This document shows positions 1 to 64,000 of a stretch of 64,000 bases of DNA, one piece after another. Made by a program: the position numbers and the translations under genes. Each line of letters begins with the position of its first letter. Within the stretch, counting starts at the first letter, position 1. The notes below the pieces were generated by a model, which saw only the letters and a program-made list of their open reading frames with translations, searched no databases and was not told where the DNA came from. Source of the DNA: Candidatus Altimarinota bacterium (GTDB lineage: Bacteria > Patescibacteriota > Gracilibacteria > UBA1369 > GCA-2718715); contig JBESAV010000001.1 of assembly GCA_041242255.1 (NCBI GenBank), forward strand, positions 608,001 through 672,000. The letters are read 5' to 3'.

Positions 1-1
1 A

Positions 2-820
<819 letters not shown>

Positions 821-880
821 GAAAACCTTGAAAAAAACAAATAAATTCCTATAATACCACCAAAATATTAATTATTAGCA

Positions 881-1090
881 ATGACATTAGTTCACGTTAA
901 AAGAGATCCGAAAGAAAGTTTCGAAAGAATGCTATCAAGATTCAAAAAACTTCTGCAAAGAAGTCACAAGATTCAAGACGCAAAAGAAAACCAATTTCAC
1001 CAAAAAAATCCTACTAAAAGGTACCAAAGACAAGCTGCAATCATGAGAGAGTACTACAGAGCTAAAAAAGCCAAAAGACAACTTTACTAG
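881..1090 (+). CDS. rpsU: 30S ribosomal protein bS21
   Basis: 69 aa, basic, ESFERMLSRFKK...F..K.P.KR pattern. Confidence 0.85.
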   Translation: MTLVHVKRDPKESFERMLSRFKKLLQRSHKIQDAKENQFHQKNPTKRYQRQAAIMREYYRAKKAKRQLY

Positions 1091-1096
1091 TCTATC

Positions 1097-1897
1097 TTGA
1101 ATAAAGCTCTATCCAAACTCGACCATATTATCCTCCTTCAAAAAGTAACCCAACTTTCCAAGGAGGATCTTTTTATGTGTAACTACAAACCAAGACTATC
1201 ATTCCTCCAAAAGGTAAAACTCAAACATTATACCAAGCAAAGACTCAATGGTAAGCCGATTGCGTACATAACAAATTCAAAAGAATTCTATGGAAGAGAA
1301 TTTTATGTAAACAAGAATACCCTTATCCCAAGACCAGAAACCGAACAAATTGTAAACAAAGCATTATCTATAGAAAAAAATCCCAAGTCTATTTTAGATA
1401 TTGGTACAGGCTCAGGGTGCCTTGCAGTTACTCTCAAAAAAGAATTCCCCAAAGCTAGTCTAACCGCTATTGATATTTCATCAAAAGCTCTAATTGTTGC
1501 TCGGAAAAATGCCAAACATCATAACGCCAAAATTAATTTCTTAAAATCAGACTACCTATCAAAAGTAGCACCAAAGACAAGTTTTGATCTCATTGTAACA
1601 AACCCACCATACATTGAAAAAAACAATACCAATCTAGTTAGCCCCGAAACAAAGAAGTATGAGCCACACCAAGCTCTTTTCGCAGATCAGAAGGGACTTG
1701 GAGCCTTCCAGGAAATTTTTAAGCAAATCCAGCAAAAAAACATTCAGTTTCATCATCTGATAGGCGAATTTGGCTTTGGACAAAAACCAGCACTTGAGTT
1801 ACTATTGCAACAAAATTTTAAAGGTTGCTCATTCGAGTTTTTCGATGACTTAAACCAAATACCCAGAATCTTCTTAATCACAAAACATGGAACTTGA
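1097..1897 (+). CDS. prmC: Release factor glutamine methyltransferase
   Basis: PIAYI, LIPRPETE, LDIGTGSG, NPPY motifs; overlaps prfA start; TTG start. Confidence 0.95.
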   Translation: MNKALSKLDHIILLQKVTQLSKEDLFMCNYKPRLSFLQKVKLKHYTKQRLNGKPIAYITNSKEFYGREFYVNKNTLIPRPETEQIVNKALSIEKNPKSILDIGTGSGCLAVTLKKEFPKASLTAIDISSKALIVARKNAKHHNAKINFLKSDYLSKVAPKTSFDLIVTNPPYIEKNNTNLVSPETKKYEPHQALFADQKGLGAFQEIFKQIQQKNIQFHHLIGEFGFGQKPALELLLQQNFKGCSFEFFDDLNQIPRIFLITKHGT

Positions 1898-2969
1898 ATC
1901 AAAACTACAAACCCTAGTCGATGAACTTAAAGAAATCGACCAAGAACTAATGAACCCTGATGTAGTCAGTGATCAAAATAAGTACAAAAATCTAATGGTC
2001 CGAAGGAGCGAGCTAGAACCAGTTGTTGAAGCTTTCCAAAAATACAAAGCATCATCCAAGAACCGCAAAGACGCCGAACAAATGCTGCAAAACGAATCTG
2101 ACGCAGACATGAAAGAGTTTTATCAATCCGAAATCGAATCTTCAACTCAAAAAATAGAAAAACTAGAAGAAGAGCTCAAAAAAGCTCTAATTCCAAAAGA
2201 TCCAAAAGATTACAAAAATTGTATCATCGAAGTAAGAGCCGGTGCAGGTGGAGACGAAGCCTCACTTTTTGCTGGTGAGCTAGCTAGAATGTACATGAGA
2301 TATGGTGAACAAAATGGTTTCACCTCAGAGATCCTTAGTCAAAGTGACAATGATACAGGAGGAGTAAAAGAAATGATCATTCAAATGTCTGGTCCAAAAC
2401 CATATGGAACCTTTAAGTTTGAAAGTGGTGTCCACAGAGTTCAAAGAGTTCCAGTAACAGAGTCACAAGGTAGAATTCACACATCAGCTGCTTCTGTAGT
2501 AGTTTTACCTGAGGTTGATGACATAGATATCAACCTTGATCCAAACGACTTACGTATCGACGTATTCCGCTCTAGTGGACCAGGTGGACAATCTGTTAAT
2601 ACTACTGACTCCGCAATTCGTATAACCCATGAGCCAACCGGTATAACTGTTTCTTGTCAGGATGAAAAATCCCAACATAAAAACAAAGACAAAGCCATGG
2701 CTATTCTTAAATCACGTCTTTTCGACCTTGAGGAGGCAAAGCGTATGAAAGAATTAGGTGCCGCTAGACAATCAAGTATTGGGTCAGGTGATAGGTCAGA
2801 AAAAATTAGAACCTACAACTTCCCACAAGATAGAGTAACTGATCATCGTATTAAGCAATCATGGAACAACCTTCCATCAATCCTAGATGGAAACCTCCAA
2901 GAGATAATCGAGGCAATCCAAGTTGAAGAACAAGCTAAGCTCCTTGCTGAAGCATCAAAGACTGAGTAA
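1887..2969 (+). CDS. prfA: Peptide chain release factor 1
   Basis: GGQ motif, PVT specificity motif (RVPVTE), IRTYNFPQ. Confidence 0.97.
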   Translation: MELESKLQTLVDELKEIDQELMNPDVVSDQNKYKNLMVRRSELEPVVEAFQKYKASSKNRKDAEQMLQNESDADMKEFYQSEIESSTQKIEKLEEELKKALIPKDPKDYKNCIIEVRAGAGGDEASLFAGELARMYMRYGEQNGFTSEILSQSDNDTGGVKEMIIQMSGPKPYGTFKFESGVHRVQRVPVTESQGRIHTSAASVVVLPEVDDIDINLDPNDLRIDVFRSSGPGGQSVNTTDSAIRITHEPTGITVSCQDEKSQHKNKDKAMAILKSRLFDLEEAKRMKELGAARQSSIGSGDRSEKIRTYNFPQDRVTDHRIKQSWNNLPSILDGNLQEIIEAIQVEEQAKLLAEASKTE

Positions 2970-3338
2970 CCAGTTCTTAAGTTCAGCATTTTCAATCTTT
3001 TTCTTAAAAACATGAGCCCCGCTCATTAGTTGTTTAAGCTTTTCTGGGTTGGCTGATGAAACAATACATCTTTTTGATATATCATTTTTTTCACATACTT
3101 TCATGACTTCATCACCATTCCTTATGGGCATATTAAAGTCAGAAATTACAACCCACTCAGAAGGTTCAAAGCTCCCCAAAGCTTTAGCTTCCAAAAAACT
3201 ACAAGCTTCGAAACCATTTATAAATTCATAAATTTTATTTTCTGGATATTTATCTCTGATTAATTCACGGTGCATTCGAATCCAATCAATATCGTCATCC
3301 ACCACAACAAACTTGATATCCAGGTTTATATCAACCAT
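2955..3338 (-). CDS. Stand-alone response regulator receiver domain protein
   Basis: VVVDDD acidic pocket, ISDFNMP..NG phosphoacceptor, VSS, FKK; start moved to the ATG at 3338. Confidence 0.8.
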   Translation of the reverse strand: MVDINLDIKFVVVDDDIDWIRMHRELIRDKYPENKIYEFINGFEACSFLEAKALGSFEPSEWVVISDFNMPIRNGDEVMKVCEKNDISKRCIVSSANPEKLKQLMSGAHVFKKKIENAELKNWLLSL

Positions 3339-3374
3339 ACTACAACTAATTATTTTTCCTAATTTATCACAAAA

Positions 3375-4118
3375 ATGTCTAATTCTCCATCTGTCCCAGA
3401 GATTTTCAAGTTTCAAAAGTCACCAACTAAAAAATCAGATGTTTTTTTCGACTCACACGCTCACATCCAGTATCCAGAATTTAAAGATTTAGATCCATTT
3501 ATACAAAGAGCTAAGCAAATTGGACTAAGAGGAGTTGTCTGTGTCGGAATTGATCATAAAACATCTCAACAAGCCCTTGAGATTCATAAAGCTAACTCAG
3601 ACTACATTTACCCAACTATCGGAAACCACCCATACAATGCCGATCAAGACTTCCAACCAATCTACGATCAAGCCCATCAATACAAAGATTCCTTTATAGG
3701 AATAGGGGAAACTGGACTAGATTATTTCAAAAACAAACTTTCAAAAAGCGTCCAAAAAGAATCACTCTTAAATCACGCCAAACTAGCCAAAGAATTAGAC
3801 CTTCCTATCATCCTTCATCTAAGAGAGCTAGATGATTGCTGGGCAGATTGTTGGGATATTCTAAAAAAAGCGCAATACCCCAAAGCTATATTCCATTGTT
3901 TTACAGGTTCATTAGACCAAGCTAAAGAAATCTGGTCACATGGCTACAAAACATCCTTTTCTCTACTTATTACTTATCCAAAAAACCAAGTACTAAAAGA
4001 AATCTATCAAAACTGCCCGCCAGAACATCTACTTATTGAGACTGACTCTCCTTACCTCCCACCACAAGATCTAAGAGGTCAAACAAACGAACCCTCTTAT
4101 CTCTCGAATCTATCCTAG
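3375..4118 (+). CDS. tatD: TatD-family deoxyribonuclease (C-terminally short)
   Basis: FDSHAH, GxHP, IGETGLDY, LHxR, FHCFTG, ETDSPYL motifs. Confidence 0.92.
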   Translation: MSNSPSVPEIFKFQKSPTKKSDVFFDSHAHIQYPEFKDLDPFIQRAKQIGLRGVVCVGIDHKTSQQALEIHKANSDYIYPTIGNHPYNADQDFQPIYDQAHQYKDSFIGIGETGLDYFKNKLSKSVQKESLLNHAKLAKELDLPIILHLRELDDCWADCWDILKKAQYPKAIFHCFTGSLDQAKEIWSHGYKTSFSLLITYPKNQVLKEIYQNCPPEHLLIETDSPYLPPQDLRGQTNEPSYLSNLS

Positions 4119-6336
4119 AGTGGATACTTAAAACACACGCAAATGTCTCCAAATCAGTCCTATCCTGAACTGATAAATTAACATTGTATAGGGCGGTAGA
4201 GTTATGGATACTCAAAACTGTCTCTATATGCCCAGGCTCAAATTCACATGAGGTTTCGATATACATATTCTTCATTTCATCTATTTCTTCAATCAGCCTT
4301 TTCCTTTCATTTAGAGCAGAGTTAAGAAGGATTTCCCTAATAATTGCAGTCTGGTACTGCTCTTCCATAAACTTATTAGAAAACTTTCGACATAGATTTT
4401 TCAATGCATCACATACACTTTGATCCTCTAACACAACTTCGCTATCTTCATTTACAATAGTTGCTACAATTGAGTTAAACCTCAGTATGTCAATCTCTGA
4501 AATCTCACCCTCAAAAGCATATTTCCAGCTTAAGTACTCAATAGCTTTTTTAATCTCAGCTTCTGCAGGAAGCAGTCCAAGTTTATTTCTGGTATTTTCA
4601 CATTGTCTAGCTTTATATGAAGAGTGATCTTCTGGATAAAAAAGTATCATCATAATTTCTAATGGTACTGTTTCACCATCAACATCAAGATCCACAATAT
4701 ATTTAAAAGTCCTAATATTCTTAGAAAATTTATTCAAATGTGGTTCATCATTCAGCAAAGAAGTCTTAACTTTTCTAATCTTCACTAGTGAAGCCCCAAG
4801 TTTTTTTACCAAAACATGAGTCATTCCTAAACAAAACTGTTTCAACTGCGCGTTATCTTGAGCAATCTCAATCTCATATGGTATTCCAACTCTACACCTA
4901 AAGGTATCATCAACTCTATCGCTACCCCTCAAGATTTTCTCTACTGCTGAGTACTTGGTCTTAGGCTGACCAAATTCAAGTACCACTGGGTTCGTATGGC
5001 CATTATGCCTTATTTTAGACAGATATACTCTATTGTTATCATTAGTTTTTACTTCGATCATCTGAGTTTCCACATTAGAGCTTAGTCTCCTTTCTATCTC
5101 TGAATCTATTTCTCTAATCCTATCTTCAGATCCATAGTATTCAGGTAGCTGTGTTTGAGCCATCATATGACGTAAAATATAAGAACAAACTGAAACATTG
5201 TTCCAATCGCAAAAACTCTCAATGATTTTCTTAGATTCCAAAAACTCCCTTAGCTCAACTAAAAGTTCTCCATTCACAGCTCGAGCAATATCCAGCTTAA
5301 AGTTACCACTTAAGATAGTTATCTTCTTATCAAACTTATCAAACATATTTGCGTAACCTTCTTCAAAGCTTAAAGTTTCATCTTCAAGGTATCTAAAGTT
5401 ATTAGCTAACCCTAAAATTGCATCCGCCAACATATTTCGGTTCCTTTCATTATCCTCCAGCATTGTTTCATGTAGCTCAGAATCATTCAAAAACTCAAAC
5501 TTATTTGCCTTAGGCTTATCAAATAAAAGGTTGATAATAAACCTAGTCTCAGCTTGTGTAAGGGCTCTACCAATAAAATCATTAAAAATCTCAGAAGTCT
5601 GAAAGTGATCCAAAGTATCTTCCAATGAGTTCAACCAATCATTTAAGATATAAGTGGCTTTAAACAAATCACCAAGCTCTTCATCAGCTCTAAGACCTAG
5701 CCTTTCACTTATTTGCTTATTTTTTTCAATTAAGTCCCTCCTTTCATTAGTGCTATATTCAAGTCCTAATCTAACACTATCAGTAAGCTCAACGAAAATC
5801 TCTACATACTTCCTAGTCTGCCCTCTATTCAGTTTGTCTAATGTATAGTTGTCTTGTTCAACAATGGCCGCAATAACTTTTTCAGCAATATCATCATCTG
5901 CTACAATTCCATACCTTTCATACAAGTTTTTTGCCCCAATCATATAAAACTTTGAGTGGATCGGCTCTTCTAATTCTTGTTCCTCTCTAGTCTCGGTAAT
6001 AATTTTCTCCTCAAGTTGCTTCATAGTAGCCATACTCAAAGGCCTATTAGAGCTAATATTTATGCTGTCATAAAGTTCTCTATACTTACTCATTGGAGCA
6101 TTTAAGTATGGGTGAGCTAATCTATTTTCAGAATACAATTCTAATTTCTCCAGCTCATGGCATAACCTTTCATGATCCTCAAGTGAACTACTAGAGTCCA
6201 AAACTCTAAGCACAGATGGATTAATACCCATTTGACTTACGATATCAGAATAACTAGATTCATCATCTAAACTACTAAAATCATCATCTTCGATACTCAT
6301 ATTTCTAAGTAATCTGTCGATATCTTTCTCAGTCAT
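4033..6336 (-). CDS. Large hypothetical protein with divergent RelA/SpoT-like nucleotidyltransferase motifs
   Basis: 767-aa ORF with TTGACA-17-TATGAT promoter; PKTKYSAVEKILR, DDTFRCR, PLEIMM, HSSYK in synthetase motif order. Confidence 0.5.
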   Translation of the reverse strand: MTEKDIDRLLRNMSIEDDDFSSLDDESSYSDIVSQMGINPSVLRVLDSSSSLEDHERLCHELEKLELYSENRLAHPYLNAPMSKYRELYDSINISSNRPLSMATMKQLEEKIITETREEQELEEPIHSKFYMIGAKNLYERYGIVADDDIAEKVIAAIVEQDNYTLDKLNRGQTRKYVEIFVELTDSVRLGLEYSTNERRDLIEKNKQISERLGLRADEELGDLFKATYILNDWLNSLEDTLDHFQTSEIFNDFIGRALTQAETRFIINLLFDKPKANKFEFLNDSELHETMLEDNERNRNMLADAILGLANNFRYLEDETLSFEEGYANMFDKFDKKITILSGNFKLDIARAVNGELLVELREFLESKKIIESFCDWNNVSVCSYILRHMMAQTQLPEYYGSEDRIREIDSEIERRLSSNVETQMIEVKTNDNNRVYLSKIRHNGHTNPVVLEFGQPKTKYSAVEKILRGSDRVDDTFRCRVGIPYEIEIAQDNAQLKQFCLGMTHVLVKKLGASLVKIRKVKTSLLNDEPHLNKFSKNIRTFKYIVDLDVDGETVPLEIMMILFYPEDHSSYKARQCENTRNKLGLLPAEAEIKKAIEYLSWKYAFEGEISEIDILRFNSIVATIVNEDSEVVLEDQSVCDALKNLCRKFSNKFMEEQYQTAIIREILLNSALNERKRLIEEIDEMKNMYIETSCEFEPGHIETVLSIHNSTALYNVNLSVQDRTDLETFACVLSIHSRIDSRDKRVRLFDLLDLVVGGKESQSQ

Positions 6337-6447
6337 TCTTGAATTTTAATATACAGCATCATAATAATCATTTCGCAATATGTCAAGTCTCATCAACATG
6401 TAAATTACTTCAAATTCTTGTTAAGATTAGATAAATAATTTCAAAAC

Positions 6448-7653
6448 ATGAACTACCACCAAATCCAACCAATAGGCGACAAAAAAAACTCAGAATTTTT
6501 CAACGAAACACTACACAAAATATACAAACATAGAGACAAAAGTGGACTCACTCAAAACATTCAAAAAATCCACAGTTTTCATATTCAAGTAGATCCTGGA
6601 ACAGCAGAACAATACATAAGCGAGCTAATTCTGATGACTCCATTCCAGTACCAAAACTCATACCTTTTAGAAAATTACAAATTTCACGTATTAAAAGTTA
6701 CAGACCAAAACCCTTTATATATCATTCGTGAACCACATAATTCAGACATAGATCAAACCACAGAAAGCTATCACCTTAACAACTTATCTAAAGTTGGCAA
6801 AACAAAATCCCACACTCGTTACTTAGGTGAAGTTTATCAAGTACATGATCTCCAAGAGCTTCAACAAAAACTTTTAGACCAAGAAGTATACTTTGAACCA
6901 CAATATGATCACACAAACGTTCTTTGGACCGAAGCCTCCCCATTTACATGGAACAAACTCGGTTATATCCAAGAAGGAGTAAGTATTTTTCCAGACAATG
7001 CAAAACCTTATGTGTTTGCAGAAAAAACCGTGAATCAATTTCATAAATCCAAACAGCTTCAACACAAGTATCAAATAGACCAGTATGTATTACCAATCGA
7101 CCACTTCGCAACCAGAGTCTACTCACACGATAGGGAACACGCCATCTTAGAATACCTAACTTTAACCAATTACTATTTCTGGGGAGCCTACAATATTGGA
7201 GACCAAAACTCCTCTACAAATATTTGCCGAAACACAAATTCACTCCCAGAATCAATCTCGCCAGCTAAAGTGTTCACAGCCAACAACACACCTTATTACA
7301 TAAATCACATCACAAAACTCCCATCGCCAACCGAAAATTTCGTCAGAAACTATGGCCGAAGACTTCATCACATAGCCTATGCAGTAAGAGATGGTTACAT
7401 TGGAGATGAAAAAGATGACATAAAAAATGTTGATTTCGTTGTGACTCAACTCCAAAAATGTGAAGCAGAATTCCTCCAACATGTAATCGGAAGCTGTGCA
7501 GAAGGTCTTAAGCAAATTTTCTCAAAACCATCAAAATATAGTTTGCTCATAACTGAATACATTCAAAGATGTGATGATTTTCAAGGATTCTTTACCAAAG
7601 AAAACGTTGCTGCCCTTACCGAAGCAGCAGGCCACGACGACCTTATAACTTAG
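6448..7653 (+). CDS. VOC/4-hydroxyphenylpyruvate dioxygenase-like protein
   Basis: IDHFA, LHHIAY, LKQIFS, EYIQR...GFF..NV..L match the HPPD C-terminal domain with a His/His/Glu triad. Confidence 0.65.
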   Translation: MNYHQIQPIGDKKNSEFFNETLHKIYKHRDKSGLTQNIQKIHSFHIQVDPGTAEQYISELILMTPFQYQNSYLLENYKFHVLKVTDQNPLYIIREPHNSDIDQTTESYHLNNLSKVGKTKSHTRYLGEVYQVHDLQELQQKLLDQEVYFEPQYDHTNVLWTEASPFTWNKLGYIQEGVSIFPDNAKPYVFAEKTVNQFHKSKQLQHKYQIDQYVLPIDHFATRVYSHDREHAILEYLTLTNYYFWGAYNIGDQNSSTNICRNTNSLPESISPAKVFTANNTPYYINHITKLPSPTENFVRNYGRRLHHIAYAVRDGYIGDEKDDIKNVDFVVTQLQKCEAEFLQHVIGSCAEGLKQIFSKPSKYSLLITEYIQRCDDFQGFFTKENVAALTEAAGHDDLIT

Positions 7654-8929
7654 TAGCAAGTTTAAAACCTAGCCTTTGCACTTCTAAAGATCTCTGATCA
7701 AAGTAGCTACACTTACGAGTCTCACCTGTCAAACTTACTTCACCTATAAAAACATTGTTTAGTTTCTGAGGTCTCTTCTTGTATGAGTTTATCAAGCTAT
7801 TCATCACAGCAAGGTCTGCAGCAGTATCTTTTATCTTAAATCCGCCAGAGATATTCACAAACACGTCCTGCTGAGACAAATCAACTCCATAATACTTCTG
7901 AAGCACCGCAATTATCATCGACAGTCTATTCGTATCAAATCCAACTGAAGATCTCTTAGGATACCCAAAACTACTCGGAGCTGTCAAAGCCTGAACCTCA
8001 ACTATAAAAGGTCTATTACCCTCCATTGTGCAAGTCAAACTAGACCCAATCAATTCCTTGGATCTTTCTTCCAGAAACTCCTTCGCTGGATCCTCAACTT
8101 GTCTTAATCCATTCGATTCCATGTGAAACAACCCAACCTCTTCAGTAGAACCAAAACGATTTTTTACTGATTTCAAAAAACGATACCTAGCTACTCTATC
8201 TCCTTCAATATACAAAACTGTATCAACCAAATGCTCTAGAACCTTAGGTCCAGCAAGCTCACCATCCTTAGTCACATGGCCAATTATCAAAACCGGAACT
8301 CCTCTTGATTTAGCCCAGTTTAGTATAGCTTCTGTTACATGGCGTATATTTGAAGTACTTCCTGCAAAACTATTCGAACTGGCAGTTTTAATAGTCTGAA
8401 TCGAATCAATTACCAAAAAACCAACTCGTTCTGAGTTTTTTTCAATGTCTTCCAAACACATCAAAACCTCTTCCAAAATATTAGATTCAATAAACTGTAA
8501 TCCATCCAGAGTACAGTCCATTCTATCAGCTCTTATCTTAATTTGCTCCATAGACTCTTCTCCAGCTACATACACCATGTTTGCAAGATTTAGTTTATCC
8601 AACACTTGCAGAGTTAAAGTCGATTTACCAATCCCTGGTTCACCCCCAAGTAACATCAAAGCTCCAGGCACAACACCTCCTCCTAGCACTCTATCAATCT
8701 CACGGATATTTGTAGGTATCCTTTTGTATGAAATCTCTCTTGCTTCAGCTAGAGTTCGAGGCGATATACCCCTTATGTTTGAGTTAGAAGCAATACCCCC
8801 ACTAGTCTTTTTAACCTTTTCTCTTTCCTCTAGGGTATGCCATTCTTTACACTCAGAGCATTGCCCAGACCATTTCAAATGTGTTGCTTGACAACTAACA
8901 CATACAAATTCCGTTTTAACTTTAGCCAT
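7643..8929 (-). CDS. radA: DNA repair protein RadA/Sms
   Basis: C4 zinc finger, GEPGIGKST, KNRFG motif, Lon-like C-terminus. Confidence 0.97.
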   Translation of the reverse strand: MAKVKTEFVCVSCQATHLKWSGQCSECKEWHTLEEREKVKKTSGGIASNSNIRGISPRTLAEAREISYKRIPTNIREIDRVLGGGVVPGALMLLGGEPGIGKSTLTLQVLDKLNLANMVYVAGEESMEQIKIRADRMDCTLDGLQFIESNILEEVLMCLEDIEKNSERVGFLVIDSIQTIKTASSNSFAGSTSNIRHVTEAILNWAKSRGVPVLIIGHVTKDGELAGPKVLEHLVDTVLYIEGDRVARYRFLKSVKNRFGSTEEVGLFHMESNGLRQVEDPAKEFLEERSKELIGSSLTCTMEGNRPFIVEVQALTAPSSFGYPKRSSVGFDTNRLSMIIAVLQKYYGVDLSQQDVFVNISGGFKIKDTAADLAVMNSLINSYKKRPQKLNNVFIGEVSLTGETRKCSYFDQRSLEVQRLGFKLATKL

Positions 8930-8980
8930 ATAAAAGAATTAATTTGCTCAAATAATATCACAAATTATACATCCCTTAAA

Positions 8981-9478
8981 TTAACCAAATCTAAAATTAT
9001 CCAAACTCCCATCTCTTCCTACTTCATCTAAAAACTCACAATTCATTATTCTATTTCTCAAACTACCATGTGAAACCACATGTAATTTAAGTTTTTTATC
9101 TTTAGGAGCACCCAAAATATCCAAAAATTCTTCAGAAAAAATCAAATGCCATAAAACTATTTTTTCTGAACCATCAAGCGAGCATAAGAATTCATATAAC
9201 CATTCTAAATGGATCCTACGATCTAAAACCCAATTAACTTCTCTAACATTAGAAATAACTTCTTCAGGAATAAAATTAAAATTCTTGGCAATCTCAAAAG
9301 GCAAAACTGCACCATCCAATAAGCCAATAATTTCATCATTATATTTCCTCATTTCTACTTTAATTTCAGAAGCATTATGAGAAAAAGCCATTAGCTCATC
9401 TAGTTTCTGTTGGTAATCCGAAAAATCAAAACTATTTTCTTTCTGTCCAACGAATTGATTAATACCTGGTATAAACAT
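8981..9478 (-). CDS. Hypothetical protein
   Basis: 165-aa ORF, ATG start, TTGACA just upstream. Confidence 0.65.
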   Translation of the reverse strand: MFIPGINQFVGQKENSFDFSDYQQKLDELMAFSHNASEIKVEMRKYNDEIIGLLDGAVLPFEIAKNFNFIPEEVISNVREVNWVLDRRIHLEWLYEFLCSLDGSEKIVLWHLIFSEEFLDILGAPKDKKLKLHVVSHGSLRNRIMNCEFLDEVGRDGSLDNFRFG

Positions 9479-9588
9479 TTTTTCACAAACCTAAGTCTAA
9501 ATCTTGAATATGTCAACAATTGACATGCAATCTTTTTAAGAAATCTCTTAAATAAATCTGTTAATATATTTAAAATAGCTCAAAGCAT

Positions 9589-10101
9589 ATGAAAAAATCA
9601 CTAATCTTACTAACTATCCCACTCTTGGCCGGATGCATAAGCTGGAATAATCAAGCAACCCTTACTACAAAGTACGCCAATACAACAAAATCAGTTCAGG
9701 ATTTAAATCAAAGTTTTGAGTCAGACAAAAGCCTAAAATTTCACGATAAAGAAGCAGGAACAGTAGTAGATTTCCACTATCAGGATGAGCCAACCATAGA
9801 GAACCTCCAAAAGGCAATAGTTACTTACCAACCAAATTTTGCCGAAAAAGAAATTACGCACATCTTTTTTGAAAAAGGAAAACCTGTAAAAGCAAAATTG
9901 GAAACTCACTCCATGGAATCAAACGAGACAAAACTCCATAACCATACTTTCAATTTTGAAGATAGCCAAATCAAATCTGTCTACTTCCAAAACTCACTCA
10001 TCCAGACAGAATCAGCCAACTCAGAGGAGATCGCGGCACTTACCCAAAAAGTCGAAGCAACCCTAGCTTATGTCACTAGCGCTTTCTTGTCTGAATCTTA
10101 A
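9589..10101 (+). CDS. Putative lipoprotein
   Basis: MKK + hydrophobic stretch + LAGC lipobox. Confidence 0.75.
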   Translation: MKKSLILLTIPLLAGCISWNNQATLTTKYANTTKSVQDLNQSFESDKSLKFHDKEAGTVVDFHYQDEPTIENLQKAIVTYQPNFAEKEITHIFFEKGKPVKAKLETHSMESNETKLHNHTFNFEDSQIKSVYFQNSLIQTESANSEEIAALTQKVEATLAYVTSAFLSES

Positions 10102-10884
10102 AACAACAATTACTAAGCCAATTAATATCAATCCAAAGCTTAAAAATTGACCTCTACTTAGGCCAAGAACTAGTCCCAAGTGCGAGTCAGGTTCTCTAAA
10201 AAACTCAACTAAAAACCTAGCTCCTCCAAACCACATCAATGCTACCCCTAAAAGCTTACCTTCAAGCTTTTCTTTATTGTACAAGAAGCTCAACACCACA
10301 AACAAAATCAACCCCTCCAAAACTCCTTGATACAACTGGGAGGCATACCTCAAGTTTTCAGGATCATCCAAAAACCTCATCCCAAAAGGGGAGTTAGTCA
10401 CCCGACCATACAGCTCATTATTTAAGAAGTTTCCTATTCTTCCCAAAAAATAACCAACCGGTGCCACACTTATTATTAGATCTGAAACTTTCCAGAAATC
10501 TACTTTGTGTTTCCTCAAAAACCACCATCCAAACAACAAGCAAGCTACCAGACCCCCATGAAAACTCATTCCACTTATTCCCACAAATTCACCACCACTA
10601 AAAGGCCAAACAATCTTCAAAGGATTTCTCAGATAGTAATCAAAGTTATAAAACAAAACATAGCCAATCCTCCCACCAACCACCACCGAAGCAATCAAAC
10701 CAAAAAACAAATCCTCTAGTTGTTTACTGCTCAAAATATCATTTCTTCTTTTGATCAACAAATAACAAACCAAAAAAGCAACCAAATACATAAAACCGTA
10801 GTACTGAACTTCAAATCCCAGAATACTAACCAATACTCCATCAAAGCTAAGAGGTAGATTCTGCCACCATTCAAAAAATCCCAT
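10063..10884 (-). CDS. lgt: Prolipoprotein diacylglyceryl transferase
   Basis: YGFMY, GGRIGY, GMSFHGG, GRIGNF.N.ELYGR, EFFREPD. Confidence 0.96.
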   Translation of the reverse strand: MGFFEWWQNLPLSFDGVLVSILGFEVQYYGFMYLVAFLVCYLLIKRRNDILSSKQLEDLFFGLIASVVVGGRIGYVLFYNFDYYLRNPLKIVWPFSGGEFVGISGMSFHGGLVACLLFGWWFLRKHKVDFWKVSDLIISVAPVGYFLGRIGNFLNNELYGRVTNSPFGMRFLDDPENLRYASQLYQGVLEGLILFVVLSFLYNKEKLEGKLLGVALMWFGGARFLVEFFREPDSHLGLVLGLSRGQFLSFGLILIGLVIVVLRFRQESASDIS

Positions 10885-10914
10885 AAACCCATTTAAATTA
10901 GGTTTATTTTACAC

Positions 10915-11157
10915 TTATTCCACCTCCTTCCCAACTAATTCCTTCAATTCCATTTCATATTTCAGCTCCAACCTCGACACATCAGACTTAAATTTTTCCT
11001 CTTCCTGATGAAGCTTTATCACAGCATTCTTCAGCTGAACCATTTTCCATTCAGGCATATATCTCAAACGTTCTATCATAGACTTCTTTTCGTCTATATC
11101 CAGAATTTCTAGATTCTTTATAAGACTAACTAACTCATCAACTAATTTTCTATTCAT
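10915..11157 (-). CDS. Small helical hypothetical protein, translationally coupled to the upstream giant ORF
   Basis: ATG at 11157 overlaps the stop of the 1204-aa gene (ATGAATAG). Confidence 0.65.
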   Translation of the reverse strand: MNRKLVDELVSLIKNLEILDIDEKKSMIERLRYMPEWKMVQLKNAVIKLHQEEEKFKSDVSRLELKYEMELKELVGKEVE

Positions 11158-14100
11158 AGCTAATCTTAGTAAACTTATTGATGTCACCGGCAAAGATTCC
11201 GTAACCAAGCCCAGCAACAGCTACTCCAGACCCAGCTTTAGCAGCTTTTGAAGTGACTTTTGATACCTTCGAAAGATCAGAAGCACTACTCAAAATCGAA
11301 CCAAGTTTCTCTAGTTTCTTAAAGTCACCAGCTTTAGTCAAAAGCTTGGCAGCACCACCAGCAGTTTTCGCTCCGAGCAAGAAATCTGTGGCAAGACTGG
11401 ATACTCCAAACGAAACCTTCTCTGCCATTAATTCATCATTCCCAACCTTATAAGCATCGTAACCTTCAGAAAGATCTTTATAAGTTCCCACAAATGGCAC
11501 AAGCCCCATTCCAAGACCAGTATATCCTTCTTTTTGAAAGCGAGCCATAAAAGTCATATTATTTTCAAATACATCAGCTGTTTGACGACCAAGCTCTATA
11601 CTCCCATCTGGATTCTCAACTATCTGAATCGTTCCAGCCGCAATATTCAAAACCTTACGAGAACCCCCTAGCCACCCTTTCTCAACTTCAACTTTATACT
11701 GAGCTTTTGGATATTTCTTTTGTAGGGCCTCAACTACTAGATCCAAGTTACCTTCAAACTTAGACTTATTCTTAAATATAAAATTCATAAACTCGTTATG
11801 GGCACTCAAGTACTCTCCTTTCATAGACCTCAAAGTTTCTGCTCTAACCCCATGATCTTCATCCAGTATTTTATTTAGATTCTTCTTACTCATAAGCTCA
11901 AGGATCTTATTTTCTACATCCACCACACCATCCAAGATTTCTCCTGGCACTTCTGAGGCATTTTCTTTTCGCTCAATGTCTTTATCTTTCTGATAAGCTT
12001 CATTCAAAGCCACAGCCCCACCAAAAGCAAGTGCTCCTGCTGCTCCCATCTTAGCCATTTTGGCACCCTTACTTAGTTTGGCGATCCTGTTTGCCTCAGC
12101 GGCCCTTTGAGCTCTTCGAATATCACCAAGTTTTTGACCAACTTTAGTTCCTTTCATATATGTAGAGGCTTCACGTATACTCTCGACGATCTTCAGATTC
12201 TTCATAGAGGAAACAGGTTGTAATGCAGCTAAGATCCTTTTTTCCACATCCAAAGCTATCTCAAAACTTCCCAAGATAGCCCTTAGTTGATCTCTATCAA
12301 TTTCCTTAAGAGATTTCAAACTTGCATAATTCTCTACACCCATAATCTTTACCATTTCATCAGACAATCCTCCAACTTCAATCTTCTCAATAAGTCCTTT
12401 TATGACTTTCGGATCAGTCACTCCATCAGGATATCTATTAAGTACATTACTTGAAAATATCTTCCCATCTCTTAGAGCAATAACCTCCCTTCTACTTTTC
12501 AGAATTAAATCCATACTTTCTTTAGCTTTTGAACTCAAGAGTTTCGACTTATGCTGAGCTAATTTAAGTCTACTCGAATCATTAATATTCCTCATACTTG
12601 AAACAAGCTCTCCATAACTAGATCTTTGCACCAATTTCTTAAATCCATCCGCCCTCAAGTTTTGAAACATCTCCCTAGCAGACATAGCAGTACTTACAGG
12701 CTTAGTAATAGGGTATGTCACCTTACTTGCAAGACTTTTACCTTTATCAATAAGACCTTTCTGGGCCACTCGTTCGTAGCCCACTACATGTTTGTAAGCA
12801 TTATCAATTACAACCTTCCCAAGTGCCTTTCCACTTCCAATCACTGTCATCACAGCCAGCCCACCTGCATATACTTTAGCGACATCCATCACATCATAGT
12901 CTTCATCCACAGCTGCTCTATAAACTTCTCCCCATACTGTATATGGCAACAAGATATACTCTGTTCCAATACTCAAGAAAAAGTTTTCTCCATCACTCAC
13001 TAGTACAGCTTCACCAGACTTCATTTTTTCATTTATAGCTCCACTCAATTCTTCAGGACTTCCAGTTAAAAATTCTCCAGCACGCCCTAAAAGTTCTCGC
13101 ATTTTTTGCATATATGCATCTCCCAAACTGTATCCCTCTCCTAAGGTTGCAAGAAAATCTATAGTATTCATATCAGAATACATCTTCAACCCAGGTGCTA
13201 GTAATTCTTTATCAGCCTGGCTGAGCTCAGAGTTTAAACCAATTTTTCTGGTTACAATACTTTCTTCAGGATTAATAGGTTTGTATACAAGGTTCAAATA
13301 GTTGTCACTGATCACAATCTCATATCTACTAATTTCTTTAAACTTATTAAATGCTTCAATCTTTTCTTTACTAACCTCACCTAGCTCATCTTGTCTAGAT
13401 TCACTCAAGAGCTCATAAGTTACTTTGCTAAACTCTTTTGCTCCATCTTCCCCCATCATTTTCTCTAAATATTCTGAGTGTTCTTTGCTTAGCACCTCTG
13501 ACTCCAAAAGCTTAATCCCTTTAAAATTCTCATATTTCACCTTTTGCTTAGGTGTTTGCCCCACCACATCCAATGTTGACTTAGCCACATTGGTCAGAGT
13601 GATGCTTTCCAAAATCTCATCTAAGCTTTTCTCTAGTTTCTCTTCGGACTTCATAACTCCCATAGCCTGCTCAAATTCACCCTTACTAATAGTCATACCT
13701 TGCACTAACTCTTTGTACATAGGGTTAGTTGATATAACTTTATTAAATTCTTCATAATCTTTCGGAAGGGGAGTGTTATATAAAACCTTCTCACCAATCT
13801 CATCCCATCTAGTGTTTTGCTGCATCAATCTTCCTCCAACCAAAAGCAAGATAACCTTTTTAGGATTATTCTTTGCATATTTTAGAGGCGCTAAACCAGT
13901 AGTCAGCATAAGCTTACCTGTCATTCCCACCGCATTTAGACCCTTGGTTGGTCCCATTTTGTAAGCCATGTAAGCTGCAACAGTAGACGACATAGCTGGA
14001 TTATCTCGCAAGATAGCTATTGTTTCTTTAGAATAAGTTTTCACTTTTTTAGTAAATTTTCCAGCAGTTACTCCAAGCTTCTCTCCAGTAAAAGGCCATT

Positions 14101-14764
14101 CCTTATACATCTCCCCAGACTCAATTTTCTTATCAATTTTTTTCTCATATTTCTCTCCACTCACAGTTTCAACAAGATTATCCCTTATATCAGTCCAGTT
14201 CTTTCTTTTAGCCAAAAGCTCCAGAAGGTTCTTATGAACTAATTCTCCTTCATCCACACCCGCACTCCTCAAGATATCTTTCCACCACACTAACTTAGCT
14301 TTTTCATCTTCAGGCATCTCAGCAGCTTTGATGGCATTCTTAACCAAATAATCCTTCACCTTCACCGCAGAAGCCAACATCGATCCAGCCAAAGGAATCT
14401 TCTTCAAATCATCCGGAATACCATCTATAACTCCTTTTACTTGATCAACAGCAGTCTTAGACACTTCCATCACATTTTCTTTTGCTGCAGTAACATTTTT
14501 CTTAGCTTCATCCAACTCATACATGAATTCACTAATCTTTTCCCCAAAAAGCCTACTACTAAGATACTTAATACCTGCATAGGGATTTTCAAAAAAATCT
14601 TTAACCTTATCAAAAAAACTCAACTTCCATTCCTTGGTCTTACGATCTGCAATCTCTACCAATGAACCTTTTTCAGCTACAAAATCCTTTTCTATTGCTT
14701 CAAAAAAGTTCTCCCGCTCTTGAGTAACACTCTCATTTTTTACTTCAATATTTCTGGCAGCCAT
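11150..14764 (-). CDS. Large hypothetical helical protein with C-terminal pre-toxin-TG-like segment
   Basis: 1204-aa ORF; several Gly/Ala-rich hydrophobic helices; GLVPFVGTYKD motif near the C-terminus. Confidence 0.7.
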   Translation of the reverse strand: MAARNIEVKNESVTQERENFFEAIEKDFVAEKGSLVEIADRKTKEWKLSFFDKVKDFFENPYAGIKYLSSRLFGEKISEFMYELDEAKKNVTAAKENVMEVSKTAVDQVKGVIDGIPDDLKKIPLAGSMLASAVKVKDYLVKNAIKAAEMPEDEKAKLVWWKDILRSAGVDEGELVHKNLLELLAKRKNWTDIRDNLVETVSGEKYEKKIDKKIESGEMYKEWPFTGEKLGVTAGKFTKKVKTYSKETIAILRDNPAMSSTVAAYMAYKMGPTKGLNAVGMTGKLMLTTGLAPLKYAKNNPKKVILLLVGGRLMQQNTRWDEIGEKVLYNTPLPKDYEEFNKVISTNPMYKELVQGMTISKGEFEQAMGVMKSEEKLEKSLDEILESITLTNVAKSTLDVVGQTPKQKVKYENFKGIKLLESEVLSKEHSEYLEKMMGEDGAKEFSKVTYELLSESRQDELGEVSKEKIEAFNKFKEISRYEIVISDNYLNLVYKPINPEESIVTRKIGLNSELSQADKELLAPGLKMYSDMNTIDFLATLGEGYSLGDAYMQKMRELLGRAGEFLTGSPEELSGAINEKMKSGEAVLVSDGENFFLSIGTEYILLPYTVWGEVYRAAVDEDYDVMDVAKVYAGGLAVMTVIGSGKALGKVVIDNAYKHVVGYERVAQKGLIDKGKSLASKVTYPITKPVSTAMSAREMFQNLRADGFKKLVQRSSYGELVSSMRNINDSSRLKLAQHKSKLLSSKAKESMDLILKSRREVIALRDGKIFSSNVLNRYPDGVTDPKVIKGLIEKIEVGGLSDEMVKIMGVENYASLKSLKEIDRDQLRAILGSFEIALDVEKRILAALQPVSSMKNLKIVESIREASTYMKGTKVGQKLGDIRRAQRAAEANRIAKLSKGAKMAKMGAAGALAFGGAVALNEAYQKDKDIERKENASEVPGEILDGVVDVENKILELMSKKNLNKILDEDHGVRAETLRSMKGEYLSAHNEFMNFIFKNKSKFEGNLDLVVEALQKKYPKAQYKVEVEKGWLGGSRKVLNIAAGTIQIVENPDGSIELGRQTADVFENNMTFMARFQKEGYTGLGMGLVPFVGTYKDLSEGYDAYKVGNDELMAEKVSFGVSSLATDFLLGAKTAGGAAKLLTKAGDFKKLEKLGSILSSASDLSKVSKVTSKAAKAGSGVAVAGLGYGIFAGDINKFTKISYE

Positions 14765-14908
14765 TCATATAATTTATTTATCATATAATTATACAATAAA
14801 TAGCTGATTAAATAAACACTAACATGCATCGATTAGTATAAATCTATAGATAAGATTTCGCATCTGTAACCGAAGCATATATAATCAAGCAAAATCTAAC
14901 ACAATACT

Positions 14909-17542
14909 ATGAAATTAAAGTCTTATTTAAGTTTAATCATAGCAGTACTGGCTATGACTACTTCCTTGGCTTTAGCAGCCATCTCAGCAAACTATCCATT
15001 TGATGTTGCCGTAAACTACGTTATATCCAATGATGACCTTATTGTGGTTTCTGGTGGTACAGCTGACTCGCAGATCGTTGATGAGTATCAGGTAAATGAT
15101 ACTACTGCCAGTTTTCAAACCCCACAATCTGCTACCCTCTTAACTGATGGTAATAATTTTGTAACTTATACGAGCGGTGGAGATATATATGCAAAAGTGA
15201 TAAATCAAGATGGTGAAACAATTGTTGCAGAAACCATAGTTAACTCAGTAACAAATGCCACCCAGTTCGAAGCAAACTCATCCCTGATTACCACAGATAG
15301 CGGAGACGACATTGTTCTAGTTACTTGGACATCTTTTGATACCGCAACTGATACTTCTTTCGCTGGTGATACCCAGGATACTACTTTAAATCACATTGCT
15401 GCTAGAGGTTTTAGGTATGATGGAACATCACTAGCCGAAGAAATAGCTGAGTTTCAAGTTAATGAAAACGTTGACTCACTACAAAATGAGTCAAGCTCTA
15501 CATCTTATAATGACGGAGCAAATGATAAAATTCTAATCACATGGCACAGTGCTGATGACGCTCTAGAAGCAAATAATGGAAGTACAAATATCGCCGCTCG
15601 TACTTTTGATATCGATGGAACAAATCCCGGAACAGAATTTTTAGTAAATTCAATTTCAATCAATGACGAATACTATCCAGAAGTTCAAACTTTAGACAAT
15701 GGAGATGTAGCTTTTACGTACCAAACTAGTATTAACATTGCCATAAAAATCCTAGACAACGGAGACTTAAATGGAGCACCAGCACTAGCACAAACTATAG
15801 TAAATACGACAGCAACAGCCACAGATGCATACCCACAATTCGAACAAACATATGATGGCAATCTATTCATCACTTGGATTATGGAAGATGATGGTGACAT
15901 TGATGGTATAGCTAGAAGTGTATATCAAACAGATGGAACACAAGTAGCAGCAGAAGCTGTAGTTAATACACAAACTGACAGTGTTCAGGAGGCTCATTCA
16001 ACTGCACTATTAAATGATCCTAGTAATCCTGGTCAAGATATAGTGTTTATTGCTTACTACACTGAGTCTTCAACTTACAATGGAGGAACAGATTCCGAAA
16101 TAGTCGGTAAAGTATATAACCCAGATGGGTCAGCCTCTTCAGGTGAAGTCTTAATAAACCAAAACCTAACTAATTTCCAATACAGCCCAGTAGTTTCTCC
16201 AACCAATGATGGAGTAGTCCTAGTATTATGGGAGTCAGAGGATGTTGCCGCAGTCGTTGATGGTGATGGCTCTTATGTTGCAGCGATACCTCTAGGCGAT
16301 GAAGTAAATAACGTATATCCAACTACCAACCCTTACATTCAACCAGTAACAGCATATTCATACTCAGAACCATTAAGAGCCTTCATCGAAACTGAACTAG
16401 CCCTTGAAAATAGCGGTACAAATTATCAAATCTCAGATGATGCTGGTACGACTTGGTACTACTATGACGGATTTAACTGGGTGACAACTGAAGAGTTAGA
16501 CTCAGAGTTTAACTCAGCTTCAACAGTAACTACAAACATCTCAGACTTTACATCCAATGGTACATTCTTATGGAGAGCCTATATAAACTCAGATGATGCA
16601 GTAAGATTCGGTAATGCTGCTACTTCATTAGACAATATTGAAATTCAAGAAAATGAAGCTCCAGTTATCACTTCCGAAGCAGGTCAAGACACTGTAAACA
16701 AAACTTTAAATCCTGGAGATACAGAAGTATCAACTCTTGAATACACCACTGACTCACTTGCTAGTATGGTGTCCGAAGATCTATCTGGTGCAGATGCAGC
16801 ACTATTCCAGTTAGCAAGTGGTGGTCTGCTAAACCCTGATCCAGTACTTTCTTTCTTATCAGCAAGTCCAGCTGCAGATGCCAATGCTGATGGAACTTAT
16901 GAAGTTACGATCACTGTTACAGATGATGTAGGTTCAACAGACACCCAAAGCTTTTTGATATCTTTCGCATCAAGCGGAGGTAGTTCATCTGGAGGTGGGT
17001 CAGCTTCATCAAATGTTGACACTTCAAGCCCATTCGCAAACCAGACATCAACACCAAGTAATCCATCTTCGCCACAAGAACAAGCCGATGTTTGTGATAA
17101 AGAAGAAATGCTTAAAGACATCAATAAATTCAAAGACTTCGACAAAGAAATATCTAGATATGAAGCTGTTAAATACGTACTTCTAATTAACTGTATTGGT
17201 CTAGACGAGTTGCCAGCAGACGGAAGCTATCCTTTCTCAGATATCAATACATCTGAAGAAAACTTAGCTAGAGTCCTTTACACTGCCTTCAACCGCGGAA
17301 TAATCTACGGATACCCAGATGGAGAATTCAAGCCAAACAGAACTATCAATTACGTTGAACTTCTAGCTATTAACTCAAGAGCTCAAGGTCTTGCCGATGA
17401 CAATTCAGTAGGGGAGAACTGGTTCCAAAGTTACCTCTCACTAAGAATAACAATCGAGCTAGCAATTAGTGGGGTAGGTTACGAAGACCCAATCCTAGGT
17501 AGAAACTTCTATGTAATTACTAAATCTTTCTTAGAAAGTTAA
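14909..17542 (+). CDS. Secreted surface protein with beta-rich repeats, cadherin-like domain and C-terminal SLH module
   Basis: Signal peptide; recurring EFxVN...Q..P repeats; NEAPVIT...DADGTYEVTITVTD; GS linker; GIIYGYPDGEFKPNRTIN SLH. Confidence 0.8.
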   Translation: MKLKSYLSLIIAVLAMTTSLALAAISANYPFDVAVNYVISNDDLIVVSGGTADSQIVDEYQVNDTTASFQTPQSATLLTDGNNFVTYTSGGDIYAKVINQDGETIVAETIVNSVTNATQFEANSSLITTDSGDDIVLVTWTSFDTATDTSFAGDTQDTTLNHIAARGFRYDGTSLAEEIAEFQVNENVDSLQNESSSTSYNDGANDKILITWHSADDALEANNGSTNIAARTFDIDGTNPGTEFLVNSISINDEYYPEVQTLDNGDVAFTYQTSINIAIKILDNGDLNGAPALAQTIVNTTATATDAYPQFEQTYDGNLFITWIMEDDGDIDGIARSVYQTDGTQVAAEAVVNTQTDSVQEAHSTALLNDPSNPGQDIVFIAYYTESSTYNGGTDSEIVGKVYNPDGSASSGEVLINQNLTNFQYSPVVSPTNDGVVLVLWESEDVAAVVDGDGSYVAAIPLGDEVNNVYPTTNPYIQPVTAYSYSEPLRAFIETELALENSGTNYQISDDAGTTWYYYDGFNWVTTEELDSEFNSASTVTTNISDFTSNGTFLWRAYINSDDAVRFGNAATSLDNIEIQENEAPVITSEAGQDTVNKTLNPGDTEVSTLEYTTDSLASMVSEDLSGADAALFQLASGGLLNPDPVLSFLSASPAADANADGTYEVTITVTDDVGSTDTQSFLISFASSGGSSSGGGSASSNVDTSSPFANQTSTPSNPSSPQEQADVCDKEEMLKDINKFKDFDKEISRYEAVKYVLLINCIGLDELPADGSYPFSDINTSEENLARVLYTAFNRGIIYGYPDGEFKPNRTINYVELLAINSRAQGLADDNSVGENWFQSYLSLRITIELAISGVGYEDPILGRNFYVITKSFLES

Positions 17543-17560
17543 TCCTAAACTACACACAAC

Positions 17561-17597
17561 AAAAAAGCTTATCTTCACAAAAAAGGTAAGCTTTTTT
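17561..17597. terminator. Bidirectional intrinsic terminator
   Basis: AAAAAAGCTTATCTT...AAGGTAAGCTTTTTT between convergent genes. Confidence 0.7.
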
Positions 17598-18066
17598 AGG
17601 TACCTATTACAAAACCAGTTTTATCATGATCTCGAGCATAGTCATTCAGGATCTTATAAAGTTTCCATACTGAGTCCAAGTTTTTGATAACTATAGACGT
17701 ATTAATTGTCGGCGCACTAATCTTAAGATCTCCATATTTCAAGTATCTTCCAACTATACTTTGGCTAACTTCAATTTCCTGAATGTATTCCATCGAAAAA
17801 CTTTTTTTCTGTTGAAACAAGAACCCTTTATTTATCTCAAGAATATTATCTTTTACCTTAACAACATTGAAATGCCATAAAATACAAAGCCAACTCATCC
17901 CAATAGCCATAGTTCCTAAAAAGAAAAAGATCCCTGTCAAATCAGTCCCTGCATTTAGGAGGTAGGAAACTATTCCCAAAACTACAGCAAGTTTCATAAA
18001 ATCTCCCAAAAGACTAAACACACTTTTCCTAAACTTCAACGACGTTCTTATCTTAACTTCAGTCAC
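17596..18066 (-). CDS. Bacterial PH (bPH_2/YdbS-like) membrane protein
   Basis: Two TM helices then KGFL...IQEIEVSQSIVGRYLKYGDLKI. Confidence 0.8.
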   Translation of the reverse strand: MTEVKIRTSLKFRKSVFSLLGDFMKLAVVLGIVSYLLNAGTDLTGIFFFLGTMAIGMSWLCILWHFNVVKVKDNILEINKGFLFQQKKSFSMEYIQEIEVSQSIVGRYLKYGDLKISAPTINTSIVIKNLDSVWKLYKILNDYARDHDKTGFVIGT

Positions 18067-18117
18067 AATCTAAATTTAAACTACCAAAATTGTAACTGAT
18101 TTAATTAAAACCCACAA

Positions 18118-18663
18118 TCATCTATATAGATCCAAATAGTTAGCCACCAGCCTTCTATTCGTATTCCAGCTATACGTAAAGTCAGAAGTAGTCTCTAAGG
18201 AATTAAAATCCTCTAGATCCATTCTCTCATCAATCTGTGCGATAGAAACATTAAAATCACGTTCTTTTTTTCCTTGTAGTTCCAAATAGAAATCGTATTT
18301 TTTACCATCAATAAATCTAGACAGCTCTCCAGTTTTAAACTCTTCCAAGTCTCCAGCATGATAACAAATACTCAACTGACCCATGCTCACAACTCTAATT
18401 CCGTTAACAGTCGTATACTTTAGTCTTAACCTAATCGACATACCAAGTGCCGTAAAAATAACATAAGAAAGAGCCAACTTATTAAAGCACATAACAAATA
18501 TCAAACCAGTTATCAAAGTACTATCAATCATTATTATTTCAGATTCTTTTACAATTTCTTCATTTTGTCTTCTTTTTTCAGCTTTTTCACGATTAGCATT
18601 TTTACGTATCTCTAGCTGATCTTGATCTGGCTCATGACTTAAAAGCTTCCTTTCTACAACCAT
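18118..18663 (-). CDS. Hypothetical protein with hydrophobic segment
   Basis: 181-aa ORF with TTGCCA-17-TAAATT promoter. Confidence 0.65.
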   Translation of the reverse strand: MVVERKLLSHEPDQDQLEIRKNANREKAEKRRQNEEIVKESEIIMIDSTLITGLIFVMCFNKLALSYVIFTALGMSIRLRLKYTTVNGIRVVSMGQLSICYHAGDLEEFKTGELSRFIDGKKYDFYLELQGKKERDFNVSIAQIDERMDLEDFNSLETTSDFTYSWNTNRRLVANYLDLYR

Positions 18664-18715
18664 ATAATTCTTATTAACTCACTAAATTTACAAAACAAAT
18701 CCCTTTTTGGCAAGC
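18641..18715. repeat. 75-bp direct repeat, copy 1 (left of ABC-F cassette)
   Basis: Identical to 20494-20568. Confidence 0.95.
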
Positions 18716-18721
18716 AAGCCG

Positions 18722-18960
18722 TTGACAAAAGTAGAATCTGTAAGTAGTATTTGAACATATAAACACAAACATGACAAACGTCCTAGAATTATATATATCA
18801 AAAACAACCAACCAAGCGTATTTAGCATGGAAGTCTAGGTCGTGTAGTCTTTGTCGAACTGTTGCTCATTTACAAGTGTAAATGAGGGTAATAAAACAAA
18901 GGTTTTATCATCTCTTTCACGCTTGTTAAACATTTACACCGTACTATAGGTGTTTTTATT
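18722..18960 (+). promoter_or_regulatory. Promoter and attenuator-like leader of the ABC-F gene
   Basis: TTGACA-17-TAGTAT; uORF 18771-18881; hairpin CTCATTTAC/GTAAATGAG; ACACC..GGTGT plus T-tract before the ATG. Confidence 0.6.
18771..18881 (+). CDS. Putative 36-aa leader peptide (uORF)
   Basis: MTNVLELYISKTTNQAYLAWKSRSCSLCRTVAHLQV; stop codon lies inside a hairpin. Confidence 0.45.
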   Translation: MTNVLELYISKTTNQAYLAWKSRSCSLCRTVAHLQV

Positions 18961-18980
18961 TATATGAGTAACTAAACAAG

Positions 18981-20423
18981 ATGTTAATTATCAAAAATTT
19001 AAACCTTAAAGTCCTAGACAACCACAAGGAAACCTTAATCAAAGAGGTGAATTTATCCTTAGATTCTAGTTCAAAGTCTAAGGTAGCCCTCATCGGAGAA
19101 AATGGCTCAGGAAAATCAACTCTCTTAAAAGCAATTTATAATAATCTAAACAGTTGTATAAATATTCAAAATGAAAAGATATTATACTTAGAACAAACAA
19201 AAAAATTTCCAGAAAATCAACTTTTTGGCGAGATTCTTGAACAGCACATTGATATTAATTCAGAATATTACAAAATTGATATAATTTTAGACGAATTTTC
19301 TCTTCAAGAAGATATAGTACTGAAGCCCGTGAAACATCTAAGTGGAGGAGAGCTTCTTAAACTACAGCTTGCTGAGCTAATGATTCAAGACCCTACTATA
19401 CTTTTATTAGACGAACCTACAAATCATTTAGATCAAGATGCAAAAATATTTTTATCAAATTTTATTAAAAATTTTACAGGTTCAATTCTACTAGTAACTC
19501 ACGATAGGGAATTTATTCAAAACACAACAAATCAAATTTGGGATATTGACCCTGTGACTAAGACTCTTCATAAGTTTACAGGCACTTTTAAAGATTGGCG
19601 TATTCAAAAAGCAAACAAAATACAAAAATCTAATCATATGCATAATAGTATTCAATCTGAGATTCAAAGCATTCAGAGTTGGTTAACTGCAAATCAATCA
19701 CATCCAAAGTACAGATTTAGCGCCATTGTAAAAACAAAAAAACAAAAAATTGAAAAGCTTAAGGCAAAATTAGATGATATTCAAAAATATAAAGATAAAA
19801 AAATAACTCTTACAAAAAATTCAAATCTAACTTATAAACAAAACCTACTTATCTCATACGAGTTCATAGAGCATCCTTTGTACGGTAATTTAAAAGGTAA
19901 AATTTACAACCAAGACCAAATTTTACTTACAGGTAAAAATGGTTCCGGGAAATCAACACTTTTAAAGTATTTATCAAATCCAGTTAATATCCAATCAGTT
20001 TATCCAATTAAAAATCCTAAAACTAGAGTTAACATATTTCATAATAAAGAATTAAAAATATTTACTTTGAGTCAGTCTTCAAAGCTTCCACAAAGTAAAA
20101 CTGTATATGAAATATTAGTAAGCAATAACAAGTTTAATCACACAAAGGTTTTCCAATCTATGGCAGATTTACGCCTAAAACATTTATTAAAGCATAAATT
20201 ATCTGATCTTAGTGGAGGAGAACAAAAAAGAGTTGAGTTAGCAATTTTAAGTGCTCATCAACCTGACATGATTTTACTGGATGAACCAACAAATCATTTG
20301 GATATCTATACGCAGGAACAAATTCAAAATTTCCTTAAAGACACACAAGTAACTTTTATTATAGCTTCTCACGACAATTTCTTGATAGACAATCTGAATT
20401 TCAAAAAATACATTCAATTGTAA
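18981..20423 (+). CDS. ABC-F family ATP-binding protein (ribosome-associated, possibly ARE-type)
   Basis: Two ABC domains (GENGSGKST, GKNGSGKST; LSGGE; LLDEPTNHLD twice), helical linker, no TM segments. Confidence 0.9.
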   Translation: MLIIKNLNLKVLDNHKETLIKEVNLSLDSSSKSKVALIGENGSGKSTLLKAIYNNLNSCINIQNEKILYLEQTKKFPENQLFGEILEQHIDINSEYYKIDIILDEFSLQEDIVLKPVKHLSGGELLKLQLAELMIQDPTILLLDEPTNHLDQDAKIFLSNFIKNFTGSILLVTHDREFIQNTTNQIWDIDPVTKTLHKFTGTFKDWRIQKANKIQKSNHMHNSIQSEIQSIQSWLTANQSHPKYRFSAIVKTKKQKIEKLKAKLDDIQKYKDKKITLTKNSNLTYKQNLLISYEFIEHPLYGNLKGKIYNQDQILLTGKNGSGKSTLLKYLSNPVNIQSVYPIKNPKTRVNIFHNKELKIFTLSQSSKLPQSKTVYEILVSNNKFNHTKVFQSMADLRLKHLLKHKLSDLSGGEQKRVELAILSAHQPDMILLDEPTNHLDIYTQEQIQNFLKDTQVTFIIASHDNFLIDNLNFKKYIQL

Positions 20424-20436
20424 GAATTATTAATAC

Positions 20437-20464
20437 AAAAGATCGCCTTTTGGGTGATCTTTTT
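20437..20464 (+). terminator. Intrinsic terminator of the ABC-F gene
   Basis: AAAAGATCGCC-TTTTG-GGTGATCTTTTT. Confidence 0.75.
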
Positions 20465-20493
20465 GTAATGATTCATGTAGACCTATTTAACTC

Positions 20494-20568
20494 AAAAGCT
20501 TCCTTTCTACAACCATATAATTCTTATTAACTCACTAAATTTACAAAACAAATCCCTTTTTGGCAAGC
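20494..20568. repeat. 75-bp direct repeat, copy 2 (right of ABC-F cassette)
   Basis: Identical to 18641-18715. Confidence 0.95.
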
Positions 20569-20681
20569 TGACCCATCTAAACCAAGAAAACAATCCCATA
20601 CTTAGCCAAACTATATTCATCAAAAAAACTTGTTTGGACAAATATTTACAAATATTGTTGATACGAATTTAAGACAATTCA

Positions 20682-21086
20682 ATGTCCATACTAAAATTTG
20701 AAAACGCAACTAAATATCCATCTAAATATCCAGAGATTGAAGCTGTAAGTTTGGGAGAACCTATTTTCTCATCTCGCTCAGAAGAAATACAAGCAAAACT
20801 CTTAGGTGTCCTTATAAAAGACCTTAAGGCATTATACCCTGACAAAAATCCTGAACCGACCAATATAAATACTCAAGATCCAGAAAGTGACTCTACAGTT
20901 TTTTATGGTATAAAATCTGAAACAAATAATGATTCAAATTACGAGACAACAATAAGCTTTGACCATAAAGAAGACCCTCACAACCCAGGGCAGCAAATCT
21001 ACCGCACTTTAACAGCAACATTCAAGTCTAACCAAATTACCTCTCTAGGAGTATCTTGGTCCTGGGAGCCAAACCTAAAAGCCTAA
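20682..21086 (+). CDS. Hypothetical protein
   Basis: 134-aa ORF followed by a terminator. Confidence 0.65.
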   Translation: MSILKFENATKYPSKYPEIEAVSLGEPIFSSRSEEIQAKLLGVLIKDLKALYPDKNPEPTNINTQDPESDSTVFYGIKSETNNDSNYETTISFDHKEDPHNPGQQIYRTLTATFKSNQITSLGVSWSWEPNLKA

Positions 21087-21118
21087 AAAAAGACCACCAT
21101 TCCAAGGTGGTCTTTTTT
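21085..21118. terminator. Bidirectional intrinsic terminator
   Basis: A-tract AGACCACC-loop-GGTGGTCT T-tract. Confidence 0.85.
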
Positions 21119-21133
21119 ATGATTAATTTGAAA

Positions 21134-22231
21134 CTAAACCTTATCAACATAGTCACCATAACCTCTTTCTTCCATCTCAGCTAAAGGTACAAATTCAAGC
21201 GCTGCACCATTCATACACCATCTTTCTCCAGTTGGTTCAGGCCCATCTTGAAACACATGACCTATATGATTATCTCCGTACTTAGATCTCACCTCAGTTC
21301 TAGGAAGAATAAGTTTATAATCAGGCTTAGTTACAACAAACTCATTCGAAATAGGGCGAACAAATGAAGGCCAACCAGTCCCTGAATCAAATTTATCCTT
21401 TGATGAAAACAAAGGCTCTCCAGATAATATATCTACATAAATTCCATCTTCATAGTTTTTATCCAAGTTCCCCTCACTGAAAGGTTTTTCAGTACTGTCT
21501 TTTTGTGTAACTTTATATTCAATCTCACTTAGCTCTTCTTTCAAAACCTCATCAGAAGGCTTTTGATAAGACGCCCAAACACTTTTACTATTCCCAAATT
21601 CATCTAATCGATCACCCCAAACCCCCTCGATAAAAGCATCTCTTCCACTAGCTCTTCTATAAGTATTGTATCTTCCAGGATTCTTCAGATAATAATCTTG
21701 ATGATATTCTTCAGCTCTGTAAAAGTCATACCCCATCTCTACAGCAGTAACTATTTCAGATTCAAAAACACCTTCTTCATTTATTTCATCAATGACTCTC
21801 AAAGCAATCTCTTCCTCTGATTCATTGTTTGGGTAGATAGCAGAAGTATAAGAGTACCCCCTATCTCTAAAAGAACCACCTTCATCAGTTGGATCGTGGT
21901 GTCTAAAGAAATACTGCACTAACGTTTCATAATCTACTACCTCAGGGTCATAAACAACTCTTACAGTTTCACGATACCCTTCATGAGATTTATATGTAGG
22001 GTTTTCAGCTTCTCCACCCATAAATCCTGAAATAGCTTCTTCAACTCCCACTAATTTTTCAAAGTCTCTCTCCACACACCAAAAACAACCACCAGCAAAG
22101 TAAGCACTTTCAAGTTCATCATAATCTTTCACCTCCAAAATAGAGGTATCTCTAGTTAAACGGTCGTGAGCATAAAACCCACCAACAAATACAATAAAAG
22201 CCACAATAATACCTATCAAAATTTTCCCCAT
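21134..22231 (-). CDS. msrAB: Membrane-anchored bifunctional methionine sulfoxide reductase MsrA-MsrB
   Basis: N-terminal TM; FAGGCFWC, AEEYHQDY (MsrA); KFDSGTGWPSF, HIGHVF.DGP, RWCMN (MsrB). Confidence 0.95.
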   Translation of the reverse strand: MGKILIGIIVAFIVFVGGFYAHDRLTRDTSILEVKDYDELESAYFAGGCFWCVERDFEKLVGVEEAISGFMGGEAENPTYKSHEGYRETVRVVYDPEVVDYETLVQYFFRHHDPTDEGGSFRDRGYSYTSAIYPNNESEEEIALRVIDEINEEGVFESEIVTAVEMGYDFYRAEEYHQDYYLKNPGRYNTYRRASGRDAFIEGVWGDRLDEFGNSKSVWASYQKPSDEVLKEELSEIEYKVTQKDSTEKPFSEGNLDKNYEDGIYVDILSGEPLFSSKDKFDSGTGWPSFVRPISNEFVVTKPDYKLILPRTEVRSKYGDNHIGHVFQDGPEPTGERWCMNGAALEFVPLAEMEERGYGDYVDKV

Positions 22232-22387
22232 ATACGCCTATTAAATTAAACTAAATCTAAAATAACAAATTTTCAGATAAAACTCCTTTATCAAGCTATA
22301 AGTTCTTGACCTGTAAACTAAAATGCAACTTTAGCCCTATTAAAAAAGGTTTTACTTTCATAAAATACAAAAAAATTAACAAAACAA

Positions 22388-25300
22388 ATGTTTTACACAA
22401 AACAAATCAAAAAAGGCTTAATGCTCTTTTTGTTTTTGGGAGTTCTTTCGCTTACTTCCATAGCAAGTGCCGCCACAATCACAGTTAATACCGATGCCGA
22501 TAACACCACAGCAGGTGATGGTGTATGTACATTAAGAGAGGCGATAAATAATTCTAATGGTGATGTAGACACCACTTCAAGCGATTGTACACCGGGAGCA
22601 GGCGCAGACACTATTGTATTTGATCTCCCAGGAGCAACTAGAATAACAGTAGCCACTGAATTACCAGCTATTACAGACACAGTTGATATTGTAGGTCAAT
22701 CTCAAGGAGCCTCTTCATGTCTAGATAAAAACACTTTAGAAATGGAGCTCACTACTAGTCAGCAGGGAATATCAGGTTTAATCTTTGACTCTGGTTCAAA
22801 TGGGAGTTCACTCAGTGGGTTTTACATTCATAATTTTACAGCTGCATCTTTTTCAGGTTTCGGAGCAGTCGAATTAAACACAGAGGTACAAGTTTCATGT
22901 AATGTTTTCGGTATAGACGCTACCGGATCTGTTTCAGAAAATATGTATGGGATAATTGTTGAAGGAGCAAATTCTGTAATCGGAGGGCCAAATCCAGAAG
23001 ATGGAAATGTAATTTCAGGTAGTGCTATAGATGGAGTCAGAATTTCTGGTGCTTCTACAACAAATGTAACCGTATCGAATAACTATATTGGTACTAACAT
23101 AGCTGGATCTTCTGAAATACCCAATCAAAGTCAAGGTGTAAGAACAGTTTTAAGTTCTCAGGCAGAGATAGGACCCAACAATGTTATCTCAGGTAACAAC
23201 TCATCAGGGATAAGAATTACTTCACCAAATGTAAATGTATTTGGGAATATTGTTGGTCTTAATGCAGCTGGAGATGCAGCTATACCAAACAGCACTGGAA
23301 TATTCTCAACTGCAGGTGACTTAATTATAGGAGGTGGTACTGAAGCTGATAGGAATATTATCTCTGGTAATGATGCGTCTGGTATATTTATTGACACTTC
23401 AGATTCTAACATCCAAATCCAAGGTAATTATATAGGAGTTAGTCAAGATGGCTCAGCTTCTATAAGTAATGGCGGTGATGGAGTTAACATCGAAGCTATT
23501 GCCCCAATTTTAATTGGAGGTGATACCCTTGGACAGGGTAATGTTATTTCAGGGAATTCCGGTAATGGTATTCATACTCAAAACAATAGTAATGGTGCAG
23601 AAATTAAAGGGAATATAATAGGTTTAAATGCTGCTGGTGATACTGCAGTTCCTAATTTATTTGACGGGATACTTGGTAGAGCTAACAACCTAGTTATAGG
23701 TGGAGACACTATTGCCGAAAGAAATATTATTTCAGGAAATGGTAGCGATGGTATTGAAAGTTCATTTTTCTACTCTGGTCATACAATCCAAGGTAATTAT
23801 ATAGGAGTTAGTCAAGATGGCTCTTCAGATATTGGTAATGGAAGTACTGGTATCACAGCAACAGATAGCCAAATTGGAGGTCTCAATCCTGGTGAAGGAA
23901 ACATAATTTCAGGAAATGGTGATGTAGGTCTAGACATTTCATCAGGTACGATTCAAGGTAATTTAGTTGGACTAAACGCATCTGGAACCTCTGCTATACC
24001 AAACGACACTGGTGGAATATCTGCATTTGGAACAGCAGTTGAAGAAAATATAATCTCAGGAAACACAGGTGTAGGTTTGGAGCTTGGAGGTGACAATGCA
24101 ACTATATTTGGTAATTACATTGGAACAAGTTCAGATGGTACATTTGCAGTACCCAACACATCTCATGGAGTAGTTTTATCAGGTGATTCTATTCAGGTAG
24201 GTAGTACTGTCTCAGGTGAAGAAAATATAATCTCAGGAAACGGAGGTTCAGGTATAGTTTTAGATGGTACCAACATTGATATAATAGGTAATCTGATCGG
24301 TGTTTCAATCACTGAAGACGCAACAGGAAACGAGGAGTCTGGTATACAGGTTATACAGCAGTCGGAACAAGTATTTGATGGTGACGGATTTGTTACCGAA
24401 TTTTCTCCATCAAATAACATCACTATCGGTGGATTAACTTCTGACCACTCTAATACAATATCCGCAAATAGTATTGCAGGAATTTTAGTAGATGATTCAA
24501 ACACTAATATTTCAATTTTAGGAAATAATATCGGAACTGATAGTTTAGGTAACGTAGTCCCAGGTGACTTGGTAAATGATGCATTAGGTAATGGGCAATT
24601 CGCTTCAGCAGGAGAAGATTTCGGAGGTATCATTGCTAGATCTTCTTCAAGTGTATCAATAGGTAACGCAGACGGTTCAGGAGCAAATGTAATAGCTGGT
24701 AATACTGGTCCTGGAATCTTAGTTTCGCAAAATCTAACTCTTGCCGAATCAACAGTTACAATATTATCTAATTCAATATTTAGTAATTCTGGTCTTGGGA
24801 TCGACTTAGCAAATGACAGTGACGGTGACGGATTCTCAGAGTTAGAACAGGATGCCACATTAAACGACGCTGGCGATGTAGATACTGGTGCTAACTCACT
24901 ACAAAACTTTATAGAATTAACAGCTAAAACCGACAACGGTGCCAACTACACTGTAGACTATACTTTGGATACAATCTCAGGTGACTATCTTGTTCAGTTT
25001 TACGAAAGTTCACAAGCAGATCCAAGTAATTATGGAGAAGGTGAAACTTTATTAACTTCAGAAAGCATTACTCATACAGGTGGTGGTTCTGAGTCTTTCA
25101 CTGCAACTTTCTCAGTTACTGAACCAACTACATTAGTAGCAACTGTAACTCAAGACCTAGGTGGAGGATCATACGGAGCGACTTCAGAGTTCAGCTCAAA
25201 TGAAATTATAGTAGAGGAACCAGCTCCTGCTCCAAGCGGAGGAGGAAGCAATGGTTCAGGTGTTGATGCAAGCAATACAAATCCATTTGGAGGAGAAGAC

Positions 25301-25822
25301 CAAGGTTCATCTGAGCCTGACCAAGAAACTCAACCAGACGTAGCCGACAATTTCTTACCAGATGAATGTAATTACGAAAGAGCCTTAAAAGAAATAGAAA
25401 AGTTCGACGGATTTGATCAAGAAATCTCAAGGTACGAAGCTCTTCAATATGTTCTTATCATTAACTGTATTGGACTTGATGAACTTCCACAAAACCCAGC
25501 TGACTATCCTTTCTCAGATATCAATCTAGAAAGCGAAAAACTAGCTAGAGTTTTATATACAGGATACAACAGAGGAATAGTAAAAGGATATCCAGACGGA
25601 ACATTCCGCCCAGCAGATCCAATTAACTACGTTGAGCTTCTCGCTATCAATGCTAGAGCTCAAGGCCTAGCTACTGACTCTCAGGAGGACGGTACAGAGT
25701 GGTATAGCTCATACTTAACTCTTGGTCTAACTATCCGTCTAGCCATCTCAGGAATAGATTATGCAGACCCAATCACAGGTGACACTTTCTACCTAATCAC
25801 TACAACCTTCCTAAACAGCTAA
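22388..25822 (+). CDS. CSLREA-domain, right-handed beta-helix surface protein with C-terminal SLH module
   Basis: Signal peptide; CTLREAI; repeated NxISGN / GNYIG beta-helix coils; GATSEFS; GIVKGYPDGTFRP SLH. Confidence 0.88.
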   Translation: MFYTKQIKKGLMLFLFLGVLSLTSIASAATITVNTDADNTTAGDGVCTLREAINNSNGDVDTTSSDCTPGAGADTIVFDLPGATRITVATELPAITDTVDIVGQSQGASSCLDKNTLEMELTTSQQGISGLIFDSGSNGSSLSGFYIHNFTAASFSGFGAVELNTEVQVSCNVFGIDATGSVSENMYGIIVEGANSVIGGPNPEDGNVISGSAIDGVRISGASTTNVTVSNNYIGTNIAGSSEIPNQSQGVRTVLSSQAEIGPNNVISGNNSSGIRITSPNVNVFGNIVGLNAAGDAAIPNSTGIFSTAGDLIIGGGTEADRNIISGNDASGIFIDTSDSNIQIQGNYIGVSQDGSASISNGGDGVNIEAIAPILIGGDTLGQGNVISGNSGNGIHTQNNSNGAEIKGNIIGLNAAGDTAVPNLFDGILGRANNLVIGGDTIAERNIISGNGSDGIESSFFYSGHTIQGNYIGVSQDGSSDIGNGSTGITATDSQIGGLNPGEGNIISGNGDVGLDISSGTIQGNLVGLNASGTSAIPNDTGGISAFGTAVEENIISGNTGVGLELGGDNATIFGNYIGTSSDGTFAVPNTSHGVVLSGDSIQVGSTVSGEENIISGNGGSGIVLDGTNIDIIGNLIGVSITEDATGNEESGIQVIQQSEQVFDGDGFVTEFSPSNNITIGGLTSDHSNTISANSIAGILVDDSNTNISILGNNIGTDSLGNVVPGDLVNDALGNGQFASAGEDFGGIIARSSSSVSIGNADGSGANVIAGNTGPGILVSQNLTLAESTVTILSNSIFSNSGLGIDLANDSDGDGFSELEQDATLNDAGDVDTGANSLQNFIELTAKTDNGANYTVDYTLDTISGDYLVQFYESSQADPSNYGEGETLLTSESITHTGGGSESFTATFSVTEPTTLVATVTQDLGGGSYGATSEFSSNEIIVEEPAPAPSGGGSNGSGVDASNTNPFGGEDQGSSEPDQETQPDVADNFLPDECNYERALKEIEKFDGFDQEISRYEALQYVLIINCIGLDELPQNPADYPFSDINLESEKLARVLYTGYNRGIVKGYPDGTFRPADPINYVELLAINARAQGLATDSQEDGTEWYSSYLTLGLTIRLAISGIDYADPITGDTFYLITTTFLNS
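23416..23823 (+). repeat. Intragenic 39-bp exact repeat (23416-23454 and 23785-23823) marking a 123-codon duplicated unit
   Basis: AATCCAAGGTAATTATATAGGAGTTAGTCAAGATGGCTC occurs twice, 369 nt apart. Confidence 0.85.
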
Positions 25823-25840
25823 AGCCAAAAATCAACAACT

Positions 25841-25867
25841 AAAAAAGCCCCGTGTGGGGCTTTTTTT
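25841..25867. terminator. Intrinsic terminator
   Basis: AAAAAAGCCCC-GTGT-GGGGCTTTTTTT. Confidence 0.85.
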
Positions 25868-26120
25868 GTACTCTAAATTAAAATCAGTAAAAACTTAAAA
25901 GCAAGAATGATCTTCTTTATACAAATCACAATTGGCAGGCGACCTACAGCAATGTCTAAACACCTATGTTGATCAGCTTATAGAAAAGCCAGAACTAATA
26001 GATGAGTACCAAGAGTTCTTCCAATCAGTACGCGAGGCTATTACTAAAGAGTCTCTGCATACTCGGAAAAAGTCATCCCTAATATACTAATCCACATCAG
26101 GTTCTAAACCCATTATGCAT

Positions 26121-26936
26121 TTATTGGTCTAGGAATTCTTGAAGATTCTTGTAAGGCTGTTCCCCTGATATGCTTAAACCATCTAAAAGCTGCCTTAAGA
26201 TATCTCTATTTTCATCAAACAAGTTAGAATAGGTAAATGTCATAGCCTGTATACTGCCCTCATCACCAGCATAATATCTGTTGTAGTAGGTAAAGTCTGT
26301 ACCATCGAGCTTAATCTTAGTAATTAGATCTACAAACGCTGTACCATCTTTGTTCACAATGCTTTCTTCTATTATTTCAAAACTCTCACTCTCTTCTTGT
26401 AGATTGCTTTTAGCTATGCTGACTAAATTTTCTAAACCTACATTAGGCTTTTCTGCAATAATGATTGCGTAAGAGTCATTACTTGAGTTTAGCTCATACT
26501 CGGCGTCACTATTAAAGCTTTCTCTTGATACAGACCACTCTGACGCATTGTATTTAAGTGAATAGTTTACTTCTTCCCCAATCAATGTATCTATTACATA
26601 CATTCCGGTTTCTTCGTATAAATTATCAAAATTTAATGTTGCATCTGTTTCATCGTATCCTTTCAAACTTAAAAGGACTGACAAAATAAGAGCAATTATC
26701 AGCCCAAACCCAAGAAGGAATTTTATCAATATCTCACTTTTTATACTTTTCTTTACTGCGTATATCACAAGACTTAATCCCATTATTGGGAAAAACAAAG
26801 TGGCAAAGTTATAACCCAGAGCTTCTGCATTATCTAATGTGACAAGTCCAAAGTTAGGTTCTTGAATGTTAGTTATTATTGAAAAGCTAAAAAACAAACC
26901 AATAACACCAGCTAGATCTCTCTTATTTAAAGACAT
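26121..26936 (-). CDS. Membrane protein, three TM helices plus PsbP/DcrB-like soluble domain
   Basis: N-terminal hydrophobic helices; C-terminal beta/alpha domain; start moved to the ATG at 26936. Confidence 0.65.
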   Translation of the reverse strand: MSLNKRDLAGVIGLFFSFSIITNIQEPNFGLVTLDNAEALGYNFATLFFPIMGLSLVIYAVKKSIKSEILIKFLLGFGLIIALILSVLLSLKGYDETDATLNFDNLYEETGMYVIDTLIGEEVNYSLKYNASEWSVSRESFNSDAEYELNSSNDSYAIIIAEKPNVGLENLVSIAKSNLQEESESFEIIEESIVNKDGTAFVDLITKIKLDGTDFTYYNRYYAGDEGSIQAMTFTYSNLFDENRDILRQLLDGLSISGEQPYKNLQEFLDQ

Positions 26937-27021
26937 AATAAAACTTATATTTAAAAATACCATACAGCTTTGCAACGGATAAAGTAATTGAAAAAAAACA
27001 AGTTGAGTGTATTATTTAAGC

Positions 27022-27131
27022 GTCTCTCAATTAGAATTTATGGCCAAGGGCTCGCTCACTTTTTGTCTGATATGGACAATGGTGGGCACCTAGCCATATC
27101 GGTAGCCCTTCGTGGATTCTGATTGGGAGAC
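27022..27131 (+). ncRNA. Candidate structured leader RNA / sRNA
   Basis: Promoter TTGAAA-17-TATTAT just upstream; nested stems with G-U pairs (GTCTCTCAATTAGAATTTA/TGGATTCTGATTGGGAGAC, AAGGGCT/AGCCCTT, GCTCACT/GGTGGGC, TTGTC/GACAA). Confidence 0.55.
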
Positions 27132-27174
27132 CTAGGTGTCCTCTTTTGGAACTGTAATAGATTTAATAAATTTT

Positions 27175-28467
27175 ATGTTTAAGAAAGCTTTATCCAGTAC
27201 AATTGCTCTTATGCTTTTTGCTACTGCAATCCCTGTTCAAGCACAGCAGGCAAATGTGCTTAGTGATATCTCACTAGAATCAGATTATTTCGTATCAGTG
27301 AATCATCTATACGCCAACGGTGTAATTGGCGGTTATCCTGATGGAACCTTTAAGCCAGAGAAAACTATCAGCCGAGCAGAGCTCATGAAGGTTGTAGTTG
27401 AATCAAACACTGACAACATCGATGAAACCCAGTACCAAAATTGTTTCCCTGATGTTAAAGAGGACTGGTACGCAAAATATGTTTGCTATGCCCAAGAACA
27501 AGGTTGGGTGTCAGGTTATCCTGATGGTACATTTCAACCTGCAAATCCAGTAAAGAGAGCAGAGGCAGTTAAAATGATAGTAAACGCCTTTAAACTAGAC
27601 CTAACCTCTACAACAGAACTACCACTTGATGTCCCAGCAGATTCATGGTTTGCTCCTTTTGTAATTGAAGCACAGTCGAGAGGATCACTAGATCTAGTAG
27701 TTGATTCTTTTGGTCCCGCAGAGGATGCAACCAGAGGCTACGTATCAGATATTCTATACAAACTCCTCACTGTTGAAGAAACAGGCCTACAATCCTTCGA
27801 TGAGTACATGATAGAAGGACCTTACTTAGTTACTAGAGTTGTAGACGGAGATACAGTCGACGTCGAAGCAAACGGTGAGACCATGAGACTCAGGTTGATT
27901 GGTGTAGATACACCCGAAACAGTTCATCCCAACAAAGATGTAGAGCTATACGGTCCTGAGGCATCTGCGAAGGTAACAGCTGACTTACTCAATACTTACA
28001 TTCTGCTTGAATCAGACATCACTCAATCGGACAAGGATGTATACGACAGATACTTAAGATACGTTCGCCTGCTAGATGGAACCAATTACAACGAGCAACT
28101 CATTAAAGAGGGTTACGGATTCGAATACACATACGACAACAATCCTTACATTTACAAAGACCGCTTTGACGAGGCAGAGCTATTTGCTAACACAAACGGT
28201 ATCGGACTATGGAATCCTGATTTAGTTGAGGGACAAACCCTGGAAGACCTCATCGAGGAAGAGCCAACAGAGAAAAATGATGAACCAACAACTGACAGCA
28301 ACAGTAATGGTCACGTGTTCTATGTAAGTAGTAAGGCTAGAACTAAATATTACTGTGACACAGACCCATCATGGGAAGATCTCTCGAAGGATAATCTTCT
28401 TAGATACGAATCAGAAGCTGAACTAAAAGCTGATTTTCCGGGTTTAGAGCTTAATCAAGCTTGTTAG
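27175..28467 (+). CDS. S-layer homology domain + thermonuclease (SNase) fusion, secreted
   Basis: Signal peptide; GYPDGTFKP SLH repeats; VVDGDT, RLIGVDTPE, DxYDRYLRYV SNase motifs. Confidence 0.9.
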   Translation: MFKKALSSTIALMLFATAIPVQAQQANVLSDISLESDYFVSVNHLYANGVIGGYPDGTFKPEKTISRAELMKVVVESNTDNIDETQYQNCFPDVKEDWYAKYVCYAQEQGWVSGYPDGTFQPANPVKRAEAVKMIVNAFKLDLTSTTELPLDVPADSWFAPFVIEAQSRGSLDLVVDSFGPAEDATRGYVSDILYKLLTVEETGLQSFDEYMIEGPYLVTRVVDGDTVDVEANGETMRLRLIGVDTPETVHPNKDVELYGPEASAKVTADLLNTYILLESDITQSDKDVYDRYLRYVRLLDGTNYNEQLIKEGYGFEYTYDNNPYIYKDRFDEAELFANTNGIGLWNPDLVEGQTLEDLIEEEPTEKNDEPTTDSNSNGHVFYVSSKARTKYYCDTDPSWEDLSKDNLLRYESEAELKADFPGLELNQAC

Positions 28468-28533
28468 AAGACCGGAAATATACAATAATACTCCTAATTT
28501 ATAAATTAACCATCAATAATGATAGATACAATA

Positions 28534-28665
28534 ATGACAATAATATACTTAGTAGGGAAATTTATAATTGGGTTAGTTATTATTGTACTACTCATTTCTA
28601 TAGTACTTGGAGCAGAGGCAGAATATGAGGAGTCGATAAATAGAGATAGCAATGATAATTCTTAG
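28534..28665 (+). CDS. Possible small single-TM peptide (43 aa)
   Basis: MTIIYLVGKFIIGLVIIVLLISIVLG followed by an acidic tail. Confidence 0.3.
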   Translation: MTIIYLVGKFIIGLVIIVLLISIVLGAEAEYEESINRDSNDNS

Positions 28666-28990
28666 ATTACTTACTTCGAAGAGCTTACCTTACAAATGGC
28701 CACATATTCACAGACAAAGAGGTTAATATATTAAGTAGCTTAAAAGACAAAGTAGAAAAATTAAAAGAAATAGAGACCACATACAGATACAACAAGATGA
28801 TTTAGTACCCTCATACGAAAGTTTTTTTGAACTCGGTGAAAACGTTATGTACATGGTATTCTGAGGCCGATGGAGAGTCCAGGATTGAATTAGCAGAAAT
28901 AATCATTTCGAACTTTTATGTACACGCCGGAGAGGTCTTAGCTGTCGAGCTAAAAGAACCTTTTCATCTCTTGATAGGCGAAAAATCTCG
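28666..28990 (+). pseudogene. Frameshifted C-terminal remnant of a large serine recombinase/integrase
   Basis: LLRRAYLTNG..., then in another frame FLNSVKTL..WY..AD...RIEL..IIISNF.V.....AVELKEPFHLL, abutting the tRNA-Trp 3' end; no catalytic N-terminus. Confidence 0.5.
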
Positions 28991-28992
28991 AC

Positions 28993-29067
28993 TGGCAGGG
29001 CTATCAGGATTCGAACCCGACCTTGCGGTTTTGGAGACCGACGTGCTACCACTGACACTATAGCCCT
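28993..29067 (-). tRNA. tRNA-Trp(CCA)
   Basis: Cloverleaf, anticodon loop CT-CCA-AA, GTTCGAAT, encoded CCA end. Confidence 0.95.
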
Positions 29068-29190
29068 TTCTGAACGCAACTAAACTAAACCATCCTGCCA
29101 CCAAATTCAAGCTAATTCCACACAAAACACAAACACATAACCTCATCCAATTCTCAACACCAAATACTCCGATCACAACCCCCACAACTC

Positions 29191-29649
29191 CTACTCAAAC
29201 CAAACAGTGATCTCATAAGCCTCATCATTTTCGACCATTCCACTCGGATTTGCCTTTTGAAGTATCAAGCTCCCTCTCTTGCTAAACTCTTCCTCCCAGC
29301 TAGGATTCTCAAATTCCAATTCACCCTCAAACCCCACAAATTCTTCCGTCATCCAGGTCTCTTCACCATCTGCCAGTTCCACGTAACCTTCAATGATGAT
29401 CAGCCCATCCCAATTGGTCAAACTAACCGGAAAACTCCCTTCAAAAAACCAACTACCTCTAGCCATTCCGCTTATCTGGAGTGGGGAAGTCACAGTATCC
29501 CCATCAGAAGGTTCTTCAAGGGTAAGAGTTGCATCACCCACTTCATCAGTAATTACATCAGTATCTCCATCTACCACAACATCCATTTCCTCTTGAGCAC
29601 AACCAGCCAATACAAAAGCAAAGATACTCAACAACAATAATTTTTTCAT
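29191..29649 (-). CDS. Lipoprotein with Gmad2 immunoglobulin-like domain
   Basis: LAGC lipobox; SPL.I.G.ARG.WFFEGSFPV, WMTE.FV.F, K.NPSG. Confidence 0.85.
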   Translation of the reverse strand: MKKLLLLSIFAFVLAGCAQEEMDVVVDGDTDVITDEVGDATLTLEEPSDGDTVTSPLQISGMARGSWFFEGSFPVSLTNWDGLIIIEGYVELADGEETWMTEEFVGFEGELEFENPSWEEEFSKRGSLILQKANPSGMVENDEAYEITVWFE

Positions 29650-29710
29650 AATAATATCAAATTAATAGCAACACGATTATATCATGCAACCACTATAAAA
29701 AGACAATCAA

Positions 29711-29784
29711 TGGAGGCGGCACCCGGAATCGAACCGGGGATAAAGGCTTTGCAGGCCCCTGCCTTACCACTTGGCCATGCCGCC
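29711..29784 (-). tRNA. tRNA-Cys(GCA)
   Basis: Cloverleaf, anticodon GCA, U discriminator, CCA end. Confidence 0.96.
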
Positions 29785-29897
29785 ATTGATAGAACGCAAA
29801 CAAATTAAACCAAAAACCCGACAAATTCAAGCCAATACTACCGCATTGACAAAATCTGTTAAAGTTCTTAAAATTAGCAAAAATAACTTCTCCAAAC

Positions 29898-30617
29898 ATG
29901 TCCAACCACAAAAAACCAAATTCACCTGACCACAGCCAATCAAGTGAAGATTTCTCTAGTGAAACTCACCCAAAAACACCAGATCAAAGAACTCAAAGAA
30001 GATTACCAAATAGAAAGGTGGACCAAGGCGGAGGAACATGGGTTGGAGGACCTAACCGAAGTACTACTACTCCTATTCCACAAAGAAGTAGCCTCGCCAA
30101 TAAAACTCTTGGTGGCTTAAGACATTTAGCCCAAGAGCTTGGTAAAGAAGAGCCAATCCTTTCAACACCAGAATTTGATTTATTTGATATTTCAGAACCA
30201 TCAAATGATCCAGTTGATGAAACTCAACTAATACCCGAAAACTACAAGAAAAGAATTCAAGCTATTTTAGATAATAATTATTACAAACCACTTCAAACAA
30301 ATACTGACCCAGAAACAGAATCGGTAATACCAGTGTTATATGACGTGGACAGCTACACAGCTTCACAAGTCCCTCATGCTCTTTTAGCTATCTCCCTAAT
30401 GCTTAACTATATCATAGAAGATATTGAAATATTCAAAGACTACAGTCAATTTGTTTCTTCACAGACTAACTACAAATTCAATACAAGCTACATTTTCCAT
30501 ATGGCATCCGAAGAAGAATCCGGTAAAGCTCTAATAAAACAAGTTTTCGATAACTTCCGATATCAAAACTCAGATTACGAAAACATTCAATACCTAAAAA
30601 AATCATCCAACAGCTAA
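29898..30617 (+). CDS. Hypothetical protein with disordered N-terminus
   Basis: 239-aa ORF between tRNAs, TTGACA upstream. Confidence 0.65.
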   Translation: MSNHKKPNSPDHSQSSEDFSSETHPKTPDQRTQRRLPNRKVDQGGGTWVGGPNRSTTTPIPQRSSLANKTLGGLRHLAQELGKEEPILSTPEFDLFDISEPSNDPVDETQLIPENYKKRIQAILDNNYYKPLQTNTDPETESVIPVLYDVDSYTASQVPHALLAISLMLNYIIEDIEIFKDYSQFVSSQTNYKFNTSYIFHMASEEESGKALIKQVFDNFRYQNSDYENIQYLKKSSNS

Positions 30618-30630
30618 GCTGAATGATTTT

Positions 30631-30716
30631 TGGTACTCGGAGTGGGAATCGAACCCACACTCACTAGGTGAACAGGATTTTAAGTCCTGCGCGTCTACCA
30701 ATTCCGCCATCCGAGC
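30631..30716 (-). tRNA. tRNA-Leu(TAA)
   Basis: Long variable arm, anticodon TAA, CCA end. Confidence 0.96.
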
Positions 30717-30793
30717 AGAAACATCTAGAGGACAAGCCTGCTAAATGCACAGAGATATTACAAACCTTTTCCCAAAAACTCAAATCAAAATTT

Positions 30794-31372
30794 CTACTTC
30801 ACCGCCAAAGTCTTCAAAGCTTCCACCATTTCAGCAGATTGAGCCTCAGTATCAAGCTCATCAAAAGCTCCAGTTGCTAGCCAAGCTTCATTTTCAGCTA
30901 CCACCAAAGCTTGCAAGTAAACTAACACATCTCCTTCTAGTTTTCTTTTTCCAGTAAACTCTACCAACAATCCATTACTAACACTTCCATTTGCTACAGT
31001 AGTAAATCTTTCTCGACCAACTTCTTCAGCAATCAGCAGGGATTCTTCGTTATCTTCCCAAACCGACTCATATGTTTTTTCTAGGCCGCTACTCTCATCA
31101 ACTGAAAAACTCTCCACTACTATATTAGGTGTAAAAAAAGCATCCTTATCATCTTGAACTAAAACAAGCTTAGCACTGCTTTTGTATCTTTCCTGAACCA
31201 GCTCTCCATCCAGCAGGTCCCAATTTTTTGGATATTGCATCCTAAACTCTTCAGTATCATACAAATCATAACTCTCAATAGGTAACTCATTATAGCTTAC
31301 CAATGCCTCATCCGCTCCACCACATCCACTCAGAAAAACCACGCCTACTAATAAAGTCAAAAATTTTCTCAT
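30794..31372 (-). CDS. PsbP/DcrB-like lipoprotein
   Basis: LSGC lipobox; FRMQYPKNW, FTPNIVV. Confidence 0.75.
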   Translation of the reverse strand: MRKFLTLLVGVVFLSGCGGADEALVSYNELPIESYDLYDTEEFRMQYPKNWDLLDGELVQERYKSSAKLVLVQDDKDAFFTPNIVVESFSVDESSGLEKTYESVWEDNEESLLIAEEVGRERFTTVANGSVSNGLLVEFTGKRKLEGDVLVYLQALVVAENEAWLATGAFDELDTEAQSAEMVEALKTLAVK

Positions 31373-31442
31373 TTCATAACATTAAAACACTCATATTATA
31401 CATGAGTAATACTCAATTTACAGAAAATCAAAGGCTCAACCT

Positions 31443-31604
31443 CTAAGCCAAACCTTTGATTCTATCCATCAAGTTTTCCGCTTGGTCATAGTCTTCACCT
31501 GCAACCGCCTCATTGTATTGTGCTCCAAGTAAAGAACTCTGAAAATTTTTATTGAGTTCGAAGTTATTATCACCCTCGAACACTATTCTGAAGTAAATAT
31601 CCAT
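31443..31604 (-). CDS. 53-aa UVR (UvrB/UvrC motif) microprotein
   Basis: MDIYFRIVFEGDNNFELNKNFQSSLLGAQYNEAVAGEDYDQAENLMDRIKGLA; AVxxEDYxxAxxLxDRI motif; own promoter. Confidence 0.7.
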   Translation of the reverse strand: MDIYFRIVFEGDNNFELNKNFQSSLLGAQYNEAVAGEDYDQAENLMDRIKGLA

Positions 31605-31618
31605 AAGGTAATATTAAA

Positions 31619-31659
31619 TTAGCACTCCAGATTATAGAGTGCTAATTTGAATTCGTCAA
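31619..31659 (-). promoter_or_regulatory. Perfect CIRCE (31619-31645) overlapping a sigma70 promoter
   Basis: TTAGCACTC-N9-GAGTGCTAA; minus-strand TTGACG-17-TATAAT with the -10 inside the CIRCE spacer. Confidence 0.93.
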
Positions 31660-31669
31660 TATTTTAACT

Positions 31670-32335
31670 CTATCTACTTTCAATTATCTTATCTACCAAA
31701 CCATACTTTTTAGCAGCTTCAGCTGGCATGAAGTTATCTCTATCTGTGTCTTTCTCAACTTGAGAAATCTTCTGACCAGTGTGCTTAGCAATAATCCCAT
31801 TCAATCTATCTCTAGTCTTAAGAATGTGCTCAGCATGGATAGATATATCAGATGCTTGACCCTGAGCTCCACCAAGAGGTTGATGGATCATTACTTCAGC
31901 GTTTGGTAAGCAGTACCTCTTTCCGGCAGCACCACCACATAGAAGTACAGCTCCCATAGAAGCTGCAATCCCCATACAAACTGTAACTACATCGGGTTTA
32001 ATCAATTGCATAGTATCATATATAGCCAACCCAGCAGTCACATGCCCACCCGGACTTTGTATATACATAGTTATATCTTTCTCAGGATCTTCTTGTTCCA
32101 AAAATAAAAGCTGCGAAACAATACTATTAGCAACTTGATCATTTATTCCACTTCCCAAAACAATAATTCTATCTTTTAAAAGTCTTGAATATATATCGTA
32201 TGCCCTCTCTCCATTTGCACTCTTTTCAATAACCATTGGAGTCAGAACAGTATTTGTCACCGGATTAGCACTTCCATGACCACTATCATTCATAGAAAAT
32301 CCACTCCCATTATTATGTACAGATGTTAGTACCAT
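31670..32335 (-). CDS. clpP: ATP-dependent Clp protease proteolytic subunit
   Basis: [22 protein letters not shown] (Ser), MIHQP (His), DTDRD (Asp); start uncertain. Confidence 0.97.
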
Positions 32336-32462
32336 ATTTTGTTCATTTAAATCTAACAACAAACATTATAATTCCCATATCTAAAAAAGCCAGCCATCCC
32401 ACATTTTTAAGAAACTTAAAGAATTACTTTCATGATCCTAAAGCCAAAACCCAACTTTAATA

Positions 32463-32561
32463 AAAAAAGTCACAAAAAAGGTTTGACTTAACAACTCCTC
32501 TGAGTATAATGCCTATGCTTTCAAACAACAGAGAGACGGAAGGAAGCCAAGATCATTAACA
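32463..32561 (+). promoter_or_regulatory. 16S rRNA promoter/leader (copy 1 of duplicated rrn promoter)
   Basis: A-rich UP element, TTGACT-16-TATAAT, boxA-like GATCATTAACA; near-identical to 36179-36277. Confidence 0.9.
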
Positions 32562-32654
32562 GTTAGTTCACAACAGAGAATTAATCTTGATTGTATTTTA
32601 AAAACAATTGAACATTTATAGTTCAGGATTTTAAGCATTATGCTTAGAACTTTT

Positions 32655-34136
<1,482 letters not shown>

Positions 34137-34253
34137 TATAGGAGATGCCACACTCTAGTAATAGAAGTGTCAGGTATGATTGAACGGTAGACTTCATGTC
34201 TACGAGACATTCAAGTAATTATTTCTCTGTTGTGCACTGATTGTTAAAACATT

Positions 34254-34281
34254 AAAACTACCCTAATAGGTAGTTTTTTTT
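34254..34281 (+). terminator. Intrinsic terminator after 16S rRNA
   Basis: AAAACTACC-CTAATA-GGTAGTTTTTTTT. Confidence 0.8.
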
Positions 34282-34320
34282 GTGTTTTATGTTATAATTA
34301 TAAGATTTAAATAAATCTTC

Positions 34321-35151
34321 ATGGTTATGATGCCATCATATAGTGATTTCGAAAGCAATGAAGGAGCTAACCTAAGTCTAGATAACCAAAGTCTTGAGCC
34401 AGGAACAGAACTTCTAGATCAAGCAGATATTAATTTTCTGATGGAAGAGATAGTATCAGTATTAGACGATCCAAAGATAAATAGCCAAGCAATATTCTTA
34501 AACAACACCCCTCAAACAAAAGGTGAACTATATGAGTACACTGAAACTATATATGGTATTGCTCAGCAAGCATTAATAAATGATTCTGACCTACTAGGAA
34601 ACGCTCAGCTTTTTAGTCTTTTAGATAAATGTACTCAGATGCTTAAGCAAAATCTACCAGAATCAGAGCACAAAAACTATCAGACTGCACTTGTTGAATC
34701 TTATATGATAGGACTCCAGGCGGGATTATTTCTAGAGGAATCTACAGATACAAACCAGACTGAAGAATCACTAGATTTTCAAGATCATTTTTTCTCTCCT
34801 GAAGAAGTAGTTAGGGCTATGCAAATGTATGAAAGTTTTGGTCTAAAAAGAGATGGTGCAATCATCGATAGTATTAATGAGATTAATGTAATTGGGGCTA
34901 ATGAGTTAAGAACACTAGGCGAAACAATTTATAAATCGTATTCCACTGCACTAGAAAGAGGTTACCGTCCAACTCCGCTAGACTACGAACTACTATCCGG
35001 GATATCAAAAAACCTCAATATACTATCGAGGTCTAATAATTATAACTATGCTAATGATATTCTAATTCAAGCTGAGCTTGGTGGAATAGCAGAGCAGACT
35101 AGTAAAGCTACAGCTAAGGTACTAAACCAAGATGCTAACTCTTCTTCCTAA
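34321..35151 (+). CDS. Acidic hypothetical protein between 16S and 23S genes
   Basis: 276-aa ORF with TGtTATAAT extended -10 upstream. Confidence 0.75.
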   Translation: MVMMPSYSDFESNEGANLSLDNQSLEPGTELLDQADINFLMEEIVSVLDDPKINSQAIFLNNTPQTKGELYEYTETIYGIAQQALINDSDLLGNAQLFSLLDKCTQMLKQNLPESEHKNYQTALVESYMIGLQAGLFLEESTDTNQTEESLDFQDHFFSPEEVVRAMQMYESFGLKRDGAIIDSINEINVIGANELRTLGETIYKSYSTALERGYRPTPLDYELLSGISKNLNILSRSNNYNYANDILIQAELGGIAEQTSKATAKVLNQDANSSS

Positions 35152-35536
35152 AGATTTCATTATAAAAATCAACTGAATTAGCTTTGAAGATAAGTCTCCA
35201 AGTAAAGAAAACTAAGACAAAAGTTATAAGAATAAATGCTTTTTTGATAGGTAAAAATATAGCTAGTATAGGATAACTATATCCACAGAAAGCACAGAAG
35301 ATAAACACCCCTATTAAACTCATATAAGCCTCAGATACCTCATCTTTTTCTGCTTTATCTTTATTATACCTTTTATAGGCTTGGTAATTTCTCCGAGCAA
35401 ACTCAAAGTATCCAAGTATTACAGTAGTATTTGCTAAAACCATCAAGCCAACCCAAAACCAGTCATTTTGCATACAATCAATAAGAGTCATATACATGCC
35501 TTCAGGCCCAGTCATCATCCATTCAATAATACCCAT
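35135..35536 (-). CDS. Small 3-TM membrane protein resembling a sensor (ethylene-receptor-like) TM domain
   Basis: N..VILGYF in TM1, VFIFCAFCG in TM2. Confidence 0.55.
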   Translation of the reverse strand: MGIIEWMMTGPEGMYMTLIDCMQNDWFWVGLMVLANTTVILGYFEFARRNYQAYKRYNKDKAEKDEVSEAYMSLIGVFIFCAFCGYSYPILAIFLPIKKAFILITFVLVFFTWRLIFKANSVDFYNEIFRKKS

Positions 35537-35649
35537 TAATAAATATTAAATTATTCCTAAAATTTATAACTCAAAAACTCTAATCCACAAAGGATTTAAA
35601 GCCTCAATAAAGTCAATAGCCTATACAAAAAACACCACTATTTTATAAG

Positions 35650-35727
35650 TGGTGGGCGATGGAAGACTTGAACTTCCGACCTCTACATTATCAGTGTAGC
35701 GCTCTAACCAGGCTGAGCTAATCGCCC
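35650..35727 (-). tRNA. tRNA-Ile(GAT)
   Basis: Cloverleaf, anticodon GAT, CCA end. Confidence 0.97.
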
Positions 35728-35752
35728 ATGCTTAATCATCAGAATATAAAAG

Positions 35753-35829
35753 TGGTGGAGCATAACGGAGTCGAACCGTTGACCTCCTGCGTGCAAAGCA
35801 GGCGCTCTAGCCAGCTGAGCTAATGCCCC
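35753..35829 (-). tRNA. tRNA-Ala(TGC)
   Basis: Cloverleaf, anticodon TGC, G3:U70, CCA end. Confidence 0.97.
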
Positions 35830-35946
35830 ACAAATCGGTCTTTAATGATCAAAGCACGGTCATCTTACCAATAATCTTTTAAACTGCAAGTAAATTTTCA
35901 TAAAAATTACATATATAATGAACCTATAATATTTCACATAACAGTA

Positions 35947-36180
35947 ATGAGAATTTTACTATCTATATTAGGTATCATATCTGGTCTTTTAATAATTAAA
36001 TATAGAGAACCTATATATAGATTCACTGGAAAGTTTGGTTTTGCAGAGAAATATTTTGGGAGCGGAGGCACTCTTTCCTTCTATCTAATATTCGGATCTT
36101 TTTTAGTCATTTTATCTATAGTTTATGGCTCAGGATTTCTAGAAAATATAATCAGTAAGCTCTTTTCTAGGTTTTTCTAA
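35947..36180 (+). CDS. Small 2-TM membrane protein
   Basis: 77 aa, two hydrophobic helices flanking FTGKFGFAEKYFGSGGT. Confidence 0.75.
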   Translation: MRILLSILGIISGLLIIKYREPIYRFTGKFGFAEKYFGSGGTLSFYLIFGSFLVILSIVYGSGFLENIISKLFSRFF

Positions 36181-36277
36181 AAAAGTCACAAAAAAGGTTT
36201 GACTTACTCTTTCGCCTGAGTATAATGCCTATGCTTTCAAACAACAGAGAGACGGAAGGAAGCCAAGATCATTGACA
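36179..36277 (+). promoter_or_regulatory. 23S-5S rRNA promoter/leader (copy 2 of duplicated rrn promoter)
   Basis: TTGACT-16-TATAAT, boxA-like GATCATTGACA; 28-bp and 58-bp blocks identical to the 16S promoter. Confidence 0.9.
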
Positions 36278-36379
36278 GAAAGATGTGAAAAGTAATTTTA
36301 CTGAAATAACGATAGTAATGATAATTAAAAGACACCAAAAACAAGTACTTGTTGAAACAAGTGCTGGTTAAAACTGTAA

Positions 36380-39333
<2,954 letters not shown>

Positions 39334-39479
39334 ACAGAAACCTCAGCTCAGAGATTTACTTATAAGATCTTGTAGGTAAAAACTTTGTGCTGACATTTAA
39401 CCAGCTCTTGTCTTAACAAGTTGAGTTAAAAACTATTACTTTTCACAATCTTTCTTCAATACTAAGAAGAGAGATTTTA

Positions 39480-39588
39480 CCTTGGTGCTTATAGATGGTG
39501 GGGTACACCTGTTCCCATTTCGAACACAGAAGTTAAGCCACTATTCGCCGATGATACTGTTCAACGGTAAAGTAGGGCGGCGCCAAGG
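39480..39588 (+). rRNA. rrf: 5S rRNA (short)
   Basis: CACCTGTTCCCATTTCGAACACAGAAGTTAAGC, AAGTAGG; terminal CCTTGGTG/CGCCAAGG stem. Confidence 0.95.
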
Positions 39589-39659
39589 TAAAGTCTCTCT
39601 TTTTTATTTACAAAAAATACATAATTCTTAATAATAAATTTATATTAAGAATTTTTTTT

Positions 39660-39836
39660 ATGTCTGAGAAATTACCAGAATCAACGAGTACCGATAAGAA
39701 TACTGAGAAGAAAGATGTTAATAAAAAAAGACCAGAAGATTTAAGAAGATCTTTTAGAGAAGCTTTTGGCAGTCTAATAGATAAAGTAAATATTCCTAAA
39801 GACTCAGAAAATAACTCACTTAGCGAAGAAGAGTAA
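39660..39836 (+). CDS. Possible 58-aa charged hypothetical protein
   Basis: ATG...TAA ORF below the track cut-off filling the gap after 5S. Confidence 0.4.
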   Translation: MSEKLPESTSTDKNTEKKDVNKKRPEDLRRSFREAFGSLIDKVNIPKDSENNSLSEEE

Positions 39837-40553
39837 AAACTTCTTATTTAGCTCTACTAGCATTTTCATAAACATTACATAGACATACACCCTTTCATAT
39901 AGGTATTCAGATTCAATACCCTCATAGTCCTCAAAATGGGGTTCAACAGCAATTCTAGCATTTATAATAAGAAATCTAGTAATTCTTTTATAGTGTGATA
40001 GCACAAAATCTAACTCAATAGAATTAGGATTTTCGATATATTGCTTCGTTACCCTTTCCACAAGGATATACAAAGTCTCAAGTTCTTTTAAGTGACGAAA
40101 TTCTCTTCTCTTAATAAATTCACCTATTTTGTTTGCATGGCTTTGAGACATATTAAACACATCACTATCCAATAGATTAGCTATTGCAGGTCTAGTTGAT
40201 CTCAAGTTAGGAGAGTAAGACAACAAATCTTCAATACCTTTATCCTTGAACTCGTCTATAACCTCTTTAAAGCAATGCTTTATCTCTATAATTTCTGGAT
40301 TTAATCCTACATAGTCTAAATCATCCTTAATTTTAGAACCTGGTTTAGTATCAAGTATAGAATCTTCAATACCATTGAGTACTTCAATAAAACTATAAAA
40401 AAGATCAACATCTGTATCCTCTTCTAGAGTTTCTTGTTCAGCCTTATGGAACTCTTCAAGGTACATTCTCATCTTAGGTTCATGCTCAAACAAAAAATTT
40501 CTCATCTCAACAATCCTTTCTTGAAGCTTATTACCTTCTTTTATTCTTTCCAT
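39816..40553 (-). CDS. Hypothetical helical protein
   Basis: 245-aa ORF 2 bp downstream of the TraC-like gene. Confidence 0.7.
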   Translation of the reverse strand: MERIKEGNKLQERIVEMRNFLFEHEPKMRMYLEEFHKAEQETLEEDTDVDLFYSFIEVLNGIEDSILDTKPGSKIKDDLDYVGLNPEIIEIKHCFKEVIDEFKDKGIEDLLSYSPNLRSTRPAIANLLDSDVFNMSQSHANKIGEFIKRREFRHLKELETLYILVERVTKQYIENPNSIELDFVLSHYKRITRFLIINARIAVEPHFEDYEGIESEYLYERVYVYVMFMKMLVELNKKFLLFFAK

Positions 40554-40555
40554 TT

Positions 40556-41245
40556 CTACAGATTTACATCTTGATTTCTTGAAACCTCAGGGTTGTATGA
40601 AGAGTAATAAAGCTTAACCAATTCAAGAGTGTTAAGTCTCTTAATTTTCAAACCACAATTCTCAAGTCCAGATTCAATCGTACTAACTCTTGAATCAAGG
40701 CCTTTTTTCAATCTACTAAAATTTTTCTTCTTATAAACATAATCTGAATAAGATTCTTTACCTTTCATCCGATCCAAGAATTTACCTAGTAGCGAGCTTT
40801 TTTTCTTCACCAAGGCTTCATATGGCACTACTACATAAAATTTCTTTTCCATAATATCAGCATATTCAAGCAACCTTTTAATGTAATCAACATACTCCAA
40901 AGTCTGCTGCTTCAAAAGTTCATTAGTTTGATCATTAGACTTAGCAGATAAACTATTCAAATAAGTATCAAGCTCCAGCTTTCTAGACTGAATAACTATC
41001 TGAACTGGATGCTCTAGAGTATTTAGAAAAGATTGATAAGAGCTTATAATCGCAGTTTGCTCAGCTTCTGATTTTAGATTGAAATTAACAGCACTCACCT
41101 CAAGTACAGCCCTAACACCACCATTCTTCAATATAACAGTGTCATTTGTAATCTCAGATATTCTTAAGTGTCTCTGAGTTGATGAGTTAGCAGCATTTTT
41201 TGCTGATTTAACTTTGGCTTTCTTTTCATTCAGAATGGTATTCAT
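40556..41245 (-). CDS. TraC/VirB4 N-terminal-like protein (T4SS-like system)
   Basis: STQxHL.I.EI..D.VILKNG..RAVL.V..VNF.LKS.EQ...I..Y..FLN.L..P.QI; follows PrgI-like gene. Confidence 0.75.
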   Translation of the reverse strand: MNTILNEKKAKVKSAKNAANSSTQRHLRISEITNDTVILKNGGVRAVLEVSAVNFNLKSEAEQTAIISSYQSFLNTLEHPVQIVIQSRKLELDTYLNSLSAKSNDQTNELLKQQTLEYVDYIKRLLEYADIMEKKFYVVVPYEALVKKKSSLLGKFLDRMKGKESYSDYVYKKKNFSRLKKGLDSRVSTIESGLENCGLKIKRLNTLELVKLYYSSYNPEVSRNQDVNL

Positions 41246-41248
41246 ATT

Positions 41249-41668
41249 TTATAAGTCTAATTTTTTACTAATTTCCTCCAACTCTTCTCGGTTAGTTTTT
41301 TTTGGTTCTAAATTAATTTTATCAGATATTCCTACTTCTGGAACCTTGTTAAACACTGACAAGAAAAATTCATCTTTTTCTTTGAACCAATTTCTTTTTT
41401 TAGGCTTGAAAACGTATTCTAACATGTAAAAAAAGAACACATAGAACTTCATATCGAAAATCTTCACAAACGCCACTGTCAGCGTTATACCAGCCATTAC
41501 AGCAACCACTGGCCCCCACACCGCAATTCCTATGCCTTGGCTAGCAAAAAACAAGTATGCGACATAAGTTAGACCTCCACCAATCAAACTTATCGCAAGC
41601 TGCATAAAGGTGACAGGACCAACAATAGTATCCTCCCTTTGAACATTTTGTGGAATTTGATATCTCAT
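41249..41668 (-). CDS. PrgI family protein
   Basis: YQIPQNV..ED.IVGP.T..Q, two TM helices, PKKR.W. Confidence 0.85.
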   Translation of the reverse strand: MRYQIPQNVQREDTIVGPVTFMQLAISLIGGGLTYVAYLFFASQGIGIAVWGPVVAVMAGITLTVAFVKIFDMKFYVFFFYMLEYVFKPKKRNWFKEKDEFFLSVFNKVPEVGISDKINLEPKKTNREELEEISKKLDL

Positions 41669-41786
41669 ACATTGAATTAATCATATAATTATACCAGAAA
41701 ATAAGCATTGAAGCAAAACCCATACTAGCTTGAAGCAATAGACTTTTTCCCATTAATTCATTACATTACAGAAAAATAAACTTTAT

Positions 41787-43601
41787 ATGACAAAAAATAT
41801 TAGAAATTTCTCCATCATTGCACATATTGACCATGGGAAATCAACACTTGCAGATCGTATGCTTGAAATGACAAGCACTCTAAATCAACATCAAATGAAG
41901 CATGATCAAATGCTTGATACTATGGATTTAGAGCAAGAAAGAGGAATTACCATCAAACTTCAGCCGGTTCGCATGAAGCACAAAAAAGATGGGCAAGAGT
42001 ATATTTTGAATCTTATTGATACTCCAGGTCATGTGGATTTTGCATATGAAGTATCTAGAAGTTTAGCCGCCTGTGAAGGAGCAATCCTAGTAGTTGACGC
42101 CAGTCAAGGAATAGAAGCCCAAACTTTGGCTAATACATACATGGCCTTAGAGCATGATCTAGAAATCATACCAGTCCTAAACAAAATAGATCTTCCTCAG
42201 GCAAACCCAGAAAAAGTTGCCCAAGAAATCTCCGATGTTCTTGGGATTGATACATCTGAAATATTGTCAATTTCTGCCAAAAACGGAACAAACGTAGACA
42301 AGTTACTTGACCAAATCATTGAAAAAGTTCCAGCTCCAAATCATACTGAAAGCCCAGAGAGTAAAGCTTTAGTCTTTGATTCAGTTTACGATCCATACAA
42401 AGGAGTAGTAACCTTTGTAAGGGTAGTTCAAGGAGAAATAGCCAAAAAAGATAAAGTAACACTTTTAAATACAAGAAATGATTTCGAAGTTCTAGAGGTT
42501 GGTTACTTTAGCCCATCATACTTAGAGTCAAAGTCCTTGAAAGAAGGTGAAGTTGGATATATTGTTACTGGGTTTAAATCAGTTGGTGAGGCCAGAGTAG
42601 GGGACACCATCTGGAAAACAACCGACAAAAAGTCTGCTCCTCTTGAGGAAGCTAAACCTCTTCCAGGTTATGAAAAAGTTAATCCATTTGTATTCGCAAG
42701 TATATATTGTACTGACTCAAGCGATTATCCATTACTTAGAGATGCCTTAGATAAACTAAGCCTTAACGACTCAGCCGTAACTTTTGAACCAGAAAGGTCT
42801 GGTGCACTAGGAAACGGATTCAGGTGCGGGTTCTTAGGGTTACTTCATTTGGATATCGTTCAAGAAAGGTTAGAACGAGAGTATGACCTAGATCTAGTTG
42901 TGACAGCTCCATCCGTTTCGTATTACGTAAACAAAAATGATGGTGAAAAAATCCTAGTATCAAACCCTTCCCAACTACCAGATCCAGCTTATATAGATAG
43001 TTTAGAGGAGCCTTGGGTTAAGACAGAAATTATGGTTCCATCAGAGTACATTGGACCAGTCATGACCCTTTGCCAAGATAAGCGAGGTGTGAGTAAAGGA
43101 ATGGATTATCTAAATAACGACAGAGTAATCATCAAACATGAGCTACCTTTAGCTAGTTTAGTATTAGACTTTTACGATAGGTTAAAAAGCTCTACTTCAG
43201 GTTATGCTTCACTAAGTTACGAGTTCATGGAATACAGACAAGGTGATCTAGTTAAGCTAGACATATTAGTAAACAAAGAAACTGTTGATGCACTTGCCAA
43301 CATTGTTCACAGATCTGAAAGTCAAACTTTAGGTAAAACCATTGCAAAAAGACTTAAAAAACTAATACCAAGAGCACAGTTTGAAATACCAATTCAAGCT
43401 TCAATTGGCTCACACGTTATCGCAAGGGAAACTATTCCTGCTTTCCGTAAAGATGTAACTGCCAAGTTATATGGAGGTGATGTTACTCGTAAAAACAAAC
43501 TATTGAAAAAGCAGAAAGAAGGTAAAAAGAGAATGAAACAAGTTGGAAGTGTAAACATACCGCAAAAAGCCTTCCTAGCAGTTCTACAAAAAGATGATTA
43601 A
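41787..43601 (+). CDS. lepA: Elongation factor 4
   Basis: [38 protein letters not shown]. Confidence 0.98.
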
Positions 43602-44317
43602 GCCTTAGTATCTAAGAGCTTTTTCACATACTGCATTTCTTCGGTAGAAAGCTCTTTGTATTGACCAGGTTCAAGATCACCTATAGAAATTTCCCCAGCT
43701 CTTATCCTTTTTAGCTTATGTATCTTAATATCAAGCATTCTACACATCCTACGGATCTGTCTGTTTCTACCTTCTTTTAGAATTATCCCAAATTTCCTAG
43801 ATGAAATTCTATATACCTCAGCTGGACGAGTTGTATATCCATCTAAACGGAATTCATCACTTAGATCTTCCAACTCATAATCTTTAATAGGTCTAGCGGC
43901 TGTAACTTCATATTCTTTTTCTTTTTCAAACTTAGGATGAGTCATCTTATAAACAAGACGTCCATCATTTGTCATTAAAAGTAGTCCTTCTGACATTTTA
44001 TCAAGTCTCCCAACATAAGTAACACCATCAGGTATACCTTCAAGAACTTCGTAAATAGTACCTTTTACTTCATCTTTGATAACACACTCTAGTCCAACCG
44101 GTTTATTTAACTTTATGTAGACCCTTTCATCTTTCAGTCTCTCTAAAGTTTCTTCGTTTACAACAACTTCATCACTAGCAGGATCTATTTTTACCCCCAT
44201 TTCAGTAACAACTTTTCCATTTACTTTAACACTACCATCAGCAATTAGATCATCCGCACCTCTCCTTGATGCAATTCCTCTTTGCTGTATATATTTATTT
44301 AATCTTATTAAACTCAT
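43598..44317 (-). CDS. RsuA/RluB-family pseudouridine synthase
   Basis: S4 domain (SRR.AD.LI), [15 protein letters not shown]. Confidence 0.93.
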
Positions 44318-44427
44318 CTATCTTTTTAAATCTATGCTAAATCATAACACACTTGTAAAAACTATCAATTTATTTGGTCAAAACAAATAATGAGTATAGA
44401 TTATATAAAACATTTAACTTAAAATTT

Positions 44428-45339
44428 ATGGAATTCTTATTTGTAGGATTTATCCTATTAGTAATGTTTATCTTTAGCTTCTTCTTTATTGTAAACACAA
44501 AAGAAGCTGCAGTTATTGAAACTTTTGGTAAATTCTCAAGTATCGCTGAAGCTGGTTTAAGAGTAAAAATACCTTTAATTCAAAGAATAGCAGGGAAGTT
44601 AAATCTAAAAATCCTAGAACTACCTGTAACGGTTGAAACTAAAACCAAAGATGACGTATTTGTAAAAGTAGTTATCAGTGTACAGTACATGGTTTCACCA
44701 GGTTTAGACAACATTGAGCAAGCTTTCTATTCACTAGATAACCCTGCTCGCCAGATAACAAGTTATGTATTTGATACTGTTAGATCTGAAGTTCCTGGAC
44801 TAGAACTTGATGAGGTTTTTGAAGAAAAAGCCAGAATCGCTGTAAGTATTGAGAAAGAGCTAAACGAAGTTATGAAAGGTTATGGATACACTATTGTTAA
44901 ATCACTTGTAACAGACATCGACCCAGATCAAAAAGTTAAAAATGCAATGAATGAAATCAATGCATCTAAACGTCTCAAGGAAGCAGCACGTGAAAAAGCA
45001 GAAGCCGAAAAAATTCAAGTGGTTGCAATAGCTGAAGCTGACGCAGAAAGTAAAAGACTTCAAGGTGAAGGTATAGCCAATCAAAGAAAAGCAATCGCCA
45101 ACGGTCTTCAAGAGTCTGCCGAAGACTTACAACAGGCCATTCCTGGAAGTGACGCTATGACAGTTATGAACCTTCTAATGGTAACTCAATACTTCGACAC
45201 ACTACAGGAAATGGCTAAATCAGGAGTAAATACTGTTTTCATGCCATCTAACCCGGGTGCTATCAACAACTACAGTGATGAAATCATGAAAGCCATGATC
45301 GGAGCTGATGTACACAACACTACTCAAAAACAAAAATAA
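44428..45339 (+). CDS. SPFH/band-7 domain protein
   Basis: N-terminal TM, VETKTKD.VFV, AMNEIN, TQYFDTL; start moved to the ATG at 44428. Confidence 0.92.
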   Translation: MEFLFVGFILLVMFIFSFFFIVNTKEAAVIETFGKFSSIAEAGLRVKIPLIQRIAGKLNLKILELPVTVETKTKDDVFVKVVISVQYMVSPGLDNIEQAFYSLDNPARQITSYVFDTVRSEVPGLELDEVFEEKARIAVSIEKELNEVMKGYGYTIVKSLVTDIDPDQKVKNAMNEINASKRLKEAAREKAEAEKIQVVAIAEADAESKRLQGEGIANQRKAIANGLQESAEDLQQAIPGSDAMTVMNLLMVTQYFDTLQEMAKSGVNTVFMPSNPGAINNYSDEIMKAMIGADVHNTTQKQK

Positions 45340-45776
45340 TGAGACATAAACTTATACCAGCCTGCTACATCATTTTAATTAAAGACAAAAAAGTTCTTAT
45401 GGTAGAGCGCTTTAATACTGGATATAAAGATGGTTTCTTAAGCCTTCCAGCTGGACATGTCGAACACAAAGAAGATGTTAAAAAAGCTGTTATACGTGAA
45501 GCTAAAGAAGAAATTAATGTTGATTTAGAACCTGAAGACATTCAAGAAAAAATTATTCTACATAGATATAATGATCCTAAAGATTTTGAATACATCGATT
45601 TCTTCTTCACGGCAAATAAATGGTTAGGAGAAATAAAAAATAATGAAGCTGACAAGTGCAGCCAATTAGTATGGGCTGATTTAAATCACTTAGAAGAGTA
45701 CAAAGTCATTCCGTATATAAAATATGTTCTAGATAATCTGGATGATACTCTCAAATTTCTAGAAATAGAGAACTAG
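45339..45776 (+). CDS. NUDIX hydrolase
   Basis: R.NTGY.DG, PAGHVE..E....A.IREA.EE Nudix box. Confidence 0.92.
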   Translation: MRHKLIPACYIILIKDKKVLMVERFNTGYKDGFLSLPAGHVEHKEDVKKAVIREAKEEINVDLEPEDIQEKIILHRYNDPKDFEYIDFFFTANKWLGEIKNNEADKCSQLVWADLNHLEEYKVIPYIKYVLDNLDDTLKFLEIEN

Positions 45777-46672
45777 ATCTCCACCCTAAACCCAGCCGCC
45801 TTTTTATGTCCACCTCCCTCAAAGAGTTGGGCTATTTTACTTACATCAAAATAATCATTATTTGACCTCACAGAAAACTTCATATTATTCTCTGAAGTTT
45901 CAACACCAAGAAGAGCAATATTCTTCTCCTCAACTTGATTCAAATAATCTATGACTTTTTTTACTTCAGTTTCTGAGCAGTTCATCTCTTTCAATTCCTC
46001 AGAGCTTATAATACACGATAAAACACCATTTTTATTCACTTTCATTCTTTTGAAAATCACACCAAACATCCTTAGATTTCTAACACTGTTTTTCTTAAAC
46101 AGTAAATAGTTCAACCTTTGAATATCCACTCCATTCCTAACCAGCTCTCCAACCACCCTTAATGTCTCAGCTGAAGTATTGTCATGTGATAAACCACCAG
46201 TATCAAACAAGATTCCAGCCATCAAAAAGACGGAAATTCCATTTGTTAATTCAAGGTCAAACTGCTCATATAATTTAAATATAATCTCACAAGTAGAGCT
46301 TACATCAAGAACCAAGTTTAAGTCACCAAAACCAGTATGTGAAGCGTGATGATCTACGCTAATTATCGTCTTTCCCTGTAGAGAAGATTTACCTAAACCA
46401 GAAACACTAATAGAACTACAATCCACAAAAACAACTAGATCACATTCATCCGAAATTTTTTTATCACAATCAATTCCTTTCCCAAAAATCAAATCTAAAG
46501 TCTCATCAAACTCATCTACACAAACTAGTTTCACACTCTTATCATAAGCCTCTTCCAGCAAATACTGCATAGTTAGCATACTCCCAACACAGTCGGCATC
46601 TGGACTTTTGTGACCTACAACACATATATTTTTAGACTCACTTACCAGTTTGGTAAAAACACTAAGCTCCAT
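45773..46672 (-). CDS. DHH/DHHA1 phosphoesterase (NrnA-like)
   Basis: H.SPD.D, VDC, DHH, DTG, GGGH..AAG. Confidence 0.93.
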   Translation of the reverse strand: MELSVFTKLVSESKNICVVGHKSPDADCVGSMLTMQYLLEEAYDKSVKLVCVDEFDETLDLIFGKGIDCDKKISDECDLVVFVDCSSISVSGLGKSSLQGKTIISVDHHASHTGFGDLNLVLDVSSTCEIIFKLYEQFDLELTNGISVFLMAGILFDTGGLSHDNTSAETLRVVGELVRNGVDIQRLNYLLFKKNSVRNLRMFGVIFKRMKVNKNGVLSCIISSEELKEMNCSETEVKKVIDYLNQVEEKNIALLGVETSENNMKFSVRSNNDYFDVSKIAQLFEGGGHKKAAGFRVEI

Positions 46673-46673
46673 A

Positions 46674-48407
46674 TTATTTCTTAATAGCTTTTACAAAATC
46701 TTTGTAGGGTAATGCATTCAACACGTCAGTTTTCTTAACCCAACCTCTTTTAGCATACTTAACACCTAGCTTCATCAACTCTAAACCATCAACATTATGT
46801 GCATCAGTAGTTATGGCAAACTTAAGACCATATTCGTGTATTCCTTCATAAACTTGCTGGTAAGGTGTATCCAATCTTAATGGCTGACCATTTATCTCTA
46901 AGAAAGTGTTGTATTCCTTACACAGCTTAAAAATTTTTTTCCAATCCAAATCATTTCCCTTCCTTTTACCAATAAGCCTAGTAGTAGGATGCCCGATCAT
47001 GTTCACAAACGGATTCTTGATTGCTGCTTCAATTCTCTCTTGAAAGTTATTTTCTAATCCTACGTGGATAGATGCAATTACAAAATCAAACTCACCTAAA
47101 ACATCATCACTGTAATCAATACTTCCATCAGCCAAAATATCAACTTCTGTCCCAAATAGTATTGGAAAGTCTAGGCCTTTAGAAACTTTCTCAATCTCTT
47201 GTTTTTTTTCTTTCAAAGCTTTTTCATCTAATCCATTTGCCACAGCTAAGTTTGGCGAATGATCAGTGATTGCAATATATTCATACCCTAGTTCCATGGC
47301 CTTTTTTGCCATATCTTCAATGCTATTCTGACCATCGGAGTAAGTCGAATGGCAATGCAATTCACCTTTTATATCGCTTACATCAATTAACTCGGGAATC
47401 TTACCTTCCAAAGCTAAATCAATCTCTCTATTACCTTGTCTGATCTCTGGTGGAATAAACTGCATCCCTAGTACTTCATACACATCCTTCTCTTCTCTAC
47501 CACCAACTTTTATCTCTTTCTCACCCTCTAGTTTAAAGATACCGTATTCATTAATCTTATAATTTTCTTTTTTTGCTAATGTTCTTAAAACAACATTATG
47601 TGATTGGCTTCCTGTAAAGTACTGCAGCGCAGCCCCAAACTCATCCTCTGAAACAACCCTAAGATCAATTTGAACTCCCGAATGTAATCTACCTGTTATC
47701 TTGGTATCACCCGAAACTTCAACCTGCATCAAAAAGTCTTGCTCTTCGAAAAAGCTCAACACATCTTTTCTATCTTCATCTTTACAACTAACCAGTATAT
47801 CAATATCACCAATAGTTTCTTTACCTCTTCTAGCAGACCCAGCAATCTCTACTCTTAAACTTTTGGGATGAGTTAACATTATTTGCTTAATATCTTCCAA
47901 GTCACTGAATATAACTCCAAGAGGAGTCCTTTTAGAATACTCTTCATGATGCTTTAAACTTTCCAGAATCTTTTCAGAGCTTTTCTTTCCCATTCCTTTT
48001 AGTCCAGCAATACTTCCATCTTCAAGACCTTTTTTTAATTTATCAATATTGTCAATTCCTAATTCTTTATAAAATTTCTTAACTTTTTTAGGACCAAGAT
48101 TTTTAATTTCAAGCATATCCAATAATCCTTGTGGAACATTTTTTTTAAGTTCCTGTAACTCTTTTATTTCTCTTGTTTTTAGATATTCAACAATCTTGTG
48201 CTCAATAGCATCTCCAATACCTGGAATCTTTTCCTTCATATGTTCTTCTTCCAGGTCAACATATTCAGAAATATCTTTGGGCAAATTCCTAAGAATTTCA
48301 GAAACCTTGTTGTATGAGCGAACTCTAAAGAAATCATTTTTAGCATCACGAATCTCATGTATATGAGCAAAAGTATCAAAAATCTTAGCTAATTCCTCAT
48401 TTATCAT
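46674..48407 (-). CDS. polX: DNA polymerase X with PHP domain
   Basis: AGS.RR.KETIGDIDIL, QYFTGS, H.HS.YSDG, ITDHS, TDAH. Confidence 0.96.
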   Translation of the reverse strand: MINEELAKIFDTFAHIHEIRDAKNDFFRVRSYNKVSEILRNLPKDISEYVDLEEEHMKEKIPGIGDAIEHKIVEYLKTREIKELQELKKNVPQGLLDMLEIKNLGPKKVKKFYKELGIDNIDKLKKGLEDGSIAGLKGMGKKSSEKILESLKHHEEYSKRTPLGVIFSDLEDIKQIMLTHPKSLRVEIAGSARRGKETIGDIDILVSCKDEDRKDVLSFFEEQDFLMQVEVSGDTKITGRLHSGVQIDLRVVSEDEFGAALQYFTGSQSHNVVLRTLAKKENYKINEYGIFKLEGEKEIKVGGREEKDVYEVLGMQFIPPEIRQGNREIDLALEGKIPELIDVSDIKGELHCHSTYSDGQNSIEDMAKKAMELGYEYIAITDHSPNLAVANGLDEKALKEKKQEIEKVSKGLDFPILFGTEVDILADGSIDYSDDVLGEFDFVIASIHVGLENNFQERIEAAIKNPFVNMIGHPTTRLIGKRKGNDLDWKKIFKLCKEYNTFLEINGQPLRLDTPYQQVYEGIHEYGLKFAITTDAHNVDGLELMKLGVKYAKRGWVKKTDVLNALPYKDFVKAIKK

Positions 48408-48434
48408 ACTAATAGTTAAACTAAGTACAACATA

Positions 48435-50393
48435 CTAAATTCCTTGCAACTTTGTCTTCATAAAAGCAAATATAGGCTTGCGAAAATAAAAAGCTATGCT
48501 TCCTGACAAAAAGTAAATTAAAATATAGACCCAAAAAATATTAAAAGTTTCATCACTCTCAACATCCTTAATAAAACCTAAGGGGACCTTTTGTTCAGTT
48601 TCAATCTTAGCAATTTTCAAAAGCTCACCTTCAAGATACTCATATTCAACTTCATCACCAACCACAAATTCACCTTCAAGATCATCATAGATAAAGTCAG
48701 CCCCAGAAATATTAATAAGCTGATTCACTATGTCTAATTCTTTTATATACCCAATATCATTTTTAATAATAGGATTCGCCTGACTTTTACTTATGTACTT
48801 AGTCCAAGTCCACTCACCAAGGTCAGCATAAGACTGACCTTCAATTGATTTACCATATTCTAATTTCTGGATTACTTTTCCTCCTCCATCAATTATTTCT
48901 ACAGTACCACCAGAATTTGAAAAACCTGTAACCTCAACTACTAAGTAGTCAGATGACTCTACATTCATTCCATCAAGCTTTACGGTTTTATTATTGAGAC
49001 CAATACTCCAACCATTAAGCTCCAAATCACCTTCACCATAGTTATACAGCTCTATCCACTCATTCCCAGAATCTTTTCCCTCAGGATTAGGCAAAATTTC
49101 ACTTATACTAATATCTGAATATTTCATATAATTTTTTTCTGATAAATCCTCATCCTCACTTAATTCTTTTGTATCCTCTTTAATTTCTTCAGAAAGATTA
49201 CTTATTTGCATTTGATAAGTCTGTCCACTTTCTGAATTTTCATACTTTATCTCTTCAACCAGTTCACCATCCTTAAATAATCTTACCGAATCTCCAGAAT
49301 TATTTAGACCAATTCCACTCAAAGAATTATAAATTTCAACTTCTTGACCAGCCTCAAAAAACACCTCACTTAGATCAAACTCAGCACTTTGACCCTCTGA
49401 GTCATCTAACACCCAACCAGCACCATATCCATCAACATCTGAAATATTTCTTAATCTAATCCACTCGTTTCCAGTGTCTGAACCTTCTGGATTCGCAATA
49501 AAGTCAACAATTTTTAGATCCAATATAGCAACATCCTCAAAATCATCATCAACCTCCTCAACTACCTCCTCCTCAGTCACAATTTCATCAGCACTCCCTT
49601 CAGAGGAAGAAATCTCAGGTAGAACAGATACAAATAAATTAGTCGTATCTTTTTTCCCAAGGGAATTCATAACCTGCAATTCAACTACATAATTACCAAC
49701 ATTATCAAAGCTTACAGCAGCAGGATTTTCTTTGTCTGATAATTCACCATTACCAAAATCCCATTTGAATTCTAAATCCAATCCATTCGGATCCAAGCTA
49801 GAGCTCCCATCTAAATTTATAGCCACCTCTCCATACCCCACAGTTTCACCAGTTTGGATTTCAATTTTAGCCTCTGGTTCACTAATGTCATTAATATTTT
49901 TATCTCCTGGAGTATCTTCAACTATAAGTATCCAATCATTTTCAAGATAATTCAGTCTTCCAACGTGCGTTCCATCTTCTATATTTTCTGAATTAAAACA
50001 TTCACCAAGTCCAAAACTCTCAAACGCTTCAACTTCCTCAATCTCATTTTTACTCACCTCTTCAGATTTCCAACAAAAGCCATCAATTAACTCATTTCCA
50101 TAGTAAATCAAAATTTGCTCAGTAGTACTAACAAGATCTTTTTCTATCACATTATATTTATCTAAAGTCTGTCCCTCATAAACATTTTTGCCATCTATTA
50201 TCACGCTTACAAGATTAGCATCAACATCCTCAGGTCTATTAACAAAAAATTCCAAATAATCACCATCATCATAGTCAAAATTAATCTCACTTAAACCTAT
50301 ATAAGTTTTGCTAGGTAGTTCAACACTGCAGGCTAAAGTAAAGCTACTTTGAAAACACATAATCCCGATAAGTCCAATCAAAATTCTCTTCAT
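48435..50393 (-). CDS. Lamin-tail and PKD domain surface protein
   Basis: Signal peptide; ISEILPNPEG.D..NEWIELYN LTD repeats; WDFGNG PKD; C-terminal TM. Confidence 0.88.
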   Translation of the reverse strand: MKRILIGLIGIMCFQSSFTLACSVELPSKTYIGLSEINFDYDDGDYLEFFVNRPEDVDANLVSVIIDGKNVYEGQTLDKYNVIEKDLVSTTEQILIYYGNELIDGFCWKSEEVSKNEIEEVEAFESFGLGECFNSENIEDGTHVGRLNYLENDWILIVEDTPGDKNINDISEPEAKIEIQTGETVGYGEVAINLDGSSSLDPNGLDLEFKWDFGNGELSDKENPAAVSFDNVGNYVVELQVMNSLGKKDTTNLFVSVLPEISSSEGSADEIVTEEEVVEEVDDDFEDVAILDLKIVDFIANPEGSDTGNEWIRLRNISDVDGYGAGWVLDDSEGQSAEFDLSEVFFEAGQEVEIYNSLSGIGLNNSGDSVRLFKDGELVEEIKYENSESGQTYQMQISNLSEEIKEDTKELSEDEDLSEKNYMKYSDISISEILPNPEGKDSGNEWIELYNYGEGDLELNGWSIGLNNKTVKLDGMNVESSDYLVVEVTGFSNSGGTVEIIDGGGKVIQKLEYGKSIEGQSYADLGEWTWTKYISKSQANPIIKNDIGYIKELDIVNQLINISGADFIYDDLEGEFVVGDEVEYEYLEGELLKIAKIETEQKVPLGFIKDVESDETFNIFWVYILIYFLSGSIAFYFRKPIFAFMKTKLQGI

Positions 50394-50582
50394 ATAATAC
50401 TAAAATTAGATACTTATCAAACATACTCAAACCACTTTACCAAAATAAAAAAACCTTAGTTGACCATATGTGCAAAACTATTTAAACTAAATCTGACCTT
50501 TGTGGAGCGATTGCAACGATTTCTGAAAAAACAAAAATGATACAAACAGCTTCGTAAGGGCGTAGTACCCTAAACCAAAACT

Positions 50583-52100
50583 ATGGAAACTTTATATATG
50601 ATAATCGCGGGTATTGCTGGCTTGATTTTTGGTGGTTTCGTTACTTATAAAATGTTAACAAACAAGCACAAAAGCCTCGCAGCAAAATCTGATGAAATTA
50701 TACAAGACGCAAAGAAAAAAGCTCAGCAACAGATAGCTGAAGCCAAAAAACAACGTGATCAAATGCTCAAAGAAATAAGAAAAAAAGAGCAAGATAAAAG
50801 AAATGATTTAAGAAACAATGAAAGCCGACTCATCAAAAAAGAAAACGAGTTAGAAGAAAAGATTGAACAAATAGACCACAAAAGAGAAAAACTAGAGCAA
50901 GAGCTAAAAACTATCGAATCTCAAAAGAAAGATTTAAACTCAAAAGTTCAAGAGCAGCAAAAAGAACTAGAAAGAATCGCTTCACTAAGTAAAACGGATG
51001 CACAACAAGAATTAATAAAAAAGGTAGAACAAGAATTCAACCCCGATCTAGTTAAGTATGTTAAAGACCTAGAGGAAAAAGCCAAGAAAGAAGCCAATGA
51101 AAAAGCCAAAGCTATCATGGTTTCAGCTATGCAAAAATATGCTGCTGAAACAGCATCTGAAAGCACAGCTACAATAGTACAACTTCCATCTGATGAAATG
51201 AAAGGACGAATCATCGGGCGTGAGGGTCGAAACATCAACACCTTCGAACACATGACCGGAGTTGATGTAATTGTAGACGATACTCCAGGAACAGTTATAA
51301 TTGCCGGTTTTGATTTGATGAGAAGGTATATTGCAAAAGTATCACTAGAAAGGCTAGTAACTGATGGAAGAATCCATCCAGGTCGAATCGAAGAGGTTGT
51401 AGCCAAAGTAGAATCTGAGGTCGAACATCTTGTTAAAGATTTAGGTGAGAAAGCAGCGTACGAAGTAGGTGTTGTAGGTTTACCATCAGATATGATCAGA
51501 CTTCTTGGGAAATTGAAATTCAAAACTTCTTATGGACAGAATCTCCTCAAACAATCTGTAGAGATAGCGAACCTATCAGGAATAATGGCTTCACAAATAG
51601 GAGCTGACGCTTCTTTAGCTAAAAAGGCTGGTTTACTTCATGCTATTGGAAGATCAGTTGATCATGAAGTATCTGGAAACTTCTTCCAAATAGGAGCAGA
51701 TATTTGTAAAAAATATGGTTTATCTGAGAAACTAACAAAAATCATTGAAAACATGCAAGACATGCATGATCAGACTTCAGCAGAGGGAGCTATTGTTGAG
51801 TCTGCTTATCAGATCTCATGTAACAGACCAGGGGTAGATAAAACTAATCTAGAGTCATTTATAAAAAGAATGGAGGAGCTAGAAAACATTGCTAAATCAT
51901 TTGAAGGAGTAACAGGTGCTTACGCTGTTCACACAGGAAACGAAGTCCGAGTAATAGTTGATTCTGAGAAAATTGATGATCTAAAAACTATTAAACTATC
52001 TCATCAGATAGCTAAAAAAATAGAAGAAGACACGCAATTTAGCGGTCTTGTAAAAGTAACAGTACTAAGAGAGCGTAGAATAGAAGCTATCGCAGAATAA
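50583..52100 (+). CDS. rny: Ribonuclease Y homolog with degenerate HD site
   Basis: TM, coiled coil, KH (MKGRIIGREGRNI), DGRIHP, SYGQN; HD replaced by HA. Confidence 0.92.
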   Translation: METLYMIIAGIAGLIFGGFVTYKMLTNKHKSLAAKSDEIIQDAKKKAQQQIAEAKKQRDQMLKEIRKKEQDKRNDLRNNESRLIKKENELEEKIEQIDHKREKLEQELKTIESQKKDLNSKVQEQQKELERIASLSKTDAQQELIKKVEQEFNPDLVKYVKDLEEKAKKEANEKAKAIMVSAMQKYAAETASESTATIVQLPSDEMKGRIIGREGRNINTFEHMTGVDVIVDDTPGTVIIAGFDLMRRYIAKVSLERLVTDGRIHPGRIEEVVAKVESEVEHLVKDLGEKAAYEVGVVGLPSDMIRLLGKLKFKTSYGQNLLKQSVEIANLSGIMASQIGADASLAKKAGLLHAIGRSVDHEVSGNFFQIGADICKKYGLSEKLTKIIENMQDMHDQTSAEGAIVESAYQISCNRPGVDKTNLESFIKRMEELENIAKSFEGVTGAYAVHTGNEVRVIVDSEKIDDLKTIKLSHQIAKKIEEDTQFSGLVKVTVLRERRIEAIAE

Positions 52101-52123
52101 CTAAGTTAACAGAATTATATAAA

Positions 52124-52150
52124 TTAGCACTTCAGGTTGAGGAGTGCTAT
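52124..52150 (+). promoter_or_regulatory. CIRCE operator upstream of groES
   Basis: TTAGCACTT-N9-GAGTGCTAT (2 mismatches to consensus). Confidence 0.88.
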
Positions 52151-52193
52151 TTTTCATGATAATTTTTAGTCATCACAATTTAACATATATGAT

Positions 52194-52490
52194 ATGTCGA
52201 AACTTATACCATTAAGTGACTTCATTGTTGTAAAGCCATCAGGTGGTCAAGAAAAAACAGCATCTGGTATTTATATTCCAGATTCAGCAAGTAAAGAGAA
52301 ACCACAAGAAGGTGAAATTCTTGCAGTTGGACCAGGTCGAAAAAATGAGGACGGTTCAAGACAATCAATGGATCTAGAAGTAGGGGACATAGTTATGTTC
52401 AAAAAATACGCCCCAGATGAATTCAAAAAAGACGGACAAGATTTACTTGTTTTGAGAGAAACCGATGTTATCGCAAAACTACAAAAATAA
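52194..52490 (+). CDS. groES: Co-chaperonin GroES
   Basis: PL.D, TASGIYIPD, AVGPG. Confidence 0.98.
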   Translation: MSKLIPLSDFIVVKPSGGQEKTASGIYIPDSASKEKPQEGEILAVGPGRKNEDGSRQSMDLEVGDIVMFKKYAPDEFKKDGQDLLVLRETDVIAKLQK

Positions 52491-52504
52491 TCTAACTCTA
52501 ATAA

Positions 52505-54139
<1,635 letters not shown>

Positions 54140-54166
54140 AAGAGTACATAAAAGCAATACTTCCTA

Positions 54167-54192
54167 AACACCTAGTAAATGCTGGGTGTTTT
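54167..54192 (+). terminator. groEL terminator
   Basis: AAACACCTAG-loop-CTGGGTGTTTT. Confidence 0.75.
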
Positions 54193-54247
54193 TAAAATAC
54201 AATTGACTACTTTTAAAGCCTAATATAATATCTCACCACAAACACAT

Positions 54248-54322
54248 TGGGGTATGGCCAAGTGGTAAGGCAGCGGATTTTGGTTCCGCCATTCGGGGGT
54301 TCGAATCCCTCTACCCCAGCCA
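54248..54322 (+). tRNA. tRNA-Gln(TTG)
   Basis: Cloverleaf, U1-A72, anticodon TTG, CCA end. Confidence 0.96.
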
Positions 54323-54405
54323 TTTACTTCCTATGTAGGGAGTTTTTGTTTTACAAGTAAATATTTTTTGGTTATTAATTAGTTAGATAAAATAACCAAA
54401 AAGCA

Positions 54406-55077
54406 GTGGTTAAAAAGTTATCTAATACCAGATCAACAGAAGTTGCAGCCAAATTATGGGATCTCAATGCCCAAGCTTCTTTTGAGAATGGTCAAATTAA
54501 AGGCTATGATCTTCTCAGGTCTCAAGAAGAATTAGCAGAATCAATTCAAGATCAACAAGTAAAACAAGAAATTAAATCTATCAGTAAAGATATATCCAGC
54601 TCAATCAATGAAGTTACCCTATCCAAGCAACCTGATGGTGTCGGAGGACTTTATAACAAATATCAAGAAATTCACCTCAATCAAAACCTAATCAACTTTT
54701 CTCAAAGAAGATCAGGTCAATCCATCAATGATTCAATCAAAGAAACCTCTGAAAGAATCCAACACGTCTATCAGCATGAGAATCAACATGCAGAACAAAA
54801 CGACCACCAAGCACTTCGTTTACCAAAAGATGGTCTTCTTTTGGGTGGGGTACTACTCTCTGCAACTGAACTAATCGAAGGATCAAACATGCATATAACA
54901 GGAACTCATTCCTCTAATGGAAAACAATTAGTATCAAATGATTACTTGGCTATATACAAAAAATTTCAAAAAGCCCTAGCCAACTCAGGTCATTCTATCA
55001 ACAAAGTTCTAAAATCATTACAAGACAGAGACATTACTCATTTAGATGATAGGTTTACAGACCAATTCGCTGCCTAA
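54406..55077 (+). CDS. Hypothetical protein with HExxH...E zincin-like motif
   Basis: GGLY, HENQH, downstream ELIEG; GTG start. Confidence 0.55.
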   Translation: MVKKLSNTRSTEVAAKLWDLNAQASFENGQIKGYDLLRSQEELAESIQDQQVKQEIKSISKDISSSINEVTLSKQPDGVGGLYNKYQEIHLNQNLINFSQRRSGQSINDSIKETSERIQHVYQHENQHAEQNDHQALRLPKDGLLLGGVLLSATELIEGSNMHITGTHSSNGKQLVSNDYLAIYKKFQKALANSGHSINKVLKSLQDRDITHLDDRFTDQFAA

Positions 55078-55879
55078 ATTTATCAACCATTTTTCTTATC
55101 TCTGTATGCTCATTAGGTGCAACAGGTATGTATTCCTCGTCTCCTATTTTTAGGTTACCATCAACACCACTTTGATCTACTAATGCCGAGTGAGTGGCAT
55201 GTCTACCATCTTCAGTCCTGGCACTTAGTTTTACCACATGTGTAGCTCTTGCCATTATATCTCCAACATTCACATTTCTCACAAATTCCTCAGCTCCAAT
55301 CAACGATGCAACAGATTTCAAAATCTTATATTGAAGCTCTTTTCGTATTCTACCTAGTTCAAAAGGTCTCGCCATAAAGTCAGTATCTATACCAGAAACA
55401 ACAACGTGAGCCCCATCCAACCTCAAGCTTTCAATAACCTCCACGATTTCACCATCATAAAACTGAACTTCATCAATAAAAACTATTGCATCTGATAAAT
55501 CATAGTTGTTTTCTTGAAAGTAATACAATATCTCTCTGGCCATTTCATTTTTAACAGCTTCAATACTTTCACCCTTATATTCTCTACTACGTATATTCTC
55601 ATCACGAGTATCAGCCGAAGGCTTAAAATAAAAAACCTTTCTTTGCTCTAAGTCTTCAGACATTGTCTCACGAAACTTAAAAAAAAAAGAACTCTTCCCA
55701 GAGCGCATAGGTCCCGTTATAAAAGTCACTGTACCACCTTCAAGAGAGAAGTGCTCTTTAAGACAGTCTATTATATGTTCTACTCTTGTAGTTTTTGACT
55801 CCTGATGAGCCAAGCGAACTTCCGCTCTAAATTCATTAAATTTAACCATCATATAATTTACATCCACAATAATATACAC
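55055..55879 (-). CDS. tdk: Thymidine kinase (TK1 family)
   Basis: GPMRSGKS, FKP..DTR, IDEVQF, GIDTDF..PF; start uncertain. Confidence 0.9.
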   Translation of the reverse strand: MYIIVDVNYMMVKFNEFRAEVRLAHQESKTTRVEHIIDCLKEHFSLEGGTVTFITGPMRSGKSSFFFKFRETMSEDLEQRKVFYFKPSADTRDENIRSREYKGESIEAVKNEMAREILYYFQENNYDLSDAIVFIDEVQFYDGEIVEVIESLRLDGAHVVVSGIDTDFMARPFELGRIRKELQYKILKSVASLIGAEEFVRNVNVGDIMARATHVVKLSARTEDGRHATHSALVDQSGVDGNLKIGDEEYIPVAPNEHTEIRKMVDKFRQRIGL

Positions 55880-55966
55880 CTCAAAATTTATCTAAAAACT
55901 TAAAACACAAAATCTATAGTGAAAAACTTGTCAAAATTTGGTATAATTAAATGATTAACACCAAAC

Positions 55967-57034
55967 ATGAACTACTTAAAAGAGCAGTTTACATTAATTC
56001 AAGAAAGCCAAATCTGGCAAAGCTTCGCTGCACAATACACAACAAGCCTTGTACTATTCGTCCTAACCTGGTTTTTATTAAAACTTATAAAGGTAAATAT
56101 AATTACAAAGCTTTATAATTCAGCACAAGTTAGCCGTTACAAGTACGATAACCTAGTAACAAATATCCTAAATGACATTACAACCTTTACTTATCTTGTT
56201 GTAAGTTTTTATGTTGCCTCTTTTCCAGTCCAACTATCAGAAAAATCAACTCTAATCATCCAAGGACTATTACTTTTCAGTCTTGTATTAGAGATATCTC
56301 GTGCCTCTACTAAAACAGTAGACTTCTACTTTAGGCAAAAGCACCAAAGGTACACCAAGCATCAAAAAACCAATGTAAACGCAATCAAGAAAATCATTCA
56401 AATTTTCTTATTCACATTCGGAGTTCTAGCTATAATCGACAATCTAGGTTTCGATATAACTACCTTAGTAGCTTCATTAGGTATAGGTGGTATTGCTGTC
56501 GCCCTTGCTGCTCAAAGCATATTGGGAGATCTATTTAGTTCAGTCGCCATATATCTAGACAGACCGTTTGAAGTTGGTGATTTCATTAAGATCAATGAAG
56601 AAATAAAAGGTAAAATCAAATCAATCGGTATTAAATCAACTAGACTTAAAGGACCAAAAGGTCAAGAAATCATTATCTCCAACAACAATCTAACCTCAGC
56701 CTTCGTCCAAAACACAGGCCGAATCAACAAGCGCCGGGTCAAAATAATCTTAGGCGTAGACTACAAAACCCCAGATAAAACCCTTGCTAACATTCCAGCA
56801 ATCCTTGAAAAAATAGTAGATTCAGTTGAAAACACTGAATTTAAACTAGCTTTCGTAAAAGAGTTAGGAGATTTCAGTATAAACTATAAATTTGTATATA
56901 ATGTGCTAACCGGTAAGTATGCAGACTATACAAAAGCTCACAACGAAATCATGTTACAGATCAAGAAGGAATTCGATAAGAAAAACATCGTACTAAGTTA
57001 CCCTACTCAAACAATTATCATCGAAAAAAATTAA
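55967..57034 (+). CDS. Small-conductance mechanosensitive channel
   Basis: ASLGIGGIAVALAAQ, DRPF.VGD.I, IGIKST. Confidence 0.93.
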   Translation: MNYLKEQFTLIQESQIWQSFAAQYTTSLVLFVLTWFLLKLIKVNIITKLYNSAQVSRYKYDNLVTNILNDITTFTYLVVSFYVASFPVQLSEKSTLIIQGLLLFSLVLEISRASTKTVDFYFRQKHQRYTKHQKTNVNAIKKIIQIFLFTFGVLAIIDNLGFDITTLVASLGIGGIAVALAAQSILGDLFSSVAIYLDRPFEVGDFIKINEEIKGKIKSIGIKSTRLKGPKGQEIIISNNNLTSAFVQNTGRINKRRVKIILGVDYKTPDKTLANIPAILEKIVDSVENTEFKLAFVKELGDFSINYKFVYNVLTGKYADYTKAHNEIMLQIKKEFDKKNIVLSYPTQTIIIEKN

Positions 57035-57072
57035 TTCATATGCTAGTCTGTAGCCACTTTTAAACTAACTAA

Positions 57073-57996
57073 ATGGCTAAAAAAACAGCAGCAATTTCCA
57101 TCAAAAACCTAGATAAAACTTATCTCACTGGAACCAAAGCCCTCCAAAACGTATCACTCGATATAAAGCAAGGAGACTTTTTTGGTTTACTAGGATCAAA
57201 CGGAGCAGGAAAAACAACTATGATCGGATGTATCACAAGTCTAGTCCAAAAAACTGGAGGAAAGATTCAGGTCCACGGAATAGATATAGATAAAGATTTT
57301 GGTAAAGCTAAAAGCTTCATAGGTGTCGTTCCTCAAGAATTCAATTTTCATATTTTTGAAACTGTCTTAAACATTGTTTGTTATCAAGCAGGGTTTTATG
57401 GTATCGAAAGAGATGAAGCAGAGAAAAGAGCTGAACCTATTCTAAAGCGCCTAAATCTTTGGCAAAAAAAAGATGAGCAAGCCCGTAATTTATCAGGAGG
57501 GATGAAAAGACGCCTTATGATTGCAAGAGCCCTGATTCATAAACCAAAGCTACTTATACTAGATGAACCCACAGCAGGGGTCGATGTAGAACTTAGGGTT
57601 GATATGTGGGAATATTTAAAAAAACTCAATAAAGAAGGTCTAACTATCCTACTCACAACTCATTACCTAGAGGAAGCCGAGCAACTAACTAATCAAATCG
57701 CAATCCTCCAAAACGGTAAGCTTATAGAGAATAAGCCAACTAAGGAACTACTCACTACCCTCAACGAAGAAACTTATGTTATAAATTTCTCCAAGAAGCC
57801 ATCCAAAAAGCTAATCCAGAAACTCAATCTTACTCAAGTTGATGATGAAACAACTTTCGAGGTAACTCTAAAACAGAAAGATACAATCTCTAGCTTTATA
57901 TCAAAAATACCATCGTCAGATGCCGAAGTTCTAGACATTCGACCTAAAGGAAATCGCCTAGAACAACTTTACTTACAATTAACTTCTAAAAAATAA
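57073..57996 (+). CDS. ABC transporter ATP-binding protein (YadG-like)
   Basis: GSNGAGKTT, GVVPQEFNF, LSGGMKRR, LDEPTAGVD. Confidence 0.93.
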   Translation: MAKKTAAISIKNLDKTYLTGTKALQNVSLDIKQGDFFGLLGSNGAGKTTMIGCITSLVQKTGGKIQVHGIDIDKDFGKAKSFIGVVPQEFNFHIFETVLNIVCYQAGFYGIERDEAEKRAEPILKRLNLWQKKDEQARNLSGGMKRRLMIARALIHKPKLLILDEPTAGVDVELRVDMWEYLKKLNKEGLTILLTTHYLEEAEQLTNQIAILQNGKLIENKPTKELLTTLNEETYVINFSKKPSKKLIQKLNLTQVDDETTFEVTLKQKDTISSFISKIPSSDAEVLDIRPKGNRLEQLYLQLTSKK

Positions 57997-58766
57997 TGCT
58001 ATCTCAACAACTGATTTCTTACAAAACAATTGTCACGAAAGAAATAAAAAGATACATCCGCATTTGGACTCAAACTCTACTTCCTCCAGTTATCAACCAA
58101 ACACTGTATTTCTTGATCTTTGGTTCATTCATCGGAAGCCAAATAGGGGACTTAGACGGATTCACCTACATGGAGTTCATAGTTCCTGGTCTGATAATGA
58201 TGTCTATCATAAATTCAAGTTTCCAAAACGTCGTAGGATCATTCTACATAGCTAAATTTCAAAACAGTATTGAAGAATTACTCGTTTCTCCAACTAGCAA
58301 CCTTACCATAATTGCCGGATACATAACAGGTGGTGTCACTAGAGGATTGTTGGTAGGATTCCTAGTTTTCCTTGTCTCATTATTCTTCACAGATATAAGT
58401 GTCTACAGTCCAATCACAGTCATAATATTCTCAACACTTACAAGTTGCCTTTTCTCAATGCTAGCCTTAATCAACGCAATTTTCGCAAAAAACTTCGACC
58501 ATACTAGTATAGTAACTACTTTTGTGCTTACACCTCTCACCTATCTTGGTGGAGTATTTTACTCAATCGACAGATTACCTCAAATCTGGCAAACCATTTC
58601 CCAATTCAACCCGATTGTATATATGATTGATGGAATTAGATTTGGATTCCTAGGAATAAACACATATTCAGTCTATTTAAGCATCTCAATAATCACACTG
58701 CTTTTAGTATTCACAACAGTATTAGCCTATTACTTTATCAAAAAGAGTCACGGCCTAAGAAGTTAA
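57996..58766 (+). CDS. ABC-2 permease (YadH-like)
   Basis: RIW.QTL.PP, FIVPGLIMM, LTPLTYLGGVFYS. Confidence 0.93.
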   Translation: MLSQQLISYKTIVTKEIKRYIRIWTQTLLPPVINQTLYFLIFGSFIGSQIGDLDGFTYMEFIVPGLIMMSIINSSFQNVVGSFYIAKFQNSIEELLVSPTSNLTIIAGYITGGVTRGLLVGFLVFLVSLFFTDISVYSPITVIIFSTLTSCLFSMLALINAIFAKNFDHTSIVTTFVLTPLTYLGGVFYSIDRLPQIWQTISQFNPIVYMIDGIRFGFLGINTYSVYLSISIITLLLVFTTVLAYYFIKKSHGLRS

Positions 58767-60142
58767 TCCAGCTCAGAAGCATCCAAATAAGGCATGGGGT
58801 CAACATTGACTCCATCTTTTATGACTTCAAAGTGCAAGTGAGCCCCTGTAGTCAGGTAACCCGCTCCACGAGTGCCAGGAGCACCACCAGATAAACCTAT
58901 TATGTCTCCTCTGGCTACAGTATCACCCTCTTCTAGGAAGATATCATACATGTGACCATACAGAGTCATTAGTCCATCAGAATGACCAATCAATATATAA
59001 TGATAGTCGTTTCCTTCGCCACCTTTTACCTTGAATACAACTCCAGGTGCAGCAGCCTGTACAGACGTACCAGAGTTCGTAGGTATATCAATTGCATAAT
59101 GATCAATACCCAAGGCAGCCCTGTATCCAGAATCTTTAAAAGTAGCAGATAAACCTAAAGTCGGAAGAACCGGCCAACTCAAAAAAGTTGCATCATCTTC
59201 TAGCTCTTCAGCTCCAGTAAGTTCTTCTATTAAACCTCTGTACTCCTTATACTTAGATATTTGGGAAACTATCTCCTGCCTTAGTACAGCTTGCTCAGTC
59301 TTAGCTTTCTGTATCAAGTTCTCATAAATAGCTTGTTCACCCCTTGTAGCTTCCAAAAGATTATCTTTAGCAATACGTTGAATCTGCAATTCAGACTTTT
59401 GCACCTTAAGGCTTTCAGCTAAAGCTAGTTTCTCTTCTTTTAGGTTAGTGAATTTATCATATAGTTCGTTTAGCTCCTCTTTATCAGATTCAAGCCTCTC
59501 CAGAGTTAGTTGCATATAGTTCTCAATTGTTGAAATGCTTTCCACATCTTCCAAAATCTTATCTGCATCATCCTCAGCTAGCAAAAGCTTTATAGTCTGA
59601 AGTTCATCATTATCAAAAAAACCAGCTTCATTAGTTTCAAAATAAAGCATCTCCATCATAAACAACAATTGTTGCACATTATAAGATATCTCTACATCAA
59701 GTTCAGCGATAGTCTCACGAGTCACATCTAATGTATCATTTATACTATCTATCCTATCGTTAGTTTCTTCAATATCGTCTGTTAGTATATCAATCTTATC
59801 ATCCAAACCATCTATGACCTCTTCAAGCTCTAGTATGTCTTCGTTTATATCTTTCAGCCTAGTCTCAAGGTATGAAGTTTGGTTAATTGACTTACGCAAG
59901 TCATCTTGAGCAGAGTTAACTTCCTCTTTAGCCTCAAGGAATTTTTCATTTAAAAGCTTTAATTCCTCCTCATCTTCTTCTGTTTCAAGAGTATCCTCCT
60001 CGTCACTATCACTACTTTCTTCAACTTGATTAGGCTCTTTATTCTCAGGATTTTCAGTTTCAGTTACTACATTATTTGCAAGAACTGAGCTTACTGGTAG
60101 ACCAAGAGCCAGCAATAGTATTAGTAATTTTCTTATTTTCAT
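58763..60142 (-). CDS. Secreted coiled-coil M23 peptidase
   Basis: Signal peptide, long coiled coil, HYAID, YGH, HLHFEV. Confidence 0.93.
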   Translation of the reverse strand: MKIRKLLILLLALGLPVSSVLANNVVTETENPENKEPNQVEESSDSDEEDTLETEEDEEELKLLNEKFLEAKEEVNSAQDDLRKSINQTSYLETRLKDINEDILELEEVIDGLDDKIDILTDDIEETNDRIDSINDTLDVTRETIAELDVEISYNVQQLLFMMEMLYFETNEAGFFDNDELQTIKLLLAEDDADKILEDVESISTIENYMQLTLERLESDKEELNELYDKFTNLKEEKLALAESLKVQKSELQIQRIAKDNLLEATRGEQAIYENLIQKAKTEQAVLRQEIVSQISKYKEYRGLIEELTGAEELEDDATFLSWPVLPTLGLSATFKDSGYRAALGIDHYAIDIPTNSGTSVQAAAPGVVFKVKGGEGNDYHYILIGHSDGLMTLYGHMYDIFLEEGDTVARGDIIGLSGGAPGTRGAGYLTTGAHLHFEVIKDGVNVDPMPYLDASELD

Positions 60143-60234
60143 TTCAATTTTTAGACGGCCTCATTATAAAGAAAAACTTGCCAAAGCCAACATATTCGAA
60201 TATATTCACAATGTTCAGTTTAACTATCTAAACA

Positions 60235-60507
60235 ATGGCTAAAAAGAAAGCGGGTGGAACCGCCAAGAACCTCCGGGACTCCCAGTCGAAGCGGCTTGGT
60301 GTCAAACTATTCGGAGGCCAAACATGTTCATCAGGAAACATTATAGTTAGACAAAGAGGTACTAAGTTCAGACCTGGTAAAAACGTTGGGATGGGTAAAG
60401 ACCACACTTTGTTTGCAACTTCTGATGGAAAAATCAATTTTTACAGAAAAAAAGTAACTAAATTTAACGGAAGAAAATACGAAAAAGTATTCGTTGAAGT
60501 AATCTAA
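60235..60507 (+). CDS. rpmA: 50S ribosomal protein bL27
   Basis: [22 protein letters not shown]. Confidence 0.98.
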
Positions 60508-60515
60508 ACAACTAG

Positions 60516-61127
60516 ATGAACAATTTAGAGAATTTTCATGTTAATGAAGGCGCCGATAATATAGATTCCGGTGCCTTTGAACGTTTAAGGGAAAAAATGG
60601 CTCAAGCAAGAGCTCAGATTAAACGTGATAAAAAACAAGAAGCATCTCAAGTTAAAAAGGATGATATCTTATTTAATGTTCTCATTGAATTCATTAAACA
60701 CTTTCCATCTGATCATCCACTAGTTAAAGGTATCGTCTCTTGTCTTTCTTCAAATGTACCAAGTTTAGTGATCCTTAGCGTAATATCGCTAAACTATAGC
60801 TCTATTGCAAAAGCAATACCTGTTCCTGAAGATGCCAAAGAGATTCAGATAGCTCAAATACCCGATATCAATAAACTTGTTAATTGGTTAAAAAAAGTAA
60901 ATTACTCTCTTTCTGATATAAAAGCCTCAGATATACCAAAAGTTTATCCAAAAGGGGAGTTAAGCCCAAGTTTACGAGGTTTAATTGTTCATACACTATC
61001 AGAGTTCTTCAAAACCATACCTGAGGAGGAGTTGTCAGTAGAGAAAGTAGAGGGTTATACCCAATCAATTCTTACCCAAATCCACAAACCTGATCTAACT
61101 CAGAAGACAGATGAGCTTACTGACTGA
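60516..61127 (+). CDS. Hypothetical protein
   Basis: 203-aa ORF in operon between rpmA and bolA. Confidence 0.75.
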   Translation: MNNLENFHVNEGADNIDSGAFERLREKMAQARAQIKRDKKQEASQVKKDDILFNVLIEFIKHFPSDHPLVKGIVSCLSSNVPSLVILSVISLNYSSIAKAIPVPEDAKEIQIAQIPDINKLVNWLKKVNYSLSDIKASDIPKVYPKGELSPSLRGLIVHTLSEFFKTIPEEELSVEKVEGYTQSILTQIHKPDLTQKTDELTD

Positions 61128-61341
61128 TATTCACAACACACTAGAACAAGATCTATCTCCTAACCATCTACAGGTAATAGATGAAAGAGGGGATGGCCAG
61201 CACATAAAGGTAGAAATTTGCACGGATCTTTTTAACGGTTTGCCTTTAATAAAAAAACATAAATTAGTCTATAAATCTTTAGATAAATTTTTAAAGAATG
61301 ACCTGATTCATGCCGTAAAAATAAACATTACCAATGAATAA
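61111..61341 (+). CDS. BolA family protein
   Basis: GDG.H, F.G...IKKH.LVY, IHA. Confidence 0.9.
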   Translation: MSLLTDIHNTLEQDLSPNHLQVIDERGDGQHIKVEICTDLFNGLPLIKKHKLVYKSLDKFLKNDLIHAVKINITNE

Positions 61342-61639
61342 AGAAAAAATAGAAAGTTTATTATCAGATAACAAGATAATACTCTTTATGAAGGGCGACA
61401 AATTTATGCCAAAGTGTGGTTTTTCAATGAATGCATTAGAAATAATCAAAAAATTAACTGACGACTTCATCACTTATGACATTCTAGAAGACGAAGAATT
61501 AAGGTCAGATCTAAAAATCTATTCAGAGTGGCCAACCTACCCCCAGCTTTACATCAATCAAGAGCTAATAGGTGGGTCTGACATAATAAAAGACTTATAC
61601 TTAAGCGGAGACCTTGAGAAGTTAATTCAAGAAGCATGA
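61334..61639 (+). CDS. grxD: Monothiol glutaredoxin (Grx4)
   Basis: LFMKG, CGFS, WPTYPQL, GGSD. Confidence 0.95.
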   Translation: MNKEKIESLLSDNKIILFMKGDKFMPKCGFSMNALEIIKKLTDDFITYDILEDEELRSDLKIYSEWPTYPQLYINQELIGGSDIIKDLYLSGDLEKLIQEA

Positions 61640-62262
61640 AGCCAATAACAAAAATCACCAAGCACTGGCCAGTCCAAAAAATTCTCGATGAAGTTCCAGG
61701 CAGCGTTGATTGCATGATTGAAGCAGGTTTAGACTGCTTTGCTTGCAACTCTGATAAATCTGAGACTCTAGAGGAAGGTATGAAATCCCATGGCTTGAGT
61801 GATGAAGATGTACTTAAAATGGTTGATGAAATAAATAAGTCTTGGCAAAGTCATAGAATGAAACAGCTCAAAAAACCTAAAGATTCTGACTTTACAATTA
61901 TAGAGGTTACTGAGGGCAATAAAGTTTATTATAAGATTGGAGGCTTAATGCTTACTCAAAAAGCACATCAGGCTATTCTTCAACTAAAACCCGAAGGTAA
62001 AAACTATATAAAAATTCTACTAGAAGCTGGAGGTTGCTCAGGTTACTCTTATGAATATAGTTACACTGATTCTAGCGACTTAGAGGATGGATTTGTATTC
62101 AGATTAGATGATTCCATCAGCTTGTTAACGAATTTATTTACGTTTAACAAACTTTTAGGCTCTGTAATTGATTTTGAGTCAGGACTACAAGGTAGCGGAT
62201 TAGTCTTTCACAACCCAAACTCAAAACAAAACTGCCATTGCGGAGTATCTGTAAATTTCTAA
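61636..62262 (+). CDS. DUF1858-like domain fused to A-type Fe-S carrier (IscA/HesB)
   Basis: GLDCFAC...ETLEEG..HG N-domain; GGCSG and NP....CHCG.S C-domain. Confidence 0.88.
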   Translation: MKPITKITKHWPVQKILDEVPGSVDCMIEAGLDCFACNSDKSETLEEGMKSHGLSDEDVLKMVDEINKSWQSHRMKQLKKPKDSDFTIIEVTEGNKVYYKIGGLMLTQKAHQAILQLKPEGKNYIKILLEAGGCSGYSYEYSYTDSSDLEDGFVFRLDDSISLLTNLFTFNKLLGSVIDFESGLQGSGLVFHNPNSKQNCHCGVSVNF

Positions 62263-62483
62263 GAACCTTCTATCTCTTGAAGTTTCTTTTCTGCAACCTC
62301 GATAAACCTTTTCAAATGAGAAGGTGTAAAAGTAATACCATCTAAAATCTCCCCTCCAGACTTAGGGAATACAGTAATAGACTCTTTGTTAGTTACAAAA
62401 AGTACAGAGTGCGCAAAGTGAGCTCTTCTATTAGGAAAAAGGTCCTCTTGAAGATTCTTAGGGTCAAAATTTTTATTATTCAT
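62259..62483 (-). CDS. Small hypothetical protein (DUF3467-like)
   Basis: ATG at 62483 downstream of tRNA-His; FAH.V, I..TP.HLKRF pattern. Confidence 0.55.
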   Translation of the reverse strand: MNNKNFDPKNLQEDLFPNRRAHFAHSVLFVTNKESITVFPKSGGEILDGITFTPSHLKRFIEVAEKKLQEIEGS

Positions 62484-62497
62484 GATTTTTTTTAAAG

Positions 62498-62575
62498 TGG
62501 GGTGACTGATGGGATTCGAACCCACGGCCCTCGGAACCACAACCCGATGCTCTAACCAACTGAGCTACAGCCACC
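62498..62575 (-). tRNA. tRNA-His(GTG)
   Basis: Cloverleaf, anticodon GTG, G-1:C73, CCA end. Confidence 0.96.
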
Positions 62576-62624
62576 ATATTTACTATGACAATGTAATAAA
62601 TCCTAGCAAAATTGCAAGTAATTA

Positions 62625-62729
62625 AAAACCTCGCCGTACAAAGTCACTAACTTGAGTGCGCATTGGGACGAGGCAAAAGAAGTGGGAACAGGATAATAAA
62701 AGCGAAAAGCTGTTACGTCCTATCTCACG
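62625..62729 (-). ncRNA. Candidate two-hairpin sRNA
   Basis: TTGTAA-16-TAAAAT upstream on minus strand; two long GC-enriched hairpins; T-tract after the second. Confidence 0.4.
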
Positions 62730-62773
62730 AATATTATTTTATATTTTCTGTAACTTTTTACAAGTATAATCAA

Positions 62774-63460
62774 CTACCTATGAAGTACAGTTAAGTCAAA
62801 AGGAGGATTCTCAATATCCCCAAATTTAGACAAAACCTGATCTTTATAGGGTCTTTCAAGTTCAAATTCATATCCATCAAAAACTTTATCCCTTAAAAAG
62901 ATGTATTTACTCTCAACGCTCTTGTTGTTTAGTATGATTTGTCTAAACTCTGGTCCATACTTTACATACATTAAGAATGTTTCAGCAAAGTCTTCCTCAT
63001 CCTTCTGAGAACCATATCCAGACAATTCGCCACCATTAATCTTGTAGTATTCTTCCATTGCTCCTTCCTCAACATAGTTAAATGAAACTATATGACCAAG
63101 CTCATGGATCAAGACATTCTCCATTACATCTAGATTTTTCATACATCTCAACCAAATTTTTTCATGAGAAGCTAGGCCTCGCCTTAAATCTAAACGATGA
63201 TGAATAGTAACTTTATCTAGACCAGTCGTATAAGGGTCAAACCTATCAAGAACTGCTTGAGAAACACGCCGACAATTTTCAGTGTCTTCCTCCTTAAGAT
63301 CTTGGTCTAAAACAGCATCTTCTGCAGAATACATCAATAAATCATCATGCTGCATCATTGAGGCTCTGCTTCTAGTTTCTCTAATCAAACCCAATAGACA
63401 GTAGGTAACAATAAATCCAAGAAAAATTATCATCATAAAATCAACCCAACCTCTTCTCAT
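62774..63460 (-). CDS. Membrane-anchored zincin metallopeptidase-like protein
   Basis: N-terminal TM; IHELGH; S.YG....EDFAETF. Confidence 0.8.
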   Translation of the reverse strand: MRRGWVDFMMIIFLGFIVTYCLLGLIRETRSRASMMQHDDLLMYSAEDAVLDQDLKEEDTENCRRVSQAVLDRFDPYTTGLDKVTIHHRLDLRRGLASHEKIWLRCMKNLDVMENVLIHELGHIVSFNYVEEGAMEEYYKINGGELSGYGSQKDEEDFAETFLMYVKYGPEFRQIILNNKSVESKYIFLRDKVFDGYEFELERPYKDQVLSKFGDIENPPFDLTVLHR

Positions 63461-63507
63461 ATAATCTATTTATAAGAGAGGTAATTTATACTTAATTTAA
63501 GCTTTTG

Positions 63508-63999
63508 TCAAAGCTTAGAGTCAAACCTTATATCCTTTGAGTAAAACACATACTTACTAAGATCGACATTTCTTTTAGCCTTCAAGACAACATTATTTGG
63601 AAGCTCAACCATCTCTGGTTTCTTCTCATCACGCTTTTCACCTAAAGTCTGAACTTTAATCTTCTCACTTTGCAAATCTAATGATTTCCCAGTTTGCTTA
63701 TCAATTACTTCAAAGTCAGAGAAAAGCTCTTCTCTTCTTGGAACAGCTACCGAATTTGTATAAGGAGTATGCGAACTACTAACAGTATCAAACAAAGAAT
63801 CAAGCTGTATAGTTCTACCCTTCTCCAGATCTATTCTTTTACTAAAGCTTAATTTCTTCTTCAAAACAGATTTCTTAGCTTCTCGACTTGATTTTACATA
63901 CCTTTCAAATTCTCGATCACTACTAATAATATCTGAATTTTTGATATACCTAGTCGGGTAAAGCCCTTCCAACTCTTCTATTTGGTCTAATCTCGACTC
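63508..63999 (-). CDS. Hypothetical protein, C-terminal part (5' end outside window)
   Basis: Frame has no stop up to the window end. Confidence 0.6.
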   Translation of the reverse strand, partial: ESRLDQIEELEGLYPTRYIKNSDIISSDREFERYVKSSREAKKSVLKKKLSFSKRIDLEKGRTIQLDSLFDTVSSSHTPYTNSVAVPRREELFSDFEVIDKQTGKSLDLQSEKIKVQTLGEKRDEKKPEMVELPNNVVLKAKRNVDLSKYVFYSKDIRFDSKL

Positions 64000-64000
64000 A

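What the first reader, a model, noticed from the sequence alone, without database searches (positions are those of the whole stretch)
4033..6336. 767-aa orphan hiding a divergent RelA/SpoT-type synthetase domain
Seen: GQPKTKYSAVEKILR, then DDTFRCR, IRTFKYIV, PLEIMM and HSSYKARQ, in order, within long helical flanks. Known: RSH/SAS synthetases carry RxKxxxSxxxK, DxxxxR, YxSxH, ExQxRT and H..YK in that order, and toxSAS variants modify tRNA or make (pp)pApp. Here the YxSxH and ExQ positions are altered and no HD, TGS or ACT domain is visible. Inference: a novel nucleotidyl/pyrophospho-transferase, possibly a host-directed effector of an episymbiont.
Basis: partly seen in the sequence, partly recalled or inferred. 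Interest (0 to 1): 0.7.

Follow-up and report, generated by a model that had tools for sequence, protein, structure and literature searches.

The report
Very divergent RelA/SpoT-like synthetase protein
A large, fast-evolving protein of a tiny marine bacterium hides a barely recognisable copy of the enzyme domain that bacteria use to make "alarm" nucleotides, beside a normal copy elsewhere in the genome, so it probably makes or modifies something new.

Summary
The ORF is real: window 4033-6336, minus strand, 767 aa, and all five quoted motifs are present in order. Pfam, NCBIfam, PADLOC and PHROGs do not recognise it. Profile-profile comparison of an 18-member family alignment with 27 canonical long RSH proteins aligns residues 456-565 to the RelA/SpoT synthetase domain, motif for motif (86.6 %, E 4.4e-6). 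Reversed, shuffled and unrelated-family controls gave P 0.15-0.99. PDB, genome and Pfam searches all point the same way. The only residues invariant in all 18 members are K459, K467, D477, S538, E560, H571 and Y574. ExQ is canonical in 10 of 18 relatives. No HD, TGS or ACT domain was found. The gene is chromosomal, syntenic in its taxonomic family, co-occurs with a normal Rel, and diverges far faster than its neighbours. There is no antitoxin-like partner, signal peptide or secretion context, so the "host-directed effector" idea has no support. Verdict: a new, highly divergent RSH-superfamily branch, probably an active pyrophosphotransferase whose acceptor is unknown.

The parts
4033..6336 (-). 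Whole ORF 'X', 767 aa (P0001), stop codon included
   Evidence: homologues
4597..4971 (-). Residues 456-580: RSH synthetase (SYNTH)-like catalytic region. It holds K459-x3-S463-x3-K467, D477-x2-R480-x-R482, N535-x-F537-S538...K545, E560-x-M562 and H571-x2-Y574-K575.
   Evidence: hhalign; invariants
4522..5259 (-). Residues ~360-605: the only part conserved across all family branches. It starts near W378 and includes the catalytic region.
   Evidence: BLASTP and phmmer ranges; alignments
5260..6336 (-). Residues 1-359: acidic N-terminal region. Residues 1-120 have net charge -13 and 121-360 have -19. Homology between sub-branches is only partly detectable.
   Evidence: no Pfam family
4033..4521 (-). 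Residues 606-767: acidic C-terminal region (residues 601-767 have net charge -12), specific to the sub-branch. It ends in ...KESQSQ.
6358..6386 (-). Promoter-like site TTGACA-17-TATGAT (11 of 12 matches), ending 22 nt upstream of the ATG, in the 111-bp divergent intergenic region
   Evidence: consensus match only
3375..4118 (+). tatD (TatD_DNase, E 4.3e-59). It is convergent with X and the 3' ends overlap by 86 nt. It lies next to X in 8 of 10 genomes whose context was read, and one gene away in a ninth (G003).
6448..7653 (+). Conserved 401-aa protein with only a weak Glyoxalase_4 hit. It is divergent from X and shares the intergenic region.

Best explanation
X is the founding example of a lineage-restricted, very divergent branch of the RelA/SpoT-homologue (RSH) superfamily. 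Residues ~456-580 are a SYNTH-type domain of the nucleotidyltransferase fold. This homology is shown at profile level; I put it at about 0.85. The domain keeps the ATP-phosphate-binding Lys/Ser/Lys helix, the Mg2+-binding Asp (D477), the catalytic Glu (E560) and the H-x-x-Y helix. It has lost the first Arg of the RxK motif. It has remodelled the acceptor-binding NGYxSxH strand. It lacks about 8 residues after the ExQ strand. I infer that it is an active ATP-dependent pyrophosphotransferase that puts pyrophosphate on the 3'-OH of an acceptor other than the usual GDP/GTP pocket would take; I put this at about 0.6. The acceptor could be a different nucleotide or an RNA 3' end. I also infer that the acidic N- and C-terminal regions, which are specific to each sub-branch, regulate or autoinhibit the core. 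X is a cytoplasmic, chromosomally inherited paralogue that works beside the genome's normal bifunctional Rel. It is not a toxin-antitoxin toxin and not a secreted effector. Its very fast divergence suggests that it tracks a changing partner or signal.
For: (1) hhalign of family alignment A3 (18 sequences) against A4 (27 canonical long RSH of the same phylum) gave Prob 86.6 %, E 4.4e-6. P0001 residues 456-565 align to residues 247-350 of the genome's own Rel, which is the Pfam RelA_SpoT span 247-370. A2 (10 sequences) against A4 gave 78.5 %, E 1.7e-5, and that alignment also covers H571/Y574 against HWxY. An independently built alignment gave E 1.1e-4.
(2) Controls. Two reversed alignments and 10 column shuffles scored 10.7-20.0, P 0.29-0.99. 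Five unrelated real families scored 12.1-20.8, P 0.15-0.9. The real score is 60.3.
(3) Five disjoint sub-branch subsets each put their best hit at RSH profile columns 249-262 onward, with P from 2e-5 to 0.17.
(4) The A3 HMM against PDB: the top 8 of 18 listed hits are all RSH synthetases (Rel 7oiw, 7ohg, 6s2t, 6s2v, 8acu; YjbM 5ded, 5f2v, 5dec), E 0.011-0.042, all at the first two motifs.
(5) The family HMM on genomes: 8 of 10 weak hits fall in canonical long RSH proteins. These are L013, L014, L016, L017 and L051-L054.
(6) The Pfam RelA_SpoT model itself hits family member L007 below threshold: 19.8 bits, E 0.001, and 23.3 bits, E 4.5e-5 per genome.
(7) The only columns invariant in all 18 members, at 13-45 % identity to P0001, are K459, K467, D477, S538, E560, H571 and Y574. 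S463, R480 and K545 are at least 90 % conserved. ExQ is kept in 10 of 18 members.
(8) FaRel2 D90 (Mg2+) and Y128 (acceptor stacking) are essential in a characterised RSH (passages of 10.1101/2021.04.30.441581). The Asp equivalent is invariant here.
(9) Context. X lies among gyrB-prmC-prfA-RR-tatD-X-401aa-radA in 6 relatives and, with X and the 401-aa gene in swapped order, in a seventh. It is absent from that place in G008. A canonical Rel (HD_4+RelA_SpoT+TGS+ACT) is also present in G000 and in 7 of the 9 other family genomes.
(10) X has its own promoter-like site.
Against: No 3D model could be made, so the fold is inferred from sequence profiles only, and the best hhalign probability is 86.6 %, not above 95 %. 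P0001 alone, and its closest sub-branch alone, show no significant match. Pfam gave nothing at E up to 10. A1 against A4 gave E 0.12-0.17. Only 1 of 18 members gets any Pfam RelA_SpoT hit. Several residues invariant in the 27 canonical RSH are not kept: R248 corresponds to Q457, which is variable, and D315, G324, R349, M353 and G360 are also lost. Q of ExQ is Met in P0001. The acceptor-stacking Tyr has no secure counterpart: I541, F537. These losses could mean an inactive domain. Activity, product and regulation by the flanks are all inference. No expression data were available.
Confidence: 0.6

Rival explanations
1. X is a catalytically dead RSH-derived pseudoenzyme. It would be a nucleotide-binding sensor or scaffold that keeps the ATP or alarmone pocket but transfers nothing.
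For: The invariant RSH Arg of RxK is lost (Q457; variable in the family). ExQ has become ExM in 8 of 18 members, P0001 among them. About 8 residues after the ExQ strand are deleted. The Tyr strand is remodelled.
Against: The few invariant columns across 18 members at 13-45 % identity are the Mg2+/catalytic Asp and Glu and the phosphate-binding Lys residues. A pure binding module would not need both acidic residues. R480 is present in 17 of 18 members and could replace the lost Arg; that is inference.
Confidence: 0.17
2. X is a toxic or exported RSH enzyme, like a toxSAS, CapRel, Tas1/Apk or EAS. It would be a fused, autoinhibited abortive-infection toxin, or an effector delivered to a host cell.
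For: X diverges far faster than its neighbours: BLASTP from P0001 to same-family orthologues gives E >= 0.02, while neighbours are 39-80 % identical. The flanking regions differ between sub-branches. This pattern is typical of conflict proteins. Characterised divergent RSH domains are toxins (passages of PMC7229694; abstract and section 9 of PMC12691689). A fused C-terminal antitoxin-like region cannot be excluded.
Against: No conserved small partner ORF was found, and the neighbours are housekeeping genes. X has a fixed syntenic position in 7 of 8 same-family relatives with readable context, which argues for vertical inheritance rather than a mobile island. No PADLOC family matched in 0 of 6 members tested, and no significant PHROG. 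No hydrophobic N-terminus or membrane segment was found. No WXG/LXG, PAAR/Rhs, MuF, XopAD or DUF4157 domain was found by Pfam; remote or structural detection was not possible. The protein is strongly acidic (net -44), unlike the basic tRNA-binding surface described for FaRel2.
Confidence: 0.13
3. The domain is not an RSH homologue at all. The motif similarity would be convergent or chance, and the core would have another fold.
For: No hit passes a curated threshold. The closest sub-branch alone is not significant. There is no structural test.
Against: Six independent kinds of search converge on the same about 100 residues, in the same register, while shuffled, reversed and unrelated-family controls fail.
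Confidence: 0.1

Closest known systems
Long RSH enzymes (Rel / RelA / SpoT), SYNTH domain, Pfam PF04607
   Same: The catalytic region aligns motif for motif: K-x3-S-x3-K helix, Asp strand, N...S strand, E-x-Q/M strand, H-x2-Y-K helix. The overall length is similar; by coincidence the genome's own Rel is also 767 aa.
   Different: No HD hydrolase, TGS, AH/RIS or ACT domains. The SYNTH-like domain starts at about residue 456 instead of about 247. The RxK Arg is lost. The acceptor strand carries a 4-residue insertion or shift. About 8 residues are missing after ExQ. X scores below the Pfam threshold. X evolves much faster than Rel.
Small alarmone synthetases (RelQ/YjbM, RelP, RelV)
   Same: Stand-alone SYNTH catalytic core without a hydrolase. 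YjbM structures are among the top PDB profile hits (E 0.036-0.042).
   Different: SAS proteins have about 200-250 residues. X carries about 450 extra N-terminal and about 165 extra C-terminal residues of no known family.
toxSAS toxins (FaRel, FaRel2, PhRel, PhRel2, CapRel) and Tas1/Apk, EAS exported synthetases
   Same: Divergent SYNTH domains with altered acceptor use: tRNA CCA end or adenine nucleotides (passages of 10.1101/2021.04.30.441581; PMC7229694; PMC12691689). Like X, they co-occur with a housekeeping RSH.
   Different: Those sit in bicistronic or tricistronic TA-like operons. Alternatively they carry a Sec signal or a secretion-recognition domain, or sit beside immunity or secretion genes. 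X has none of these that could be detected. X is fixed in a housekeeping neighbourhood.

Membership tests
RSH superfamily (SYNTH domain, PF04607 RelA_SpoT) | Score at or above Pfam's gathering threshold (27 bits) | tested here: not met
   P0001 got no hit at E up to 10. Of the 18 members, 1 (L007) got a hit, at 19.8 bits, and 23.3 bits in the genome search.
RSH superfamily (SYNTH domain, PF04607 RelA_SpoT) | Significant profile-profile homology to the SYNTH domain, in register | tested here: met
   hhalign E 4.4e-6 (86.6 %) and 1.7e-5 (78.5 %). Controls gave P 0.15-0.99. Subsets agreed.
RSH superfamily (SYNTH domain, PF04607 RelA_SpoT) | RxKxxxSxxxK ATP-binding helix | tested here: inconclusive
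   K459 and K467 are invariant in 18 of 18, and S463 is at least 90 % conserved. The Arg (R248, invariant in the 27 RSH) corresponds to Q457, and that column is variable.
RSH superfamily (SYNTH domain, PF04607 RelA_SpoT) | Mg2+-coordinating Asp (FaRel2 D90 equivalent) followed by Arg (DxxxxR) | tested here: met
   D477 is invariant in 18 of 18. R482 is Arg in 12 of 18 and R480 in 17 of 18. The role of the Asp is taken from passages of 10.1101/2021.04.30.441581.
RSH superfamily (SYNTH domain, PF04607 RelA_SpoT) | Acceptor-stacking Tyr in NGYxSxH (FaRel2 Y128 equivalent) | tested here: inconclusive
   The alignments disagree: I541, F537. N535 is present in 15 of 18, position 537 is aromatic in 14 of 18, and S538 is present in 18 of 18.
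RSH superfamily (SYNTH domain, PF04607 RelA_SpoT) | Catalytic ExQ strand | tested here: inconclusive
   E560 is invariant in 18 of 18. Gln is kept in 10 of 18 members, and Met replaces it in 8 of 18, P0001 among them.
RSH superfamily (SYNTH domain, PF04607 RelA_SpoT) | SYNTH three-dimensional fold with the motifs around one pocket | not testable with these tools
   Structure prediction did not accept jobs and was then switched off, so no fold search was possible.
RSH superfamily (SYNTH domain, PF04607 RelA_SpoT) | ATP-dependent pyrophosphate transfer to a 3'-OH | not testable with these tools
   This needs biochemistry.
Long RSH (Rel/RelA/SpoT) | HD hydrolase (or pseudo-HD) N-terminal to SYNTH, and TGS...ACT C-terminal regulatory domains | tested here: not met
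   No HD, TGS or ACT by Pfam. hhalign with alternative alignments found nothing outside the SYNTH region (second hit E 0.59). The genome's true Rel has all of them.
toxSAS toxin-antitoxin modules | Conserved, often overlapping, two- or three-gene operon with an antitoxin (criterion from passages of PMC7229694) | tested here: not met
   X is convergent with tatD and divergent from the 401-aa gene. No small co-oriented ORF is conserved. PADLOC matched 0 of 6 members.
Exported alarmone synthetases / secreted RSH effectors (Tas1/Apk, EAS) | Sec signal peptide, or an N-terminal secretion-recognition domain (WXG/LXG, XopAD, MuF, DUF4157, Rhs/PAAR), or secretion/immunity gene neighbours (criteria from section 9 of PMC12691689) | tested here: not met
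   The N-terminus is acidic and no hydrophobic segment was found. Pfam found no such domain in the 18 members. The neighbours are housekeeping genes. Remote or structural detection of such domains was not possible.

The most novel reading that the evidence does not exclude
X defines a new RSH-superfamily clade whose remodelled acceptor pocket makes a product not yet known from RSH enzymes. That product could be a new pyrophosphorylated nucleotide messenger, or a 3'-pyrophosphorylated RNA or DNA end. The persistently adjacent TatD 3'-5' nuclease might process such an end. The extreme divergence of X would then reflect an arms race or host-tracking in ultra-small, probably symbiotic, bacteria.
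Probability: 0.25. Interest if true: 0.75.

Novelty: new variant of a known kind. Interest (0 to 1): 0.55.

Why it matters
RSH enzymes are the core of bacterial stress signalling. Their divergent offshoots have repeatedly turned out to have new chemistry: (pp)pApp synthesis, tRNA 3'-pyrophosphorylation, exported synthetases. This branch lies below the detection limit of the Pfam model. The published RSH survey whose passages I read classified RSH proteins with an HMM-based method (PMC7229694), so a branch this divergent may have been missed there; I did not check its subfamily lists. The branch has a new architecture and sits in reduced genomes of about 1 Mb, where every retained 2.3-kb gene is likely to matter. 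It also shows that the conserved catalytic skeleton (K, K, D, E, H, Y) can survive when almost all other sequence has changed. That gives a compact definition of what the fold needs, and a testable candidate for a new nucleotide or RNA-end modification.

Tried and rejected
Structure. Structure prediction was not accepting jobs and again, after the stated wait. At it reported that it was switched off. No model and no fold search were therefore possible, and I did not try to get a fold by another tool.

Searches that found nothing useful.
- The search for related loci found no relatives in genome contigs with P0001 or with the 401-aa neighbour. It found none in metagenome contigs with A1 or A5. 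Organism names and the contexts of P0002-P0008 and P0010 were therefore not obtained.
- The search for homologous proteins with profile A2 and with the P0005 core added no members.
- HD, TGS or ACT remnants in the flanks: none.
- Three extra RelA_SpoT-bearing ORFs in other genomes (L056-L058) were tested as possible bridges. They are ordinary long RSH and do not match the X profile.
- The Pfam tRNA_lig_kinase hit at residues 635-698 (16.6 bits, below the 22.7 cut-off, 1 of 18 members) was rejected as noise.
- C-terminal regions show no detectable homology between sub-branches. N-terminal regions do so only for 3 of 36 sub-branch pairs.

Expression. No RNA holder is listed. The 5 DNA holders are marine metagenome runs of 2 studies, and 4 of them may be the source of this DNA.

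Read laying. This gave contigs only. Pieces from run X5 differ by 20/463 and 34/883 letters inside X. Pieces over gyrB-prmC and radA differ by 8/865 and 7/859, and a piece over the RR gene by 13/403. More distant pieces were also present (58/463, 89/815, 49/426). The table of differences inside X was not shown, so no dN/dS could be computed. I treat this as a weak hint only.

Literature. 'alarmone synthetase' + 'Patescibacteria' returned 0 papers. 'ppGpp' + 'Candidate Phyla Radiation' + 'RelA' returned 11 papers, of which 9 were listed; none appears from its title or abstract start to concern such a protein (listing only). PMC7159879 was checked by passages and is not relevant. Supplements were closed, so the RSH subfamily lists in the supplementary datasets of PMC7229694 could not be checked for this branch.

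Rows dropped.
- L012 (G005): the orthologue is split into 366-aa and 337-aa frames on a 2.9-kb contig. It was left out of all alignments.
- L003: 99.8 % identical to P0009. It was left out of A3 but was present in the set.
- L025: its ORF touches the locus end. It was left out of A4 but was present in the set.
Full report
WHAT IS THERE. Window 4033-6336 holds a 767-aa ORF on the minus strand with an ATG start. The plus strand is closed in that frame. The window is part of a complete single-contig genome of 1,000,477 bp, 98.5 % complete. G+C is about 35-39 % around the gene. No tool named the organism. Sampled genomes of its phylum are 0.5-2.0 Mb, so I infer a CPR/Patescibacteria-like bacterium. 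DNA runs that hold the gene are labelled marine metagenome.

LIBRARIES ARE SILENT. Pfam gave only a sub-threshold tRNA_lig_kinase hit (16.6 bits against a cut-off of 22.7). NCBIfam gave nothing, and single-sequence PDB search gave only noise. PADLOC gave nothing for 6 members, and PHROGs gave nothing below E 0.011.

RELATIVES. The word-indexed search found 3 homologues of 756-775 aa at 40-44 % identity. The exhaustive phmmer search of 1.84 billion representatives found 9 proteins at E <= 0.001, the query among them. Six of these are distant (P0005-P0010, 23-28 % identity) and match only residues ~190/360-640.

A profile of the 10 sequences (A2) was then run on 61 related genomes. It hit an ORF of 705-867 aa in 8 of the 9 other genomes of the same taxonomic family, and a 366-aa frame of an apparently split gene in the ninth (G005). 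It also hit one genome (G043) of another family of the order.

In a sample of 301 genomes from across the phylum, only G000 gave a strong match. The family is therefore small and lineage-restricted.

I built A3 from 18 sequences: P0001-P0010 plus 8 same-family orthologues. L012 was left out because the gene is split, and L003 because it duplicates P0009.

IS THE CORE AN RSH SYNTHETASE DOMAIN? I built A4 from 27 canonical long RSH proteins of the same phylum. Ten proteins were Pfam-scanned. Five of them, including the genome's own Rel (L001), carry HD_4+RelA_SpoT+TGS+ACT.
- Main result. hhalign of A3 against A4 gave probability 86.6 %, E 4.4e-6, score 60.3. It aligns P0001 456-565 with L001 247-350. 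Pfam places RelA_SpoT at L001 247-370.
- Second alignment. A2 against A4 gave 78.5 %, E 1.7e-5, and extends through H571/Y574 opposite HWxY.
- Independent alignment. A MAFFT alignment made separately in the script box gave E 1.1e-4 over 456-580 against 247-373.
- Negative controls. Two reversed alignments and ten column shuffles scored 10.7-20.0 (P 0.29-0.99). Five real unrelated families built from the neighbouring genes scored 12.1-20.8 (P 0.15-0.9).
- Disjoint subsets. Five disjoint sub-branch subsets each placed their best hit at RSH columns 249-262 onward. P was 2e-5, 1e-3, 2.1e-3, 0.037 and 0.17.
- PDB. The A3 HMM put eight RSH synthetases (Rel and YjbM/RelQ) in ranks 1-8 of 18 listed hits, E 0.011-0.042.
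- Genome hits. Of the 10 weak genome hits of the family profiles (E 4e-5 to 5e-4), 8 lie in canonical long RSH proteins and 2 (L015, L055) do not.
- Pfam on a member. The Pfam RelA_SpoT model reaches one family member, L007, below threshold: 19.8 bits and 23.3 bits.
Each line of evidence is modest, but all agree in place and register. I put homology at about 0.85.

No structure could be predicted.

WHAT IS CONSERVED. Across the 18 members (13-45 % identity to P0001) only seven columns are invariant: K459, K467, D477, S538, E560, H571 and Y574. S463, R480, K545, W378 and G514 are at least 90 % conserved. In the hhalign register these correspond to RSH positions as follows:
- K459 to K250
- S463 to S254
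- K467 to K258
- D477 to D272
- R482 to R277
- E560 to E345
- H571 to H364
- Y574 to Y367
The change is therefore recent and local to a sub-branch.

Several RSH features are not kept:
- The invariant RSH Arg of RxK corresponds to Q457, and that column is variable.
- D315, G324, R349, M353 and G360 are also lost.
- About 8 residues after the ExQ strand are missing.
- The NGYxSxH strand is remodelled. One alignment puts I541-R-T-F-K545 opposite Y-x-S-x-H after a 4-residue insertion. The other puts N535-K-F537-S538 opposite N-G-Y-x.
- Position 537 is aromatic in 14 of 18 members, N535 is kept in 15 of 18, and S538 in 18 of 18. I therefore favour N-x-[FY]-S as the counterpart of N-G-Y-x-S.
- Five orthologues carry an 80-100-residue insertion between this strand and the E strand.
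In FaRel2 the equivalent Asp (Mg2+) and Tyr (acceptor stacking) are essential (passages of 10.1101/2021.04.30.441581).

My reading is that the donor/ATP and catalytic half is under strong constraint and the acceptor half has changed.

THE FLANKS. No HD, TGS or ACT signal was found. The protein is very acidic, with net charge -44. Only residues 456-600 are net basic (+4). It has no hydrophobic segment: the highest 19-residue hydropathy is 1.12. N-terminal regions are detectably homologous only between some sub-branches, 3 of 36 pairs above 20 % probability. C-terminal regions show none. Low P+G in the flanks (3.0-5.4 %, against 9.0 % in the core) fits helices but does not prove them.

CONTEXT.
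- Neighbours. The neighbours in G000 are gyrB, prmC, prfA, a weak receiver-domain ORF, tatD, X, a conserved 401-aa protein (weak Glyoxalase_4 hit), radA and lgt.
- Conserved order. The order tatD, X, 401-aa gene is kept in G001, G002, G004, G006 and G007. It is kept as far as the contig goes in G009.
- Exceptions. In G003, X and the 401-aa gene have swapped places. G008 has an unrelated context. In G043, from another family, X follows tatD on the same strand, after aroB, aroA and an MFS gene.
- tatD next to X. tatD is thus directly adjacent to X in 8 of 10 genomes read and one gene away in G003. In two different arrangements this is a hint of linkage, no more.
- No partner gene. X is convergent with tatD, with the 3' ends overlapping by 4-86 nt, and divergent from the 401-aa gene. 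No small co-oriented partner exists.
- Promoter. A TTGACA-17-TATGAT site lies 22 nt upstream of the ATG.
- Canonical Rel. A canonical Rel is present in G000 and in 7 of the 9 other family genomes. The two without it are 83 % complete and 10 % contaminated respectively.

RATE. Between G000 and same-family genomes the neighbours are 39-80 % identical, and the receiver-like ORF 23-35 %. BLASTP from P0001 finds the syntenic X orthologues only at E >= 0.02. X is the fastest-diverging gene of the block. Strain-level contigs point weakly the same way.

MECHANISM. Shown: profile-level homology to the RSH SYNTH domain, retention of the Lys/Ser/Lys, Asp, Glu and His/Tyr positions, loss of all other RSH domains, chromosomal synteny, co-occurrence with Rel, and fast divergence.

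Inferred: X binds ATP-Mg2+ as RSH enzymes do and transfers pyrophosphate to a 3'-OH of an acceptor that differs from GDP/GTP. The acidic flanks gate the active site. The gene serves lineage-specific regulation.

My rough split is as follows:
- active enzyme, about 0.6, of which the acceptor is:
  - a nucleotide, about 0.3
  - an RNA end, about 0.2
  - something else, about 0.1
- pseudoenzyme, about 0.17
- toxin or effector, about 0.13
- not RSH at all, about 0.1

COMPARISON WITH WHAT IS KNOWN. The published RSH classification I saw used an HMM-based method and lists 30 SAS, 11 SAH and 13 long-RSH subfamilies. toxSAS are recognised by TA-like operons, and Tas1 is a divergent RSH fused to PAAR (passages of PMC7229694). 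Exported synthetases carry Sec signals or WXG/LXG, XopAD, MuF, DUF4157 or Rhs/PAAR domains, or sit by secretion or immunity genes (abstract and section 9 of PMC12691689). X meets none of these criteria as far as sequence tools can see. I found no paper on such a protein (listings only), and supplements were closed.

VERDICT. The core interpretation (divergent RSH synthetase domain, no HD/TGS/ACT) is supported. The effector idea is unsupported. I class X as a new variant of a known kind and give it moderate interest. The missing structure and biochemistry are the decisive gaps.

Noticed in passing
window 32655-39588: The rRNA operon runs 16S (32655-34136, +), 23S (36380-39333, +) and 5S (39481-39588, +). 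The 16S-23S spacer is about 2.2 kb. It holds a 276-aa ORF (34321-35151, +) with no Pfam family. tRNA-Ile(GAT) and tRNA-Ala(TGC) lie at 35650-35829 on the opposite (minus) strand, whereas the usual arrangement is co-oriented spacer tRNAs.
   Followed up: partly
window 11150-14764 (-), 14909-17542 (+), 22388-25822 (+): A 1204-aa ORF with no Pfam family lies next to two large probable surface proteins that carry S-layer homology domains: one of 877 aa, and one of 1144 aa that also has a beta-helix region.
   Followed up: partly
window 2955-3416 (-): A 153-aa ORF has a sub-threshold receiver-domain hit (23 bits against a cut-off of 30.2). It overlaps the 3' end of prfA and the 5' end of tatD. It is syntenic in relatives but only 23-35 % identical, so it is the second fastest-diverging gene of the block.
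   Followed up: partly
window 6448-7653 (+): A 401-aa protein is conserved at 50-58 % identity in relatives, yet has only a weak Glyoxalase_4 hit (E 0.0047). It is transcribed divergently from X across a 111-bp shared intergenic region.
   Followed up: partly
L005, L006, L007, L010, L011 (orthologues of X): Five same-family orthologues carry an 80-100-residue insertion between the K545 strand and the E560 strand of the catalytic core.
   Followed up: no
window 4033-4060 (-), C-terminus of X: Five of 18 family members (P0001, P0002, P0003, P0005, P0006) end in an acidic stretch followed by S-x-S-Q as the last residues. The others do not. The meaning is unknown.
   Followed up: no
L012 (G005:C82): In one relative the X orthologue appears as two overlapping frames of 366 and 337 aa on a 2.9-kb contig. 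This could be a frameshift, a pseudogene or an assembly error.
   Followed up: no
L001 (G000:C1:907083-910454): The genome's canonical bifunctional-type Rel (HD_4, RelA_SpoT, TGS, AH/RIS, ACT) also has exactly 767 aa. This is a coincidence of length with X; no similarity exists outside the synthetase region.
   Followed up: yes

Follow-up and report, generated by a model that had tools for sequence, protein, structure and literature searches.

Within a stretch of 64,000 nucleotides from the genome of a Candidatus Altimarinota bacterium (the whole of which is referred to here as the window), the clpP gene is followed on the minus strand by a compact series of elements: a -35 hexamer, a CIRCE operator that holds a -10 hexamer in its spacer, a leader of 14 nucleotides, an open reading frame of 53 codons, a hairpin, and a gene for a lipoprotein. 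The host genome consists of a single contig of 1,000,477 bases, has a G+C content of 36%, and is 98.5% complete. The clpP gene (32362..31670, minus strand) is a reading frame of 230 residues that matches the Pfam family CLP_protease with an E-value of 2.6e-86, and its product shares 75-79% identity with the ClpP proteins from six genomes of the same family; a 16S rRNA gene adjoins clpP in the window, as it does in one of the relatives (G006). A promoter scan recovered the -35 hexamer (TTGACG, 31659..31654, minus strand) and, after a spacer of 17 nucleotides, the -10 hexamer (TATAAT, 31636..31631, minus strand), the latter lying within the 9-nucleotide spacer of the CIRCE, or HrcA site (31619-31645). 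That operator was located with the pattern TTAGCACTC-N9-GAGTGCTAA, the CIRCE consensus, and matches it with no mismatches. The leader (31618..31605, minus strand) begins with TTTAAT and extends from the CIRCE to the ATG codon of the reading frame, which is listed at 31604..31443 on the minus strand and is termed here the microORF (its 53-residue product being P0001). The initial annotation of this DNA had placed a frame of that length behind clpP, under a TTGACG-17-TATAAT promoter of its own whose -10 hexamer would lie inside a perfect CIRCE; the frame was found on the same strand as clpP and with the sequence given at that time, and both the operator and the promoter (31659..31631, minus strand) were recovered as described.

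Downstream, a terminator-like hairpin with a T-rich run occupies 31461..31426 on the minus strand and overlaps the stop codon of the microORF. These limits derive from an RNA fold, in which the element appears as a stem of 17 pairs, while a scan gives 31449..31433; the hairpin and its T-run were absent from the initial annotation. The lipoprotein gene (31372..30794, minus strand) begins 70 nucleotides after the microORF and encodes 192 residues, with a signal peptide, a cysteine and a weak match to LPAM_1. It is preceded by a promoter-like region (31410..31381, minus strand), recognized through DNA similarity to relatives, in which TATAAT (31400..31395) stands within a short palindrome and is followed by GTGTTTTAAT.

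The window contains two matches to CIRCE at up to three mismatches, where 0.01 would be expected from shuffled sequence. The second of these (52124..52150, plus strand) lies 5' of groES-groEL, 44 nucleotides upstream of groES (52194-52490, with groEL at 52508-54139, both located by tblastn matches to relatives), and since it carries two mismatches against none for the operator behind clpP, the earlier statement that the latter is the closer match holds. The promoter of the microORF agrees with consensus at 11 of 12 positions, and its -35 hexamer sits 8 nucleotides upstream of the CIRCE repeat; because the promoter scan of the window showed no overall enrichment (three promoters found, with 5.7 expected from shuffles), the evidence for this promoter lies in its coincidence with the CIRCE, and not in the scan. 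Across the genome, CIRCE sites at up to three mismatches were found at dnaJ (three mismatches), groES (two), dnaK (one), a clpC gene encoding 859 residues (none) and the microORF (none), the last two being the only perfect copies. The presence of hrcA and clpC, which the initial annotation had suggested should be confirmed, was established by a match of 85.3 bits to PF01628 at G000:C1:955589-955984 (G000 being the host genome) and by the same 859-residue ClpC, which possesses IGF, the motif for docking on ClpP.

The operator itself is an ordinary CIRCE. The microORF looks like a real, CIRCE-controlled gene of a size class that escaped annotation, with HrcA as its predicted repressor; by analogy with the established biology of HrcA and CIRCE, HrcA would repress the microORF, and heat or unfolded-protein stress would induce it together with groESL, dnaK, dnaJ and clpC. 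That HrcA can govern Hsp100 genes has been described for small genomes (PMC5138195). A limited search of the literature for HrcA in Patescibacteria returned one unrelated paper, and a limited search for the microprotein found nothing in print.

CIRCE sites were mapped in 20 relatives, and the loci were annotated with the heat-shock proteins of the host genome, using tblastn and maps of open reading frames. The clpP gene was located in six of the nine genomes of the same family, and in four of those six (G004, G005, G006 and G007) it is followed, behind a CIRCE, by a gene for a second, shorter ClpC-like ATPase, for which the name clpC2 is used here. Three of the four display the order clpP, CIRCE, an ATPase of 759-773 residues and a lipoprotein of 197-198 residues; the G005 locus displays clpP, CIRCE and the ATPase gene, and stops within the latter. 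The remaining two (G002 and G009) have the lipoprotein gene approximately 100 nucleotides after clpP, with no ATPase gene and no CIRCE at up to three mismatches. When JGI metagenome contigs were scanned for a combined pattern of CIRCE and TTTAAT, 19 further loci emerged, comprising eight with clpP, CIRCE and clpC2 in that order, five with groES, four with dnaK (one of them, broken off after three codons, being placed here because its leader is identical) and two with dnaK farther downstream; the microORF was found in none of the 19. Over the four genomes and eight metagenome loci the clpC2 product measures 735-773 residues, and these proteins carry the Pfam domains AAA, AAA_2, AAA_lid_9 and ClpB_D2-small. 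Wherever the sequence extends far enough, a lipoprotein gene of about 198 codons follows clpC2, as one follows the microORF; the distance is 57-61 nucleotides in relatives, and homologous lipoproteins of 194-199 residues follow either clpC2 or, directly, clpP. A long ClpC is encoded in every genome of the family (in frames of 749-874 residues), while the shorter paralogue is confined, among these genomes, to the same four; the host genome encodes a single ClpC-type ATPase, that of 859 residues under its own perfect CIRCE.

The control regions of clpC2 and of the microORF correspond in detail. The sequence TTGAC stands at an equal distance from the CIRCE in the window and in all four clpC2-bearing genomes, and TATAAT or TATACT lies inside the CIRCE spacer before clpC2 in the relatives; a 14-nucleotide leader beginning with TTTAAT precedes clpC2 in G004, G006 and G007 and in the metagenome loci L037, L040, L043, L044, L052 and L054, with a length of 13 nucleotides in L047 and L048 and of 7 in G005. 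The promoter, CIRCE, TTTAAT leader and start-codon position of the microORF are those that drive clpC2 in relatives of the same family. Because these control regions and the gene order align, the CIRCE behind clpP can be taken to have originally served clpC2, with the microORF starting at the clpC2 start position, and comparison of the sequences indicates that the microORF very probably originated at the clpC2 slot. The initial annotation had itself considered, as an outcome adverse to its proposal, that the frame might be the relic of a longer gene originally served by the CIRCE; as to origin, this is what was found, since relatives keep clpC2 at this very place. This place has been a hotspot for loss: all relatives with readable DNA carry there either clpC2 or nothing, and never the microORF, and in L047 clpC2 is interrupted by an in-frame stop at codon 95, a position at which the near-identical L048 is open.

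The body of the reading frame is a different matter. Comparison by blastn found no DNA similarity between it and clpC2 genes, and the sole DNA that can be aligned with relatives between the start codon of the microORF and that of the lipoprotein gene is the TATAAT region of the latter (85-88% over 24-27 nucleotides with G007 and G004, at E-values of 0.002-0.004 by blastn). A hidden Markov model (HMM) of the N-terminal region of clpC2 did not match the microprotein family significantly, with between 44 and 314 of 400 shuffles scoring at least as high as the real sequences. It is accordingly unproven that the ORF body descends from clpC2, and orthology with the clpC2 locus is confined to the control region and start position. 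Among more specific proposals, the notion that the microORF consists of nothing but the initial 55 or so codons of clpC2 was rejected. One member (P0008) has an N-terminal motif that resembles residues 30-64 of the G006 clpC2 protein (Smith-Waterman score of 46-47, equalled by 3 of 200 shuffles), but the N-terminal model was not significant for any member of the family and hhalign gave a P value of 0.53 for the stretch in question. An in-frame fusion of the clpC2 N-terminus to its M-domain hairpin would fit both this local match and the M-domain match described below; such a fusion was set aside as post hoc and unproven. The 53-residue product matched no family in Pfam and none of the Clp families in NCBIfam, and its sole NCBIfam row (E-value 0.012) was an unrelated Plasmodium family, at the level of chance.

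The evidence that the microORF is nevertheless a gene comes from its homologues and its codons. Protein collections contain a family of 11 distinct sequences, of 53, 54, 57, 61 and 67 residues and at 48-100% identity, in which the ten besides P0001 are 48-77% identical to it and are known from protein sequences alone, in databases that favour intact copies. An alignment of nine rows contains 15 invariant columns, 12 of them within residues 25-50 (the hairpin region); the invariant hairpin residues include L25, L26, G27, Y30, E32, E37, Y39 and M46. Differences in length correspond to whole codons and fall entirely within the linker, and where residues of the second helix are replaced, the exchange is conservative. 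With the frame and an invariant core kept throughout the family, the microORF does not have the look of a decaying remnant. Two members reside on contigs of about 1 Mb and bear the JGI label 'hypothetical protein'. Distribution is narrow: a search of 41 genomes with P0001 recovered only the host genome (four other rows, with E-values of 0.23-0.68, were at the level of chance), a profile of the family recovered only the host genome among 205 genomes of the order, and a search of JGI metagenome contigs and GTDB representatives with an alignment of three rows gave no confirmed locus. Longer proteins containing the family were sought and none was found, itself weak evidence. The family thus far appears confined to one narrow lineage, and relatives that have clpC2, as well as those that have neither gene (G002 and G009), evidently manage without the microprotein.

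Codon usage in the frame of the microORF scores 0.555, compared with 0.412 +/- 0.164 for windows of real genes from the same genome and -1.18 +/- 0.49 for off-frame windows, of which none in 3,000 reached 0.555; its own two other frames score -0.71 and -2.06. The microORF is not preceded by a Shine-Dalgarno motif, an observation that was discarded as an argument against translation and is uninformative, because the genome makes almost no use of the motif (present at 34 of 589 long ORFs, against 7.8% of random positions). Since the frame is conserved, its core invariant and its codon usage gene-like, a translated gene under selection is favoured, and these sequence comparisons make the microORF a likely case of a real, selected protein-coding gene.

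The predicted product comprises a conserved aromatic N-terminal part (residues 1-11), a variable linker and a helical hairpin. AlphaFold2 models of six family members place the two helices at residues 19-35 and 39-52 with pLDDT values of 87-91; residues 1-18 form no strand and are modelled with low confidence (block pLDDT of 52-63). An N-terminal hydrophobic strand, as claimed in the initial annotation, is thus present and conserved as a stretch of sequence, but is not a strand in the AlphaFold2 models. The UVR hairpin claimed for the C-terminal part fared similarly, in that the Pfam UVR family (PF02151) matched none of nine members at an E-value of up to 10, and a genome-wide scan with the same family (E-value of up to 1) gave three UVR matches, none at the microORF, whereas the predicted fold is indeed a helical hairpin and four indirect tests found it to be UVR-like. 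When aligned by hhalign to the profile of clpC2, the family finds its best match at the UVR motif of the M-domain (P values of 0.0025-0.005). Scores of 3.9-11.4 bits were obtained for the family with an HMM of that clpC2 region, and the shuffles that reach the real score number 0/400, 0/400, 0/400, 1/400 and 5/400; a corresponding model of the UVR region of long ClpC scores above most shuffles, but below the clpC2 model for eight of nine members. Searched across a whole library, the family profile matches two proteins with multiple UVR motifs (E-values of 7.8e-5 and 4.2e-4; the same two match Pfam UVR at 8e-24 and 3.6e-10), and because it also matches a TPR protein, the hairpin signal must be partly generic. 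In the ESM Atlas, the features of the microprotein are closest to clusters of proteins of 49-70 residues, in which PF02151 is found on 15-38% of members; the first match, at 0.91, is to a cluster with UVR on 38% of its members. Structural databases gave no match, either by a sequence search of the PDB with the family profile (none at an E-value of up to 10) or by Foldseek against the PDB (none at an E-value of up to 0.001, the best row being at 1.5); Foldseek rows for McsA and MecA/ClpC, at E-values of 1.9-4.8 (4.8 for MecA/ClpC), were non-significant and were not used. The models and profiles suggest that the conserved part of the product forms a UVR-like helical hairpin, similar to the motif found in the M-domain of ClpC-type ATPases.

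In the long ClpC, Pfam recognizes a UVR motif at residues 466-496, and the IGF motif is invariant; an [ILV]GF motif was found in none of eight clpC2 proteins. A complex prediction with the ClpC M-domain, as recommended in the initial annotation, was conducted with residues 1-545 of ClpC (in an alignment of eight rows) and the microprotein (in an alignment of nine), together with three controls, and it placed the hairpin on the ClpC N-domain and the M-domain tip. The complex obtained a score of 0.64 and the best of the three controls 0.00; the former is a mark that 58 of 80 solved complexes attain, as do 2 of 110 mismatched pairs, although with the alignments used here that calibration holds roughly, and the score may reflect the model's memory of solved contacts of the ClpC N-domain and M-domain or of MecA. 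Three runs shared at least 75% of contacts, with a partner pLDDT of at least 67. The predicted interface comprises residues 28-35, 66-71, 89-91 and 125-134 of the N-domain and 479-491 at the UVR tip of the M-domain, together with residues 21-46 of the microprotein, and the conserved residues 1-11 lie outside it. The prediction shows likeness rather than binding; that the microprotein binds ClpC is plausible, at somewhat less than even odds, and that it would go on to activate ClpC is rather unlikely. The initial annotation proposed a minimal HrcA-controlled adaptor or regulator of ClpC-ClpP; this is supported in part, but neither a role in handing substrates over, as an adaptor would, nor a link to ClpP finds support in these results.

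The surfaces involved have a described role. In Staphylococcus aureus ClpC, according to a recent structural report, the inactive resting state has its M-domains anchored by two N-domain pockets (pArg1 and pArg2, with residues E32 and E106); MecA is described as binding the M-domain tip as well as the two pockets, and occupation of these sites as activating ClpC (PMC12583610). In the present ClpC, E35 aligns with E32 of the Bacillus subtilis protein. Families corresponding to MecA (PF05389), ATP:guanido phosphotransferase (the McsB-type kinase) and ClpS each gave no match in the 98.5%-complete host genome. Because the predicted docking surfaces are those of the resting-state anchor and of MecA, the microprotein would act as a mimic of the M-domain: the free hairpin would dock on the one ClpC that is left, both on its N-domain, near G33-T34-E35-H36 (where B. 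subtilis ClpC has the glutamate of its pArg1 pocket), and on the M-domain tip, would compete as a mimic for the N-domain anchor, and would thereby loosen the resting state of ClpC. Once HrcA repression was lifted, the microprotein would be made and ClpC would shift towards the active hexamer. In its full form this proposal, that clpC2, a gene for a two-ring AAA+ unfoldase, was whittled down to a free, M-domain-like hairpin serving as a trans-acting decoy that releases ClpC upon heat shock in place of activators of the MecA and McsB types in an ultra-small genome, is itself rather unlikely.

The reading tentatively preferred here, plausible while falling a little short of probable, is a broader one: that the microORF is a small gene descended from clpC2, which inherited the clpC2 control region as clpC2 was lost in this lineage, and whose product is possibly a trans-acting regulator of ClpC. 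It has to be weighed against the view that the frame is an inert relic, that is, a still-open clpC2 stump left by a deletion, perhaps transcribed and without function, whose apparent conservation would stem from short divergence and the bias of protein databases. Genes have clearly been lost from this slot, as shown by the two relatives that lack both CIRCE and clpC2 and by the nonsense codon of L047 beside the open frame of L048, and restriction of the family to one narrow lineage would suit a relic; however, members down to 48-57% identity retain the 15 invariant columns, mostly in the hairpin, and vary in length by whole codons, their codon usage (as judged from the microORF) is that of a gene, the CIRCE remains free of mismatches and the promoter continues to agree at 11 of 12 positions, a terminator-like hairpin stands right at the new stop codon, and AlphaFold2 folds the protein hairpin with high confidence, so that an inert relic is unlikely. 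Quite improbable is the related view that the CIRCE promoter has been kept for heat-inducible transcription of the lipoprotein gene, with the microORF a mere leader, translated or not. That gene does follow 70 nucleotides on along the same strand, and its spacing of 57-61 nucleotides from clpC2 in relatives would allow co-transcription there; yet a strong hairpin and T-run separate it from the microORF, it has a TATAAT region of its own that is conserved with G004 and G007, it occurs in G002 and G009 where there is no CIRCE at all, and the conserved amino-acid pattern of the ORF would be left unexplained.

Two further views grant the locus a function of a different kind. A small HrcA-controlled RNA, or a leader acting as an RNA thermometer, might be the product in place of a protein: the fold of the 206-nucleotide transcript (31625..31420) is better than those of all 200 shuffles (z of -3.28), and its 5' stem includes the start codon of the microORF. 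Much of that folding energy is, however, supplied by the terminator stem, and homologues differ by conservative substitutions at the protein level and by insertions and deletions of whole codons, while codon usage is gene-like in frame and not in the other two frames (-0.71 and -2.06); a product of this type is accordingly very improbable. There is a small although appreciable chance that the locus encodes a real small protein under HrcA control that acts on a partner other than ClpC (for example ClpP, DnaK or GroEL, HrcA, or aggregated proteins contacted through the aromatic N-terminal part). The most conserved N-terminal residues (1-11) lie outside the predicted ClpC interface, UVR-like hairpins are generic modules for protein-protein contacts, other phyla possess small proteins that stand alone and show UVR features (as seen in the ESM Atlas), and ClpC was the sole partner put to complex prediction; set against these points are the score of 0.64 for the ClpC complex with its clean controls, and the ancestry and regulon of the gene, both of which point to the Clp system.

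What is unusual about the locus is its history, in which a chaperone gene may have shrunk to 7% of its length while its control region stayed whole, and in which the remnant is possibly employed as a regulator of ClpC. If the remnant is functional, it would represent a clean natural case of a microprotein born by gene reduction and not de novo, in which a gene for a chaperone of 760 residues would have lent its control region and start codon to a product of 53 residues. It would also hint at how bacteria with small genomes, where no known adaptor (MecA, McsB or ClpS) was found, turn ClpC on, by way of the very N-domain and M-domain surfaces named as an on/off switch in recent S. aureus structures. 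Even if the frame is inert, the locus and its relatives record the stepwise loss of a heat-shock ATPase (intact gene, nonsense codon, stump and clean deletion), and serve as a warning that a perfect operator standing before a tiny ORF may have been inherited from a gene since lost.

One of the known systems closest to the microORF is clpC2, of the Clp/Hsp100 family, with which it shares promoter, CIRCE, leader, start position and neighbours; it differs from clpC2 in having about 7% of the length and in being devoid of the AAA+ module, Clp_N and the D2 domain. As a member of a CIRCE/HrcA regulon it is typical in that a perfect inverted repeat overlaps its promoter, hrcA is present, and other copies of the operator precede groES, dnaK, dnaJ and clpC, and atypical in that the operator serves a gene of 53 codons rather than one for a chaperone or protease. 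With the UVR motif of PF02151, and with small stand-alone UVR proteins, the product would share a helical hairpin with an acidic-aromatic turn, whereas its motif falls below the Pfam threshold in every member; within the ClpC family, the hairpin is slightly closer to the UVR motif of the clpC2 M-domain than to that of ClpC itself. The predicted contact surface, at the pArg1-pocket region of the N-domain and the M-domain tip, coincides with that of MecA adaptors, from which the microprotein differs in having no relation of sequence or fold and no evident substrate-binding part, and in that its binding is predicted. Finally, NblA of cyanobacteria is another small ClpC-linked protein, a helix-loop-helix that interacts with ClpC, and it resembles the microprotein in its size and in a link to ClpC, which in the present case is made by prediction; NblA differs in that it targets phycobilisomes, structures for which the host organism has no reason.

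The slot behind clpP that holds the 53-codon microORF in the window is occupied in some relatives by clpC2, a second and shorter ClpC-like ATPase gene, and the combination of that gene and its CIRCE has been lost on more than one occasion. In two same-family genomes (G009, locus L032; G002, locus L035) clpP is followed at a distance of approximately 100 nt by the lipoprotein gene that is otherwise found downstream of clpC2, with both the CIRCE and clpC2 missing, and because G006, a member of the same genus, retains both elements, these absences correspond to repeated loss. In one JGI metagenome contig (L047), codon 95 of clpC2 is an in-frame stop, after which the remainder is readable in the same frame, while a second such contig (L048), which displays 10 differences from the first across the first approximately 1250 bases, carries an open clpC2; the L047 copy has either become a pseudogene recently or been misread during sequencing.

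Several additional features were observed around that position in the window. The predicted RNA fold of the microORF transcript places the start codon within a 5' stem (31560-31615, minus strand), an arrangement that, as modelled, is compatible with a temperature-sensitive leader. The TATAAT preceding the lipoprotein gene is enclosed by a short palindrome, ACTCAT ... ATGAGT (31389-31407, minus strand). Since a similar imperfect palindrome and the sequence that follows it, GTGTTTTAAT, are both conserved in relatives G004 and G007, this element is a candidate operator that, judged from its sequence, may serve another regulator. The neighboring rRNA genes are dispersed (32655-39588), with 2.2 kb separating the 16S (32655-34136) and 23S (36380-39333) genes; a 276-aa ORF (34321-35151) and two tRNA genes lie between them on the opposite strand. 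Across the whole genome (G000), Shine-Dalgarno-like motifs were found upstream of 34 of 589 long ORFs, and were thus rarer than at random positions (7.8%), while CCTCC is still present at the 3' end of the 16S.

The remaining long ClpC paralogue is itself preceded by a CIRCE, located approximately 86-90 nt upstream of the start in G000 and at loci L069, L070 and L072. The G000 copy is perfect (G000:C1:688878-688904), and those of G004, G007 and G008 contain 1-2 mismatches; no CIRCE at ≤2 mismatches was found within 200 nt upstream of the full-length orthologues in G002, G003, G006 and G009.

The CIRCE-controlled clpC2 paralogue, encoded on the minus strand of loci L026 (2663-4942), L027 (2687-5008) and L028 (2625-4943), and also present at metagenome loci L037, L040, L043 and L052, possesses a short M-domain of the ClpC type. 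Along its whole sequence the [ILV]GF tripeptide is absent (0/8 sequences), whereas IGF, the motif that docks ClpP, is invariant in long ClpC; clpC2, despite adjoining clpP, may therefore encode an unfoldase or disaggregase that works without ClpP, a possibility to which this comparison of the two paralogues points.
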